Positions 1 through 64,000 of a stretch of 64,000 bases of DNA are shown here, one piece after another. Both the position numbers and the translations under genes were made by a program. Each line of letters opens with the position of its first letter. The first letter of the stretch is position 1. The notes under the pieces are model-generated. The model saw only the letters and a program-made list of their open reading frames with translations. It did not search any database and had not been told where the DNA came from. The stretch covers positions 49,724,001 through 49,788,000 of the forward strand of contig NW_025964361.1 in assembly GCF_023055435.1 (NCBI RefSeq), written 5' to 3'. This DNA is from Haliotis rufescens. Its lineage: Eukaryota.

Positions 1-13
1 ACGATGTTGATTG

Positions 14-1790
14 TAAAACGTTTATTAAAGTGTTACATGCACAACATGTACAATATATAATTGACGCATAGCACAAAAGGTGTATGGAGTGCGTCCAGCC
101 AGACAAAGACACTATATACAACATAAACAAAATATATACATATATATAATGTGAGAGGTTGAAAATCTAGCTACGAATTCAGAAGACTCACAGGACACAA
201 TAAAGAACGAGAGAGCAAATTAAATAATCATGGTGACAACTGTCGTCTCTTAAACAAGGCGTTGCGGCAAGCAACTTTGGTAAAACGTTTGAATTCATTA
301 AATGAATAAATTTGTCTTCTTCGCATATCACATTAAACTTCAGGGTTTTTTTGAGCTGCGCAATATAAATCATACCGGAAATCATCATAAAACTGCTTTG
401 TAGTAAAAAGTGACATTTATCTCCCACCAAATCACAATCGCAATATTTACATAACCTTTCCGATAGATGTATAGAAGGTTTGGAACATCTACCTGTCTCA
501 ACAAACAAAGTGAGTGAGTGAGTGAGTTGGGTTTAACGCCGCTTTTAACAGTATTCCAGTTATATCACGGCGTGTGAGCTTAATGTGGGAGGAAAGCCCG
601 AAGTGATGCAGGTCTCAGACGTCTGCCACTTCGGTGAAACCTACGAGCACGGGTATGGTGCTGACAAACCTAGAAACATAATCTGGGCGAACCCGGATTC
701 GAACCCACAATCATAGGTTTCTGGCGTGCCCAAGGGAAGCAACTCTGCACAGCGAATCGCGGCGCCTTTGACGACTTGGCCACCCGTGCCCCCCTCAACA
801 AACAAAGGTAATATTCAACATCTAAACTTGGCTAAAAGACGGCGGTGGTCTCTATACATAATATTTTTAACATAGAAATCAACAGCAGGTGTAAACTTAA
901 ATTTTCTGCAAGTGCTTAACTTATTTCCATTTACATTACACTTAACATTCCAAAACGAAGTGTGAAAATTAACTACGTGATCCTGAAATAAAACGTTTTT
1001 CATATACCCAACACAGCATTTAACACCCAATTTGATTTCCAGTAAGAAGTGGTATAACATCCAAACAATCAGTGAATAATATCAGGCAGAAGCTCTTGCT
1101 GTTTTCTGAGTAACAGTAACTGAGCACCAGCCCATATCCCCTCTACTTGCAAGAACAGGTGCATGTTTACTTAAACCAAGATATATTCAGGCAGCCTTAT
1201 TTTGCACAACTTCAACTTCTTTAAAACTATGAAAGACCCATATACTGGCACCATAAAACAAAACTGGTTGTACCAGCGATTTATACAACTTCGTAAAAAA
1301 ACATAATGTGACATTCCAACAGCATAAATATACTTAGTGTACAGAGCAGATAACGCTCTACTAGCGGACTAACAAAGCTCTTTCACAGTCTTGTGCATGT
1401 CTAAATATTCTTTTAAACACAATCCTAAATGACGATAAGCGCTGTCATAAGAAATGTGAGTATTGTAAGAATAAAACTTATAACAAGATCTAAAAATAGA
1501 TTTATTTTCCGAAAACGGACAATTTTGATTTTGTCATTAATTCTTATACACCATTTTAAACACAAAGTACTTACAATATCTAACATATTTTGCAGATATT
1601 TTTTTATTTTGAGCTCATTATCAGCGTATAACAATATGGGTAACATTTCGTTATCCAGTGGTACACCCCATTTGAGAGTCGTTATCAACTTGGCAACATC
1701 ATTTATATAGAGAGAAAATAGAGTTGTGACAATTTGCAACCTTGCTTAGTACCCATGGAAACGTTAAAAGAGTCTGTTATGTAGTCAATC
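14..1790 (-). mobile_element. Degenerate non-LTR retrotransposon (LINE, CR1/L2-like) RT and 3' end, interrupted by a SINE
   Basis: Fragmented minus-strand ORFs carry RT motifs TLFSLYIND and LLYAD and the C-terminal LAKFRC...VETGR...ERLCKYC...VGDKCHF motif. AATAAA lies on the minus strand near position 21-26. Boundaries are approximate. Confidence 0.8.
511..793 (-). mobile_element. tRNA-derived SINE with 14-bp TSD
   Basis: Minus-strand head has A-box-like TGGCCAAGTCG and B-box GGTTCGAATCC, with a (GAGT)n tail. TSD CTCAACAAACAAAG at 497-510 and 794-807. The paralogous site at 24556-24569 is empty. Confidence 0.9.
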
Positions 1791-2280
1791 ACGCGTACTG
1801 CAACCTCACATCTTGATGTAGGGCTTCATTCACTCCTCAGGTGTTATGCAATGTTCAGTATAATAACCCTATGTTTACGAGAGTCTTTCAGCGTAGATTT
1901 AGCCTTCATAACTTCAGCTTTTGCTTCCAAAGAATCCATAGTTGCTCTGACCAAATGTCTAGGCCTCTTCCTTTCATTTTAACATTGTTTGCGTAGTTCC
2001 AGATCGTCAGGCAGAAGCGCCAACACCTTGTTCTTTGTCACTCGCGAATCCTTATCCTCGTGCGTGTGAACATTCAGGTTCTTTATGACTACAGAATTAT
2101 CAACAGCATTATACATTTGTTTCCCTTTTATAACCCCTCAGTATATTTGTTGGAAATCTTGTACCTTTCTTTCATATGCTTCGAACTTTCAGTCAATTTC
2201 CTCATGAACAGAACTAATCTCACTTTTGACATTCTTGTAAAGATATTAAATATATTGTATTAAACATCAAATGTTAAGCT

Positions 2281-4750
2281 TTAGAATAAGGCTGCGGGAT
2301 CAGCGTTGAGGATACGCTGACACAGATGTGTCCAGAACTGGGGGTGTTCCTCCACGTCAAGAATGTGTTCCTCTGAAACCACGTTGAGGAGAAAATGAGG
2401 AACTCGAGCTCTCGCTGCCAAGGACATATCGTTGTACAGAAGCAGGACCCGGTCCGTGATTGCGTTGTTCACGGACATCAGTCTGACAATAGACAGGACA
2501 GTAAAGTGTATCCACTCGTCTCTCAGGAAGTTCTCTGTAAGCACGATAACAATCTTCCAGCTTCTCGACAAAGCATCAATGGTCACTTCAGCCTTGGGAT
2601 ACCCTACAGGGTCATGTAAGTCGGGCAGGTACAGTCTTATACCAGGGGAGACGTTTTGGAGCTCCTTGAAGAGACAGTGACATGGCCATTGATACTCAGC
2701 ATTTTCATAGCATATGTAGGCATCATAATCAAAATCCTCCCTTTGTGGTCGGCGTCTTGGGTTATAACCAAGCATATCCAATACATGGTGTTCTATTTTG
2801 GGGAAATATTTCTTGAAAAGAAATGCTACAAGTAAAGACAACAGTGCAATCAAGTTTCCAACTATGGCCACCGCCAACCAGAACTGACCAACACATGTTC
2901 TCCACTGAAATGTCCTGCTTGCATAAAAGGTAGCTGTATCAGACAACGTTCCATCACCAAGGATGCAGCTGTAGTTAAAAGTAGTCTAAAGTGACATCGG
3001 TTTCCAGTAACCATTGTATGAAGTGAAGAGTTCCACAGCTGCAGCTGAAGATGTTGCCTGTTAGGTAGAGGTAGAACGAACCGTTATTCACAACAAAGTC
3101 ATCGAGCATTGTCTGTTGCTGTTTACTGATGACTGACAGGGAATTCGATGTCATATCCAAATGTTTTAGCCTAGCCATCATCAGGATTTCTTCTGGTACG
3201 TCATCCAGTCGATTTCGTGCAAGAGAAAGGTTTTCCAATTTGTTAAAGTTTCTCAATGTATTTTTGTTGATAAGTTGTAGATTATTGCCTGACAAATCGA
3301 GTCTTGTTAGTTTTGGCATGACATGGAAAAAAGGTTCAGATGGGGACACAAACATGTCTTCATCTGACGTCACATCGTGAACAAGCAATATTTGGAGATT
3401 CGTCACCATGTTGGTGTTGTTGAAAACATTCTGACTGATCTTCATATGGGATATGTCCAAGAGTTTCAGGTTTTTACAGCATTCTAAATATGACGGAATG
3501 TCTAAAAGATCATTTCTAGAGATATCTAACACAGATAGATGATCGCTTTGTGTCAGTGTTAAACTGATATACAGATGGTTAGAACTGGAACATCTGCTGA
3601 GGTTTACATAACTTAGATTAGGAGGTATGGGAAAATACACCCCTCCTCGTTTTGTGGTATTATATTTGTTACTGAGAGAAAAGATCAATTTTGTACCCCG
3701 AGACAAATCCAGATATTTCAGATTTTCCATCATGTACATATTTTTTGCAGCAGGGAGCAATTTCCCATTCAACAAGTTTCGAGACAAGTCTAGATATACG
3801 ATACATCTTACGAAAGTCGAATTGGTTATGGCATTATCATCAACTCGTGTAATCTTATTATGAGACACGTCTAGCTTTTTCACACATATATCTGCAAGAT
3901 AACCGAACATCTCCTCTGTTAGAGTCACACTGCTTTCTCCTGTGGTAACAACTCGAGACAGTATTATTTCCTCCATATTTCTTCCAGCCAAACACTGAAG
4001 AGCTCTTGTTATGGAGACGAACTTGGTCGTGCTTCCATGCGAGAGGCCAATTAGCAAATTGGTTAGGTTCTTAAAAGGACAAAATGCTCCTGCTTCTATA
4101 TTTCTAACAACACTGTTGAAATTTAATATTTTAAGTGGAATATCACGCAAAGCTTGAAAGGTTGTGTTTCCAATAACAGGTATACCTATGGTTTTGATAT
4201 TCAGAAGTGTGAGGGTGTCTTTCAACTGTTCTAGTTGAGGCCATTTTCCGTCTTTAGGCCAGGAGTTAATACGAAGCTCTTCTAGACTTTTTAGACCTTG
4301 GACGATATCAGTAGGGAATTGTCCTTCGTTATTTATACTTCCTAACAGAACCAATTGCCTCAGACTAACCAAATACTGGAACAGTCCATCTGGGTATGTT
4401 GTCGTGTCCAATGAAAGCGTGTCACAAGACATTTCCAAGACTTCCAGTTTACCAAGACCTTTGAAAGCATCTCTCTGCAGTATCTTTAGCGGATTGGCAC
4501 TCAGATAAAGGAATCTGAGGTTACTTAAAGTGCTAAAACTGTTGTTGGATATTCGGGTGAGAAGATTATCTTGTAAATCCAAACCTACAATGTCCTTTGG
4601 AAGATCTGATGGCACTTGAGTGAGATTCTGTCTTTGACAGTCGGTGACGTTACCCTGGTAGGCTGCACTAAAACTGGTGTGACAGCCACTGACAGAGATG
4701 CATGTTGCATCCGTCATCAGCAGGAGAAACATAAACATTTCCACGTGCAT
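2281..4750 (-). pseudogene. Toll-like receptor TLR-A (LRR-TM-TIR), frameshifted within the LRRCT
   Basis: ORFs 2975-4807 (LRRNT, LRRs, start of LRRCT) and 2281-2946 (TM, TIR) are collinear with intact TLR-B. Near 2976-2984 the plus-strand ACCATGGTGA is replaced by AAAAGTAG (net -2 nt), giving a stop. Likely ATG at 4750 (MHVEMFMFLLL, signal-peptide-like); the ORF-track start at 4807 is a GTG. Confidence 0.9.
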
Positions 4751-4755
4751 TATTT

Positions 4756-6365
4756 CTGAAACACAATGACAGCACATTAAGAGGAAGAAAGTCAACTGTA
4801 TAGACACATTTATTATGGATTAATGAATTAATTTGACTTAAGATCACGTTAAAACTTGCATGTTAAGGGAGTGAGCGAGTTGGGTTTAAGGCCGCTTTGA
4901 ACAGTCTTACAGCTATATAATGGCGTGTCAGCTTGATGTGGGGATTGGAACCCATGATCATTGTTTTTGTAGGTGTTTTTGTTTGTTTGTTGCTTAGCAC
5001 CGCACTCAGCAATAGTCCAGCTATAGTCCAGCTATATGATGTCGGTCTGTAAATAATAAAGTCGGGACCAGACAACCCTGTGATTGTTTTGGGGTGTCAC
5101 AAAGGGACTCAATTCAATTGCGGTGCCTCAGACGACTGCATGTTACATGTTGCGCGTTGCATGTTAAGAAGTTACATGATCACATAAAATACCAATCAAA
5201 ACAAATAACATTGAACTGAGCTTGTGAAAAACTTGCAGATAAACGAAAACAAATTTTGTCAGTGATTGTTTTCTAAAATGTAATGATTTAAAATTCTGAC
5301 AAGAAATACCACTATTACAAAATTGTTAAAATTTAAAAAAAAACCCACACAAACATTACACGTTGTTAGGATTCGCCTACTGATTTTAACGTATTTCCAA
5401 TATCAACGAATATATCTAAAATTTACTTCGTGCTAAACAAACTTAGTTTTTATTTGATATTCACATTCTTTTAATTCTATATGTTTCAGTATTCTTTTTG
5501 TTTAATAAAGTCAAACGTTATAAAATTGCCTTCCTTCTGGAACCACTTCACCATCAATACACCACTGGTTTGTATGACCTGTTAAAATCCGGTGTGTCTT
5601 TATATGAGGGAATTCAAAACATAAACGCTTGAGAAGATATTCTACAAATGCTGTCAAGCGAGAAACATTTCTCTTTTGCTATGTAAGTTGAGCGCCCATT
5701 GTTCGCACCTGAAACAAACTTACATAACAACTTGACGGGTGCTCGATGAATGTTGCCCATACAAAACTCTTAAGAGTTGTAAGAATAGATCTTCTCAAGG
5801 CATGCTGGTCAACTCATGTGTTTTCCCCGCAATACACCAAAATATACTAGCGTGACCTTCAATATACTTGAGAAAATACACCAATTCCAACCTAGGATCA
5901 CCAATCATTCTAAATTGACAAGAGTTCGTAAAATATTAGAGCATGTCCAGTATTTCTGTCTATCTCCGTCACTCAGTGTATCTGTCTTCCTGACTCTGTG
6001 TCTCTCTGTACCTACATGTGGCTGTCTCTCACTTCAAATATTTCGTACGATCTATTATGTTTCTTTATAACATGTTACGAGCCGATGTTCATCACACTGA
6101 TCATGATGTACTACGCAATTAAGGCACATATATTTGACACAGACACATGCATATACACTCACTGATACAGCGTACAGGTAACTGGCTATTTAGCTCTCTT
6201 TGTCTACCTATTAATGAATAATGAGTTTTGGTAAAAATCGTGACCTTTTACTTAATATCTATATCATCATTACCAAAACATGTTCAAATGATTTTTTATA
6301 TAAATATCGTTTAGATGAGCAAACACTAACCTAATGTTTAGTAAATATATCATTTGTCTACTTAC
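4756..6365 (-). other. Putative 5'-UTR intron of TLR-A
   Basis: Acceptor TGTGTTTCAG lies 5 nt before the ATG and donor GTAAGT at 6360-6365. Both are conserved in the TLR-B (donor 30205-30210) and TLR-C (donor 56457-56462) paralogs. No transcript evidence. Confidence 0.55.
4866..5085 (-). mobile_element. Two adjacent SINE-like 3' fragments (also at ~28678-28895 and ~54953-55170)
   Basis: GAGTGAGCGAGTTGGGTTTAA... resembles the tail of the 511-793 SINE. The second fragment (GGTCTGTAAATAAT..AGTC.GGACCAGACAA) resembles the repeat at ~8723-8885 and ~59176. Confidence 0.55.
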
Positions 6366-6429
6366 CAAACTTGTCCAGTATTTCAGACGGATAATTATCA
6401 TGATAATAGGCATCACTAGGTGATCATGG

Positions 6430-6518
6430 TTCCGGGAATGCTGACTTGTTTGTCTGATTGGCTAATGATGTCGGCTAAAGAATATCACGCTGAAAGTAAC
6501 ACCACAATGCATGAGTCA
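6430..6518 (-). promoter_or_regulatory. Putative TLR-A promoter: STAT/GAS site, CCAAT box and AP-1 site
   Basis: TTCCGGGAA at 6430-6438, TAGCCAATCAG on the minus strand (core 6457-6461) and TGAGTCA at 6512-6518, all just upstream of the putative first-exon donor. Motif match only. Confidence 0.45.
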
Positions 6519-6812
6519 TGCTTGGAGACAGGATAGACACGAGTCTCGTCAACTGGCTCGGCTAATATACAATGAAATGTTTGAAAGGGTGTGTGAAGGA
6601 AATACGATCTGTACCTGTAGTAAGTAGATTTATTATCGTTTGTTAAATGTCGATATGACATGGACTTAGCTGATGTGTAACAATGACGGTGTATGTGTTG
6701 GTGGTCATGAATGTATGTACACGATATTTAAGGGTGGAGCCCGAGACAAATATAACACCGACACTATAATTAAGACACCGGAGAAGATATTTGGAACAAC
6801 AACTTTACCCAA

Positions 6813-7000
6813 GACCAGATAATCCAGTGATTAATATCATGAGCATCGATCCACGCAATTGGGATTGATGACATGCATCGACCAAGTCAGGCAAGCCTGA
6901 CCACCCGATCTCAGTAGTCGCGTCTTACGACAAGCATAGTCGCCTTTTACAGCAAGCATGGGTTGCTGAAGACCTGTTCTTCCCCGGATCTTCACGGGTC
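6813..7000 (-). mobile_element. SINE-like dispersed repeat (GACCCGTGAAGATCCGGG head); paralogs at 30681-30867 and 56921-57106
   Basis: Diverged related copies occur at ~8723-8885, ~32594-32756 and ~59176-59355, so it is a dispersed repeat family. Confidence 0.6.
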
Positions 7001-7172
7001 AAGACGAAAATGAAGGGATATTTAAAGCAAAAGGGTATCCCCTGTCTCCCTTAATTAGACCAGGTCTTCCTGTGCTGGACGTGTGATTCGTACTCTCATT
7101 ATCTCTACCTGGATGAACTACAAGATCTGGTCAGTGATTATAACCACATTATACGTTAGTCGCACCTTCGCC

Positions 7173-8600
7173 GTTGTAGGGGATTTATTCTTGAATATCG
7201 AAAGGGTCATGGTAACAGTTTATGTGGATTTTCATCAGACGATTTCACATTAAAGGAAACTGACAGACTGCGAATGAACCAGAACAAATATATCCTGGAG
7301 AAGGCGGCTGTTTCAAATGTCATAGTCAGCTACCGTAAGATTCAAACATTAGTTCCCTGAGAATGGGAATTGCAATATTAGGATTTCCCGACATTCCGTA
7401 GTAATAAAGTAGTACGCCTCGGTGGGCATGGCTTAGTATTTCACATTCATTGGGAAATGAATGCAATAACACGTGACCAAATCAGCTTATCAGAATGCAG
7501 GATTTACTATGAACACAATTTTTTTTTAATATTAGCACATTACAACCTACAGATGACAATGCTTCTGGCTCTGATAATGCCATAGCGGAGTTTACTTTGT
7601 AAATGTTAAGCAGCCATGCTATATTGTGAACTTATTTTCTATATTCTGTTTGAAAGATCCTATTTTCTTGGGAATTTGATGACTGGTTTTCTTGTTTCGA
7701 TTTACAAACAGGTGGCCGCAAATGTTGTAAATAGTTGTAGTGGAACAACTCTTCTTACCATATTTAGTAAATTATTTACAGACATCGTCAAGAAGAGGTT
7801 TGTAGTCTAGGCAGATACCTTCGAAAATATAAGTGTCACAAGCTGGGTTTTGAAAGGGTATTTTACAAATGGCGACGGTTTAATCCTAACCCTACTAAAA
7901 TACAGAGATATTTATCAGTAAAGGGAAATAATGTAGTTGACTCTGTGAAAAGAATCAATATGTGATTACTTTATCAAAGACATTTTGGAAAATAGATTCT
8001 TTTGTATGTGTATAATAATGAGAGGTTAGGTTTTCGAAGTGTATCAGAAATGTTTACAGGCACCATCGGTGTCCGCCAGGGATGTATACTATGTCTTTTT
8101 CTATTTCCATTTTTCATGACTGATTTAGTATATCAAATTCATAGTAATTGCATAGATAGTAATTAATAACACCCCGAAGCTATTATATTATTTTGCCTCT
8201 CCTTTCTGATGGCATAGCATATGGTCTCGAGCACGATACCTTGTTTACAAAGGTAAATACATGCATTAGAGCGTTATTGTGAAGAAGCGAAAACTACTGT
8301 CCATACAGAAAGAAATCAATGTAGTAGTCCTTGAAAGTGGTGCTAACTCATATAGAAAGAGAAAGGGTGTTGTGGAGGGCCATCTTTGGAAAAATAAGTC
8401 CTCGTATTTTTAAATACCTCGGACATTTGAGACTTAGACAATTTTGATGTTATTGAAAATAGGTACACTTATTACAAGTGAAAAAAGGTTTTGACTGTGA
8501 AACCTAGAACTCAAATTACAATGGTACATGGCAAGTGTGGAAGGTTGTCGATGTATGAATGAAGTTACATTACATACTGGGTCAACATATTAAATGTGTT
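7173..8600 (+). mobile_element. Highly degenerate LINE (RT) relic
   Basis: GVRQGCIL..FLF RT motif at ~8068 (in ORF 31854-32036 of the paralog). The older paralog also keeps an endonuclease-like VIGDLNAR at ~57611. Boundaries are approximate. Confidence 0.55.
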
Positions 8601-9652
8601 ACCTAGAAGATATTCATATGTCATAAAATAAATATTATGTTTAATTATTATGAATGACAGCACAATGTACTAGGCCCTCGCTGTCATCAATGTCAGGAAT
8701 AAATATTGACTGTCAATTACGACTGTCTGTTATTAATCGAGTCTGGAACAAACAGTCCATTGATTGACATTATGAACATCGATCTACGCTTTTGGAATAC
8801 GATGTCAGCGAGCTTGATCACCCGATTCCGTTTGTATGCTCTTAGGACAAGCATGGCGATTTTAACCCGGATCTTCACGTGGTTCAATGACAATATTTAC
8901 TCATCATGAACTTTATTCCTTTAATATGTATCCGGGGCCAAGTATCACAGCAAATTAAGTGTCACGTGAGATCTGACCTTCTTATGCCTGACCAATCAAT
9001 TGAATAGGTTTTGTGGTCCATAAAAAATCTGTAGTCAGTATAGTTACAGGATCGTTGATCCACATAATATGAACAGTTTGTGATAGATTTGTGATTTCAA
9101 ACCTTTATTCTTATTTGTCAGAGTTATTGGCTCAAAAGTAGTGGAGTCACATTGGAATTTGATTCGGTATTGTGTGCAGTTAAAATTAGCGGAATCAGTG
9201 GTTGGTTATCCAATGTACAGGTTCAATGCCATCTGTCTGATATTTAGCTCATATTACATGTAAAAACCGTGAAAGGACAGCATTGCGACGCGAGTGAGGT
9301 TAAATCTCACATCAAACATCATCGACGTTCTTCTTGTGGAAGGTGGACCACTTAATAGGGCACATGGGAGGCAGGTAAGCAGCATTAGCGGGGGATTTCA
9401 GCTGGAGGGGTTAGGACGCTCGGAAGCTTGATTCCAAGAGATTCCAGGTTCCGGCCGATATAAAACACAGCTTCACAGTTTACAAAACGCTTCTGTTCAC
9501 ACATCGGCGTATGGGTACCCGGAAGGATGATATTGTCAACTGATTGATGTCTGCCATACATCGTTGGTTGTAGACTTATGTGGAAGCAAGAGAAGAAATT
9601 TGTATTCTCACTGACCCACTGATGCGTCGACAGAAGTAATAACTTTATTAAC

Positions 9653-10045
9653 AGTAGATAGAAAGTAATACCTTCCGGACAAAAGCATTCCTGTGGAGCG
9701 TGGAGTACCAACAAAAGCATTCCTGTGGAGCATAGAATTTCCAACAAATTCCTGTGGAGCATAGACTTTCCAACAAAAGCATTCCTGGGGAGCATAGAAT
9801 TTCCAACAAAAGCATTCCTGTTACCTTCCGGACAAAAGCAGTCCTGTGGAGCGTGGAATTTCCAACAAAAGCATTCCTGTGGAGCGTGGAATTTCCAACA
9901 AAAGCATTCCTGTGGAACGTGGAATTTCCAAGAAAAGCATTCCTGTGGAGCAGCATTTCTATGGAGCGTAGAGTAAAGAAACAAACAAAAGCATTCTTGT
10001 GAAGCATACCATAGAGGCCAGTCAATACCTTTCACACAATAGAAG
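9653..10045 (+). repeat. Left terminal inverted repeat with 33-bp tandem subrepeats
   Basis: Imperfect reverse complement of 19396-19679. Subrepeat unit CAAAAGCATTCCTGTGGAGCGTGGAATTTCCAA. Confidence 0.9.
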
Positions 10046-10270
10046 TTAACAATAACATTCCAGGATCAACGTTTCAACCACTAATAAAATGTATGTTGCG
10101 ACGAATACTCAGTAACCAATGAAACGCTAAAGGAAGTCAAGGTACACTAATGAAATTCAACTTTATAGAAGTTAAGCTGTGTTTAACTGTTGAAGCTTTC
10201 ATTCGAGCTTAAACAGCGATCTTGTCAACAAGACGAAATCTTCACGCCAGTATACATCTTGAATCTGATC

Positions 10271-10780
10271 ATGGGAACCCGAACAACTGACAAGTTTGTA
10301 TTTTTTTACACCAGAACTTCAGTGTTTAGTCAACATTTTTCTACTGAGATTGTTATCCAAGGAATAGCATTTAACTGTGCTGAGCAGTATTACATGTATA
10401 AAAAAGCTTGTATGTTCAGAGATTGGGAAACTGCGCATAAGATTTTAAAGTGTGTTTCTGCCACCGAACAAAAACGTTTAGGTAGAAGTGTGAGATGTTT
10501 TAATCAATGCCAATGGGATGCTGTGAGTTCCAATGTGGTGTATGCAGCATCTTCAGCTAAATTCACAAAGTCTGTTTTTCTGAAGAAACAACTGTTAGAC
10601 ACTTTTCCCAAGATCTTGGTACAAGCGAGTCCGTATGATCGTGTGTGGGGTGTGGGTCTATCACTGCATGACCCTAATATTCTTAATCCATCTAAATGGA
10701 AAGGCAGCAATAGACTTGGTCAGATCTTAATGATGGTTAGAAATGAAATAATGAACACAGAGCCAAGTGAAAACTTATGA
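10271..10780 (+). CDS. NADAR/YbiA-family (DUF1768) hydrolase, Maverick cargo gene
   Basis: Motifs FFY...FSQ, FNCAEQYYMYKKA, QKRLGR, LVQASPYDRVWGVG and KWKGSNRLGQILMMVR. ATG at 10271, 169 aa. The usual E of EASP reads Q here. Confidence 0.88.
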   Translation: MGTRTTDKFVFFYTRTSVFSQHFSTEIVIQGIAFNCAEQYYMYKKACMFRDWETAHKILKCVSATEQKRLGRSVRCFNQCQWDAVSSNVVYAASSAKFTKSVFLKKQLLDTFPKILVQASPYDRVWGVGLSLHDPNILNPSKWKGSNRLGQILMMVRNEIMNTEPSENL

Positions 10781-10909
10781 CTTTAAATGTGTTACAGTGA
10801 TGTAACTTGCTATTTTGAACAGAGGCAAGAAAACTACATTCTACTCGTGGAAGCAGGTCATGCGGATGCCACACACTCTAAATGAGCCAGTCATAACAAG
10901 ATTGCCTGA

Positions 10910-11374
10910 GTGGTTAGGGAAGAATGCGCGAAAGATGCAAAGAGAAAATTTAAAGACGCTGATGAAGTGGATATGGCTACAAAACTGAAACATGCAGAGG
11001 ATCTTCTCACGTTGAGTTACTCTTTAGAAGTGAGTAAAACGATCAGCCAGCTCGTGTGTGAAATGTGTATTCCTTGTCTGTTTAATGAAGAAGGTGATCC
11101 AATCTTTTTGGGAGAACATTCTTGTCGAATGACGGAGCAGGAGCAGGTGGATAAATACTTCAACGCGGCACTTGAGGATGCGGACAATGAACTGGTAATA
11201 GGAAAATGGATGAAACTTGTGACTGATGATCCAGATCTGTGCACAATGCCTGCTTTCCATTTAGTACCTTACCAGTGTAAGGACTATCGTGACAATACAT
11301 TCAAATCACCCGAATGGGTGAATGGTTTGAAGCAATGCGTTGTAAAAATGTTGAAGTTGCAAAAACGCTTGTAG
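10910..11374 (+). CDS. Hypothetical Maverick protein (154 aa, Cys/His cluster; start uncertain)
   Basis: Open in both copies and followed by AATAAA at ~11450. The ORF-track start is a GTG; a possible acceptor (TTTTGAACAG) lies at ~10822. Confidence 0.55.
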   Translation: MVREECAKDAKRKFKDADEVDMATKLKHAEDLLTLSYSLEVSKTISQLVCEMCIPCLFNEEGDPIFLGEHSCRMTEQEQVDKYFNAALEDADNELVIGKWMKLVTDDPDLCTMPAFHLVPYQCKDYRDNTFKSPEWVNGLKQCVVKMLKLQKRL

Positions 11375-11554
11375 ACTGTTTCCATGTCATATTATTCTAT
11401 CAGTACCAAATGAAACGTGTGTGTGTACTTTAGCAATGTCCATACTATGAATAAAACATAAATTATGCTTACATCTTTGTTTGTCTTCTTTTGATAGTTA
11501 TCAAATGGTTGTTCTTTAATAGGTGTCTGTTGTCAGAGCTTCTCTCATTTCAAC

Positions 11555-12693
11555 ATGAAGCCACAACAGAGAAAGGTGGTAACAAAAAAACAGGAGAAGA
11601 TGTTAGAAAGTTACTATTTTAACCCGCTTGAACCGGGGGCTTTTTATGGTCCTGAGAAGCTTTATAGCGTTCTGAAATTAGCTCGTCAACCAGATCTCAG
11701 ACTGAGCACTGTGAAACGTTTTCTGAACAAACAGGACGCCTACAGTTTACACAAGCCACCCAAACAGAGATTCAAGAGGCTGAGAGTTCGGGTGAATTCT
11801 ATAAATGAAATGTTTGATGTAGATTTGACCGACATGACTCGTTACAGCAAGGAGAATAATGATGTGCGCTATTTACTGGTGACTATTGACATACTGAGTA
11901 GGTTTGCTTTCGCCCTGCCTTTAACAAATAAGAGACCAGAGACAGTACTGAAAGCTTTCAAAGAAATAATTCAGGAACGAAATCCAATGGAAGTGCGTGT
12001 GGATGGTGGTTCAGAGTTTAAAGGAGTATTTAAAGATTTTTTTAGAAAAACACAATATCACTCTGACTGTTGCACATAACGAAAATATCAAAAGTAATTA
12101 TGTGGAACGATTCAACAGAACACTGAAATCACTTATTACGCATTACTTGACCCATAATAACACCAAGTATTATTTAGATGCACTGCCCAAGTTGATGGAC
12201 AATTATAATAACACCTTACATTCTTCTTTGCCCAACCTTTCTCCAGTTCAAGTCAAGAAGAAGAATGAACTGAAAGTATGGGAACATTTGTATGTGAAGC
12301 CGTTGTTACTTAAAAAAAGCTCCAAACACTCAAAGCTCAAAGTCATTTGTATTTAAAGTAGGGGATCTTGTTCGCATTCCATACCTCCAGAGACCTTTCA
12401 GTAAGGAACTTGATCTGAAGTGGACTCAGGAGCTGTTTAAGGTGGCTAGGCGATACAAGAGACAAGAGATAGCACAGTATCAGATAGAAGACTTTCCCGA
12501 TAAACTGATGGAAGGTACGTTTTATGCCAACGAGCTACAAAAGGTGGAGAAAAAGGAAAATGTCTTGTGGCAGGTAGAGAAGATTTTAAAGAGAAAACGT
12601 GTGAAAGGGAAGACCTACCTGTTAGTGAGGTGGTTGGGCTGGCAGAGTTCCTTTGATTCTTATGTGGAGGAAAGTGAACTGAAAGATATCTGA
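11555..12693 (+). pseudogene. Polinton-type retroviral-like (rve, DDE) integrase with C-terminal chromodomain; two frameshifts
   Basis: Motifs YYFNP..PGAF, FL.KQDAYSLHKP, FDVDLTDM, LVTIDILSRFAF, VDGGSEF, YVERFNRTLK, FKVGDLVRI, and chromodomain WQVEKIL...YLLVRWLGW..SFDSYV. Frameshifts at ~12040 and ~12335. Confidence 0.92.
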
Positions 12694-13120
12694 TGGAAAC
12701 GTAAATATTTAGCAAAAGCTCAGACTCCAAACACTCTTATTTTAACGAGAATACGCCTTATCATTTTCGTGTCAAACTAAATCAAAGGTTGAATTTTGAT
12801 GGATTCTGGGTTGTGTCTTTAACGGAGAATAATTTTGGTAAATTTGACATCACCCACCTGAATGATCCATATGTGGACGTGTTATGCAATCTGTGTGATA
12901 GTTCTTTGGCAGGTGAACAGCAATTGCCTTTATTGAGACGGCTTGATCTCAGACAAGGTCCTTACTATAGCTTTGCCCATGAATACAATATTCCGATTAA
13001 AGTCAAAGAATCTCCACACATAGAGGTGCGTATAAAGGCCAGTAACGGCATGTCACCCTCTTTCTAAAGGAAGTGACATATGTGACACTGCACTTGAGAC
13101 GGTATCCCTTCGTTGATTAA
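12693..13120 (+). pseudogene. Minor capsid protein (penton, single jelly roll; PX-like)
   Basis: Two-copy consensus METYIFIKSSDSK..YFNENTPYHFRVKL..RLNFDGFWVVSLTEI...LPLLRRL...YNIPIK...VTLHLRR matches the Polinton mCP pattern. Copy 1 has TAA at codon 4 and a frameshift at ~13061. Confidence 0.72.
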
Positions 13121-13122
13121 CC

Positions 13123-13444
13123 ATGGAGTCCACACCTTTGCATGTTCCCGATTATGTCAAATGGAACATCTGCCTTAGTGAATGGTAAACCACAGGTGAA
13201 AGTGATCCCGACACGACTTCAAGTGAAGACCGAAGAACCCAAGATCAAACTGGAAGTGACATCAGAGATGCAGAATATTGTTGAGAGAGGCAATGCCAAA
13301 GAAAAGCGACGGAAATCTTTAAAACGAGCTGCAGGTGATCGAATCACCACTTCAAAGAAGATCCGTCAGACAGATAACATTCCATCCAAGACCGCTAAGG
13401 TTCTCCAGTGTATCCCTGTTCGAGAAAACGACGTTTTCAGTTAA
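13123..13444 (+). pseudogene. Small basic Polinton-type protein (YVPD..KW..YF N-terminus), possibly a virion core protein
   Basis: Lys/Arg-rich and located between mCP and MCP. Copy 1 has a ~29-bp deletion relative to copy 2. Confidence 0.5.
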
Positions 13445-13446
13445 TC

Positions 13447-14749
13447 ATGTCACTATTGAATGATAAAGACTTTGAGGAACTGATACCGCCCTCTCTCAAT
13501 CTGTTTATTTTACCACCATACCAGACCAGCATCCATCAACATTATTTTGATGAAGTGCGACCACTCAGCCAAATCAATGATTCTTCACCGTTGGAATTTC
13601 AAGTAACGAATGCTGGAAGTGATTACATTGACCTGAACCGTACCCGCCTACATGTGAAGCTCAAGGTGAAACATGCAGATGGCACTGATCTTGTTGACAA
13701 GGAACATATTGTCCCTGTCAACTTGTTTCTGCAGGCCCTCTTTTCCCAGGTGTCAGTGTACCTGCAGAATCAGTTGGTATCTTCTACAAACAACCATTAT
13801 GCTTACAAGAGCATGATGAAAACTCTACTCAACAATGGAACAGAAGCTAAAACTTCACAGCTGTCATCTCAACGCTTCTACAAAGATGTGTCTGAATCCA
13901 ACAATGATGGCGAATCGACTGATCCCTACACTGGTCTCAATACAGGAGTGCAATCTCGTGGCGGTTTCATTAATACTAGTAAAGTCTTGACCATGTCGGG
14001 GCCATTGTATGAAGATATCTTTCACATGAACAGACATTTGGTCAATGGAGTGGATTTGACAATGAAGCTGTACCGCTCCTCGCCCCAGTTCTGTTTGATG
14101 AGTGGCAAAACAGGTCAAGATTACAAGGTGGAAATTCTGGATACCTACCTGAAGGTGTGTAAACTGAAAGTCAATCCAGCTCTTATTTTGGCACACAACA
14201 CCTTGTTTCAAGACAGCAATGCTTTGTATCCTTACACCAAAAGTGAGGGTCAAGGTTACAAGCATCCCCACCACTCAACTGACACATACCATTGACAATC
14301 TGTCGAATCCTATTGCTAATCGTTACATCGTAGGCTTTGTACTCAGCAACAGCTTGAATGGATCTTACACTGGTAACCCCTGCAACTTCCAATCTAGTAT
14401 GGTGAAAAACATCAGCCTGTACATCAATGGTGCCAGTGTCCCCGGACGTCCCATGCAGGCAGATGACGTTGAGTCCTATGTGCAGATGTTCGATGGGATG
14501 TGTCTGTGGAAAGAAAATACAGGAAACGGAATCACTCGGAGCGACATTTTGCTCGGGAGTGCCCTGTTCGTCTTCGACATTGATAAAGTATGCAGTGAAT
14601 CCGACTATCTGAATCTGTTGAAATCCGGTAGCACCCGACTAGAAATCGAGTTCAAATCCGCCCTCACCGAAACACACAGTTGTGTTGTTCTGAGTGAAAG
14701 AAATTCCCTCATCGAAATTGACAAGACCAGGAACGTGTTTGTGAAGTAA
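13447..14749 (+). pseudogene. Major capsid protein (double jelly roll, PY-like); +1 frameshift at ~14250
   Basis: Motifs SLNLF.LPPYQTSI, PLEFQV, DYIDL..TRLHVKLKV, PVNLFLQALFSQVSVYL, YAYK, GNP.NFQ, LFVFD and GSTRLEIEF...IEIDKTRNV. About 433 aa once repaired. Confidence 0.9.
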
Positions 14750-14754
14750 AAAAC

Positions 14755-15225
14755 ATGAAAGCCTCTGACCTTGCATGTGCTATTCAAAGCGACTCCATCT
14801 TAAAGGACCATGTCTTAGGTGTGTTTGCCAAAGATACCTCACCTGTGCTAACTAGAGTCATGCTTGCACGTGGAGTGGGTCTCATTGTCAATACTGAACC
14901 ATCTGGAAGACCGGGTCGTCACTGGGTGGCTATGTACTTCAAAGGAAATACAGGGGAACTCTTTGACAGTCTGGGTTAGCCAGTGAATTCCGTTTTTGAT
15001 TTGTACTTAAAAACCTATGTCAATCAATACCAGCACAACAGAAGACAATTACAGTCCTCATCATCCAACCTTTGTGGTCATTATTGTTTATATTATTTGT
15101 TGTATAAATGCAAAACAGATCTTACCCTTCAAACCCTTGTGCAGATATTCGATGTGCAAGTCCGTTTTAACAATGATGAGCATGTGTCAAAGTTTATCTG
15201 TAATTATTTTAGATATTGTTTGTAA
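14755..15225 (+). pseudogene. Adenain-like cysteine (maturation) protease; in-frame TAG at 14977-14979
   Basis: Motifs LGVFAKD, IVNT.PS..PG.HWVA, FDSLG and LQ...S.LCGHYC supply the His/Asp/Gln/Cys catalytic set. Confidence 0.9.
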
Positions 15226-15321
15226 TCTTGTCATACCTGTGTCATGTAACATACTACTGTACTTGTGTAACCCATTAAAAAAATGAAATAAAAAAATTAG
15301 AGTAGTCATTCGAGTTTGTTC

Positions 15322-15327
15322 TATAAA
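15322..15327 (+). promoter_or_regulatory. TATA box upstream of the ATPase gene
   Basis: TATAAA ~60 bp before ATG 15383 and just after the AATAAA that follows PRO. A 26-bp deletion removes it in copy 2. Confidence 0.45.
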
Positions 15328-15382
15328 TATAAGTAACTCAGCTGTATTGTCACAGTTGAATTATTGTGCTCAGAGTGAGATC

Positions 15383-16052
15383 ATGGAACGTAAGTGTCTC
15401 TTACCAATACAAACACCTACCAACATATCTGTGATTGGTGGATCTTCCTCAGGGAAAACAGTTTGGGTGAAAAGGTTGTTAGAGCAAGCTAATCTGATGT
15501 TTGACAAACCTCCCAACCTTATTGTGTACTGCTATGCCGTATGGCAAGACATCTACAGTGACATGCAGCAAAACATTTCTAACATTCTTTTTATGGATTC
15601 CCTTCCAACTGAGAATGATTTGAAAATGTGGTCTGAGCAATCTGAAAAGAACATGGTGTTGGTCATGGATGACATGATGATGAATATATGTAAAAGTCCA
15701 CTGATGTTAAATCTCTATCTACACTACATTGTCTCATCATTGGGGAATCAGTGTTATAAATATTCAACAGTCTGCTTATCCTAAGGGGGATTGTAACCGA
15801 ACTATTTCCTTGAATACACACTACTTCATTAAGCTATCTAACCCACGTTCTGCACATGAATATAAAATCTTGGCATCTCAAATATTTCCAGGACAAGTCA
15901 AATATTTTACTGAATCATTTCGTGATGCAGTGGAGGGAAAGAAATTTCAATATTTTATGATTGACGTATCACCCTATTCCGATCCTCAGTATGGGCGTCT
16001 GCGCAGTGGTGTCTTTCCAGATGAAGTATGTATTGTGTACCAACCCAAATAA
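15383..16052 (+). pseudogene. A32/FtsK-HerA-type DNA packaging ATPase; 4-bp insertion frameshift at ~15716
   Basis: Walker A GGSSSGKT, Walker B VLVMDD, then SHH..ISVINIQQ, RTISLNTHY and Y..IDVSP...RLR. Confidence 0.9.
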
Positions 16053-16127
16053 AAGCTACTGCTGAAAGTTATACCCACCAGTTGCCCGTATTACCAATGA
16101 ACAGATCAGTTGCTTACTGAGGTCATC

Positions 16128-16439
16128 ATGGATGTTTGCGGACGATTTGAAGATATTGCTAACGATTGTTCAGTGATTTCAACCAATGCTGAAGTGTATG
16201 GGGATAGCTTTTGTGAGAGATTAAAGGCCTTCACCAGTTGGCCCGTGCAAATGAAACAGTCTCTGAAGACTATGGCACAAGCAGGATTCATTTACACGGG
16301 TCAATCAGATAAAGTCTACTGTTTCATGTGTCGATTGCGTGTAAATAAATGGATGCCAGAAGATGAACCACTAACTGAACATTTCAGGTTATCACCTCAG
16401 TGTAGTTACATAAACATGATAGCTTCTAATACCAAATGA
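16128..16439 (+). CDS. Single-BIR inhibitor-of-apoptosis-like protein, Maverick cargo gene
   Basis: ERLKAFTSWP...MAQAGFIYTGQSDKVYCFMC...W...DEPLTEHFRLSPQC is a complete CX2C-X16-H-X6-C BIR. No RING domain. Open in both copies. Confidence 0.9.
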   Translation: MDVCGRFEDIANDCSVISTNAEVYGDSFCERLKAFTSWPVQMKQSLKTMAQAGFIYTGQSDKVYCFMCRLRVNKWMPEDEPLTEHFRLSPQCSYINMIASNTK

Positions 16440-16546
16440 GAGACATCGGCTATGGTGTATGAGGAATATTAGGGTCTAAGCATACATATATAAAAGTCAC
16501 AATAACCTAGTTAGATCATTTCACATCGTGATCTCTTCACATCAAT

Positions 16547-17012
16547 ATGGGTGATTTACTGGAAAAACATCTGTCTTTTCTTCAGACACTACTGCAGGCT
16601 AATGTGAAGCAGGGAAAAAGCTTTACTTCAATATGTTTCATGTGAACAAATGCATGCTATCAATACCATGATGTTAAACATTTTGAAAGGGAATATTCCG
16701 CTCTCACTGATGGATAAAACTCGCTTGCACCGTCATAGGTTTCACATTAGAACATTGGCTGCCAAAGAAGGTTTTACCAATCGGATTAAAAAGGAGGTGT
16801 TGATAAGACATCATTCGATCTTGCCTATTTGCATTGCTGCACTGTTAGATTACCTACATCATGAGCAGACCTATGGTTCTCCTGAACAGGAACACATACC
16901 AACGCCTGATAGACAACCAGGAAAAGGAGAAGACAGCGACTCAGGAACAACAACAACAACAGATAATGACAGTGACTCCGGACCGGGAGACGAGTCCTCT
17001 GAGACTGAATGA
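16547..17012 (+). pseudogene. Conserved Polinton-type small protein (LNILKGNIPL motif); frameshift at ~16615
   Basis: TATAAAA at 16489-16495 and ATG at 16547. The N-terminus is intact in copy 2 (40422). Confidence 0.55.
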
Positions 17013-17472
17013 GACCCCTGAAGAAATCACCCATGATGAAGCACAGATTAAAGCGAATACGACCTTGATTCTGGATCTACTTCTTAAGGATGTGTCATTA
17101 ACTAAAAAGATTGGCAAACTCACCAAACTATGGTAATTTATCAGGGATCAGATCAGAAACGCTCACTTCAGACTGAATGATCAGTTAGAAATTGTGTTAG
17201 ATAATGAGAATGTGTGGATCGGAACTAAGGTTATTGACCTCATTCGTTTTACTGTGATGCATCGTGGGGCTGTTCCTACAGGCTACCGTGACTTTCTCAA
17301 ACTTTTAAAAATGCTCCATGTACCAAAGCGGCTTTTGTATAAGCCAGATGCAAAGAAACAGAACGACAAAATAAAGAAGGCAAAATCATCTTTATATCTA
17401 AAACGACAAGCACAACATGGTGTGCCCGGTGCTAACACTACTGCAAAATTAAGAAAAGTAGAGTCTTTCTAA
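16861..17472 (+). pseudogene. Conserved Polinton-type hypothetical protein (~203 aa); TAA at 17134-17136
   Basis: MSRPMVLL...Y..L N-terminus and ..IGT.VIDL..P.GY..F.KLL C-terminus. The stop is TAC in copy 2. AATAAA at ~17531. Confidence 0.55.
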
Positions 17473-17557
17473 CTGTACATGCACATTGAATTCATGACAT
17501 GTATTCTATGTAACTTTCTGATTGTAAAACAATAAAATAATGCTAACACATGCGTCT

Positions 17558-17866
17558 TTAATTATTACTATCTTCCATGTTCATGAGGACTCTGAGCTGC
17601 ATCTCAAGTCTTTCTTTTCTGTCATCACAGAAGAAATGCCTATGCATATAATCAGAGTCACTGTAACGCACAGTGTGCTGGTCCTGAAACTCTAGCCCAA
17701 GGCTTACCCTCTGTTGCTTGGGTTTTTCCAAGATGGTATGAAGGGGCAGCTCATTCACTGCACAATCAAAGTATTGAGTAATACACTCGTCACAAACTAT
17801 ACATTTTGGAGCTCTATAGAAATATAAGTTCAAACTTAAGTGCAAACAGCTGCACACAATGAACAT
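17558..17866 (-). CDS. Hypothetical Cys-containing protein or terminal exon (C..C..C)
   Basis: Open and nearly identical in both copies. An acceptor-like TATTTCTATAG precedes APKC, so it may be a spliced exon. Confidence 0.4.
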   Translation of the reverse strand: MFIVCSCLHLSLNLYFYRAPKCIVCDECITQYFDCAVNELPLHTILEKPKQQRVSLGLEFQDQHTVRYSDSDYMHRHFFCDDRKERLEMQLRVLMNMEDSNN

Positions 17867-18111
17867 GAGTGGTGTGGCTGCTATTCAAAACAGTTTCAGA
17901 TTGCTTCAAGACAGATGTATCAAGCGGGTGTATAATAGGGTAGTACTAAGAACTGCTGAATCACCTTGACCGAGTACACAAGCTATACAATATTTTTGAG
18001 AAAATGTTTACCATGGGATGGTACTGAAAACGTGACACTTTAAAAGCACATGTGTTCCATTATGAAAGACTACGTTAAAGGGATACACTTAATGAAAGAG
18101 CCGTATGGAGA

Positions 18112-18328
18112 GGTGGTGTGGTGAAATTGGGTTTAACGTCGCGTCCAAGATTATTGCACTTATATAGCGACGTGCATGCACGTGTGTGTGTGTGTATGTG
18201 TGTGTGTGTGGCTGCTTGTACTAGTCCGGACTGATGCCGATTTATAGTGCTAGCTCACTGAGATACCATGCCGCAGTTTAACATGAATACCCCACTCAGA
18301 CACAGTATACTGACTCCGAGCCGACCAG
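18112..18328 (-). mobile_element. Truncated SINE-like insertion with (GT)n inside the Maverick (copy 2 at ~41994-42219)
   Basis: GGTG-repeat tail plus TTGGGTTTAACGTC, like the other SINE tails. The internal TTTATAGTGCTAGCTCACTG...ATACTGACTCCGAGCCGACCAG resembles a mollusc SINE core as I recall it (not searched). Confidence 0.6.
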
Positions 18329-19395
18329 ATTTACACCGAACAAGCACGTCACACACTCCAATTTCGCTATGCATCTCACTGTGTTTTCTAACATAAAAGC
18401 ATATTTTTAATCAGAATGTGTGTATGTTTTATGTTTCAATTCACAGTTATTCGCTCTCTTGGTCTATCAATGTGATATGAGCCACTAGTGTGATACGAGT
18501 TACCTCCCTTGGATCACGAGGGCAGGCCGCTCGCTTCACCCGCCTTTCGGTGTATGTATTCATGCAAGCCAGCGTTCATTGTTTCTTCACTGTCAATAGT
18601 GTATTACCTCCCTTACACCGGTAAGCCCTATCGTTTACAGGTTTCTGGTGTAGCCGAACGGTTTGACCATTGTTTTTCCAGCTAAGTTTACTACATGATG
18701 ATATATAAGAAGAAATTAAATCCAGCCATGTACAATTGATGGAATAAATATGATTAAACCAAATATGAACTGAGCGAATGGTTAATTCAAACGGAATATA
18801 TGGAGGAATGATTAATGAAACAGTGTTGTACAGTCTTAAGGTAAGTTCACTTATTTTCATTATTACTATTACATCAATTAGTTATATGTCATAAAGCAGA
18901 AAACATACGAATTACACATCTGCAGATGGGTATAATGTATACTTTCTACTCAAGTTCTAATATAATGGCGAAAACAAGTAACAGTGATATTATCTAGTTG
19001 GTGATCGTCTAAAAGCAACATTTAACCCTTAATGTTACGTTAGCACACTGAAACAGATAAAAAGTTAAAGAGTGATAGAAATGTTAATAGATAAAGGTTA
19101 ATAGATAAAGGTTAATGAATACCGCTCTGAACAATAACATAATATTTTAACACTTAGTGAAACGTGAATGAAGTAGAGAAAAATGTTTATAAATGAATTG
19201 ACATCGGTGAAAGGGTGAACAGGTTCAGCGGCTAAAACCCACACACGAATAGATTCACTCTTGCGTGTAAAGAGTGGGTGAGAGAGAGCTACCCCTAGTG
19301 TATTGATACTAATGTGCGGTGACATAGTTACATGTTTGAACAGAGCGATTATATACAGAGCCAGCCTTACTGCTAGTCTCCTTTAGCAAAATTTG

Positions 19396-19679
19396 CTTCT
19401 ATTGTGTGATTTGACTGGCCTCTGTGGTATGCTCCACAAGAATGCTTTTGTTTGTTTCTTTACTCTACGCTCCATAGGAATGCTTTTGTTTGTTTCTTTA
19501 CTCTACGCTCCACAGAAATGCTTTTGTTAGAAATTCCACGCTCCACAGGAATGCTTTTGATGGAAATTCCATGCTCCACAGGAATTTGTTGAAATTCTAT
19601 GCTCCACAGGAATGCTTTTGTTGGTACTCCACGCTCCACAGGAATGCTTTTGTCCGGAAGGTACTACTTTCTATCTACT
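19396..19679 (-). repeat. Right terminal inverted repeat
   Basis: Inverted match to 9653-10045 with fewer 33-bp subrepeats. Confidence 0.9.
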
Positions 19680-20906
19680 ATTAACCACAAGGTGTAAGGG
19701 ACAGATGGTGAAATGATCAATGTGTTCACTTCATTTAAATTGATGAGTGCATATCTGAAAGGTCAGGTCGGTACTTTGTTTTCATTTATAAAAAAATCAG
19801 AGACTTCTTCGTGACTTACACTTCATTACACCGAACAAGCACGTCACACACTTCAATTTCGCTATGCATTCTGTATTAGTCATATTAACTGCAGACACAC
19901 TACACAATCGAACTATATGCATGTGCTATGTACAGATACAGTTATGTCAACAGGTATAACGGTATAAGGTATAAAGGTCCATTGGTCATGGAAGTTCTAT
20001 GAGCACTGCTACGTGTCTATTCCCAAATTGAAACGATAGGCTAATCCAGAAATCTGAATCTAAAACATCTTAGTGTGAAACCAACAAACAACTAACAAGT
20101 GGTATTCAATCAACGAATGAATTATACTATTAACTTAGTTAACAAATCAATATAAATTACAGCACAGCAATTACAATGGCAGAAAACAAAAGAGTGGTTG
20201 TACAATATTCAATGGCAATAACTAATACGATGGCAGTGGTCAGAATCAAATAGAAAATTACAGTGGTGATGGAAAAAGTCAGTGATACTAATATATATTC
20301 ACCCAGCGGCCACGGTGGTCAAGTTTCCAAGATGGGCGAGCCAGGGAATCGGGAATAATGAGCGATCCTCACATGAAAGCTGGTGCGAGACGAGATGAAA
20401 TGCGTGCGAGACGAAATATGTGAGAGATCCAAAAGTGTGAGAGATGTGTAAACACGCTACTGTCCCCTTATGAACTGTCCAAATCGGTTCCTAAACACCA
20501 CAGAATATTTCATACCAGGTCACGGTAAACCGGAAGTTTACACACAAAACTAGTATCTAAATATAGTAGCTTCCTGACGACTGCTTAGATGAAATAGTAC
20601 TACATTCCTGAGGACTATCACTTCCGAAATATATTGTAATTAGCGGCTACCGAATCTCTACAGAAACGAGGTAAAACCACTGTTAAACAACAAAATAAAC
20701 TGCAATATAACAGCGTGATGAACCAAACTACATAAGATTTGTAAGATGTAAATGATGCAAGCACCGTTTCGTGTCCCGACATACTCAGGTAACCGCGACA
20801 CTGCTGTCAGTGTAAAAGCCGCTTTGAAAAAAGAATTTTTTGGCAGTGTTAATGAATGAACAAGACTGAATGAGCAGATTCCCCGAACAGAACATTTTGG
20901 ATAAAG

Positions 20907-21569
20907 CCTCAGGAGTCTGACTGCCGAACGCCGTCACCCACCCAACTACACTCTACTAAAGTCACACCATGTTCCTCAGGAGTCTGACTGCCGAACGCCG
21001 TCACCCACCCAACTACACTCTACTAACGTCACACCATGTTCCTCATGTGTCAGGCTGCCGAGCGCTGTCACCCACCCAACTACACTCTACTAACGATACA
21101 CCATGTTCCTCAGGAGTCAGGCTGCCGAACGCCGTCATCCACTCAACTACACTCTACTAAAGATACACCATGTCCCTCAGGTGTCAGCCTGCCAAACGCA
21201 GTCACCCACTCAACTACACTCTACTAACGTCAATCCATGTCCCTCGGGAGTCGGGCTGCCGAACGCCGTCACCCACCCAACTACACTCTACTAACGTTAC
21301 ACCATGTCCCTCAGGTGTCAGGCTGCCGCACGCAGTCACCCATCCAACTACACTCTTCTAACGTTACACCATGTCCCTCAGGTGTCAGGCTGCCGCACGC
21401 AGTCACCCATCCAACTACACTCTTCTAACGATACACCATGTCCCTCAGGTGTCAGGCTGCCGAACGCGGTCACCCATCCAACTACACTCTTCTAACGATA
21501 CACCATGTCCCTCGGATGTCAGGCTGTCGAACGCGGTCACCCATCCAAATACACTGCGCAACTAACGTT
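20907..21569. repeat. 67-bp minisatellite, ~10 copies
   Basis: Unit CCATGTTCCTCAGGTGTCAGGCTGCCGAACGCAGTCACCCATCCAACTACACTCTACTAACGTTACA; ORF-track starts are spaced 67 bp apart. Confidence 0.95.
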
Positions 21570-21616
21570 GCTTACTTTCACCTGGTTTGTACCTATGTGC
21601 TGTACACAGGACCACA

Positions 21617-22095
21617 GGGTTCCTCCACGTCCAGAATGTATTCCTCTGAACCACATTGAGGAGAAGATGAGGAACTCGGGCTCCCGCTGCCAAGGACATA
21701 TCCCTATACAGAAGAAGTACCCGGTCCGTGATAGCGTTGTTCACAGACATCAGTCTAACAGTAGACAGAACAGTAAAGTGTATCCACTCGTCTCTCAGGA
21801 AGTTCTCTGTAAGCACGATAACAATCTTCCAGCTTCTCGGCAAAGTATCAATGGTCACTTCAGCCTGGGAACACCCTACAGGGTCATGTTAGTCGGGCAG
21901 GTACAGTTTTATACCAGGGGAGACTTTTTGGAGCTGCTTGAAGAGATAATGACATGGCCATTGATACTCAGCACTTTCATAGCATATGTAGGTATCATAA
22001 TCGAAATCCTCCCTTTGTGGTCGGCGTCCTGGATTAAAACTAAGCATGTGTAATACGTGGTGTTCTATTTTGGGGAAATATTTCTTGAAGAGAAA
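21617..22095 (-). pseudogene. TIR-only TLR remnant (TLR-D type), with an internal stop and a 3' deletion
   Basis: FKKYFPKIEHHVLHML..PQREDFDYD...RSWKIVIVLTENFLRDEW. TAA at 21889-21891. About 460 bp is deleted at ~21615 relative to copy 2. Confidence 0.85.
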
Positions 22096-22157
22096 TCGAA
22101 CCCGGGTCTTTGGCGTGACGAGCGAACGCTTCAACCACTAGGCTACCCAATCGCCCC
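22092..22157 (-). mobile_element. tRNA-derived SINE 5' head fused to the TIR remnant
   Basis: Minus strand GGGGCGATTGGGTAGCCTAGTGGTTGAAGCGTTCGCTCGTCACGCCAAAGACCCGGGTTCGATTTC contains A- and B-boxes. Confidence 0.85.
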
Positions 22158-24067
22158 GCCCCTTGTTAAGAAGTTATCGTATGACACATGATATCACGTA
22201 CCAGTAGATTTGGCCTAATAACGTGCAGATAAATGAAAACAAACCTGCTTCGGTGCTTGTTGTTTTAGAATTCAATTATATCAAATTTTGACAAGATATA
22301 TCATTGTTTCTACAATAACAACCACGTCAAAAGCATGCAACATTGTAAGAAGTTGTCTTCTTGTTAAACTCCATTCAAATATCAACGTATATCTTAAATT
22401 TGCTTCATACACACCAGACGTTGAAGGCCGCATTCTCGGTTTGCTGTTTGTAAACATTTTAATTCTAAGCATTTTGTTTCTTCCTTTTTGTTGAATAAAG
22501 TCACGTAATACCAAATCGTCTTCCTGCTTGAATACGCCATTGTCAATAACCCACTAGTTTGTATACCCCCGGGAATACAAGTTTCAGTTAGACGGTGAAG
22601 TAGTGGCTCATGTAAAATTAATGACATGAATCTGTTTAAAACACATGGAAGGAATCCCACTCTGTCTGAAGCTTTGTGAGAACCTGTTCGGTGTCTACCA
22701 TTAAAGCAATGTCCAGAGCAGACACCCAGAAGACCATGTCTCTATACAAATGATGTCAGGCGACATACGGTTGCCGTCTGTGCTATGTAAGCTGAGCGTT
22801 TATTGGCCGCTGAAACCAGGTCTTTGTTTGATGACTTTGGCAACAGAGGAGTTACAGCATCAGTTCGCGGGTGATCGAGGAATGAAGGGCATTCAACCTC
22901 CTAAAGTATTGGCAGGATAGAATTTCCCTTGTGTACTCAATATATGAGTGAATACACCAATTAGAGCTTACACTCACCAATCATTTTAATTTACAGGAAG
23001 AATACCAGGAGATCGAAAAAGGGGGAAGCGTTTCTAAATTGGTTCCACTGTTTGTGTGCGACGCAAGCTTATCGCTTTTAACCAACAGGCGGTGGCTGAA
23101 AAATGGTTCAAATCTGTACCATGTCCGGTTACGAGTGAGCAAGAGTAGCGTCCTTGTATCACTTTCAACATCACTACGCAATCTATCCATTTGTTTGTGG
23201 AGATAATAAGTACAGCAACCTCCTCTGCTGATGCTACTTGTTGCGAGAGCTATTTTACCATCACAAACAAACTAAATATAGATATTAGCAACAGATCATG
23301 TCCGCATTCAAAAGAAACCTCTGCCAAAAGCAGGTTCGATTAAGACGCATTTTGTTTACTTTCAGTAGCTCTAACTGAGGATAAACCAGCACTTTCTGTA
23401 GCCAACGTTGTGAGTGACGTTTAATTATTAAGAACTTGACATCCATATCTTCTCTTCCTTAACTATGATCTACATGAAATCTACTTATCATCCCATTTTG
23501 GATACCATAAGAACACTCAGAACACTAGAGATGAATCAGTGCATTCTCATCTCCCTGATGAGTATACAACCAAAGTTGACTGAGGAGCTTGAAGGTTAAC
23601 AGTTATATTAAGGTTAACATTACCATCTCATTCTACCGGAGACCCATTCACTGCTGGATGAAAAAGGCATGTGAACCAAGACACACTTGCCTAAGCCTGC
23701 ACAATGTACTTCAGGAGTCAAGCTGCCGAGCGCAATCACCCATCCAACTACTCTCCGCCACCAACGTTGCTTAACTTCAGTTGATTTGTGACCTGTACGC
23801 TGTCCACAATACCACGTGCCACCTTAATATGTTGTATGTTCGTCGCGGTTATCCATTCTTATTTCGACCGTGACGTTGCTCTATTGTTTGAAGCCGTCAC
23901 TGACACAATATCCAAGCAGAATTTGCTTGTTTGGCACTTCATAGGTACAGTGTCATACATTTTATATGAATTTCCTTGGCGACCACAGTGATCTCTTTGT
24001 TAACAAAAACGGTAAGTTCAGGATTAAATTTTGCAGAAAGGTTAAGAAAACTGAACGATGTTGATTG

Positions 24068-25590
24068 TAAAACGTTTATTTAAGTGTCACATGCACAACA
24101 TGTACAATATAAAATTGACGCATAGCACAAAAGGTGTATGGAGTGCGTCCATCCAGACAAAGACACTTTATACAACATAAACAAATTATATACATACATA
24201 CAATGTGAGAGGTGGGAAATTTAGCTACGAATTCAGAAGACTCACAGGACAATAAAGAACGAGAGAGCAATTAAATAATCATGGTGACAACTGTCGTCTC
24301 TTAAACATTTTCAAAAGCGTTGCGGCAAGCAACTTTGGTAAAACGTTTGAATTCATAAAATGAATAAATTTCTCTTCTTCGCATATCACATTAAACTTCA
24401 GGTTTTTTTTTCAGCTGGGCAGTATAAATCATACCGTAAATCTTCATAAAACAGCTTTGTAGTTAAAAGTGACATTTATCTCCCACCAAATCACAATCGC
24501 AATATTTACATAACCTTTCCGATAATTGTATAGAAGGTTTGGAACATCTACCTGTCTCAACAAACAAAGGTAAAATTGAACATCTAAACTTGGCTAAAAG
24601 ACGGCGGTGGTCTCTATACACAATATTTTTAACATAGAAATCAACAGCAGGTGTAAACTTATATTTTCTGTAAGTACGTAACTTATTTCCATTTACATTA
24701 CACTTAACATTCCAAAACGAAGTGTGAAAATTAACTACGTCATCCTGAAATAAAACGTTTTTAATATACCCAACACAGCATTTAACACCCAATCTGATTT
24801 CGAGTAAGAAGTGGTAAAACATCCAAAGAATCGGTGAATAATATCAGGCAGAAGCTCTTGCTGCATAGATATAAGTCTGAAACATTCTGTTTTCTGAGTA
24901 AACGTAACTGAGCACCAGCCCATATTCCCTCTACTTGCAAGAACAGGTGCACGTTTACTTAAACCAAGAAACATTCAGGCAGCCTTATTTTGCACAACTT
25001 CAGCTTCTTTAAAACTATGAAAGACCCATATACTGGCACCATAAAACAAAACTGGTTGTACCAGCGATTTATACAACTTCGTAAAAACATAATGTGACAT
25101 TCCAACAGCATAAATATACTTAGTGTACAGAGCAGTTAACTCTCTACTAGCGGACTAACAAAGCTCTTTCAAAGGCTTGTGCATGTCTAAATATTCTTTT
25201 AGACACAATCCTAAATGACGATAAGCGCTGTCATAAGAAATGTGAGTATTGTAACAAGAAGACATATAACAAGATCTAAAAATAGATCCCCCCCCGAAAA
25301 CAGACAATTTCGATTTTTCTCATTAATACTAATACACCATTTTAAACACCAAGTACATACAATATCTAACATATGTTGCAGATATTTTGTATTTTGAGCT
25401 AACAACGCATTATCATCAGCGTATAACAAAAATGGGTAACATTTCATTATCCAATGGTACACCCATTTGAGAGTCGTTATCAGCTTGGCAACATCATTTA
25501 TATATAGAGAAAATAGAGTTGGTGACAATTTGCAACCTTGCTTAGTACCCATGGAAACGTTAAAAGAGTCTGTTATGTAGTCAATCACGC
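24068..25590 (-). mobile_element. Degenerate LINE RT/3' end (paralog of 14-1790, without the SINE)
   Basis: GTKQGCKLSPTLFSLYIND, LLYADD and LAKFRCS..VETGR..ERLC motifs. Confidence 0.82.
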
Positions 25591-26090
25591 GTACTGCAAC
25601 CTCACATCTTGATGTAGGGCTTCATTCACTCCTCAGGGGTTGTGCAATGTTCAGTATAAATATCCCTATGTTTACGAGAGTCTTTCAGCGTAGATTTAGC
25701 CTTCATAACTTCAGCTTTTGCTTCCAAAGAATCCATAGTTGCTCTGACTAAACGTGGGTTTATTTCCTCTAGGCCTCTTCCTTTTATTTTAACATTGTTT
25801 GCGTAGTTCCTGATCGTCAGGCAGAAGCGCCAACACCTTGTTCTTTGTCACTCGCGAATCCTTATCCTCGTGCGTGTGAACATTCAGGTTCTTTATGACT
25901 AAAGAATTATCAACAGCATTATACATTTGTTTCCTTTTTATAACCCCTCAGTATATTTGTTGGAAATCTTGTACCTTTCTTTCATATGCTTCGAACTTTC
26001 AGTCAATTTCATCATGAACAGAACTCATCTCACTTTTGACATTCTCGTAAAGATATTAAATATATTGTATTAAACATCAAATGTTAAGTT

Positions 26091-28562
26091 TTAGAATAAG
26101 GCTGCGGGATCAGCGTTGAGGATACGCTGACACAGATGTGTCCAGAACTGGGGGTGTTCCTCCACGTCCAGAATGTGTTCCTCTGAAACCACGTTGAGGA
26201 GAAAATGAGGAACTCGAGCTCTCGCTGCCAAGGACATATCCCTGTACAGAAGCAGGACCCGGTCCGTGATTGCGTTGTTCACGGACATCAGTTTGACAAT
26301 AGACAGGACAGTAAAGTGTATCCATTCGTCTCTCAGGAAGTTCTCTGTAAGCACGATAACAATCTTCCAACTTCTCGACAAAGCATCAATGGTCGCTTCA
26401 GCATGGGAATACCCTACAGGTTCATGTACGTCGGGCAGGTACAGTCTTATACCAGGGGGGACCTTTTGGAGCTCCTTGAAGAGACAATGACATGGCCAAT
26501 GATACTCAGCACTTTCATAGCATATGTAGGCATCATAATCAAAATCCTCCCTTTGTGGTCGGCGTCTTGGGTTATAACCAAGGATATCCAATTCGCGGTA
26601 TTCTATTATGGGGAAATATTTCTTGAAAAGAAAAGCTACAAGTAAAGACAACAGTGCAATTAAGTTTCCAACTATGGCCATCGCCAACCAGAACTGACCA
26701 ACACATGTTCTCCACTGTAATGTCCTGCTTGCATAAAAGGTAGCTGTATCAGACAACGTTCCATCACCAAGGATGCAGCTGTAGTTACCATGGTGATCTA
26801 AAGTGACATCAGTTTCAAGTAACCATTGTATGAAGTGAAGAGTTCCACAGCTACAGCTGAAGATGTTGCCTGTTAGGTAGAGGTAGAACGAACCGTTATT
26901 CACAACAAAGTCATCGAGCATTGTCTGTTGCTGTTTACTGATGACTGACAGGGAATTCGATGTCATATCCAAATGTTTGAGCCTAGCCATCATCAGGATT
27001 TCTTCTGGTACGTCATCCAGTCGATTTCGTGCAAGAGAAAGGTTTTCCAATTTGTTAAAGTTTCTCAATGTATTTTTGTTGATAAGCTGTAGATTATTGC
27101 CTGACAAATCGAGTCTTGTTAGTTTGGGCATGACATGGAAAAAAGGTTCAGATGGGGACACAAACATGTCTTCATCTGACGTCACATCATGAACAAGCAA
27201 TGTTTGGAGATTCGTCACCATGTTGGTGTTGTTGAATACATTCTGACTGATCTTCATATGGGATATGTCCAAGAGTTTCAGGTTTTTACAGCATTCTAAA
27301 TATGACGGAATGTCTAAAAGATCATTTCTAGAGAAATCTAACACAGATAGAGGATCGCTTTGTGTCAGTGTTAAACTGATATACAAATGGTAAGAACTGG
27401 AACATCTGCTGAGGTTTAAATAACTTAGATTAGGAGGTATGGGAAAATACACCCCTCCTCGTTTTGTGGTATTATATTTGTTACTGAGAGAAAAGATCAA
27501 TTTTGTACCCCGAGACAAATCCAGATATTTCAGATTTACCATCATGTACATATTTTTTGCAGCAGGGGGCAATTTATCATTCAACAAGTTTTGAGACAAG
27601 TCTAGATATTCGATACATCTGAAGAAAGTCGAATTGGTTATGGCATTATCATTAATTTGTGTAATCTTATTATGAGACATGTCTAGCTTTTTCACACATA
27701 TATCTGCAAGATAACCGAACATCTCCTCTGTTAGAGTCACACTGCTTTCTCCTGTGGTAACAACTCGAGACAGTATTATTTCCTCCATATGTCTTCCAGC
27801 CAAACACTGAAGAGCTCTTGTTATGGAGACGAACTTGGTCGTGCTTCCATGCGAGAGGCCAATTAGCAAATTGGTTAGGTTCTTAAAAGGACAAAATGCT
27901 CCTGCTTCTATATTTCTAACAACACCGTTGAAATTTAATATTTTAAGTGGAATATCACGCAAAGCTTGAAAGGTTGTGTTTCCAATAACAGGTATACCTA
28001 TGGTATTGATATTCAGAAGTGTGAGGGTGTCTTTCAACTGTTCTAGTTGAGGCCATTTTCCGTCTTTAGGCCAGGAGTTAATACGGATCTCTTCTAGACT
28101 TTTTAGACCTTGGACGATATCAGTAGGGAATTGTCCTTCGTTATTTATACTTCCTAACAGAACCAATTGCCTCAGACTAACCAAATACTGGAACAGTCCA
28201 TCTGGGTATGTTGTCGTGTCCAATGAAAGCGTGTCACAAGACATTTCCAAGACTTCCAGTTTACCAAGACCTTTGAAAGCATCTCTCTGCAGTATCTTTA
28301 GCGGATTGGCACTCAGATAAAGGAATCTGAGGTTACTTAAAGTGCTAAAACTGTTGTTGGATATTCGGGTGAGAAGATTATCTTGTAAATCCAAACCTAC
28401 AATGTCCTTTGGAAGATCTGATGGCACTTGAGTGAGATTCTGTCTTTGACAGTCGGTGACGTTACCCTGGTAGGCTGCACTAAAACTGGTGTGACAGCCA
28501 CTGACAGAGATGCATGTTGCATCCGTCATCAGCAGGAGAAACATAAACATTTCCACGTGCAT
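26091..28562 (-). CDS. Toll-like receptor TLR-B, intact, ~823 aa, single-cysteine-cluster type
   Basis: Signal-like N-terminus, LRRNT (DC...LTQVP..LP), many LxxLxLxxN repeats, LRRCT (NIFSCSC...W...YSC...C), TM (FWLAMAIVGNLIALLSLLVAFLF), and TIR with box 1 FDYDAYICY and box 3 FW. Confidence 0.93.
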   Translation of the reverse strand: MHVEMFMFLLLMTDATCISVSGCHTSFSAAYQGNVTDCQRQNLTQVPSDLPKDIVGLDLQDNLLTRISNNSFSTLSNLRFLYLSANPLKILQRDAFKGLGKLEVLEMSCDTLSLDTTTYPDGLFQYLVSLRQLVLLGSINNEGQFPTDIVQGLKSLEEIRINSWPKDGKWPQLEQLKDTLTLLNINTIGIPVIGNTTFQALRDIPLKILNFNGVVRNIEAGAFCPFKNLTNLLIGLSHGSTTKFVSITRALQCLAGRHMEEIILSRVVTTGESSVTLTEEMFGYLADICVKKLDMSHNKITQINDNAITNSTFFRCIEYLDLSQNLLNDKLPPAAKNMYMMVNLKYLDLSRGTKLIFSLSNKYNTTKRGGVYFPIPPNLSYLNLSRCSSSYHLYISLTLTQSDPLSVLDFSRNDLLDIPSYLECCKNLKLLDISHMKISQNVFNNTNMVTNLQTLLVHDVTSDEDMFVSPSEPFFHVMPKLTRLDLSGNNLQLINKNTLRNFNKLENLSLARNRLDDVPEEILMMARLKHLDMTSNSLSVISKQQQTMLDDFVVNNGSFYLYLTGNIFSCSCGTLHFIQWLLETDVTLDHHGNYSCILGDGTLSDTATFYASRTLQWRTCVGQFWLAMAIVGNLIALLSLLVAFLFKKYFPIIEYRELDILGYNPRRRPQREDFDYDAYICYESAEYHWPCHCLFKELQKVPPGIRLYLPDVHEPVGYSHAEATIDALSRSWKIVIVLTENFLRDEWIHFTVLSIVKLMSVNNAITDRVLLLYRDMSLAARARVPHFLLNVVSEEHILDVEEHPQFWTHLCQRILNADPAALF

Positions 28563-30274
28563 TATTTCTGAAACACAATGACAGCACATCAAGAGGAAGA
28601 AAGTTAACTGTATGGACACATTTATTATGGATTAATGAATTAATTTGACTTTAGATCACGTTAAACTTGCATGTTAAGGGAGTGAGCGAGTTGGGTTTAA
28701 GGCCCCTTTGAACAGTCTTACAGCTATATAATGGCGTGTCAGCTTGATGTGGGGATTGGAACCCATGATCATTGTTTTTGTAGGTGTTTTTGTTTGTTTG
28801 TTGCTTAGCACCGCACTCAGCAATAGACCAGCTATAGTCCAGCTATATGATGTCGGTCTGTAAATAATCGAGTCGGGACCAGACAACCCTGTGATTGTTT
28901 TGGGGTGTCACAAAGGGACTCAATTCAATTGCGGTGCCTCAGACGACTGCATGTTACATGTTGCGCGTTACATGTTGTGCGTTGCATGTTAAGAAGTTAC
29001 ATGATCACATAAAATACCAATCAAAACAAATAACATTAAACTGAGCTTGTGAAAAACTTGCAGATAAACGAAAACAAATTTTGTCAGTGATTGTTTTCTA
29101 AAATTTAATGATTTAAAATTCTGACAAGAAATACCATTATTACAAAATTGTTAAAATTCAAAAAAAAAACCCACACAAACATTACACGTTGTTAGGATTC
29201 GCCTACTGATTTTAACGTATTTCCAAAATCAACGAATATATCTAAAATTTACTTCGTGCTAAACAAACTTAGTTTTTATTTGATATTCACATTCTTTTAA
29301 TTCTATATGTTTCGGTATCCTTTTTGTTTAATAAAGTCAAACGTTATAAAATTGCCTTCCTTCTGGAACCACTTCACCATCAATACACCACTGGTTTGTA
29401 TGACCTGTTAAAATCCGGTGTGTCTTTATATAATTCAAGGGAATTCAAAACATAAACGCTTGAGAAGATATTCTACAAATGCTGTCAAGCGAGAAACATT
29501 TCTCTTTTGCTATGTAAGTTGAGCGCCCATTGTTCGCACCTGAAACCAGGTCACATAACAACTTGACGGGTGCTCGATGAATGTTGCCCATACAAAACTC
29601 TTAAGAGTTGTATGAATAGATCTTCTCAAGGCATGCTGGTCAACTCATGTGTTTTCCCCGCAATGCAACAAAATATACTAGCGTGACCTTCAATATACTT
29701 GAGAAAATACACCAGTTCAAACCTAGGATCACCAATCATTCTAAATTGACAAGAGTTCGTAAAATATTAGAGCATGTCCAGTATTTCTGTCTATCTCCGT
29801 CACTCAGTGTATCTGTCTTCCTGACTCTGTGTCTCTCTGTACCTACATGTGGCTGTCTCCCACTTCAAATATTTCGTACGATCTATTATGTTGCTTTATA
29901 ACATGTTACGTATATTACGTTACGAGCCGATGTTCATCACACTGATCATGATGTACTACGCAATTAGGGCACATATATTTGACACAGACACATGCATATA
30001 CACTCACTGATACAGCGTACAGGTAACTGGCTATTTAGCTCTCTTTGTCTACCTATTAATGAATAATAAGTTTTTGTAAAAATCGTGACCTTTTACTTAA
30101 TATCTATATCATCATTACCAAAACATGTTTAAATGATTTTTCATATAAATATCGTTTAGATGAGCAAACACTAACCTAATGTTTAGTAAATATATCATTT
30201 GTCTACTTACCAAACTTGTCCAGTATTTCAGACCGATAATTATCATGATAATAGGCATCACTAGGTGATCATGG

Positions 30275-30364
30275 TTCCAGGAATGCTGACTTATTTGTCT
30301 GATTGGCTAATGATGTCGGCTAAAGAATATCACGCTGAAAATAACACCACAATGCTTGACGTCA
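30275..30364 (-). promoter_or_regulatory. Putative TLR-B promoter: GAS, CCAAT and CRE sites
   Basis: TTCCAGGAA at 30275-30283, CCAAT (minus) at 30302-30306 and TGACGTCA at 30357-30364. Confidence 0.45.
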
Positions 30365-33300
30365 TGCTTGGAGACAGGATAGACAGGATAGACACGAGTC
30401 TCGTCAACTGGCTCGGCTAATATACAATGAAATGTTTGAAAGGGATGACTGGAGCTGCTACACTGTGTGTGAAGGAAATACCTGTAGTAAGTAGATATTT
30501 TATCGTTTGTTGAATGTCGATATGACATGGACTTGGCTGATGTGTAACAATGACGGTGTATGTGTTGGTGGTCATGAACGTATGTACACGATATTTAAGG
30601 GTGGAGCCCGAGACAAATATAACACCCGACACTATAATTAAGACATCGGAGAAGATATTTGGAACAACAACTTTACCCAAGACCAGATAATCCAGTGATT
30701 AATATCATGAGCATCAATCCACGCAATTGGGATTGATGACATGCATCGACCAAGTCAGCAAGCCTGACCACCCGATCCCAGTAGTCGCGTCTTACGACAA
30801 GCATAGTCGCCTTTTACAGCAAGCATGGGTTGCTGAAGACCTGTTCTTCCCCGGATCTTCACGGGTCAAGACGAAAATGAAGGGATATTTAAAGCGAAAG
30901 GGTATCCCCTGTCTCCCTTAATTAGACCAAAGCTTCCTGTCCTGGACGTGTGATTCGTACTCTCATTATCTCTACCTGGATGAACTACAAGATCTTGTCA
31001 GTGATTATAACCACATTACACGTTAGTCGCACCTTCGCCGTTGTAGGGGATTTATTCTTGAATATCTAAAGGGTCATGGTAACAGTTTATGTGGATTTTC
31101 ATCAGACGATTTCACATTAAAGGAAACTGACAGACTGCGAATGAACCAAAACAAATATATCCAGGAGAAGGCGGCTGTTTCAAATGTCATAGTCAGCTAC
31201 CGTAAGATTCAAACATTAGTTCCCTGAGAATGGGAATTGTAATATTAGGATTTCCCGACATTCCGTAGTAATAAAGTAGTACGCCTCGGTGGGCATGGCT
31301 TAGTATTTCACATTCATTGGGAAATGAATGCAATAACACGTGACCAAATCAGCTTATCAGAATGCAGGATTTACTATGAACACAATTTTTTTTTAATATT
31401 AGCACATTACAACCTACAGATGACAATGCTTCTGGCTCTGATAATGCCATAGCGGAGTTTACTTTGTAAATGATAAGCAGCCATGCTATATTGTGAACTT
31501 ATTTTCTATATTCTGTTTGAAAGATCCTATTTTCTTGGGAATTTGATGACTGGTTTTCTTGTTTCGATTTACAAACAGGTGGCCGCAAATGTTGTAAATA
31601 GTTGTAGTGGAATAACTCTTCTTACCATATTTTGTAAATTATTTACAGACATCGTCAAGAAGAGGTTTGTAGTCTAGGCAGATACCTTCGAAAATATAAG
31701 TGTGTCACAAGCTGGGTTTTGAAAGGGTATTTTACAAATGGCGACGGTTTAATCCTAACCCTACTAAAATACAGAGATATTTATCAGTAAAGGGAAATAA
31801 TGTAGTTGACTCTGTGAAAAGAATCAATATGTGATTACTTTATCAAAGACATTTTGGAAAATAGGATTCTTTTGTATGCGTATAATAATGAGAGGTTAGG
31901 TTTTCGAAGTGTATCAGAAATGTTTACAGGCAACATCGGTGTCCGCCAGGGATGTATACTATGTCTTTTTCTATTTCCATTTTTCATGACTGATTTAGTA
32001 TATCAAATTCATAGTAATTGCATAGATAGTAATTAATAACACCCCGAAGCTATTATATTATTTTGCCTCTCCTTTCTGATGGCATAGCATATGGTCTCGA
32101 GCACGATACCTTGTTTACAAAGGTAAATACATGCATTAGAGCGTTATTGTGAAGAAGCGAAAACTACTGTCCATACAGAAAGAAACCAATGTAGAAGTCC
32201 TTGAAAGTGGTGCTAACTCATATAGAAAGAGAAAGGGTGTTGTGGAGGGCCACCTTTGGAAAAATAAGTCCTCGTATTTTTAAATACCTCGGACATTTGA
32301 GACTTAGACAATTTTGATGTTATTGAAAATAGGTACACTTATTCACAAGTGAAAAAAGGTTTTGACTGTGAAACCTAGAACTCAAATAACAATGGTACAT
32401 GGCAAGTGTGGAAGGTTGTTGATGTATGAATGAAGTTACATTACATACTGGGTCAACATATTAAATGTGTTACCTAGAAGATATTCATATGTCATAAAAT
32501 AAATATTATGTTTAATTATTATGAATGACAGAACAATGTACTAGGCCCTCGCTCTCATCAATGTCAGGAATAAATATTGACTGTAAATTACGACTGTCTG
32601 TTATTAATCGAGTCTGGAACAAACAGTCCATTGATTGACATTATGAACATCGATCTACGCTTTTGGAATACGATGTCAGCGAGCTTGATCACCCGATTCC
32701 GTTTGTATGCTCTTAGGACAAGCATGGCGATTTTAACCCGGATCTTCACGTGGTTCAATGACAATATTTACTCATCATGAACTTTATTCCTTGAATATGT
32801 ATCTGGGGCCAAGTATCACAGCAAATTAAGTGTCACGTGAGATCTGACCTTCTTATGCCTGACCAATCAATTGAATAGGTTTTGTGGTCCATAAAAAATC
32901 TGTAGTCAGTATAGTTACAGGATCGTTGATCCACATAATATGAACAGTTTGTGATAGATTTGTGATTTCAAACCTTTATTCTTATTTCCATTCCAATGTA
33001 TATTTGTCAGAGTTATTGGCTCAAAAGTAGTGGAGTCACATTGGAATTTGATTAGGTATTGTGTGCAGTTAAAATTAGCGGAATCAGTGGTTGGTTATCC
33101 AATGTACAGGTTCAATGCCATCGGTCTGATATTTAGTTCATATTACATGTAAAAACCGTGAAAGGACAGCATTGCGACGCGAATGAGGTTAAATCTCACA
33201 TCAAACATCATCGACGTTCTTCTCGTGGAAGGTGGACCACTTAATAGGGCACATGGGAGGCAGGTAAGCAGGATTAGTGGGGGATTTCAGCTGGAGGGGT

Positions 33301-33550
33301 TAGGACGCTCGGAAGCTTGATTCCAAGAGATTCCAGGTTCCGGTCGACAGAAAACACAGCTTCACAGTTTACAAAACGCTTCTGTTCACACATCGGCGTA
33401 TGGGTACCCGGAAGGATGATATTGTCAACTGATTGATGTCTGCCATACATCGTTGGTTGTAGACTTATGTGGAAGCAAGAGAAGAAATTTGTATTCTCAC
33501 TGACCCACTGATGCGTCGACAGAAGTAATAACCCTTTGTGCTATATTAAC

Positions 33551-33943
33551 AGTAGATAGAAAGTAATACCTTCCGGACAAAAGCATTCCTGTGGAGCGTG
33601 GAGTACCAACAAAAGCATTCCTGTGGAGCATAGAATTTCCAACAAATTCCTGTGGAGCATAGACTTTCCAACAAAAGCATTCCTGGGGAGCATAGAATTT
33701 CCAACAAAAGCATTCCTGTTACCTTCCGGACAAAAGCATTCCTGTGGAGCGTGGAATTTCCAACAAAAGCATTCCTGTGGAGCGTGGAATTTCCAACAAA
33801 AGCATTCCTGTTGAGCGTCGAATTTCCAACAAAAGCATTCCTGTGGAGCAGCATTTCTATGGAGCGTAGAGTAAAAAAACAAACAAAAGCATTCTTGTGA
33901 AGCATACCACAGTGGCCAGTCAATACCTTTCACACAATAGAAG
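33551..33943 (+). repeat. Left TIR, copy 2
   Basis: Inverted match to 43296-43579; 33-bp subrepeats. Confidence 0.9.
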
Positions 33944-34168
33944 TTAACAATAACATTCCAGGATCAACGTTTCAACCACTAATAAAATGTATGTTGCGAC
34001 GATTACTCAGTAACCAATGAAACGCTAAAGGAAGTCAAAGTACACTAATGAAATTCAACTTTATAGAAGTTAAGCAGTGTTTAACTGTTGAAGCTTTCAT
34101 TCGAGCTTAAACAGCGATCTTGTCAACAAGACGAAATCTTCACGCCAGTATACATCTTGAATCTGATC

Positions 34169-34654
34169 ATGGGAACCCGAACAACTGACAAGTTTGTATT
34201 TTTTTACACCAGAACTTCAGTGTTTAGTCAACATTTTTCTACTGAGATTGTTATCCAAGGAATAGCATTTAACTGTGCTGAGCAGTATTACATGTATAAA
34301 AAAGCTTGTATGTTCAGAGATTGGGAAACTGCGCATACGATTTTAAAGTGTGTTTCTGCCACCGAACAAAAACGTTTAGGTAGAAGTGTGAGATGTTTTA
34401 ATCAACGCCAATGGGATGCTGTGAGTTCCAGTGTGGTGTATGCAGCGTCTTCAGCTAAATTCACACCGTCTGTTTTTCTGAAGAAACAACTGTTAGACAC
34501 GAGTCCGTATGATCGTGTGTGGGGTGTGGGTCTATCACTGCATGACCCTAATATTCTTAATCCATCTAAATGGAAAGGCAGTAATAGACTTGGTCAGATC
34601 TTAATGATGGTTAGAAATGAAATAATGAACACAGAGCCAAGTGAAAACTTATGA
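34169..34654 (+). CDS. NADAR/YbiA-family protein, copy 2, with a 24-bp in-frame deletion (FPKILVQA); probably inactive
   Basis: Same motifs as 10271-10780; the deletion removes the strand leading into SPYD..WG. Confidence 0.8.
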   Translation: MGTRTTDKFVFFYTRTSVFSQHFSTEIVIQGIAFNCAEQYYMYKKACMFRDWETAHTILKCVSATEQKRLGRSVRCFNQRQWDAVSSSVVYAASSAKFTPSVFLKKQLLDTSPYDRVWGVGLSLHDPNILNPSKWKGSNRLGQILMMVRNEIMNTEPSENL

Positions 34655-34783
34655 CTTTAAATGTGTTACAGTGATGTAACTTGCTATTTTGAACAGAGGC
34701 AAGAAAACTACATTCTACTCGTGGAAGCAGGTCATGCGGATGCCACACACTCTAAATGAGCCAGTCATAACAAGATCACCTGA

Positions 34784-35248
34784 GTGGTTAGGGAAGAATG
34801 CGCGAAAGATACAAAGAGAAAATTTAAAGACGCTGATAAAGTGGATATGGCTACAAAACTGAAACATGCAGAGGATCTTCTCACGTTGAGTTACTCTTTA
34901 GAAGTGAGTAAAACGATCAGCCAGCTCGTGTGTGTAATGTGTATTCCTTGTCTGTTTAATGAAGAAGGTGATCCAATCTTTTTGGGAGAACATTCTTGTC
35001 GCATGACGGAGCAGGAGCAGGTGGATAAATACTTCAACGCGGCACTTGAGGATGCGGACAATGAACTGGTAATAGGAAAATGGATGAAACTTGTGACTGA
35101 TGCTCCAGATCTGTGCACAATGGCTGCTTTCCATTTAGTACCTTACCAGTGTAAGGACTATCGTGACAATACATTCAAATCACCCGAATGGGTGAATGGT
35201 TTGAAGCAATGCGTTGTAAAAATGTTGAAGTTGCAAAAACGCTTGTAG
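34784..35248 (+). CDS. Hypothetical Maverick protein, copy 2
   Basis: Paralog of 10910-11374. Confidence 0.55.
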   Translation: MVREECAKDTKRKFKDADKVDMATKLKHAEDLLTLSYSLEVSKTISQLVCVMCIPCLFNEEGDPIFLGEHSCRMTEQEQVDKYFNAALEDADNELVIGKWMKLVTDAPDLCTMAAFHLVPYQCKDYRDNTFKSPEWVNGLKQCVVKMLKLQKRL

Positions 35249-35428
35249 ACTGTTTCCATGTCATATTATTCTATCAGTACCAAATGAAATGTGTGTGTGT
35301 ACGTTAGCAATGTCCATACTATGAATAAAACATAAATTATGCTTACATCTTTGTTTGTCTTCTTTTGATAGTTATCAAATGGTTGTTCTTTAATAGGTGT
35401 CTGTTGTCGGAGCTTCTCTCATTTCAAC

Positions 35429-36564
35429 ATGAAGCCACAACAGAGAAAGGTGGTAACAAAGAAACAGGAGAAGATGTTAGAAAGTTACTATTTTAACCCG
35501 CTTGAACCGTGGGCTTTTTATGGTCCTGAGAAACTTCATAGCGTTCTGAAATAAGCTCGTCAGCCAGATCTCAGACCGAGCACTGTGAAACGTTTTCTGA
35601 ACAAACAGGACGCCTACAGTTTACACAAGCCACCCAAACAGAGATTCAAGAGGCTGAGAGTTCGGGTGAATTCTATAAATGAAATGTTTGATGTAGATTT
35701 GACCGACATGACTCGTTACAGCAAGGAGAATAATGGTGTGCGCTATTTACTGGTGGCTATTGACATACTGAGTAGGTTTGCTTTCGCCCTGCCTTTAACA
35801 AATAAGAGACAGAGACAATACTGAAAGCTTTCAAAGAAATAATTCAGGAACGAAATCCAATGGAATTGCGTGTGGATGGTGGTTCAGAGTTTAAAGGAGT
35901 ATTTAAAGATTTTTTAGAAAAACACAATATCACTCTGACTGTTGCACATAACGAAAATATCAAAAGTAATTATGTGGAACGATTCAACAGAACACTGAAA
36001 TCACTTATTACGCGTTACTTGACCCGTAATAACACCAAGTATTATTTAGATGCACTGCCCAAATTGATGGACAATTATAATAACACCTTACATTCTTCTT
36101 TGCCCAACCTTTCTCCAGTTCAAGTCAAGAAGAAGAATGAACTGAAAGTATGGGAACATTTGTATGTGAAGCCGTTGTTACTTAAAAAAAGCTCCAAGCA
36201 CAACAGGTCAAAGTCATTTGTATTTAAAGTAGGGGACCTTGTTCGCATTCCATACCTCCGGAGACCTTTCAGTAAGGAACTTGATCTGAAGTGGACTCAG
36301 GAGCTGTTTAAGGTGGCTAGGCGATACAAGAGACAAGAGATAGCACAGTATAAGATCCAAGACTTTCCCGATAAACTGATAGAAGGTATGTTTTATGCCA
36401 ACGAGCTACAAAAGGTGGAGAAAAAGGAAACTGTCTTGTGGCAGGTAGAGAAGATTTTAAAGAGAAAACGTGTGAAAGGGAAGACCTATCTGTTAGTGAG
36501 GTGGTTGGGCTGGCAGAGTTCCTTCGATTCTTATGTGGAGGAAAGTGAACTAAAAGATATCTGA
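35429..36564 (+). pseudogene. Integrase-chromodomain, copy 2 (TAA at ~35552, frameshift at ~35810)
   Basis: Same motifs as copy 1, with lesions at different positions. Confidence 0.92.
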
Positions 36565-36992
36565 TTGAAAGGTACATATTTATCAAAAACTCAGACTCCA
36601 AACAATCTTATTTTAACGAGAATACGCCTTATCATTTTCGTGTCAAACTATATCAAAGGTTGATTTTTGATGGATTCTGGGTTGTGTCTTTAACGGAGAT
36701 TAATTTTGGTAAACTTGACATCACCCACCTGAATGATCCATATGTGAACGTGTTATGCAATCTGTGTGATAGTTCTTTGGCAGGTGAACAGCAGTTGCCT
36801 TTATTGAGACGGCTTGATCTCAGACAAGGTCCTTACTATAGCTTTGCCCATGATTACAATATTCCGATTAAAGTCAAAGAATCTCCACACATAGAGGTGC
36901 GTATAAAGGCCAGTAACGGCATGTCACCCTCATTTCTAAAGGAAGTGACATATGTGACAATGCACTTGAGACGGTATCCCTTCGTTGATTAA
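36564..36992 (+). pseudogene. Minor capsid protein, copy 2 (start ATG mutated to ATT, frame otherwise open)
   Basis: Paralog of 12693-13120. Confidence 0.72.
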
Positions 36993-36994
36993 CC

Positions 36995-37324
36995 ATGGAG
37001 TCCACACCTTTGTATGTTCCCGATTATGTCAAATGGACCCACTATTTCAAGAAACACATGAAAGGAACATCTGCCTTAGTGAATGGTAAACCAAAGGTGA
37101 AAGTGATCCCGACACGACTTCAAGTGAAGACCGAAGAACCCAAGATCAAACTGGAAGTGACATCAGAGATGCAGAATATTGTTGAGAGAGCCAATGCCAA
37201 AGAAAAGCGACGGAAATCTTTAAAACGAGCTGCAGGTGATCGAATCACCACTTCAAAGAAGATCCGTCAGACAGATAACATTCCATCCAAGACCGCTAAG
37301 GTTCTCCAGTGTATCCCTGTTTGA
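36995..37324 (+). CDS. Small basic Polinton-type protein, copy 2 (C-terminus shortened by CGA>TGA)
   Basis: MESTPLYVPDYVKWTHYFKKH...; Lys/Arg-rich. Confidence 0.55.
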   Translation: MESTPLYVPDYVKWTHYFKKHMKGTSALVNGKPKVKVIPTRLQVKTEEPKIKLEVTSEMQNIVERANAKEKRRKSLKRAAGDRITTSKKIRQTDNIPSKTAKVLQCIPV

Positions 37325-37347
37325 GAAAACAACGTTTTCAGTTAATC

Positions 37348-38650
37348 ATGTCACTATTGAATGATAAAGACTTTGAGGAACTGATACCGCCCTCTCTCAA
37401 TCTGTTTATTTTATCACCATACGAGACCAGCATCCATCAACATTATTTTGATGAAGTGCGACCACTCAGCCAAATCAATGATTCTTCACCGTTGGAATTT
37501 CAAGTAACGAATGCTGGAAGTGATTACATTGACCTGAACCGTACCCGCCTACATGTGAAGCTCAAGGTGAAACATGCAGATGGCACTGATCTTGTTGACA
37601 AGGAACATATTGTCCCTGTCAACTTGTTTCTGCAGGCCCTCTTTTCCCAGGTGTCAGTGTACCTGCAGAATCAGTTGGTATCTTCTACAAACAACCATTA
37701 TGCTTACAAGAGCTTGATAAAAACTCTACTCAACTATGGAACAGAAGCAAAAACTTCACAGCTGTCATCTCAACTCTTCTACAAAGATGTGTCTGAATCC
37801 AACAATGATGTGGAATCGACTGATCCCTACACTGGTCTCAATACAGGAGTGCAATCTCGTGGCGGTTTCATTAATACTAGTAAAGTCTTGACCATGTCGG
37901 GGCCATTGTATGAAGATATCTTTCACATGAACAGACATTTGGTCAATGGAGTGGATTTGACAATGAAGCTGTACCGCTCCTCGCCCCAGTTCTGTTTGAT
38001 GAGTGGCAAAACAGGTCAAGATTACAAGGTGGAAATTCTGGATACCTACCTGAAGGTGTGTAAACTGAAAGTCAATCCAGCTCTTATTTTGGCACACAAC
38101 ACCTTGTTTCAAGACAGCAATGCTTTGTATCCTTACACCAAAAGTGAGGGTCAAGGTGACAAGCATCCCCACCACTCAACTGACACATACCATTGACAAT
38201 CTGTCGAATCCTATTGCTAATCGTTACATCGTAGGCTTTGTACTCAGCAACAGCTTGAATGGATCTTACACTGGTAACCCCTACAACTTCCAATCTAGTA
38301 TGGTGAAAAACATCAGCCTGTACATCAATGGTGCCAGTGTCCCCGGACGCCCCATGCAGGCAGATGACGTTGAGTCCTATGTGCAGATGTTCGATGGGAT
38401 GTGTCTGTGGAAAGAAAATACAGGAAACGGAATCACTCGGAGCGACTTTTTGCTCGGGAGTGCCCTGTTCGTCTTCGACATTGATAAAGTATGCAGTGAA
38501 TCCGACTATCTGAATCTGTTGAAATCCGGTAGCACCCGACTAGAAATCGAGTTCAAATCCGCCCTCACCGAAACACTCAGTTGTGTTGTTCTGAGTGAAA
38601 GAAGTTCCCTCATCGAAATTGACAAGACCAGGAACGTGTTTGTGAAGTAA
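37348..38650 (+). pseudogene. Major capsid protein, copy 2 (same frameshift as copy 1, ~38150)
   Basis: Paralog of 13447-14749. Confidence 0.9.
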
Positions 38651-38655
38651 AAAAC

Positions 38656-39126
38656 ATGAAAGCCTCTGACCTTGCATGTGCTATTCAAAGCGACTCCATC
38701 TTAAAGTACCATGTCTTAGGTGTGTTTGCCAAAGATACCTCACCTGTGCTAACTAGAGTCATGCTTGCACGTGGAGTGGGTCTCATTGTCAATACTGAAC
38801 CATCTGGAAGACCGGGTCGTCACTGGGTGGCTATGTACTTCAAAGGAAATACAGGGGAACTGTTTGACAGTCTGGGTTAGCCAGTGAATTCCGTTTTTGA
38901 TTTGTACTTAAAAACCTATGTCAATCAATACCAGCACAACGGAAGACAGTTACAGTCCTCATCATCCAACCTTTGTGGTCATTATTGTTTATATTATTTG
39001 TTGTATAAATGCAAAACAGATCTTACCCTTCAAACCCTTGTGCAGATATTTGATGTGCAAGTCCGTTTTAACAATGATGAGCATGTGTCAAAGTTTATCT
39101 GTAATTATTTTAGATATTGTTTGTAA
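38656..39126 (+). pseudogene. Adenain-like protease, copy 2 (same TAG, 38878-38880)
   Basis: Paralog of 14755-15225. Confidence 0.9.
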
Positions 39127-39257
39127 TCTTGTCATACCTGTGTCATGTAATATACTACTGTACTTGTGTAACCCATTAAAAAAATGAAATAAAAAAATTA
39201 GAGTAGTCATTCGAGTTTGTATTGTCACAGTTGAATTATTGTGCTCAGAGTGAGATC

Positions 39258-39927
39258 ATGGAACGTAAGTGTCTCTTACCAATACAAACACCTACCAACA
39301 TATCTGTGATTGGTGGATCTTCCTCAGGGAAAACAGTTTGGGTGAAAAGGTTGTTAGAGCAAGCTAATCTGATGTTTGACAAACCTCCCAACCTTATTGT
39401 GTACTGCTATGCCGTATGGCAAGACATCTACAGTGACATGCAGCAAAACATTTCTAACATTCTTTTTATGGATTCCCTTCCAACTGAGAATGATTTGAAA
39501 ATGTGGTCTGAGCAATCTGAAAAGAACATGGTGTTGGTCATGGATGACTTGATGATGAATATATGTAAAAGTCCACTGATGTTAAATCTCTATCTATACT
39601 ACATTGTCTCATCATTGGGGAATCAGTGTTATAAATATTCAACAGTCTGCTTATCCTAAGGGGGATTGTAACCGAACTATTTCCTTGAATACACACTACT
39701 TCATTTTGCTATCTAACCTACGTTCTGCACATGAATATAAAATCTTGGCATCTCAAATATTTCCAGGACAAGTCAAATATTTTACTGAATCATTTCGTGA
39801 TGCAGTGGAGGGAAAGAAATTTCAATATTTAATGATTGACGTATCACCCTATTCCGATCCTCAGTATGGGCGTCTGCGCAGTGGTGTCTTTCCAGATGAA
39901 GTATGTATTGTGTACCAACCCAAATAA
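39258..39927 (+). pseudogene. Packaging ATPase, copy 2 (same frameshift)
   Basis: Walker A GGSSSGKT and Walker B VLVMDD. Confidence 0.9.
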
Positions 39928-40002
39928 AAGCTACTGCTGAAAGTTATACCCACCAGTTGCCCGTATTACCAATGAACAGATCAGTTGCTGAATGAGGTCA
40001 TC

Positions 40003-40314
40003 ATGGATGTTTGCGGACGATTTAAAGATATTGCTAACGATTGTTCAGTGATTTCAACCAATGCTGAAGTGTATGGGGATAGATTTTGTGAGAGATTAAA
40101 GTCCTTCGCCAGTTGGCCCGTGCAAATGAAACAGTCTCTGAAGACTATGGCAAAAGCAGGATTCATTTACACGGGTCAATCAGATAAAGTCTACTGTTTC
40201 ATGTGTCGATTGCGTGTAAATAAATGGATGCCAGAAGATGAACCACTAACTGAACATTTCAGGTTATCACCTCAGTGTAGTTACATAAACATGATAGCTT
40301 CTAATACCAAATGA
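40003..40314 (+). CDS. Single-BIR IAP-like protein, copy 2
   Basis: Intact BIR zinc ligands. Confidence 0.9.
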   Translation: MDVCGRFKDIANDCSVISTNAEVYGDRFCERLKSFASWPVQMKQSLKTMAKAGFIYTGQSDKVYCFMCRLRVNKWMPEDEPLTEHFRLSPQCSYINMIASNTK

Positions 40315-40421
40315 GAGACATCGGCTATGGTGTATGAGGAATATTAGGGTCTAAGCATACATATATAAAAGTCACAATAACCTAGTTAGATCATTTCACA
40401 TCGTGATCTCTTCACATCAAT

Positions 40422-41351
40422 ATGGGTGATTTACTGGAAAAATATCTGTCTTTTCTTCAGACACTACTGCAGGCTAATGTGAAGCAGGGAAAAGCTTTAC
40501 TTCAATATGTGTCATGTGAACAAATGCATGCTATTAATACCATGATGTTAAACATTTTGAAAGGGAATATTCCGCTCTCACTGATGGATAAAACTCGCTT
40601 GCACCGTCATAGGTTTCACATTAGAACAGTGGCTGCCAAAGAAGGTTTTCCCAATCGGATTAAAAAGGAGGTGTTGATAAGACATCCTTCGATCTTGCCT
40701 ATTTGCATTGCTGCACTGTTAGATTACCTACATCATGAGCAGACCTATGGTTCTCCTGAACAGGAACACATACCAACGCCTGATAGACAACCAGGAAAAG
40801 GAGAAAACAGCGACTCAGGAACAACACAACAACAACAACAGATAATGACAGTGACTCCGGATCGGGAGACGAGTCCTCTGAGACTGAATGAGACCCCTGA
40901 AGAAATCACCCATGATGAAGCACAGATTAAAGCAAATGCGAACTTGAATCTGGATCTACTTCTTAAGGATGTGTCATTAACTAAAAAGATTGGCAAACTC
41001 ACCAAACTATGGTACTTTATCAGGGATCAGATCAGAAACGCTCACTTCAGACTGAATGATCAGTTAGAAATTGTGTTAGATAATGAGAATGTGTGGATCG
41101 GAACTAACGTTATTGACCTCATTCGTTTTACTGTGATGCATCGTGGGGCTGTTCCTACAGGCTACCGCGACTTTCTCAAACTTTTAAAAATGCTCCATGT
41201 ACCAAAGCGGCTTTTGTATAAGCCAGATGCAAAGAAACAGAACGACAAAATAAAGAAGGCAAAATCATCTTTATATCTAAAACGACAAGCACAACATGGT
41301 GTGCCCGGTGCTAACACTACTGCAAAATTAAGAAAAGTAGAGTCTTTCTAA
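40422..41351 (+). pseudogene. Two overlapping Polinton-type hypothetical genes (ATG 40422 and ATG 40735) fused by a 1-bp deletion at ~40825
   Basis: Comparison with copy 1 (ACAACAACAAC vs ACAACACAAC) shows that the 309-aa ORF joins two reading frames. Confidence 0.6.
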
Positions 41352-41439
41352 CTGTACATGCACATTCATTCATTCATGACATGTATTCTATGTAACTTTC
41401 TGATTGTAAAGCAATAAAATAATGCTAACACATGCGTCT

Positions 41440-41748
41440 TTAATTATTACTATCTTCCATGTTCATGAGGACTCTGAGCTGCATCTCAAGTCTTTCTTTT
41501 CTGTCATCACAGAAGAAATGCCTATGCATATAATCAGAGTCACTGTAACGCACAGTGTGCTGGTCCTGAAACTCTAGCCCAAGGCTTACCCTCTGTTGCT
41601 TGGGTTTTTCCAAGATGGTATGAAGGGGCAGCTCATTCACTGCACAATCAAAGTATTGAGTAATACACTCGTCACAAACTGTACATTTTGGAGCTCTATA
41701 GAAATATAAGTTCAAACTTAAGTGCAAACAGCTGCACACAATGAACAT
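41440..41748 (-). CDS. Hypothetical Cys-containing protein or exon, copy 2
   Basis: Paralog of 17558-17866 (one amino-acid difference). Confidence 0.4.
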   Translation of the reverse strand: MFIVCSCLHLSLNLYFYRAPKCTVCDECITQYFDCAVNELPLHTILEKPKQQRVSLGLEFQDQHTVRYSDSDYMHRHFFCDDRKERLEMQLRVLMNMEDSNN

Positions 41749-42064
41749 GAGTGGTGTGGCTGCTATTCAAAACAGTTTCAGATTGCTTCAAGACAGATGT
41801 ATCAAGCGGGTGTATAATAGGGTAGTACTAAGAACTGCTGAATCACCTTGACCGAGTACACAAGCTATACAATATTTTTGAGAAAATGTTTACCATGGGA
41901 TGGTACTGAAAACGTGACACTTTAAAAGCACATGTGTTCCATTATGAAAGACTACATAAAAGGGATACACTTAATGAAAGAGCCGTATAGAGAGGTGGTG
42001 AGGTGAGGTGAAATTGGGTTTAACGTCGCGTCCAAGATTATTGCACTTATATAGCGACGTGCAT

Positions 42065-42102
<38 letters not shown>

Positions 42103-43295
42103 CTGCTTGTACTAGTCCGGACTGATGCCGATTTATAGTGCTAGCTCACTGAGATACCATGCCCCAGTTTAACATGAATACCCCACTCAGACACAGTATA
42201 CTGACTCAGAGCCGACCAGATTTACACTTTATTACACCGAACAAGCACGTCACACACTTCAATTTCGCTATGCATCTCACTGTGTTTTCTAAAATAAAAG
42301 CATATTTTTAATCAGAATGTGTGTATGTTTTATGTTTCAATTCGCAGTTATTCGCTCTCTTGGTCTATCAATGTGATATGAGCCACTAGTGTGATACGAG
42401 TTACCTCCCTTGGATCACGAGGGCAGGCCGCTCGCTTCACCCGTCTTTCGGTGTATGTATTCATGCCAACCAGCGTTCATTGTTTCCTCACTGTCAATAG
42501 TGTATTACCTCCCTTACACCGGTAAGCCTTTCGTTTACAGGCATCTGGTGTAGCCGAACGGTTTGACCGTTGTTTTTCCAGCTAAGTTTACTACATGATG
42601 ATATATAAGAAGAAATTAAATCCAGCCATGTACAATTGATGGAATAAATATGATTAAACCAAATATGAACTGAGCGAATGGTTAATTCAAACGGAATATA
42701 TGGAGGAATGATTAATGAAACAGTGTTGTACAGTCATAAGGTAAGTTCACTTATTTTCATTATTACTATTACATCAATTAGTTATATGTCATAAAGCAGA
42801 AAACATACGAATTACACATCTGCAGATGGGTATAATGTATACTTTCTACTCAAGTTCTAATATAATGGCGAAAACAAGTAACAGCGATATTATCTAGTTG
42901 GTGATCGTCTAAAAGCAACATTTAACCCTTAATGTTACGTTAGCACACTGAAACAGATAAAAAGTTAAAGAGTGATAGAAATGTTAATAGATAAAGGTTG
43001 ATAGATAAAGGTTAATGAATACCGCTATGAACAATAACATAATATTTTAACACTTAGTGAAACGTGAATGCAGTAGAGAAAAATGTTTATAAATGAATTG
43101 ACATCGTTTAAAGGGTTAACAGGTTTAGCGGCTAAAACCCACACACGAATAGATTCACTCTTGCGTGTAAAGAGTGGGTGAGAGAGAGCTACCCCTAGTG
43201 TATTGATACTAATGTGCGGTGACATAGTTACATGTTTGAACAGAGCGAATATATACAGAGCCAGCCTTACTGCTAGTCTCCTTTAGCAAAATTTG

Positions 43296-43579
43296 CTTCT
43301 ATTGTGTGACTTGACTGGCCTCTGTGGTATGCTCCACAAGAATGCTTTTGTTTGTTTCTTTACTCTACGCTCCATAGGAATGCTTTTGTTTGTTTCTTTA
43401 CTCTACGCTCCACAGAAATGCTTTTGTTAGAAATTCCACGCTCCACAGGAATGCTTTTGATGGAAATTCCATGCTCCACAGGAATTTGTTGAAATTCTAT
43501 GCTCCACAGGAATGCTTTTGTTGGTACTCCACGCTCCACAGGAATGCTTTTGTCCGGAAGGTACTACTTTCTATCTACT
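43296..43579 (-). repeat. Right TIR, copy 2
   Basis: Inverted match to 33551-33943. Confidence 0.9.
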
Positions 43580-44805
43580 ATTAACCACAAGGTGTAAGGG
43601 ACAGATGGTGAAATGATCAATGTGTTCACTTCATTTAAATTGATGAGTGCATATCTAAAAGGTCAGGTCGGTACTTTGTTTTCATTTATAAAAAAATCAG
43701 AGACTTCTTCGTGACTTACACTTCATTACACCGAACAAGCACGTCACACACTTCAATTTCGCTATGCATTCTGTATTAGTCATATTAACTGCAGACACAC
43801 TACACAATCGAACTATATGCATGTGCTATGTACAGATACAGTTATGTCAACAGCTATAACGGTATAAGGTATAAAGGTCCATTGGTCATGGAAGGTCTAT
43901 GAGCACTGTTACGTGTCTATTCCCAAATTGAAACGATAGGCTAATCCAGAAATCTGAATCTAAAACATCTTAGTGTGAAACCAACAAACAACTAACAAGT
44001 GGTATTCAATCAACGAATGAATTATACTATTAACTTAGTTAACAAATCAATATAAATTACAGCACAGCAATTACAATGGCAGAAAACAAAAGAGTGGTTG
44101 TACAATATTCAATGGCAATAACTAATACGATGGCAGTGGTCAGAATCAAATAGAAAATTACAGTGGTGATGGAAAAAGTCAGTGATACTAATATATATTC
44201 ACCCAGCGGCCACGGTGGTCAAGTTTCCAAGATGGGCTAGGCAGGGAATCGGGGATAATGAGCGATCCTCACATGAAAGCTGATGCGAGACGAGATGAAA
44301 TGCGTGCGAGACGAAATATGTGAGAGATCCAAAAGTGTGAGAGATGTGTAAAGACGCTACTGTCCCCTTATGAACTGTCCAAATCGCTTCCTAAACACCA
44401 CAGAATATTTCATACCAGGTCACGGTAAACCGGAAGTTTACACACAAAACTAGTATCTAAATATAGTAGCTTCCTGACGACTGCTTAGATGAAATAGTAC
44501 TACATTCCTGAGGACTAATCACTTCCGAAATACATTGTAATTAGCGGCTACCGAATCTCTACAGAAACGAGGTAAAACCACTGTTAAACAACAAAATAAA
44601 CTGCAATATAACAGCGTGATGAACCAAACTACATAAGATTTGTAAGATGTAAATGATGCAAGCACCGTTTCGTGTCCCGAGATACTCAGGTAACCGCGAC
44701 ACTGCTGTCAGTGTAAAAGCCGCTTTTAAAACAATTTTTTGGCAGTGTTAATGAATGAACAAGACTAAATGAGCAGATTCCCCGAACAGAACATTTTGGA
44801 TAAAG

Positions 44806-47009
44806 CCTCAGGAGTCTGACTGCCGAACGCAGTCACCCACCCAACCACACTCTACTAACGTTACACCATGTTCCACAGGAGTCGGGCTGCCGAACGCCGT
44901 CACCCACTCAACTACACTCTACTAACGTTACACCATGTTTCTCGGGTGTCAGGCTGCCGAACGCAGTCACCCATCCAACTACACTCTACTAACGTTACAC
45001 CATGTTCCTCAGGTGTCAGGCTGCCGAACGCAGTCACCAATCCAACTACACTCTACTAACGATACACCATGTCCCTCAGGTGTCAGGCTGCCGAACGCCG
45101 TCACCCACCCAACTACACTCCACTAACGTTACACCATGTTTCTCGGGTGTCAGGCTGCCGAACGCAGTCACCCATCCAACTACACTCTACTAACGTCAAT
45201 CCATGTTCCTCAGGTGTCAGGCTGCCGAACGCTGTCACCCATCCAACTGCACTCTACTAACGTTACACCATGTTCCTCAGGTGTCAGGCTGCCGAACGCC
45301 GTCACCCATCCAACTACACTCTACTAACGTTACACCATGTTTCTCGGGTGTCAGACTGCCGAACGCAGTCACCCATCCAACTACACTCTACTAACGTTAC
45401 ACCATGTTTTTCGGGTGTCAGGCTGGCGAACGCAGTCACCCATCCAACTACACTCTACTAACGTTACACCATGTTTCTCGGGTGTCAGGCTGCCGAACGC
45501 AGTCACCCATCCAACTACACTCTACTAACGTTACACCATGTTCCTCAGGTGTCGGGCTGCCGAACGCAGTCACCAATCCAACTACACTCTACTAACGATA
45601 CACCATGTCCCTCATGTGTCAGGCTGCCGAACGCGGTCACCCACCCAACTACACTCCACTAACGTTACACCCTGTTACTCGGGTGTCAGGCTGCCGAACG
45701 CAGTCACCCATCCAACTACACTCTACTAACGTCAATCCATGTTCCTCAGGTGTCAGGCTGCCGAACGCTGTCACCCATCCAACTGCACTCTACTAACGTT
45801 ACACCATGTTCCTCAGGTGTCAGGCTGCCGAACGCCGTCACCCATCCAACTACACTCTACTAACGTTACACCATGTTTCTCGGGTGTCAGACTGCCGAAC
45901 GCAGTCACCCATCCAACTACACTCTACTAACGTTACACCATGTTTTTCGGGTGTCAGGCTGGCGAACGCAGTCACCCATCCAACTACACTCTACTAACGT
46001 TACACCATGTTTCTCGGGTGTCAGGCTGCCGAACGCAGTCACCCATCCAACTACACTCTACTAACGTTACACCATGTTCCTCAGGTGTCGGGCTGCCGAA
46101 CGCAGTCACCAATCCAACTACACTCTACTAACGATACACCATGTCCCTCATGTGTCAGGCTGCCGAACGCCGTCACCCACCCAACTACACTCCACTAACG
46201 TTACACAATGTTTCTCGGGTGTCAGGCTGCCGAACGCAGTCACCCATCCAACTACACTCTACTAACGTCAATCCATGTTCCTCAGGTGTCAGGCTGCCGA
46301 ACGCCGTCACCCATCCAACTGCACTCTACTAACGTTACACCATGTTCCTCAGGTGTCAGGCTGCCGAACGCCGTCACCCATCCAACTACACTCTACTAAC
46401 GTTACACCATGTTTCTCGGGTGTCAGGCTGCCGAACGCAGTCACCCATCCAACTACACTCTACTAACGTTACACCATGTTCCTCAGGTGTCAGGCTGCCG
46501 AACGCCGTCACCCATCCAACTACACTCTACTAACGTTACACCATGTTTTTCGGGTGTCAGGCTGGCGAACGCAGTCACCCATCCAACTACACTCTACTAA
46601 CGTTACACCATGTTTCTCGGGTGTCAGGCTGCCGAACGCAGTCACCCATCCAACTACACTCTACTAACGTTACACCATGTTCCTCAGGAGTCGGGCTGCC
46701 GAACGCAGTCACCCACCCAACTACACTCTACTAACGATACACCATGTTCCTCAGGAGTCGGGCTGCCGAACGCCGTCACCCACCCAACTTCACTCTACTA
46801 ACGTTACACCGTGTTCCTCAGGAGTCAGGCTGCCGAACGCGGTCACTCACCCAACTACACTCTACTAACGATACACCATGTCCCTCAGGTGTCGGGCTGC
46901 CGAACGCAGTCACCCATCCAATTACACTCTACTAACGATACACCATGTCCCTCAGGTGTCAGGCTGCCGAACGCCGTCACCCATCTAAATACACTGCGCA
47001 ACTAACGTT
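44806..47009. repeat. 67-bp minisatellite, ~33 copies, with a 536-bp (8-mer) higher-order repeat
   Basis: Exactly 1541 bp (23 x 67) longer than the unit-1 array. Variant patterns recur at a 536-bp offset (ORF-track translations at 45203=45739, 45270=45806, 45337=45873). Confidence 0.95.
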
Positions 47010-47441
47010 GCTTACTTTCACCTGGTTTGTACCTATGTGCTGTACACAAGACCACGTTCCACCATAATATGTTGTATGTTCGTCGCGGTTAACCACAATA
47101 ATTATGACAGTGATATTATCCTAGTGTTTGAATCCGCCACTGACACAATATCCAATCAATATTTGTATGTTTGCACTTCGTAGGTACAGTGATACATTTA
47201 ACTTAAATTTTCTTGGCGATCAGGGTGATTTCTCCACAAAAAGACCTGGTAAGGACGAGATTAATGTATGCAGATAAATCAAGGAAACTAAAAGATTTGG
47301 ATTGATGTTGTCTGTGAAACAGTCTAGGTATTCCATCGCCAGTTCATTTTCAAATGGGATACGTATGCTACAACAAATAACTCCCAGGTCACATAAAAGG
47401 CAATGAATTGACATGTATTTGTATTAACAATAAGAGCATTG

Positions 47442-47990
47442 TTACACGTCAGAATAAGGCTGCGGGATCAGCGTTGAGGATAAGCTGACACAGACGTGTC
47501 CAGAACTGGGTGTGTTCCTCAACGTCCAGAATGTATTCCTCTGAACCACATTGAGGAGAAGATGAGGAACTGGGGCTCCCGCTGCAAAGGACATATCCCT
47601 GTACAGAAGAAGGACCCGGTCCGTGATAGCGTTGTTCACAGACATCAGTCTGACAGTAGACAGAACAGTAAAGTGTATCCATTCGTCTCTCAGGAAGTTC
47701 TCTGTAAGCACGATAACAATCTTCCAGCTTCTCGGCAAAGTATCAATGGTCACTTCAGCCTGGGAACACCCTACAGGGTCATGTAAGTCGGGCAGGTACA
47801 GTTTTATACCAGAGGAGACTTTTTGGAGCTGCTTGAAGAGATAATGACATGGCCATTGATACACAGCACTTTCATAGCATATGTAGGTATCATAATCGAA
47901 ATCCTCCCTTTGTGGTCGGCGTCCTGGATTAAAACTAAGCATGTGTAATACGTGGGGTTTCTATTTTGGGGAAATATTTCTTGAAGAGAA
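47442..47990 (-). pseudogene. TIR-only TLR remnant (TLR-D type); 166-aa ORF from ATG 47942 with a frameshifted C-terminus
   Basis: TIR boxes 1-2 are present. A 1-bp deletion changes VVSEEH to VVQRNT. The ancestral TGA at 47449-47451 and the 3' flank match TLR-D. Confidence 0.85.
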
Positions 47991-48053
47991 ATCGAACCCG
48001 GGTCTTTGGCGTGACGAGCGAACGCTTCAACCACTAGGCTACCCAATCGCCCC
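47988..48053 (-). mobile_element. tRNA-derived SINE head fused to the TIR remnant, copy 2
   Basis: Matches 22092-22157. Confidence 0.85.
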
Positions 48054-49940
48054 GCCCCTTGTTAAGAAGTTATCGTATGACACATGATATCACGTACCAG
48101 TAGATTTGGCCTAATAACGTGCAGATAAATGAAAACAAACCTGCTTCGGTGCTTGTTGTTTTAGAATTCAATTATATCAAATTTTGACAAGATATATCAT
48201 TGTTTCTACAATAACAACCACGTCAAAAGCATGCAACATTGTAAGAAGTTGTCTTTTTGTTAAACTCCATTCAAATATCAACGTATATCTTAAATTTGCT
48301 TCATACACACCAAACGTTGAAGGCCGTATTTTCGGTTTGCTGTTTGTAATTTTTTTAATTCTAAGCATTTTGTTTCTTCCTTTTTGTTGAATAAAGTCAC
48401 GTAATACCAAATCGTCTTCCTGCTTGAACACGCCATTCTCAATAACCCACTAGTTTGTATACCCCCGGGAATACAAGTGTTAGTTAGACGGTGAAGTAGT
48501 GGCTCATGTAAAATTAATGACATGAATCTGTTTAAAACACATGGAAGGAATCCCACTCTGTCTGAAGCTTTGTGAGAACCTGTTCGGTGTCTACCATTAA
48601 AGCAATGTCCAGAGCAGACACCCAGAAGACCATGTCTCTATACAAATGATGTCAGGCGACATACGGTTGCCGTCTGTGCTATGTAAGCTGAGCTCTTATT
48701 GGCCGCTGAAACCAGGTCTTTGTTTGATGACTTTGGCAACAGAGGAGTTACAGCATCAGTTCGCGGGTAATCGAGGAATGTAGCGCATACAACCTCCTAA
48801 AGTATTGGCAGGATAGAATTTCCCTTGTGTACTCAATATATGAGTGAATACACCAATTAGAGCTTACACTCACCAATCATTTTAATTTACAGGAAGAATA
48901 CCAGGAGATCGAAAAAGGGGGAAGCGTTTCTAAATTGGTTCCACTGTTTGTGTGCGACGCAAGCTTATCGCTTTTAACCAACAGGCGGTGGCTGAAAAAT
49001 GGTTCAAATCTGTACCATGTCCGGTTACGAGTGAGCAAGAGTAGCGTCCTTGTATCACTTTCAACATCACTATGCAAGCTATCTATTTGTCGTGGAGATA
49101 ATAAGTATAGCAACCTTCTCTGCTGATGCTACTTGTTGCGAGAGCTATTTTACCATCACAAACAAACTAAATATAGATATAAACAACAGATCATGTCCGC
49201 ATTCAAAAGTAACCTCTGCCAAAAGCAGATTCGATTAAGACGCATTTTGTTTACTTTCAGTAGCTCTAATTGAGGATAAACCAGCACTTTCTGTAGCCAA
49301 CGTTGTGAGTGACGTTTAATTATTAAGAACTTGACATCCATATATTCTCTTCCTTAACTATGATCTACATGAAATCTCCTTATCATCCCATTTTGGATAC
49401 CATAAGTACACTCAGAACACTAGAGATGAATCAGTGCATTCTCATCTCCCTGATGAGTATACAACCTAAGTTGACTGAGGAGCTTGAAAGTTAACAGTTA
49501 TATTAAGGTTAACATTACCATCTCATTCTACCGGAGACCCATTAACTGCTGGATGAAAAAGGCATGTGAATCAAGACACACTTGCCTAAGCCTGCACAAT
49601 GTACTTCAGGAGTCAAGCTGCCGAACGCAATCACCCATCCAACTACTCTCCGCCACCAACGTTGCTTAACTTCAGTTGGTTTGTGACCTGTACGCTGTCC
49701 ACAAGACCATGTGCCACCTTAATGCATTGTATGTTCGTCGCGGTTATCAATTCTTATTTCGACCGTGACGTTGCTCTATTGTTTGAAGCCGTCACTGACA
49801 CAATATCCAAGCAGAATTTGCTTGTTTTGCACTTCGTAGGTACAGTGATGCATTTTATAAGAATTTCCTTTGCGACCACAGTGATCTCTCTGTTAAGAAA
49901 AACGGTAAGGTCAGGATTAAATTTTACAGAACGGTTAAGA

Positions 49941-50026
49941 GTGAGTGAGTGAGTGAGTATGGTTTTACGCCGCTTTTAGCAATATTCCAGCAATATCACG
50001 GCGGGGGACACCAGAAATGGGCTTCA
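49941..50026 (-). mobile_element. 5'-truncated SINE with 13-bp TSD, private to unit 2
   Basis: (GAGT)n tail; TSD AGAA(C/A)GGTTAAGA at 49928-49940 and 50027-50039; empty site at ~24037-24049. Confidence 0.85.
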
Positions 50027-50059
50027 AGAAAGGTTAAGAAAACTGAACGATGTTGATTG

Positions 50060-51875
50060 TAAAACGTTTATTAAAGTGTCACATGTACAACATGTACAAT
50101 ATAAAATTGACGCATAGCACAAAAGGTGTATGGAGTGCGTCCAGCCAGACAAAGACACTATATACAACATAAACAAAATATATACATACATATAATGTGA
50201 GAGGTTGAAAATCTAGCTACGAATTCAGAAGACTCACAGGACACAATAAAGAACGAGAGAGCAAATTAAATAATCATGGTGACAACTGTCGTCTCTTAAA
50301 CATTTTCAAAGGCGTTGCGGCAAGCAACTTTGGTAAAACGTTTGAATTCATTAAATGAATAAATTTCTCTTCTTCGCATATCACATTAAACTTCAGGTGT
50401 TTTTTTTCATCTGCGCAATATAAATCATACCGGAAATGATCATAAAACTGCTTTGTAGTAAAAAGTGACATTTATCTCCCACCAAATCACAATCGCAATA
50501 TTTACATAACCTTTTCGATAGAAGGTTTGGAACATCGACCTGTCTCAACAAACAAAGTGAGTGAGTGAGTGAGTTGGGTTTAACGCCGCTTTTAACAGTA
50601 TTCCAGTTATATCACGGCGTGTCAGCTTAATGTGGGAGGAAAGCCCGAAGTGATGCAGGTCTCAGACGTTTTCCACTTTGGTGAAATCCTCGAGCACGGG
50701 TATGGTGCTGACAAACCTAGAAAAACATAATTTGGGCGAACCCGGATTCGAACCCTCAATCATAGGTTTCTGGCGTGCCCAAGGGACGCAACTCTGCACA
50801 GCGAATCGCGGCGCCTTTGACGACTTGGCCACCCGTGCCCCCCTCAACAAACAAAGGTAAAATTCACCATCTAAACTTGGCTAAAAGACGGCGGTGGTCT
50901 CTATACATAATATTTTTAACATAGAATTCAACAACAGGTGTAAACTTAAATTTTCTGCAAGTACTTAACTTATTTCCATTTACATTACACTTAACATTCC
51001 AAAACGAAGTGTGAAAATTAACTACGTCATCCTGAAATAAAACGTTTTTAATATACCAAAAAACAGCATTTAACACCCAATCTGATGTCGAGTAAGAAGT
51101 GGTAAAACATCCAAACAATCGGTGAATAATATCAGGCAGAAGCTCTTGCTCCATAGATATAAGTCTGAAACATTCTGTTTTCTGAGTAACAGTAACTGAG
51201 CACCAGCCCATATCCCCTCTACTTGCAAGAACAGGTGCATGTTTACTTAAACCAAGATACATTCAGGCAGCCTTATTTTGCACAACGTCAGCTTCTTCAA
51301 AACTATGAAAGACCTATATAATGGCACCATAAAACAAAACTGGTTGTACCAGCGATTTATACAACTTCGTAAAAACATAATGTGACATTCCAACACCATA
51401 AATATACTTAGTGTACAGAGCAGATAACGCTCTACTAGCACACTAACAAAGCTCTTTCAAAAGCTTGTGCATGTCTAAATATTCTTTTAAACACAATCCT
51501 AAATGACGACGAGCGCTGTCATAAGAAATGTGAGTATTGTAACAAGAAGACATACAACAAGATCTAAAAATAGATTTTTTTCCCCGAAAACAGACAATTT
51601 CGATTTTTCTCATTAATACTAATACACCATTTTAAACACCAAGTACTTACAATATCTAACATATGTTGCAGATATTTTTTATTTTGAGCTAACAACGCAT
51701 TATCATCAGCGTATAACAAAAATGGGTAACATTTCATTATCCAATGGTACACCCCATTTGAGAGTCGTTATCAACTTGGCAACATCATTTATATAGAGAG
51801 AAAATAGAGTTGGTGACAATTTGCAACCTTGCTCAGTACCCATGGAAACGTTAAAATAGTCTGTTATGTAGTCAA
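50060..51875 (-). mobile_element. Degenerate LINE RT/3' end, third paralog
   Basis: LLYADD and LAKFR motifs; collinear with 14-1790. Confidence 0.8.
50558..50842 (-). mobile_element. tRNA-derived SINE at the same site as 511-793
   Basis: Same TSD CTCAACAAACAAAG and same A/B boxes. Confidence 0.9.
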
Positions 51876-52366
51876 TCACGCGTACTGCAACCTCACATCT
51901 TGATGTAGGGCTTCATTCACTCCTCAGGTATTGTGCAATGTTCAGTATAATAACCCTATGTTTACGAGAGTCTTTCAGCGTAGATTTAGCCTTCATAACT
52001 TCAGCTTTTGCTTCCAAAGAATCCATAGTTGCTCTGACCAAATGTCTAGGCCTCTTCCTTTCATTTTAACATTGTTTGCGTAGTTCCAGATCGTCAGGCA
52101 GAAGCTCCAACACCTTGTTTTTTGTCACTCGCGAATCCTTTTCCTCGTGCGTGTGAACATTCAGGTTCTTTATGACTACAGAATTGTCAACAGCATTATA
52201 CATTTGTTTTCCTTTTATAACCCTCAGTATATTTGTTGGAAATCTTGTACCTTTTTTTCATATGCTTCGAACTTTCAGTCAATTTCCTCATGAACAGAAC
52301 TAATCTCACTTTTGACATTCTCGTAAAGATATAAAATATATTGTATTAAACATGAAATGTTCAACT

Positions 52367-54837
52367 TTAGAATAAGGCTGCGGGATCAGCGTTGTGGATA
52401 CGCTGACACAGATGTGTCCAGAACTGGGGGTGTTCCTCCACGTCCAGAATGAGTTCCTCTGAAACCACGTTGAGGAGAAGACGAGGAACTCGAGCTCTCG
52501 CTGCCAAGGACATATCCCTGTACAGAAGCAGGACCCGGTCCGCGATTGCGTTGTTCACGGACATCAGTCTGACAGTAGACAGAACAGTAAAGTGTATCCA
52601 TTCGTCTCTCAGGAAGTTCTCTGTCAGCACGATAACAATCTTCCAGCTTCTCGACAAAGCATCAATGGTCACTTCAGCCTGGGAACACCCTGCAGGGTCA
52701 TGTAAGTCGGGCAGGTACAGTCTTATACCAGGGGAGACTTTGGGGAGCTCCTTGAAGAGACAGTGACATGGCCATTGATACTCAGCATTTTCATAGCATA
52801 TGTAGGCATCATAATCAAAATCCTCCCTTTGTGGTCGGCGTCTTGGGTTATAACCAAGCATATCCAATACATGGTGTTCTATTTTGGGGAAATATTTCTT
52901 GAAAAGAAATGCTACAAGTAAAGACAACAGTGCAATCAAGTTCCCAACTATGGCCACCGCCAACCAGAACTGACCAACACATGTTCTCCAATGAAATGTC
53001 CTGCTTGCATAAAAGGTAGCTGTATCAGACAACGTTCCATCACCAAGGATGCAGCTGTAGTTACCATGGTGATCTAAAGTGACATCAGTTTCCAGTAACC
53101 ATTGTATAAAGTGGAGAGTTCCACAGCTGCAGCTGAAGATGTTGCCTGTTAGGTAGAGGTAGAACGAACCGTTATTCACAACAAAGTCATCGAGCATTGT
53201 CTGTTGCTGTTTACTGATGACTGACAGGGAATTCGATGTCATATCCAAATGTTTGAGCCTAGCCATCATCAGGATTTCTTCTGGTACGTCATCCAGTCGA
53301 TTTCGTGCAAGAGAAAGGTTTTCCAATTTGTTAAAGTTTCTCAATGTATTTTGTTGATAAGCTGTAGATTATTGCCTGACAAATCGAGTCTTGTTAGTTT
53401 TGGCATGACATGGAAAAAAGGTTCAGATGGGGACACAAACATGTCTTCATCTGACGTCACATCGTGAACAAGCAATATTTGGAGATTCGTCACCATGTTG
53501 GTGTTGTTGAATACATTCTGACTGATCTTCATATGGGATATGTCCAAGAGTTTCAGGTTTTTACAGCATTCTAAATATGACGGAATGTCTAAAAGATCAT
53601 TTCTAGAGAAATCTAACACAGATAGATGATCGCTTTGTGTCAGTGTTAAACTGATATACAAATAGTTAGAACTGAAACATCTGCTGAGGTTTAAATAACT
53701 TAGATTAGGAGGTATGGGAAAATACACACCTCCTCGTTTTGTGGTATTATATTTGTTACTGTGAGAAAAGCTCAATTTTGTACCCCGAGACAAATCCAGA
53801 TATTTCAGATTTACCATCATGTACATATTTTTTGCAGCAGGGGGCAATTTCCCATTCAACAAGTTTTGAGACAAGTCTAGATATTCGATACATCTGAAGA
53901 AAGTCGAATTGGTTATGGCATTATCATTAACTTGTGTAATCTTATTATGAGACATGTCTAGCTTTTTCACACATATATCTGCAAGATAACCGAACATCTC
54001 CTCTGTTAGAGTCACACTGCTTTCTCCTGTGGTAACAACTCGAGACAGTATTATTTCCTCCATATGTCTTCCAGCCAAACACTGAAGAGCTCTTGTTATG
54101 GAGACGAACTTGGTCGTGCTTCCATGCGGGAGGCCAATTAGCAAATTGGTTAGGTTCTTAAAAGGTCAAAATGCTCCTGCTTCTATATTTCTAACAACAC
54201 CGTTGAAATTTAATATTTTAAGTGGAATATCACGCAAAGCTTGAAAGGTTGTGTTTCCAATAACAGGTATACCTATGGTATTGATATTCAGAAGTGTGAG
54301 GGTGTCTTTCAACTGTTCTAGTTGAGGCCATTTTCCGTCTTTAGGCCAGGAGTTAATACGAAGCTCTTCTAGACTTTTTAGACCTTGGACGATATCAGTA
54401 GGGAATTGTCCTTCGTTATTTATACTTCCTAACAGAACCAATTGCCTCAGACTAACCAAATACTGGAACAGTCCATCTGGGTATGTTGTCGTGTCCAATG
54501 AAAGCGTGTCACAAGACATTTCCAAGACTTCCAGTTTACCAAGACCTTTGAAAGCATTTCTCTGCAGTATCTTTAGCGGATTGGCACTCAGATAAAGGAA
54601 TCTGAGGTTACTTAAAGTGCTAAAACTGTTGTTATATATTCGGGTGAGAAGATTATCTTGTAAATCCAAACCTACAATGTCCTTTGGAAGATCTGATGGC
54701 ATTTGAGTGAGATTCTGTCTTTGACAGTCGGTGACGTTACCCTGGTAGGCTGCACTATAACTGGTGTGACAGCCACTGACAGAGATGCATGTTGCATCCG
54801 TCATCAGCAGGAGAAACATAAACATTTCCACGTGCAT
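52367..54837 (-). pseudogene. Toll-like receptor TLR-C, pseudogene
   Basis: TGT>TGA nonsense at 54166-54168 and a 1-bp deletion at ~53350; otherwise collinear with TLR-B. Confidence 0.9.
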
Positions 54838-56526
54838 TATTTCTGAAACACAATGACAGCACATCAAGAGGAAGAAAGTTAACTGTATAGACACATTTAT
54901 TATGGATTAATGATTAATTTGACTTAAGATCACGTTAAAACTTGCATGTTAAGGGAGTGAGCGAGTTGGGTTTAAGGCCGCTTTGAACAGTCTTACAGCT
55001 ATATAATGGCGTGTCAGCTTGATGTGGTGATTGGAACCCATGATCATTGTTTTTGTAGGTGTTTTTGTTTGTTTGTTGCTTAGCACCGCACTCAGAAATA
55101 GTCCAGCTATAGTCCAGCTATATGATGTCGGTCTGTAAATAATCGAGTCGGGACCAGACAACCCTGTGATTGTTTTGGGGTGTCACAAAGGGACTCAACT
55201 CAATTGCGATGCCTCAGACGACTGCATGTTACATGTTGCACGTTGCATGTTAAGAAGTTACATGATCACATAAAATACCAATCAAAACAAATAACATTGA
55301 ACTGAGCTTGTGAAAAACTTGCAGATAAACGAAAACAAATTTTGTCAGTGATTGTTTTCTAAAATTTAATGATTTAAAATTCTGACAAGAAATACCATTA
55401 TTACAAAATTGTTAAAATTTAAAAAAAATCACACAAACATTACACGTTGTTAGGATTCGCCTACTGATTTTAACGTATTTCCAATATCAACGAATATATC
55501 TAAAATTTACTTCGTGCTAAACAAACTTAGTTTTTATTTGATATTCACATTCTTTTAATTCTATATGTTTCGGTATCCTTTTTGTTTAATAAAGTCAAAC
55601 GTTATAAAATTGCCTTCCTTCTGGAACCGCTTCACCATCAATACACCACTGGTTTGTATGACCTGTTAAAATCCGGTGTGTCTTTATATAATTCAAGGGA
55701 ATTCAAAACATAAACGCTTGAGAAGATATTCTACAAATGCTGTCAAGCGAGAAACATTTCTCTTTTGCTATGTAAGTTGAGCGCCCATCGTTCGCACCTG
55801 AAACCAGGTCACATAACAACTTGACGGGTGCTCGATTAATGTTGCCCATACAAAACTCTTAAGAGTTGTAAGAATAGATCTTCTCAAGGCATGCTGGTCA
55901 ACTCATGTGTTTTCCCCGCAATACACCAAAATATACTAGCGTGACCTTCAATATACTTGAGAAAATACACCAATTCAAACCTAGGATCACCAATCATTCT
56001 AAATTGACAGGAGTTCGTAAAATATTAGAGCATGTCCAGTATTTCTGTCTATCTCCGTCACTCAGTGTATCTGTCTTCCTGACTCTGTGTCTCTCTGTAC
56101 CTACATGTGGCTGTCTCTCACTTCAAATATTTCGTACGATCTCTTATGTTGCTTTATAACATGTTACGTATATTACGTTACGAGCTGATGTTCATCACAC
56201 TGATGTACTACGCAATTAGGGCACATATATTTGACACAGACACATGCATATACACTCACTGATACAGCGTACAGGTAACTGGCTATTTAGCTCTCTTTGT
56301 CTACCTATTAATGAATAATGAGTTTTGGTAAAAATCGTGACCTTTTACTTAATATCTATATCATCATTACCAAAACATGTTCAAATGATTTTTCATATAA
56401 ATATCGTTTAGATGAGCAAACACTAACCTAATGTTTAGTAAATATATCATTTGTCTACTTACCAAACTTGTCCAGTATTTCAGACGGATAATTATCATGA
56501 TAATAGGCATCACTAGGTGATCATGG

Positions 56527-56616
56527 TTCCAGGAATGCTGACTTGTTTGTCTGATTGGCTAATGATGTCGGCTAAAGAATATCACGCTGAAAATAACACC
56601 ACAATGTTTGAGGTCA
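56527..56616 (-). promoter_or_regulatory. Putative TLR-C promoter: GAS, CCAAT and degenerate bZIP site
   Basis: TTCCAGGAA at 56527-56535, CCAAT (minus) at 56554-56558 and TGAGGTCA at 56609-56616. Confidence 0.4.
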
Positions 56617-57399
56617 TGCTTGGAGACAGGATAGACAGGATAGACACGAGTCTCGTCAACTGGCTCGGCTAATATACAATGAAATGTTTGAAAGGGTGTG
56701 TGAAGGAAATACGATCTGTACCTGTAGTAAGTAGATATTTTATCGTTTGTTGAATGTCGATATGACATGGACTTAGCTTATGTGTAACAATGACGGTGTA
56801 TGTGTTGGTGGTCATGAATGTATGTACACGATATTTAAGGGTGGAGCCCGTGACAAATATAACACCCGACACTATAATTAAGACACCGGAGAAGATATTT
56901 GGAACAACAACTTTACCCAAGACCAGATAATCCAGTGATTAATATCATGAGCATCGATCCACGCAATTGGGATTGATGACATGCATCGACCAAGTCAGCA
57001 AGCCTGACCACCCGATCTCAGTAGTCGCGTCTTACGACAAGCATAGTCGCCTTTTACAGCGAGCATGGTTGCTGAAGACCTGTTCTTCCCCGGATCTTCA
57101 CGGGTCAAGACGAAAATGAAGGGATATTTAAAGCGAAAGGGTATCCCCTGTCTCCCTTAATTAGACCAAGGCTTCCTGTGCTGGACGTGTGATTCGTACT
57201 CTCACTATCTCTACCTGAATGAACTACAAGATCTGGTCAGTGATTATAACCACATTATACGTTAGTCGAACCTTCGCCTCCTGATATTAATAAAAACAAA
57301 AGCGAGAAAAAGAAAAATGAAGTTGTATGGAAAAGACAGTAAATTGATCTTTTCGTGAAATCTAAAACTCTGAAGCCAAAAGCTAAGCAAAGAAGAAAG

Positions 57400-59100
57400 T
57401 AGACAAATCAGTTGAAACTATGTGGAGGATGGAGAATATTCTGGCATGGACACGCTTTGCCCTTTTGTGAATATCTAGTGACATCACTGATTTTCAGTGA
57501 TTCATTCATGTAATGTTCACCTTTCTTTTGCCTTGATGCCAAATGGAATCTATTTAGGTGGGTAATATTGAGACTGGTTATTCTCTGGCGTGGTCATTTT
57601 AATTTGTGTAGTGATTGGAGATTTGAATGCAAGATATTTGGACTGATCCAGCCGTTGTAGAGGATTTATTCTTGAATATCTAAACGGTCTTGGTAACAGT
57701 TTATGTGGATTTTCATCAGACGATTTCACATTAAAGGAAACTGACAGACTGCGAATGAACCAGAACAAATAGATCCAGGAGAAGGCGGCTGTTTCAAATG
57801 CCATAGTCAACTACCGTAAGATTCAAACATTAGTTCCCTGAGAATGGTAATTGTAATATTAGGATTTCCCGACATTCCGCAGTAATAAAGTAGTATGCCT
57901 CGGCTTAATATTTCACATTCATGAAATGAATGCAATAACACGTGACCAAATCTAGCTAATCAGAATGCAGAAATTACTAGGAACACAACAAAAAATTAAT
58001 ATTAGCACATTACAACCTACAGATGACAATGCTTCTGGCTCTGATAATGTCATAGCGGAGTTTACTTTGTAAATGTTAAGCAGCCATGCTATATTGTGAA
58101 CTTATTTTCAATATTCTGTTTTGAAAGATCCTATTTTCTTGGGAATTTGATGACTGGTTCTTGTTTCGATTTACAAACAGGTGGCCGCAAATGTTGTAAA
58201 TAGTTATTGTGGAATAACTCTTCTTACAATGTTTAGTAAATTATTTACAGACATCGTCAAGAAGAGGTTTGTAGTCCAGGCAGATACCTTCGAAAATATG
58301 TGTGTCACAAGCTGGGTTTTGAAAGGGTATTCTACAAATGGCGACGGTATAATCCTAACCCTACTAAAATACAGAGATATTTATCAGTAAAGGGAAATAA
58401 TGTAGTTGACTCTGTGAAAAGAATCAATATGTGATAACTTTATCAAAGACATTTTGGAAAATAAATTATTTTGTATGTGTGAAATAATGAGAGGCTAGGT
58501 TTTCGAAGTATATCAGAAATGTTTATAGGCAACATCGGTGTCCGCCAGTGATGTATACTATGTCCTTTCTATTTCCATTTTTCATGAATGAATTAGAATA
58601 TCAAATTCATAGTAATTGCATAGATAGTAATTAATAACACCTCGAAGCTATTATATTGTTTTGCCTCTCCTTTCGGGTGGCATAGGATATGGTCTCGAGC
58701 ACGATACCTTGTTTACAAAGGTAAATACATGCATGAGAACGTTATAGTGAAGAAGCGAAACCTACTGTCCATACAGAAAGAAACCAATGTAGTAGTCCTT
58801 GAAAGTGGTGCTAACTCATATAGAAAGAGAAATGGTAATCTATTTTGGAGCGTCAACTTTGGAAATTGTTGTATATACCTGGACATTTGGGACTTAGACA
58901 GTTTTGATGTTATTGAAAATAGGTACGCTTATTCACAAGTATAAAAGGGTTTGACTGTTAAACCTAGTACTCAAATTGCAGTGGTAGATGGCAAATGTGG
59001 AAGGTTGTCGATGTATGCATGAGGTTGTTTACACTACATACTGGGTCAACATATTAAATGTACAAGATATTCATATGTCATAAAACAAAGATTATGTGTG
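57400..59100 (+). mobile_element. Highly degenerate LINE relic (APE endonuclease and RT traces), older paralog
   Basis: VIGDLNAR at ~57611-57634 and a GVRQ*C remnant at ~58538. Boundaries are approximate. Confidence 0.5.
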
Positions 59101-60079
59101 GTGAATTGCAACACATTGTACCAGGCCTTCGCCCTCATCAAAAACACGAAAACATATTGACTGTCAATGACGGCCGTCTGTAAATAATCGAGTCTGGAAC
59201 AAACAATCCATTGATTGACATTATGAGCATCGATCTACGCTTTTGGAATACGATGACATGCATCACGTCAGCGAGCTTGACCACCCGATACTGTTCGTAT
59301 GCTCTTAGGACACGCATGTGTTGCTGAAGATTTTAACCCGGATCTTCATGGGGTTCAATGACAATATTTACTCATAATGTCAGGTGAGATCTGACCTTCT
59401 TATGCCTGACCAATCAACTGAATACGTTTTGTGGTCCATAACAAATCTGTAGTCAGTTTGATTATAGTTACAGGATCGTTGGTCCCCATAATATGATCAG
59501 TTTGTGACGTCATGCCTATATTCTTATTTCCATTCCATTATTTGTCAGAGTTATTGTCTCAAAAGTAGCGCAGTCACATTGAAATTCGGATCGGTATTGT
59601 TTGAAGTTAAAATTAGAGAAATCAGTGGTTTGTTATCCAATGCACAGGTTCAATGCCAACGGTCTGATATTACGTTCATATTACATGTAAAACCCGTGAC
59701 AGGACAGCATTACGACGCCAGCGAGGTTCAACCTCTCGTGAAACATCATCGACGTTCTTCTTGCAGAAGATGGACCACTTAATAGGGCACATGGGAGGAA
59801 GGTAAGCAGTATGAGCGGGAGATTTCAGCTGGAGGGGTTAGGACGCTCGGAAGCTTGATTCCAAGAAATTCCAGGTTCCGGTCGACAGAAAACACAGCTT
59901 CACAGTTTACAAAAATCATTTTGTTCACACATCGGCGTATGGGTACCCGGAAGGATGATATTGTCAACTGATTGATGTCTGCCATACAGCGTTGGTTGTA
60001 GACTTATGTGGAAGAGAAGAAATTTGCATCCTCACTGACCCACTGATGCGTGAACAGAAGTTATAACTCTTTGTGCTAT

Positions 60080-60085
60080 ATTAAC
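60080..60085. other. Empty (pre-insertion) Maverick target site ATTAAC
   Basis: TTTGTGCTAT-ATTAAC-CACAAGGTGTAAG joins the left and right flanks of the filled sites with a single ATTAAC. Confidence 0.95.
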
Positions 60086-62009
60086 CACAAGGTGTAAGAG
60101 ACAGGTGGTGAAATGGTCAGTGTGTTCACTTCATTTAAATTGATGAGTTCATATCTGAAAGGTCAGGTCGGTACTTTGTTGTCATTTATAAAAAATCAGA
60201 CTTCTTCATGATTTACACTTTATTACACCGAACACACACGTCAAACACTTCAATTCCGCTATGTATTCTGTATTAGTCATATCAACTGCAGACACACTAC
60301 ACAATCGAACTATATGCGTGTGCTATGTACATATACAGTTATGTCAACAGGTATAATGAGGTCTGCCTGGCACAGAGCGTGATGAATCAAACTTGATATC
60401 TTTTGTTGATTTAATGTACATAATGTTAGTATCGAATCGTATTTCGAAGTACTTTGCGACCCAAATTGTACCGTCAATGCGAAAAGTGCGAAAGTGTTAA
60501 TGAATGAACGTGCCTAAACGAGCAGATCACTCGAACAGGACATTTTGGATACCAATCATAAGAACACTCCATGAAAGTGTGTCTGACTCAAAAGTGTGCA
60601 GCCTAAATATAAGGTATAAAGGTCTGTTGGTCATGGAAGGTCGATGGGCATTGTTACGTGTCGATTCCCAGATTGAAACGACACGTTAATCCAGAAAACT
60701 GAAGCTAAAAGACAACCAACCAACAAACAACAAGTGGTATACAATCAACCAATGAATTATAGAATTAACTTCGTTTACATATCTATACAAATTTCAGCAC
60801 AGCAATTACAATGGCAGAAAACAAAAGAGTGGATGTCCAATGTTCAATGTCAATAACTAGCATGATAGAAAATTACAGTGGTGATGGAAAAAGTCAGTGA
60901 TACTAATACATATTCACCCAACGGCCACGGTGGACAAGTTTCCAAGATGGGCTAGGCAGGGAATCGGGGATGATGAGCAATCCTGACATGAAAGCTGGTG
61001 CGAGACGAGATGAAATGCACGCGAGACGAAATGTGTGAGATCCAAAAGTGTGAGAGATGCGTAAACACGCTACTGTCCCCTTATGTACAGTCAAATTCGC
61101 TTCCTAAACAGCTAAACACCACAGAATATTTCATACCAGGTCACGGTAAACCGGAAGTTTACACACAACACTAGTATCTAAATCTAGTAGCTTCCTGACG
61201 ACTGCTTAGATTAAATAGTACTACATTCCTGAGGACTAATCACTGCCGAAATACATTGCAATTAGCGGCTACCGAATCTCTACAGAAACGAGGTAAAACT
61301 ACTGTTAAACAAAAATACACTGCAATATAACAGCGTGATGAAATTAACTACATAAGACTTGTAACATGTAAATTATGCAAGTACCGTTTCGTGTCCCGAG
61401 ATACTCAGGTAACCGCGACACTGCCGTCAGTGTAAAAGCCGTCAAAATGTGTCTGACTCAAAAGTGTGCAGCCCAAGATGAATCTTGAATCCCCCATCCA
61501 CTCTTCTAATGATACATCATGTCCCCCAACGCGGTCACCAATTCAACTTCTTCCTACTAACGGTGCTTACTTTCACCTGGTTTGTGATCTGTACGCTCTC
61601 CACAGGACCACTTGCCATCTTAATATATTGTATGTTCGTCGCGGTTAACCAATCTTATTATGACAGTGACGTTATCCTAAGGTTTGAAGCCGGCACTGAC
61701 ACAATATCCAAGCAGAATTTGTGTGTTTGCACTTCGTAGGTACTGTCATACACTTAACATGAATTTCCTTGACGATCACAGTGAATTCTCCACAAAAAGA
61801 CCCTGTAACGACGGGATTAAATTATGCAGATAAATCAAGAAAACTGAAAGATGTTGATTGATGTTGTCTGCGAAACATTTTAAGTGTTCCATCGCCAGTT
61901 CATTTCCAAATGGGATACGTATGTTGCAACTCCAATGTCATATGAAAGACATTTTTTATAGTTGATATATGTCAGGTATTTGTGATTACCATCAGAGAAA
62001 GGTCACACT

Positions 62010-64000
62010 TCAGAATAAGGCTGCGGGATCAGCGTTGAGGATACGCTGACACAGATGTGTCCAGAACTGGGGGTGTTCCTCCACGTCCAGAATATGTTCC
62101 TCTGAAACCACGTTGAGGAGAAGATGAGGAACTCGAGCTCTCGCTGCCAAGGACATATCCCTGTACAGAAGCAGGACCCGGTCCGTGATTGCGTTGTTCA
62201 CGGACATCAGTCTGACAGTAGACAGAACAGTAAAGTGTATCCATTCGTCTCTCAGGAAGTTCTCTGTAAGCACGATAACAATCTTCCAGCTTCTCGACAA
62301 AGCATCAATGGTCACTTCAGCCCGAGAACATCCTACAGGGTCATGTAAGTCGGGCAGGTACAGTCTTATACCAGGGGAGACTTTGGGGAGCTCCTTGAAG
62401 AGACAATGACATGGCCAATAATACTCAGCACTTTCATAGCATATGTAGGCATCATAATCAAAATCCTCCCTTTGTGGTCGGCGTCTTGGATTATAACCAA
62501 GCATATGTAATACATGGTGTTCTATTTTGGGGAAATATTTCTTGAAAAGAAAAGCTGCAAATAGAGACAACATCGCGATCAAGTTTCCAACTATGGCAGC
62601 CGCCAACCAGAACTGACCAACACATGTTCTCCACTGAAATGTCCTACTTGCATAAAAGGTAGCTGTATCAGACAACGTTCCATCACCAAGGATGCAGCTG
62701 TAGTTGCCATGGTGATCTAAAGTGACATCAGTTTCCAGTAACCATTGTATGAAGTGAAGAGTTCCACAGCTGCAGCTGAAGATATTGCCTGTTAGGTAGA
62801 GGTAGAACGATCCGTTATTCACAACAAAGTCATCGAGCATTGTCTGTTGCTGTTTACTGATGACTAACAGGGAATTCGATGTCATATCCAAATGTTTAAG
62901 CCTAGCCATCATAAGGATTTCTTCTGGTACGTCATCCAGTCGGTTTCGTGCAAGAGAAATGATTTCCAATTTGTTAAATTTTCTCAATGTATTTTTGTTG
63001 ATAAGCTGCAGATTATTGCCTGATAAATCGAGTCTTTTAAGTTTGGGCATGACATTGAAAAAAGGTTCAGATGGGGACACAAACATGTCTTCATCTGACG
63101 TCACATCGTGAACAAGCAATGTTTGGAGATTCGTCACCATGTTGGTGTTGTTGAAAACATTCTGACTGATCTTCATATGGGATATGTCCAAGAGTTTCAG
63201 GTTTTTACAACATTCCAAATATGACGGAATGTCTAACTTATCATTTCTAGAGAAATCTAACACAGATAGATGATCGCTTTGTGTCAGTGTTAAACTAATA
63301 TACACATGGTTAGCAATGGAAGATCTGCTGAGGTTTACATAACTTAGATTAGGAGGTATGGGAAAATATAACCCCCCTCGTTTTGTGGTATCATATTTGT
63401 GGCTGATAGAAAAGCTCAATTGGTTATTCTGAGACACATCGAGATATTTCAGATTTTCCATGATGTACGTGTCTCTTAATGTAGGCATCATCATCTCAAT
63501 TATGTTTTTGGACAAGTCCAGATATTCGAGACATCTGAATAAGGTGGAACTGGTTATGGCATTTGTTTGAATCGAAATAATCTTATTGTTAGACAAGTCT
63601 AGCTTTTTCACACATATATCTGCAAGATAACCGAACATCTCCTCTGTTAGAGTCACACAACTTTCTCCTGTGGTAACAACTCGAGTCAGTATTATTTCCT
63701 CCATATTTCTTCCAGCTAAACACTGAAGGGCTCTTGTTATGGAGACGAACTTGGTCGTGCTTCCATGCGATTGAGAAAGAACCAGCTTGGTTAGGTTCTT
63801 AAAAGGGCAAAATACTCCTGGTTCTAGTTTTGTTAGAACACCATTAAGATTAAATATTTTAAGTGGGATATCCCGCAAAGCTTGAAAGGATGTGTTTCCA
63901 AGAACAGGTGTACCAATGGTTTGGATATTCAGAAGTGTGAGGGTGTCTTTCAACTGTTCTAGTTGAGGCCATTTTCCGTCTTTAGGCCAGGAGTTAATCT
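62010..64000 (-). CDS. Toll-like receptor TLR-D, 5'-partial (runs off the window) and more diverged
   Basis: Open frame from the window edge (INSWPKDGKW...) through LRRs, LRRCT, TM and TIR to TGA. Confidence 0.9.
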   Translation of the reverse strand, partial: INSWPKDGKWPQLEQLKDTLTLLNIQTIGTPVLGNTSFQALRDIPLKIFNLNGVLTKLEPGVFCPFKNLTKLVLSQSHGSTTKFVSITRALQCLAGRNMEEIILTRVVTTGESCVTLTEEMFGYLADICVKKLDLSNNKIISIQTNAITSSTLFRCLEYLDLSKNIIEMMMPTLRDTYIMENLKYLDVSQNNQLSFSISHKYDTTKRGGLYFPIPPNLSYVNLSRSSIANHVYISLTLTQSDHLSVLDFSRNDKLDIPSYLECCKNLKLLDISHMKISQNVFNNTNMVTNLQTLLVHDVTSDEDMFVSPSEPFFNVMPKLKRLDLSGNNLQLINKNTLRKFNKLEIISLARNRLDDVPEEILMMARLKHLDMTSNSLLVISKQQQTMLDDFVVNNGSFYLYLTGNIFSCSCGTLHFIQWLLETDVTLDHHGNYSCILGDGTLSDTATFYASRTFQWRTCVGQFWLAAAIVGNLIAMLSLFAAFLFKKYFPKIEHHVLHMLGYNPRRRPQREDFDYDAYICYESAEYYWPCHCLFKELPKVSPGIRLYLPDLHDPVGCSRAEVTIDALSRSWKIVIVLTENFLRDEWIHFTVLSTVRLMSVNNAITDRVLLLYRDMSLAARARVPHLLLNVVSEEHILDVEEHPQFWTHLCQRILNADPAALF

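Follow-up and report, generated by a model that had tools for sequence, protein, structure and literature searches.

Setting and gene content of the element

A 64-kb window of the Haliotis rufescens genome (the whole stretch analysed, 64,000 nucleotides, to which all positions refer) harbors, within a TLR array, a 10-kb element at 9653..19679. The element starts with AG at 9653 and ends with CT at 19679, and its terminal inverted repeats (TIRs) lie at 9653..10025 on the plus strand and at 19411..19679 on the minus strand. The TIR arms are 98% complementary over 94 nt, and internal 29–38-bp repeats extend to about 10025 on the left and 19411 on the right. The target-site duplication (TSD) ATTAAC is found on both sides (9647..9652 and 19680..19685), and the third TLR unit has these six bases a single time at an empty paralogous site (60080..60085). 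The AG...CT termini, the TIRs and the 6-bp TSD described in an earlier note on this DNA are confirmed, as is the TLR-array context given there. A second copy, absent from that note, is located at 33551..43579 on the plus strand. It is 1.6% diverged from the first copy and resulted from the tandem segmental duplication of a 24-kb TLR unit; an independent insertion was ruled out because its flanks and TSD are identical to those of the 9653..19679 copy. We found no link of the element to TLR function or to the array: the TLR frame is ~4.8 kb away, and the third TLR unit lacks the element.

All genes described here are on the plus strand unless stated otherwise. The frames of two genes are open: a NADAR gene at 10271..10780 (PF08719, E 3.6e-43) and a single-BIR gene at 16128..16439 (PF00653, E 3.1e-22). 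In the NADAR of the window copy, the conserved last-strand catalytic position (described in PMC11125620) is changed, as judged from its alignment to 8bau and YbiA. The integrase gene (11555..12693), which encodes an rve domain (PF00665, above the cut-off in the family) and a C-terminal chromo domain, has two frameshifts, and the conserved unknown gene preceding it (10860..11374; 192 aa in full-length copies) is partly deleted and frameshifted. These are followed by a putative minor capsid protein gene (12693..13120), which has a frameshift and a stop and is so named from its position only, its 142-aa product matching nothing in Pfam or PHROG, and by a gene for a small basic protein with a frameshift (13123..13444). 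The major capsid protein (MCP) gene (13447..14749) is also broken; the predicted fold of the protein from a full-length copy (pLDDT 83) is a double jelly-roll, with the mavirus and PBCV-1 MCPs as the closest solved structures (E 7e-16). Next to it are the genes for an adenovirus-like cysteine protease with two stops (14755..15249) and an A32-type packaging ATPase with one frameshift (15383..16052). Downstream of the BIR gene are two conserved unknown genes, 151 aa (16547..17012, frameshift) and 200 aa (16861..17472, internal stop) in length in full-length copies. We additionally observed a minus-strand remnant at 17558..17793, absent from the earlier note, which consists of the last 77 codons of a 243-aa gene (tblastn, residues 167–243 only), the first two thirds having been lost to a deletion.

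Pfam searches thus agreed with the previous assignment of the NADAR, the rve integrase with a chromo domain and the BIR, and the MCP was borne out by the double jelly-roll prediction. The ATPase assignment also held, since the protein of a full-length copy scores Pox_A32 above the Pfam cut-off, whereas the corresponding protease matches Peptidase_C5 only below it (E 0.017). The description of the element as carrying a full virion module did not stand: the genes are present, but the integrase, minor capsid, MCP, protease and ATPase genes carry frameshifts or stops, and the genes for the basic protein and the last two conserved proteins are likewise interrupted.

The polymerase gene of the parent family and its deletion

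A genome search for elements with the same TIRs identified at least 13 two-ended elements at at least 11 distinct target sites; these copy counts are lower bounds because only the best candidates were scored. A 6-bp duplication flanks each of the 13, one with a mismatch, and a protein-primed polymerase gene (pPolB) or its remains are found at 9 of the 11 distinct sites with both ends. Among 16 same-family copies compared, pPolB spans 573–1,388 aa in 12 and 0 aa in 4; a 17th copy, C2, has a close integrase but is truncated and was left unscored. In same-TIR copies of 18–22 kb, the polymerase gene sits exactly at the position that corresponds to 17793/17794 of the window. It has 1,388 codons, is of the protein-primed type and lies within a stretch of 5,096 bp. 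Its product is predicted to fold most similarly to the phi29 polymerase (pLDDT 92, E 1e-19), is 62% identical to a protein that scores DNA_pol_B_2 (PF03175) at 1.9e-22, and carries exonuclease and polymerase motifs. Sequence comparison with solved structures and PHROGs revealed only zinc fingers and endonuclease VII, and the identity was settled by the fold search. In the parent family, an HNH/endonuclease VII domain is inserted in the polymerase, a feature also reported for certain other Polintons (PMC11161782; 10.1101/2023.08.22.554363). With pPolB, an rve integrase, TIRs with a TSD and a double jelly-roll MCP, the parent family is a Polinton family.

In the 64-kb window, the family's own polymerase used as the query gave zero matches, confirming the previously noted lack of PolB. 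The window copy therefore has 0 of the 1,388 aa of pPolB, and its integrase and virion genes are not intact, so it is not an autonomous Polinton. A genome search with PF03175 gave 93 matches from the best 86 of 1,124 candidates, none of them within the same-TIR copies. This outcome misleads, since the family's polymerase goes unscored by that model, and the check with DNA_pol_B_2 that had been suggested would have misled for this reason. The earlier note had offered deletion of pPolB as one of two options, and the 18–22-kb copies with the polymerase at the junction establish it.

The junction at 17793..17794 is exact at the base level in comparison with full-length copies. The 5,096-bp deletion, with 1-bp microhomology, removed the whole pPolB gene and cut into the neighboring conserved gene. 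The stretch 17794..18112 is non-coding sequence, which full-length copies have upstream of pPolB; next comes what is left of a SINE-like host repeat (18113..18328) that had inserted into the element and is absent from the earlier note. The repeat is complete in the copies C1 and C131 (about 345 bp, with a 13-bp duplication) and absent in pPolB-bearing siblings. ARAGORN found no tRNA in this insertion, which has a box-B-like motif and may be of tRNA origin. At 18329..18374 is filler copied from the right flank (19826–19869), which marks a second deletion of ~850 bp private to this locus. No replacement replication gene is present at 17794..19410, all of which maps to non-coding parent DNA, the host repeat or the flank filler. 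In two of four public sequence runs, from different organisms, short contig pieces among those listed span the junction without differences, but each has fewer than 31 letters on one side, too few to count as evidence; a public raw-read run had almost zero depth. Taken together, the window element is a real Polinton copy, with the gene order of that group, that has decayed and lost its polymerase gene to a 5.1-kb deletion.

The same deletion at a second target site

Of 30 matches to the junction, 4 are full-length, at two target sites: the TLR array and the site of C1, also seen on C131. C131 was rejected as a site separate from C1, as its TSD and flanks are identical. The two sites have in common an identical junction, the SINE-like insertion and three private substitutions (11863, 13269 and 16203), on which the tree support of 82 for the junction-bearing lineage rests. 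A template that carried the SINE-like repeat, and from which pPolB and two thirds of the adjacent gene were missing, was thus the ancestor of two unrelated insertions. Intact ends, an internal deletion relative to an autonomous family and the same deletion at two target sites identify the element as a non-autonomous derivative. Because the junction, the repeat and the private substitutions recur at an unrelated site, it is likely that the deleted form spread in trans on one occasion, and on balance we regard the element as an internal-deletion derivative of an 18–22-kb Polinton family that lost the 5,096-bp pPolB block and was probably copied once in trans before decay. Only two events bear on this copying, with modest tree support (82) and three substitutions.

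The timing of the copying is indicated by the substitution pattern. The ratio of replacement to silent changes is 38:71 on the subfamily branches, 99:29 in the window copies and 61:15 in C1/C131, with a neutral expectation of 2.6–3.1; the window copies and C1/C131 thus look neutral in their decay after insertion. The stem of the deleted lineage has three substitutions in about 7.7 kb, compared with 27–29 shared later coding changes. Since this stem is very short, the copying falls within the active burst of the subfamily, and since it comprises one silent and two replacement changes, it gives no sign of a period of purifying selection. At the window locus, insertion was followed by neutral decay, the second deletion repaired with flank DNA, and duplication together with the TLR unit.

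During the burst, the intact terminal repeats of the deleted form would have served as origins for the terminal protein and pPolB of a sibling, its ends may have been exchanged by recombination with that co-replicating sibling, and an integrase, its own or the sibling's, would have placed it at a new site. More tentatively, a polymerase-less Polinton marked by a host repeat could have left the chromosome, had its DNA copied in trans by the terminal-protein-fused polymerase of a sibling, traded both ends with this helper and re-integrated, behaving as a defective-interfering-type genome. The Polintons of this mollusc lineage would then be stable carriers of two counter-defence genes, NADAR acting on guanine ADP-ribosylation and BIR on apoptosis.

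A rather unlikely alternative is that the deletion arose at one locus and was transferred by ectopic gene conversion or gap repair into an element resident elsewhere, the polymerase-less form never having transposed. For P elements, gap repair is known to bring about element replacement. In their interior, C1 and C131 belong to the subfamily of the window copy, with agreement at 30 and 31 of 33 diagnostic sites, respectively, yet the outermost diagnostic sites and TIR heads differ from those of the window at both ends and resemble other older copies; recombination is needed under any reading, and replacing the interior of a resident element takes one event. However, the shared tract is at least 7 kb long (11863 to about 19030) with no similarity peak at the junction, for which reason we rejected local conversion there, and the transfer would have to have taken place very early, when no more than a few percent of the present age of the insertion had passed, given three stem changes against 27–29. 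Moreover, some copies with a polymerase, C5 among them, have mosaic ends as well.

Trans-copying of a single deleted form differs from the helper-dependent family proposed earlier, a lasting satellite that packages and integrates itself and borrows a polymerase. The deletion common to two independent target sites, and the absence of any integrase, MCP, protease or ATPase break shared by the two junction-bearing insertions, would suit such a family. Nevertheless, a conserved gene is cut in half by the deletion, the stem carries one silent and two replacement changes with all later change neutral, no young polymerase-less copies were found among the 17 close integrase loci, and the youngest subfamily (0.5–1.3% apart) carries pPolB. 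Together with pPolB or its remains at 9 of 11 sites, these observations largely refute a lasting satellite family, which we consider very improbable; the proposal survives in a weak form, as one likely copy in trans. A purely local deletion or assembly artefact with an independent match in C1/C131 is barely credible: several family copies did lose different internal blocks (in the 10.7-kb C5 it is the capsid module that is missing), but a base-identical breakpoint with 1 bp of microhomology, the SINE-like insertion and the private substitutions occur on three contigs.

Cargo genes and comparison with known systems

NADAR and BIR are genuine conserved cargo of the family, retained by purifying selection in diverged Polinton families of the host, and may constitute a putative anti-immune cargo. 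Our search of openly readable papers, including the text of PMC9503650, found none on a NADAR in a Polinton. We consider this cargo the more lasting lead. The window element itself is a well-resolved case of Polinton decay and probable trans-mobilization: an empty site is available, the breakpoint is known to the base and the steps are dated. It is a caution to compare short "polymerase-less" Polintons with same-TIR copies, and to bear in mind that some Polinton polymerases escape the Pfam DNA_pol_B_2 model. If the trans-copying is true, the polymerase and terminal protein are usable in trans, recombination occurs among co-active copies, and the case bears on the transport of host repeats by Polintons.

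Non-autonomous Polintons are present in Repbase. The window element shares with Polintons/Mavericks the TIRs, AG…CT ends, 6-bp TSD, rve integrase, double jelly-roll MCP and A32 ATPase, together with a putative protease, and differs in that the window copy is 10 kb long, lacks pPolB and has broken core genes, and in the NADAR and BIR cargo of its family. The definition of these elements includes TIRs of 100–1500 bp and a 5–8-bp TSD (10.1101/2023.08.22.554363). In vertebrates, 96% of Maverick copies are degraded fossils, while purifying selection acts on the core genes of lineages that are active (PMC8097293); those copies are described as broken by stops and frameshifts, with no mention, in the text consulted, of a clean polB deletion shared by two sites. 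Polinton-like viruses/Tlr elements similarly combine a capsid module and an integrase without a canonical pPolB, but have another replication protein in its place, unlike the plain deletion without a substitute seen here (PMC11161782).

The available text of 10.1101/2024.01.15.575659, PMC6431247 and 10.1101/2022.07.12.499685 contains no case of a mobile polB-less Polinton; butterfly Polintons that lack PolB and remain mobile have already been reported (10.1101/2025.02.07.637071). The polB-lacking Polintons of Pieris mannii and other insects described in that preprint resemble the window element in that the polymerase was lost, a retroelement was gained and the TIRs were kept, and further in having more than one insertion and complete polB-bearing relatives in the species. 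In contrast to them, the window element carries a short SINE-like repeat, resides in a mollusc, is represented by older, decayed copies and, compared with section 13 of the preprint, has a deletion breakpoint mapped to the base.

A Polinton insertion in a tandem TLR array

The window element (9653–19679, 10,027 bp) begins with 5' AG and ends with 3' CT, and its terminal inverted repeats (TIRs) show 98% complementarity in the first 94 nt, with internal repeats of 29–38 bp. The 6-bp sequence ATTAAC flanks it on both sides. Self-comparison of the window revealed a second copy at 33551–43579, within a 21-kb tandem duplication; because both copies have the same flanks, they represent one insertion. 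A third paralogous unit lacks the element and contains ATTAAC once, which proves the target duplication; the ends, TIRs and target duplication proposed in the earlier note were thus borne out. The TLR units form a 24-kb tandem array; those harboring the Polinton are located at 794–21569 and 24556–45465, and the unit with the empty site at 50047–61441. One TLR frame is open (846 codons, 26091–28631, minus strand), the others being interrupted or partial. The TLR parts are ~2–2.5% apart versus ~7% for the third unit's flank, and the sequences suggest conversion among TLR copies. A 67-bp minisatellite is present in the two duplicated units (~10 copies at 20907–21569 and ~33 at 44806–47009). The window analysis provided no evidence supporting a functional link between the element and the TLRs.

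Pfam identified NADAR, rve integrase (INT), chromo and BIR domains in the element; the ATPase scored above the Pox_A32 cut-off, and the protease (PRO) match fell below its cut-off. The major capsid protein (MCP) of a full-length relative has a predicted double jelly-roll fold, nearest to the mavirus and PBCV-1 capsids, while the minor capsid protein (mCP) was assigned by position alone. The "full virion module" claimed previously holds for gene content but not for intactness: the window copy has interruptions in INT, mCP, the basic protein, MCP, PRO, ATPase and three unknown genes.

The parent family and its cargo

A search of the same genome (G000) with the first 78 bases of the element detected 13 two-ended elements of 10.0–21.8 kb at 11 distinct 6-bp target sites, plus several one-ended copies. 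Integrase DNA gave 39 matches, including 17 loci at ≥94% identity; all 17 are within the set of copies examined. Proteins that match those of the family exactly or almost exactly are attributed to abalone (Haliotis) by their sources. In the tree, members of an older subfamily are 1.9–2.8% apart, and those of a younger, polymerase-bearing subfamily 0.5–1.3%. The younger copies (19–22 kb; contigs C112, C68, C583, C357, C614 and C423) include several with right-arm DNA copied within the left end, giving longer TIRs, and two with an extra gene, a long threonine-rich or valine-rich frame. A 10.7-kb same-family copy (G000:C5:710923–721652) displays the reverse loss, its capsid module being mostly gone and remnants of the protein-primed polymerase (pPolB) gene being kept; its left TIR appears mosaic. 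As far as the definition in 10.1101/2023.08.22.554363 goes, the parent family is a standard Polinton.

NADAR and BIR are cargo of this parent family and are not specific to the deleted form. Four related families (G000:C445:42.21–42.23 Mb, C52:0.21–0.23 Mb, C334:29.71–29.73 Mb and C46:2.51–2.53 Mb) have MCPs 52–70% identical and a shuffled module order; two carry BIR and one carries NADAR. Cross-family comparisons of both genes gave a replacement divergence of 0.19–0.27 with silent sites saturated, indicating that they were useful to active elements. BIR domains are known in inhibitors of apoptosis. According to PMC11125620 and PMC9503650, NADARs take ADP-ribose off guanine and are present in molluscs and viruses. 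The counter-defence role suggested earlier is a plausible hypothesis. In one window copy, NADAR has a change at the conserved last-strand catalytic position, and in the other a deletion covers this position. NADAR-like loci are numerous elsewhere in the genome (119 matches), and a cluster of split matches in long frames (G000:C112:19.97–20.08 Mb) probably represents host multi-exon NADAR genes.

Loss of the polymerase and a shared junction at a second site

In alignment with a naturally occurring 19.7-kb copy, the window element matches without a break up to 17793 and then skips 5,096 bp before collinearity returns; the junction shows a 1-base microhomology. Within the skipped block lie a minus-strand gene of 1,388 codons and the initial two thirds of a gene of 243 codons. 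The final 77 codons of the latter are still present at 17558–17793. The Pfam search did not call the 1,388-codon protein a polymerase (DNA_pol_B_2 misses the family polymerase). It nevertheless contains exonuclease and polymerase motifs, and its predicted structure (pLDDT 92) most resembles that of the protein-primed polymerase of phi29 (E 1e-19). A relative with 62% identity to it matches DNA_pol_B_2 at 1.9e-22. In the family polymerase (L040:1006–5172, minus strand), C2H2 zinc fingers lie at the N terminus, and the exonuclease domain contains an inserted endonuclease VII. Of the 16 copies scored, 12 keep between 573 and 1,388 residues of the polymerase (4 in one open frame) and 4 keep none, one truncated copy having been left out; an additional TIR-bearing copy on C46 has polymerase DNA. 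Among the two-ended target sites, 9 of 11 carry the polymerase. On these counts, loss of the polymerase by deletion is near certain. The pPolB deletion considered in the earlier note thus stands, but not as a purely local event, as the junction also occurs at a second site.

Four of 30 matches covered the junction at full length: the two window copies and those on contigs C1 and C131. The latter two agree in target duplication and in flanking sequence, neither being related to that in the window, and were therefore counted as one second insertion. All four contain an inserted host repeat of high copy number (40 of 394 candidates in the genome were scored), which polymerase-bearing siblings lack; in C1/C131 it is complete with a 13-bp duplication. 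The four copies exclusively have three substitutions ≤6 kb from the junction and group together (support 82) within the older subfamily. The window locus lost a further ~850 bp, replaced by filler found in no other copy; because the filler comes from its own right flank, this loss postdates insertion there. Junction-crossing pieces are present in public runs, at lengths too short to count.

Decay and probable spread of the deleted form

We consider it probable that, while its subfamily was in a burst, the template marked by the deletion and the host repeat was replicated in trans. Its intact terminal repeats would act as cis signals, siblings would supply the polymerase together with the terminal protein, to which it is fused in Polintons according to PMC11161782, and an integrase would produce the new 6-bp duplication at the second site. 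The C1 and C131 copies count against trans-copying in its simple form: their interior is that of the subfamily (30/33 diagnostic sites in C1, 31/33 in C131), but their outermost sites and TIR heads differ at both ends. Recombination with a co-replicating helper would account for these ends, and a polymerase-bearing copy also has mosaic ends. Conversion, in which the deleted interior replaced that of a resident element, would explain them by one event without transposition; we regard it as the less probable of the two.

Codon changes were tallied column by column against a neutral replacement:silent expectation of 2.6–3.1. Subfamily-defining changes numbered 38 replacement and 71 silent (~0.2 of neutral), whereas window-specific (99:29) and C1/C131-specific (61:15) changes were compatible with neutrality and differed from the subfamily branches (Fisher p <1e-9). 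No break in INT, MCP, PRO or ATPase of the window copy is common to C1/C131, so the integrase and virion module of the template were still unbroken at the time the two insertions diverged. On these tallies, the deleted lineage shows no separate history under selection. The helper-dependent family once proposed is made very unlikely by the stem of the deleted lineage (1 silent and 2 replacement changes), the neutral later changes and the prevalence of the polymerase among target sites.

The window element, today a fossil, is a non-autonomous derivative formed by deletion. The value of the case lies in its clean chronology, probable trans-copying and NADAR/BIR cargo. Maverick copies are described as mostly defective (PMC8097293), and the kind is already known, because 10.1101/2025.02.07.637071 describes Polintons without polB that still amplified beside complete relatives. 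Those elements, as described there, combine polB loss with a gained retroelement, whereas the window element combines polymerase loss with a gained host repeat.

Follow-up and report, generated by a model that had tools for sequence, protein, structure and literature searches.

An intron-nested NADAR gene as optional cargo of Maverick/Polinton elements in the abalone Haliotis rufescens

NADAR proteins have been described in several settings that resemble the one reported here. The stand-alone, glutamate-type NADARs (8BAU, SCO5665 and the Amphimedon protein) consist of a single domain with the same motifs as the Maverick NADAR of this study. The Maverick NADAR differs from them in being nested in an intron on a mobile element and in not keeping the equivalents of D86 and R93. 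Phage AdfN, a T4 gp30.3-type protein that counters DarTG1, is likewise an orphan viral NADAR without a cognate transferase nearby, and it represents a proven case of counter-defence by an orphan NADAR (PMC11825919). It differs in that the bacterial host has a known writer, DarT1, and in that the gp30.3-type proteins have His where the Maverick NADAR has Glu (PMC11543638). NADARs are also on record from phages, from NCLDVs and from RNA viruses of invertebrates (PMC9503650), including the oyster nidovirus PONV1 (PMC12377751), which agrees with the statement of the original prediction that they occur in phages and some large viruses. The NCLDV and RNA-virus NADARs are likewise viral, have invertebrate hosts including molluscs, and are proposed to counter ADP-ribosylation, in the case of the animal RNA viruses that of the host (PMC9503650); they differ in that they belong to large DNA viruses or to RNA-virus polyproteins. 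The adintovirus/Maverick elements surveyed for accessory genes by Starrett et al. (PMC8502044) have the core genes, termini and target-site duplication (TSD) in common with the present element, and IAP cargo was already noted there. Finally, the cellular multi-NADAR proteins of Haliotis, LOC124129589 and LOC124138828, carry the same domain in the same genome, where intron-containing genes in a cluster on G000:C112 encode 3 and 7 domains in tandem, respectively; these domains group with mollusc cellular NADARs and not with the Maverick clade.

No report of a NADAR on a Polinton was found in the accessible literature, including the available text of PMC9503650, PMC8502044, PMC11131425 and bioRxiv 10.64898/2026.10.13.758929, a body of text that takes in neither Repbase, nor papers behind a subscription, nor the supplements of bioRxiv preprints. 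The terms NADAR, YbiA, PF08719 and DUF1768 are absent from the supplement of PMC8502044 and "ADP" from its main text; NADAR-type terms are likewise absent from the supplement text of PMC10748475 and PMC11131425. The viral NADAR survey PMC9503650 contains no mention of polinton, adintovirus or Preplasmiviricota. In a single-sequence scan of IMG/VR for NADAR on polinton-like viruses, the count was 0 of 13, and in an alignment scan of IMG/VR, 80 of 166 NADAR loci were kept (39-48% identical), none of which matched the seven Maverick proteins. The metagenome scan for NADAR gave 4 of 107, which were short fragments only. The enzyme is of a kind already known from viruses; what is new is its place on a Maverick, for which no earlier Polinton report was found, and the intron-nested layout.

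The window, i.e. the whole stretch of 64,000 nucleotides of Haliotis rufescens DNA that was analysed, contains two copies of the gene, as listed in Table 1. The 169-residue product of copy 1 matches the NADAR profile PF08719 with an E-value of 3.6e-43 and 148 bits in the profile search, where the cut-off is 35.1 bits; the corresponding scores are 123 bits for copy 2 and 153 bits for the NADAR of a sister element. The copy 1 product also aligns with the Phytophthora NADAR of PDB 8BAU (E 1.8e-11) and with E. coli YbiA, 2B3W. The assignment to the NADAR family in the original prediction is borne out by the profile match and these alignments.

Table 1. Features of the window (strand "." where none applies).
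Feature	Position	Strand	Remarks
Left TSD ATTAAC, copy 1	9647..9652	.	Same hexamer at 19680-19685
Maverick/Polinton copy 1	9653..19679	+	10,027 bp; internal deletion that removes the polymerase gene; non-autonomous
Left TIR with internal tandem repeats	9653..10045	+	Partner about 19396-19679
NADAR copy 1 ORF	10271..10780	+	Open; Gln at catalytic position 118; predicted inactive
529-nt GT..AG intron, ORF2 transcript	10294..10822	+	Donor and acceptor present in window copy
ORF2	10823..11374	+	Conserved Maverick gene, invariant Cys/His; frameshifted in window copy
rve integrase with C-terminal chromodomain	11555..12690	+	Frameshifted
Probable minor capsid protein	12693..13117	+	Broken; no library match; label presumed from position and size
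Major capsid protein, double jelly-roll-like	13447..14749	+	Frameshifted
Adenain-like cysteine protease	14755..15246	+	Two stops; PF00770 weak, E 0.017, on sister protein
A32-like packaging ATPase	15347..16049	+	PF04665; frameshifted
BIR (inhibitor-of-apoptosis) domain gene	16128..16439	+	PF00653 E 3.1e-22; open
Right TSD ATTAAC	19680..19685	.	Pairs with 9647..9652
Maverick copy 2	33551..43579	+	Same TSD, 97.3% identical to copy 1
NADAR copy 2	34169..34654	+	In-frame 24-nt deletion takes out residues 112-119
Empty site, single ATTAAC, third older repeat unit	60080..60085	.	Left flank matches to 60068, right from 60080

The NADAR gene is the first ATG-initiated ORF 3' of the left terminal inverted repeat (TIR) of an element that begins with AGTAG, ends with CTACT and is flanked on both sides by the 6-bp TSD. 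We take AG..CT ends, TIRs and a 6-bp TSD to be hallmarks of Maverick/Polinton elements. Judged by its termini and genes, the element at 9653-19679 is a Maverick/Polinton, and the TIRs, the TSD and the core gene set downstream confirm the Maverick context that had been proposed for the NADAR. The capsid assignment is based on a sister protein, which matches at 0.98 Atlas clusters with PF21738 in 24-30% of their members. The polymerase ORF is missing from both window copies, and ORF2, integrase, major capsid protein, protease and ATPase carry frameshifts or stops in both. The deletion junction of copy 1 lies near 17793, where longer sisters hold about 5 kb of extra sequence. In some sisters, the left TIR is about 260 bp longer than in the window copy (L033:1271-1536 and the equivalents in three other sisters).

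The two window elements have the same TSD, and their flanks (96.5% identical) are nearly as similar as the elements themselves. The shared TSD, the duplicated flanks and the empty site in the third repeat unit therefore indicate one insertion that was later duplicated with a unit of about 23.9 kb; two independent insertions in the window are ruled out by the common TSD and the duplicated flanks. The tandem segmental duplication comprises window positions 794-21569 and 24556-45465, with the third unit from about 47400. The unit further includes a gene for a Toll-like receptor (LRR and TIR domains), which is open at 26091-28589 with 832 aa and split or partial in its remaining copies, and a 67-bp tandem array is present in each unit.

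Position 118 of the NADAR aligns with E125 of 8BAU, and the catalytic Glu is lost from both window copies. Both the Gln in copy 1 and the deletion in copy 2 at this residue, which had been read from the sequence in the original prediction, are seen in the alignment. According to the alignment, 9 of the 12 ADP-ribose-binding or catalytic residues named for the Phytophthora NADAR are kept in copy 1. In SCO5665 of S. coelicolor, replacement of the equivalent Glu by Gln abolished activity (PMC12945103). Because position 118 is lost and the corresponding Gln variant of SCO5665 is dead, both window NADARs are predicted to be catalytically inactive, which would make them dead relics of a single insertion. 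The suspected decay thus holds for both window copies and does not extend to the family: in a 247-row alignment, which left out rows of less than 130 aa (less than 125 aa for database proteins), Glu118 is present in 18 of 20 Maverick rows, both exceptions coming from the window, and in 203 of the 227 other rows. A family-wide loss of the catalytic residue is ruled out by the same count.

A search of the abalone genome with its own sequences gave at least 115 NADAR matches. Among the matches listed, 22 sit in one cluster, the remainder merge into 73 loci, and ORF2 follows within 2 kb downstream at 50 of these 73 non-host NADAR loci. Counted from ORF2, NADAR lies upstream at 50 of 107 loci and is absent upstream at 57. 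The close sisters of the window element (91-95% amino acid identity) are separate insertions with differing flanks and TSDs, and further NADAR-bearing subfamilies were found at 77%, 56-59% and 46-54% identity, with ORF2 next to the NADAR in most of those examined. The possibility of a one-off capture absent from other family members, which the original prediction had left open, does not apply, as 50 NADAR loci precede ORF2 and the subfamilies extend down to 46% identity. In 3 of 10 sisters examined, all seven scored frames are open, including a polymerase-like ORF of 1,388 aa, which we presume from its motifs to encode a polymerase B and for which Pfam, PHROGs and the PDB gave no polymerase match. 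This ORF (L034:5-4171, minus strand) carries C2H2 zinc fingers at its N-terminus as well as an insert that resembles endonuclease VII.

In the intact Maverick copies, the equivalents of E43, K50, E125, D130 and W133 of the Phytophthora enzyme are present at positions 38, 45, 118, 123 and 126. The first-helix residues E38 and K45 (E43 and K50 in the Phytophthora protein) occur in 19 and 18 of the 20 Maverick rows, respectively. From a reading of the alignment, the sister protein keeps 10 of the 12 residues listed for ADP-ribose binding and catalysis in the Phytophthora NADAR (PMC11543638), the two not kept being D86 and R93.

The presence of the gene varies among families. Some Maverick families lack a NADAR ahead of ORF2, and the gene has been lost from one young copy. 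In a young family, the slot is filled by an ORF of about 170 aa (L197, L199, L200, L201 and L212) that is PC4-like, presumably with tandem PC4 domains. In a subfamily of near-identical copies, the NADAR is cut to its first 60 or so residues (three copies: L080, L204 and L206). In these three copies, the BIR gene is shifted to the front, and the start codon and splice donor are kept despite the NADAR cut. NADAR-bearing elements are dispersed across the trees of ORF2, integrase and capsid protein, which indicates repeated loss or module exchange. The NADAR is a genuine but optional accessory cargo of several abalone Maverick lineages.

Purifying selection acts on the NADAR between subfamilies. 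For subfamilies A and B, pairwise Nei-Gojobori values are dN 0.123 and dS 0.783 over 165 codons, giving a dN/dS of 0.16, where ORF2 and the integrase of the same pair give 0.21 and 0.24, respectively. Against the 56-59% subfamily, pS is 0.74-0.80, which is near or at saturation, and pN is 0.25-0.27. Within the 56-59% subfamily, three pairs of old inserted copies have dN/dS values of 0.91-1.41. The ratio of 0.16 between subfamilies and of about 1 among inserted copies thus indicates that the NADAR is kept during replication and decays once inserted. As the decay of inserted copies is neutral, the selection is on the mobile lineage and not on the integrated loci.

The origin of the gene was approached by phylogeny. 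In an IQ-TREE analysis of a 76-row subset of 436 domains, in which the bootstrap had not fully converged and the backbone was unresolved, six Maverick rows form a clade with P0058 and P0059, two proteins without a name, at a support of 99/99, and all mollusc cellular NADARs fall in a separate 31-row group with support of 94/93. A forced clade of Maverick and abalone-host NADARs is not rejected (AU p 0.33). In the FastTree analysis, the Maverick clade falls within sequences from animals, a weakly supported placement. The phylogeny suggested in the original prediction for placing the NADAR as host, bacterial or viral thus yields a clade of its own, and the donor is not placed. P0194, which belongs to the same cluster as P0059 and is longer, shows a weak resemblance to PC4 at its N-terminus (E 0.094), a hint that it too may come from a Maverick-type element. 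In abalone, the cellular NADARs have expanded into the host cluster (G000:C112, about 19.97-20.08 Mb, L071-L077), whose intron-containing genes encode proteins as long as 4,851 aa. Each protein has 3 to 7 NADAR domains in tandem, and several of the domains have no catalytic Glu.

The NADAR and ORF2 have a start codon in common, and NADAR codons 9 to stop lie inside the 529-nt intron of ORF2. The donor GT follows base 2 of NADAR codon 8, where its G is synonymous, in all 24 copies that could be aligned, the starts of three further copies being unalignable; since the 24 copies are related, they amount to about eight lineages rather than 24 separate events. Subfamilies A and B have a clear AG acceptor in phase, and the third subfamily has a probable one. 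The RefSeq models of ORF2 from both Haliotis species start with the first seven residues of the NADAR and then run on into ORF2 (P0204, P0205, P0209 and P0213). Proteins named Haliotis rufescens and H. cracherodii match the ORF2 of a sister copy at 100% identity, which marks the host as an abalone. Because the RefSeq models found splice the NADAR out, standard annotation overlooks it.

Assembled contigs, from runs that are RNA by guess, show both forms. A GT..AG joint that skips exactly 529 nt (L033 1783 to 2313) occurs in one of three contig runs (X2), on one contig with 30 letters on the short side. Unspliced contigs, which could be DNA or pre-mRNA, cross the NADAR in all three runs, with no listed change in the catalytic codon and with 2, 1 and 7 differences. 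The contig depth is 10-52 over NADAR/ORF2 and 0-5.5 over integrase to ATPase in all three runs, which were chosen with the NADAR/ORF2 stretch, and such depth cannot rank expression. The small-RNA run X22 has 28 reads on a sister copy. The NADAR cargo is apparently transcribed; unspliced RNA would be translated into the NADAR, and splicing out of the 529-nt intron would yield ORF2. With such a nested layout, Mavericks could gain cargo and need no additional promoter. The contig end common to the runs (2961) was considered as a poly(A) site, and this was dropped, as the reads are cut at a repeat there. The ORF2 acceptor is also joined to other upstream sequence, with a loose end at L033:2311 (X1) and other N-termini in P0206 and P0207; these alternative N-termini possibly result from splicing from flanking host exons.

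With regard to function, intact Maverick NADARs probably cleave the N-glycosidic bond that links ADP-ribose to guanine, and possibly to cytosine, in DNA or RNA. We infer this activity because 10 of the 12 active-site residues are kept and because all tested NADAR subtypes, a sponge enzyme included, remove ADP-ribose from guanine in DNA and RNA in vitro (PMC11125620, PMC11833690, PMC12945103). Weighing the readings considered, counter-defence against base ADP-ribosylation, which the original prediction had raised, appears to be the likeliest role, a suggestion that we make tentatively and regard as close to, and short of, an even call. In the proposed process, a host or microbial transferase would mark single-stranded replication intermediates or RNA of the element with ADP-ribose, and the Maverick NADAR would erase these marks from the nucleic acid of the element, as phage AdfN does. 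During Maverick replication, single-stranded DNA is presumably exposed, and such DNA is the substrate of DarT1- and pierisin-type transferases. The element also carries a second host-interaction gene, BIR.

To our knowledge, no guanine-N2 transferase has been described in abalone. Genome searches with PF22596 and PF01375 gave no candidate of the pierisin/CARP-1 type; the controls were silent too, hence these searches are uninformative. CARP-1 homologues are mainly reported from bivalves (PMC12945103). The abalone genome has 50 PARP-like matches, which are not an obvious target because a NADAR failed to remove the mark that human PARP15 places on guanine N1 (bioRxiv 10.64898/2026.03.31.715305). 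The dispensability of the NADAR, which is absent at 57 of 107 ORF2 loci and reduced to a stub of about 60 residues in one subfamily, argues against counter-defence.

A more specific form of counter-defence, possible although somewhat unlikely, is that an undescribed abalone defence ADP-ribosylates guanine or cytosine bases of invading nucleic acid, and that an early transcript retaining the intron turns on the Maverick eraser. If so, the pair would be an animal counterpart of the conflict between phage AdfN and DarTG1, and the transcribed Maverick NADAR would offer a ready-made tool with which to look for endogenous base ADP-ribosylation in animals. An eraser kept under selection in a lineage of small animal DNA viruses would point to base-marking pressure in gastropod cells, for which we know of no enzyme. 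Endogenous base ADP-ribosylation in eukaryotes has been named as still undiscovered (PMC12945103).

The NADAR might instead act on small molecules or RNA-processing by-products, such as soluble ADP-ribose derivatives or N-glycosides of the riboflavin-pathway type, or in RNA splicing. A presumably PC4-like, nucleic-acid-binding gene in the same slot of other Maverick families would be in line with such a role, which we consider unlikely. NADARs take part in the clean-up of riboflavin intermediates, and C. elegans SNA-3 in trans-splicing (PMC11125620); furthermore, Iyer et al. suggested soluble ADP-ribose derivatives or RNA-processing by-products as substrates of viral NADARs (PMC9503650). However, removal of guanine ADP-ribose is common to every subtype tested in vitro (PMC11125620, PMC12945103), and the sole viral case tested, AdfN, is one of counter-defence (PMC11825919).

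A benefit to the host or the infected cell, where the NADAR would remove the marks of guanine transferases from bacteria or other viruses and thereby favour carriage of the element, is quite improbable. A protective role has been proposed for metazoan NADARs (PMC12945103), and the contig depth along the element peaks over NADAR/ORF2 in all three runs, which were chosen with that stretch; nevertheless, inserted copies decay neutrally with a dN/dS of about 1, and the abalone already owns a multi-domain NADAR cluster.

We give very little weight to a toxin-antidote cargo, in which the NADAR would be the antidote to a transferase of the same element and ORF2 the candidate toxin. The cargo of nematode Mavericks reportedly has a toxin-antidote role. 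The coupling of NADAR and ORF2 by a common start codon and alternative splicing would suit such a pair, as would the antitoxin function of NADARs in the DarT1 and YarT systems (PMC11543638, PMC11125620) and the presence of cargo genes on nematode Mavericks (Widen et al. 2023, cited in PMC11131425). On the other hand, no NADAR lies upstream of ORF2 at 57 of 107 loci, the listed fold matches of the ORF2 model include no transferase, and a profile-library search found no transferase match among the 15 ORFs of the sister element. A neutral passenger, i.e. a captured host NADAR cDNA without function, would be consistent with the roughly 32-60% identity per exon to the host cluster, with the joint host-Maverick clade that is not rejected (AU p 0.33) and with the absence or truncation of the NADAR in several families, but this highly improbable reading is largely refuted by the dN/dS of 0.16 between subfamilies, and is further opposed by active-site residues kept despite near-saturated synonymous sites and by the distinct, well-supported Maverick NADAR clade.

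The ORF2 protein has no Pfam or Atlas match, and its PHROG match is weak at best (E 0.062). The model of ORF2 based on an alignment (pLDDT 81) consists of a small alpha/beta part and a helical Cys/His domain; Foldseek gave no match to it at E<=0.001 (best VIA Z 5.1, rmsd 6.7 over 122 residues). An ORF of 243 aa beside the polymerase gene (L033:9194-9925, minus strand) is a distant paralogue of ORF2 with 15-25% identity, and the two have a Cys-x2-Cys...His-x-Cys motif in common.
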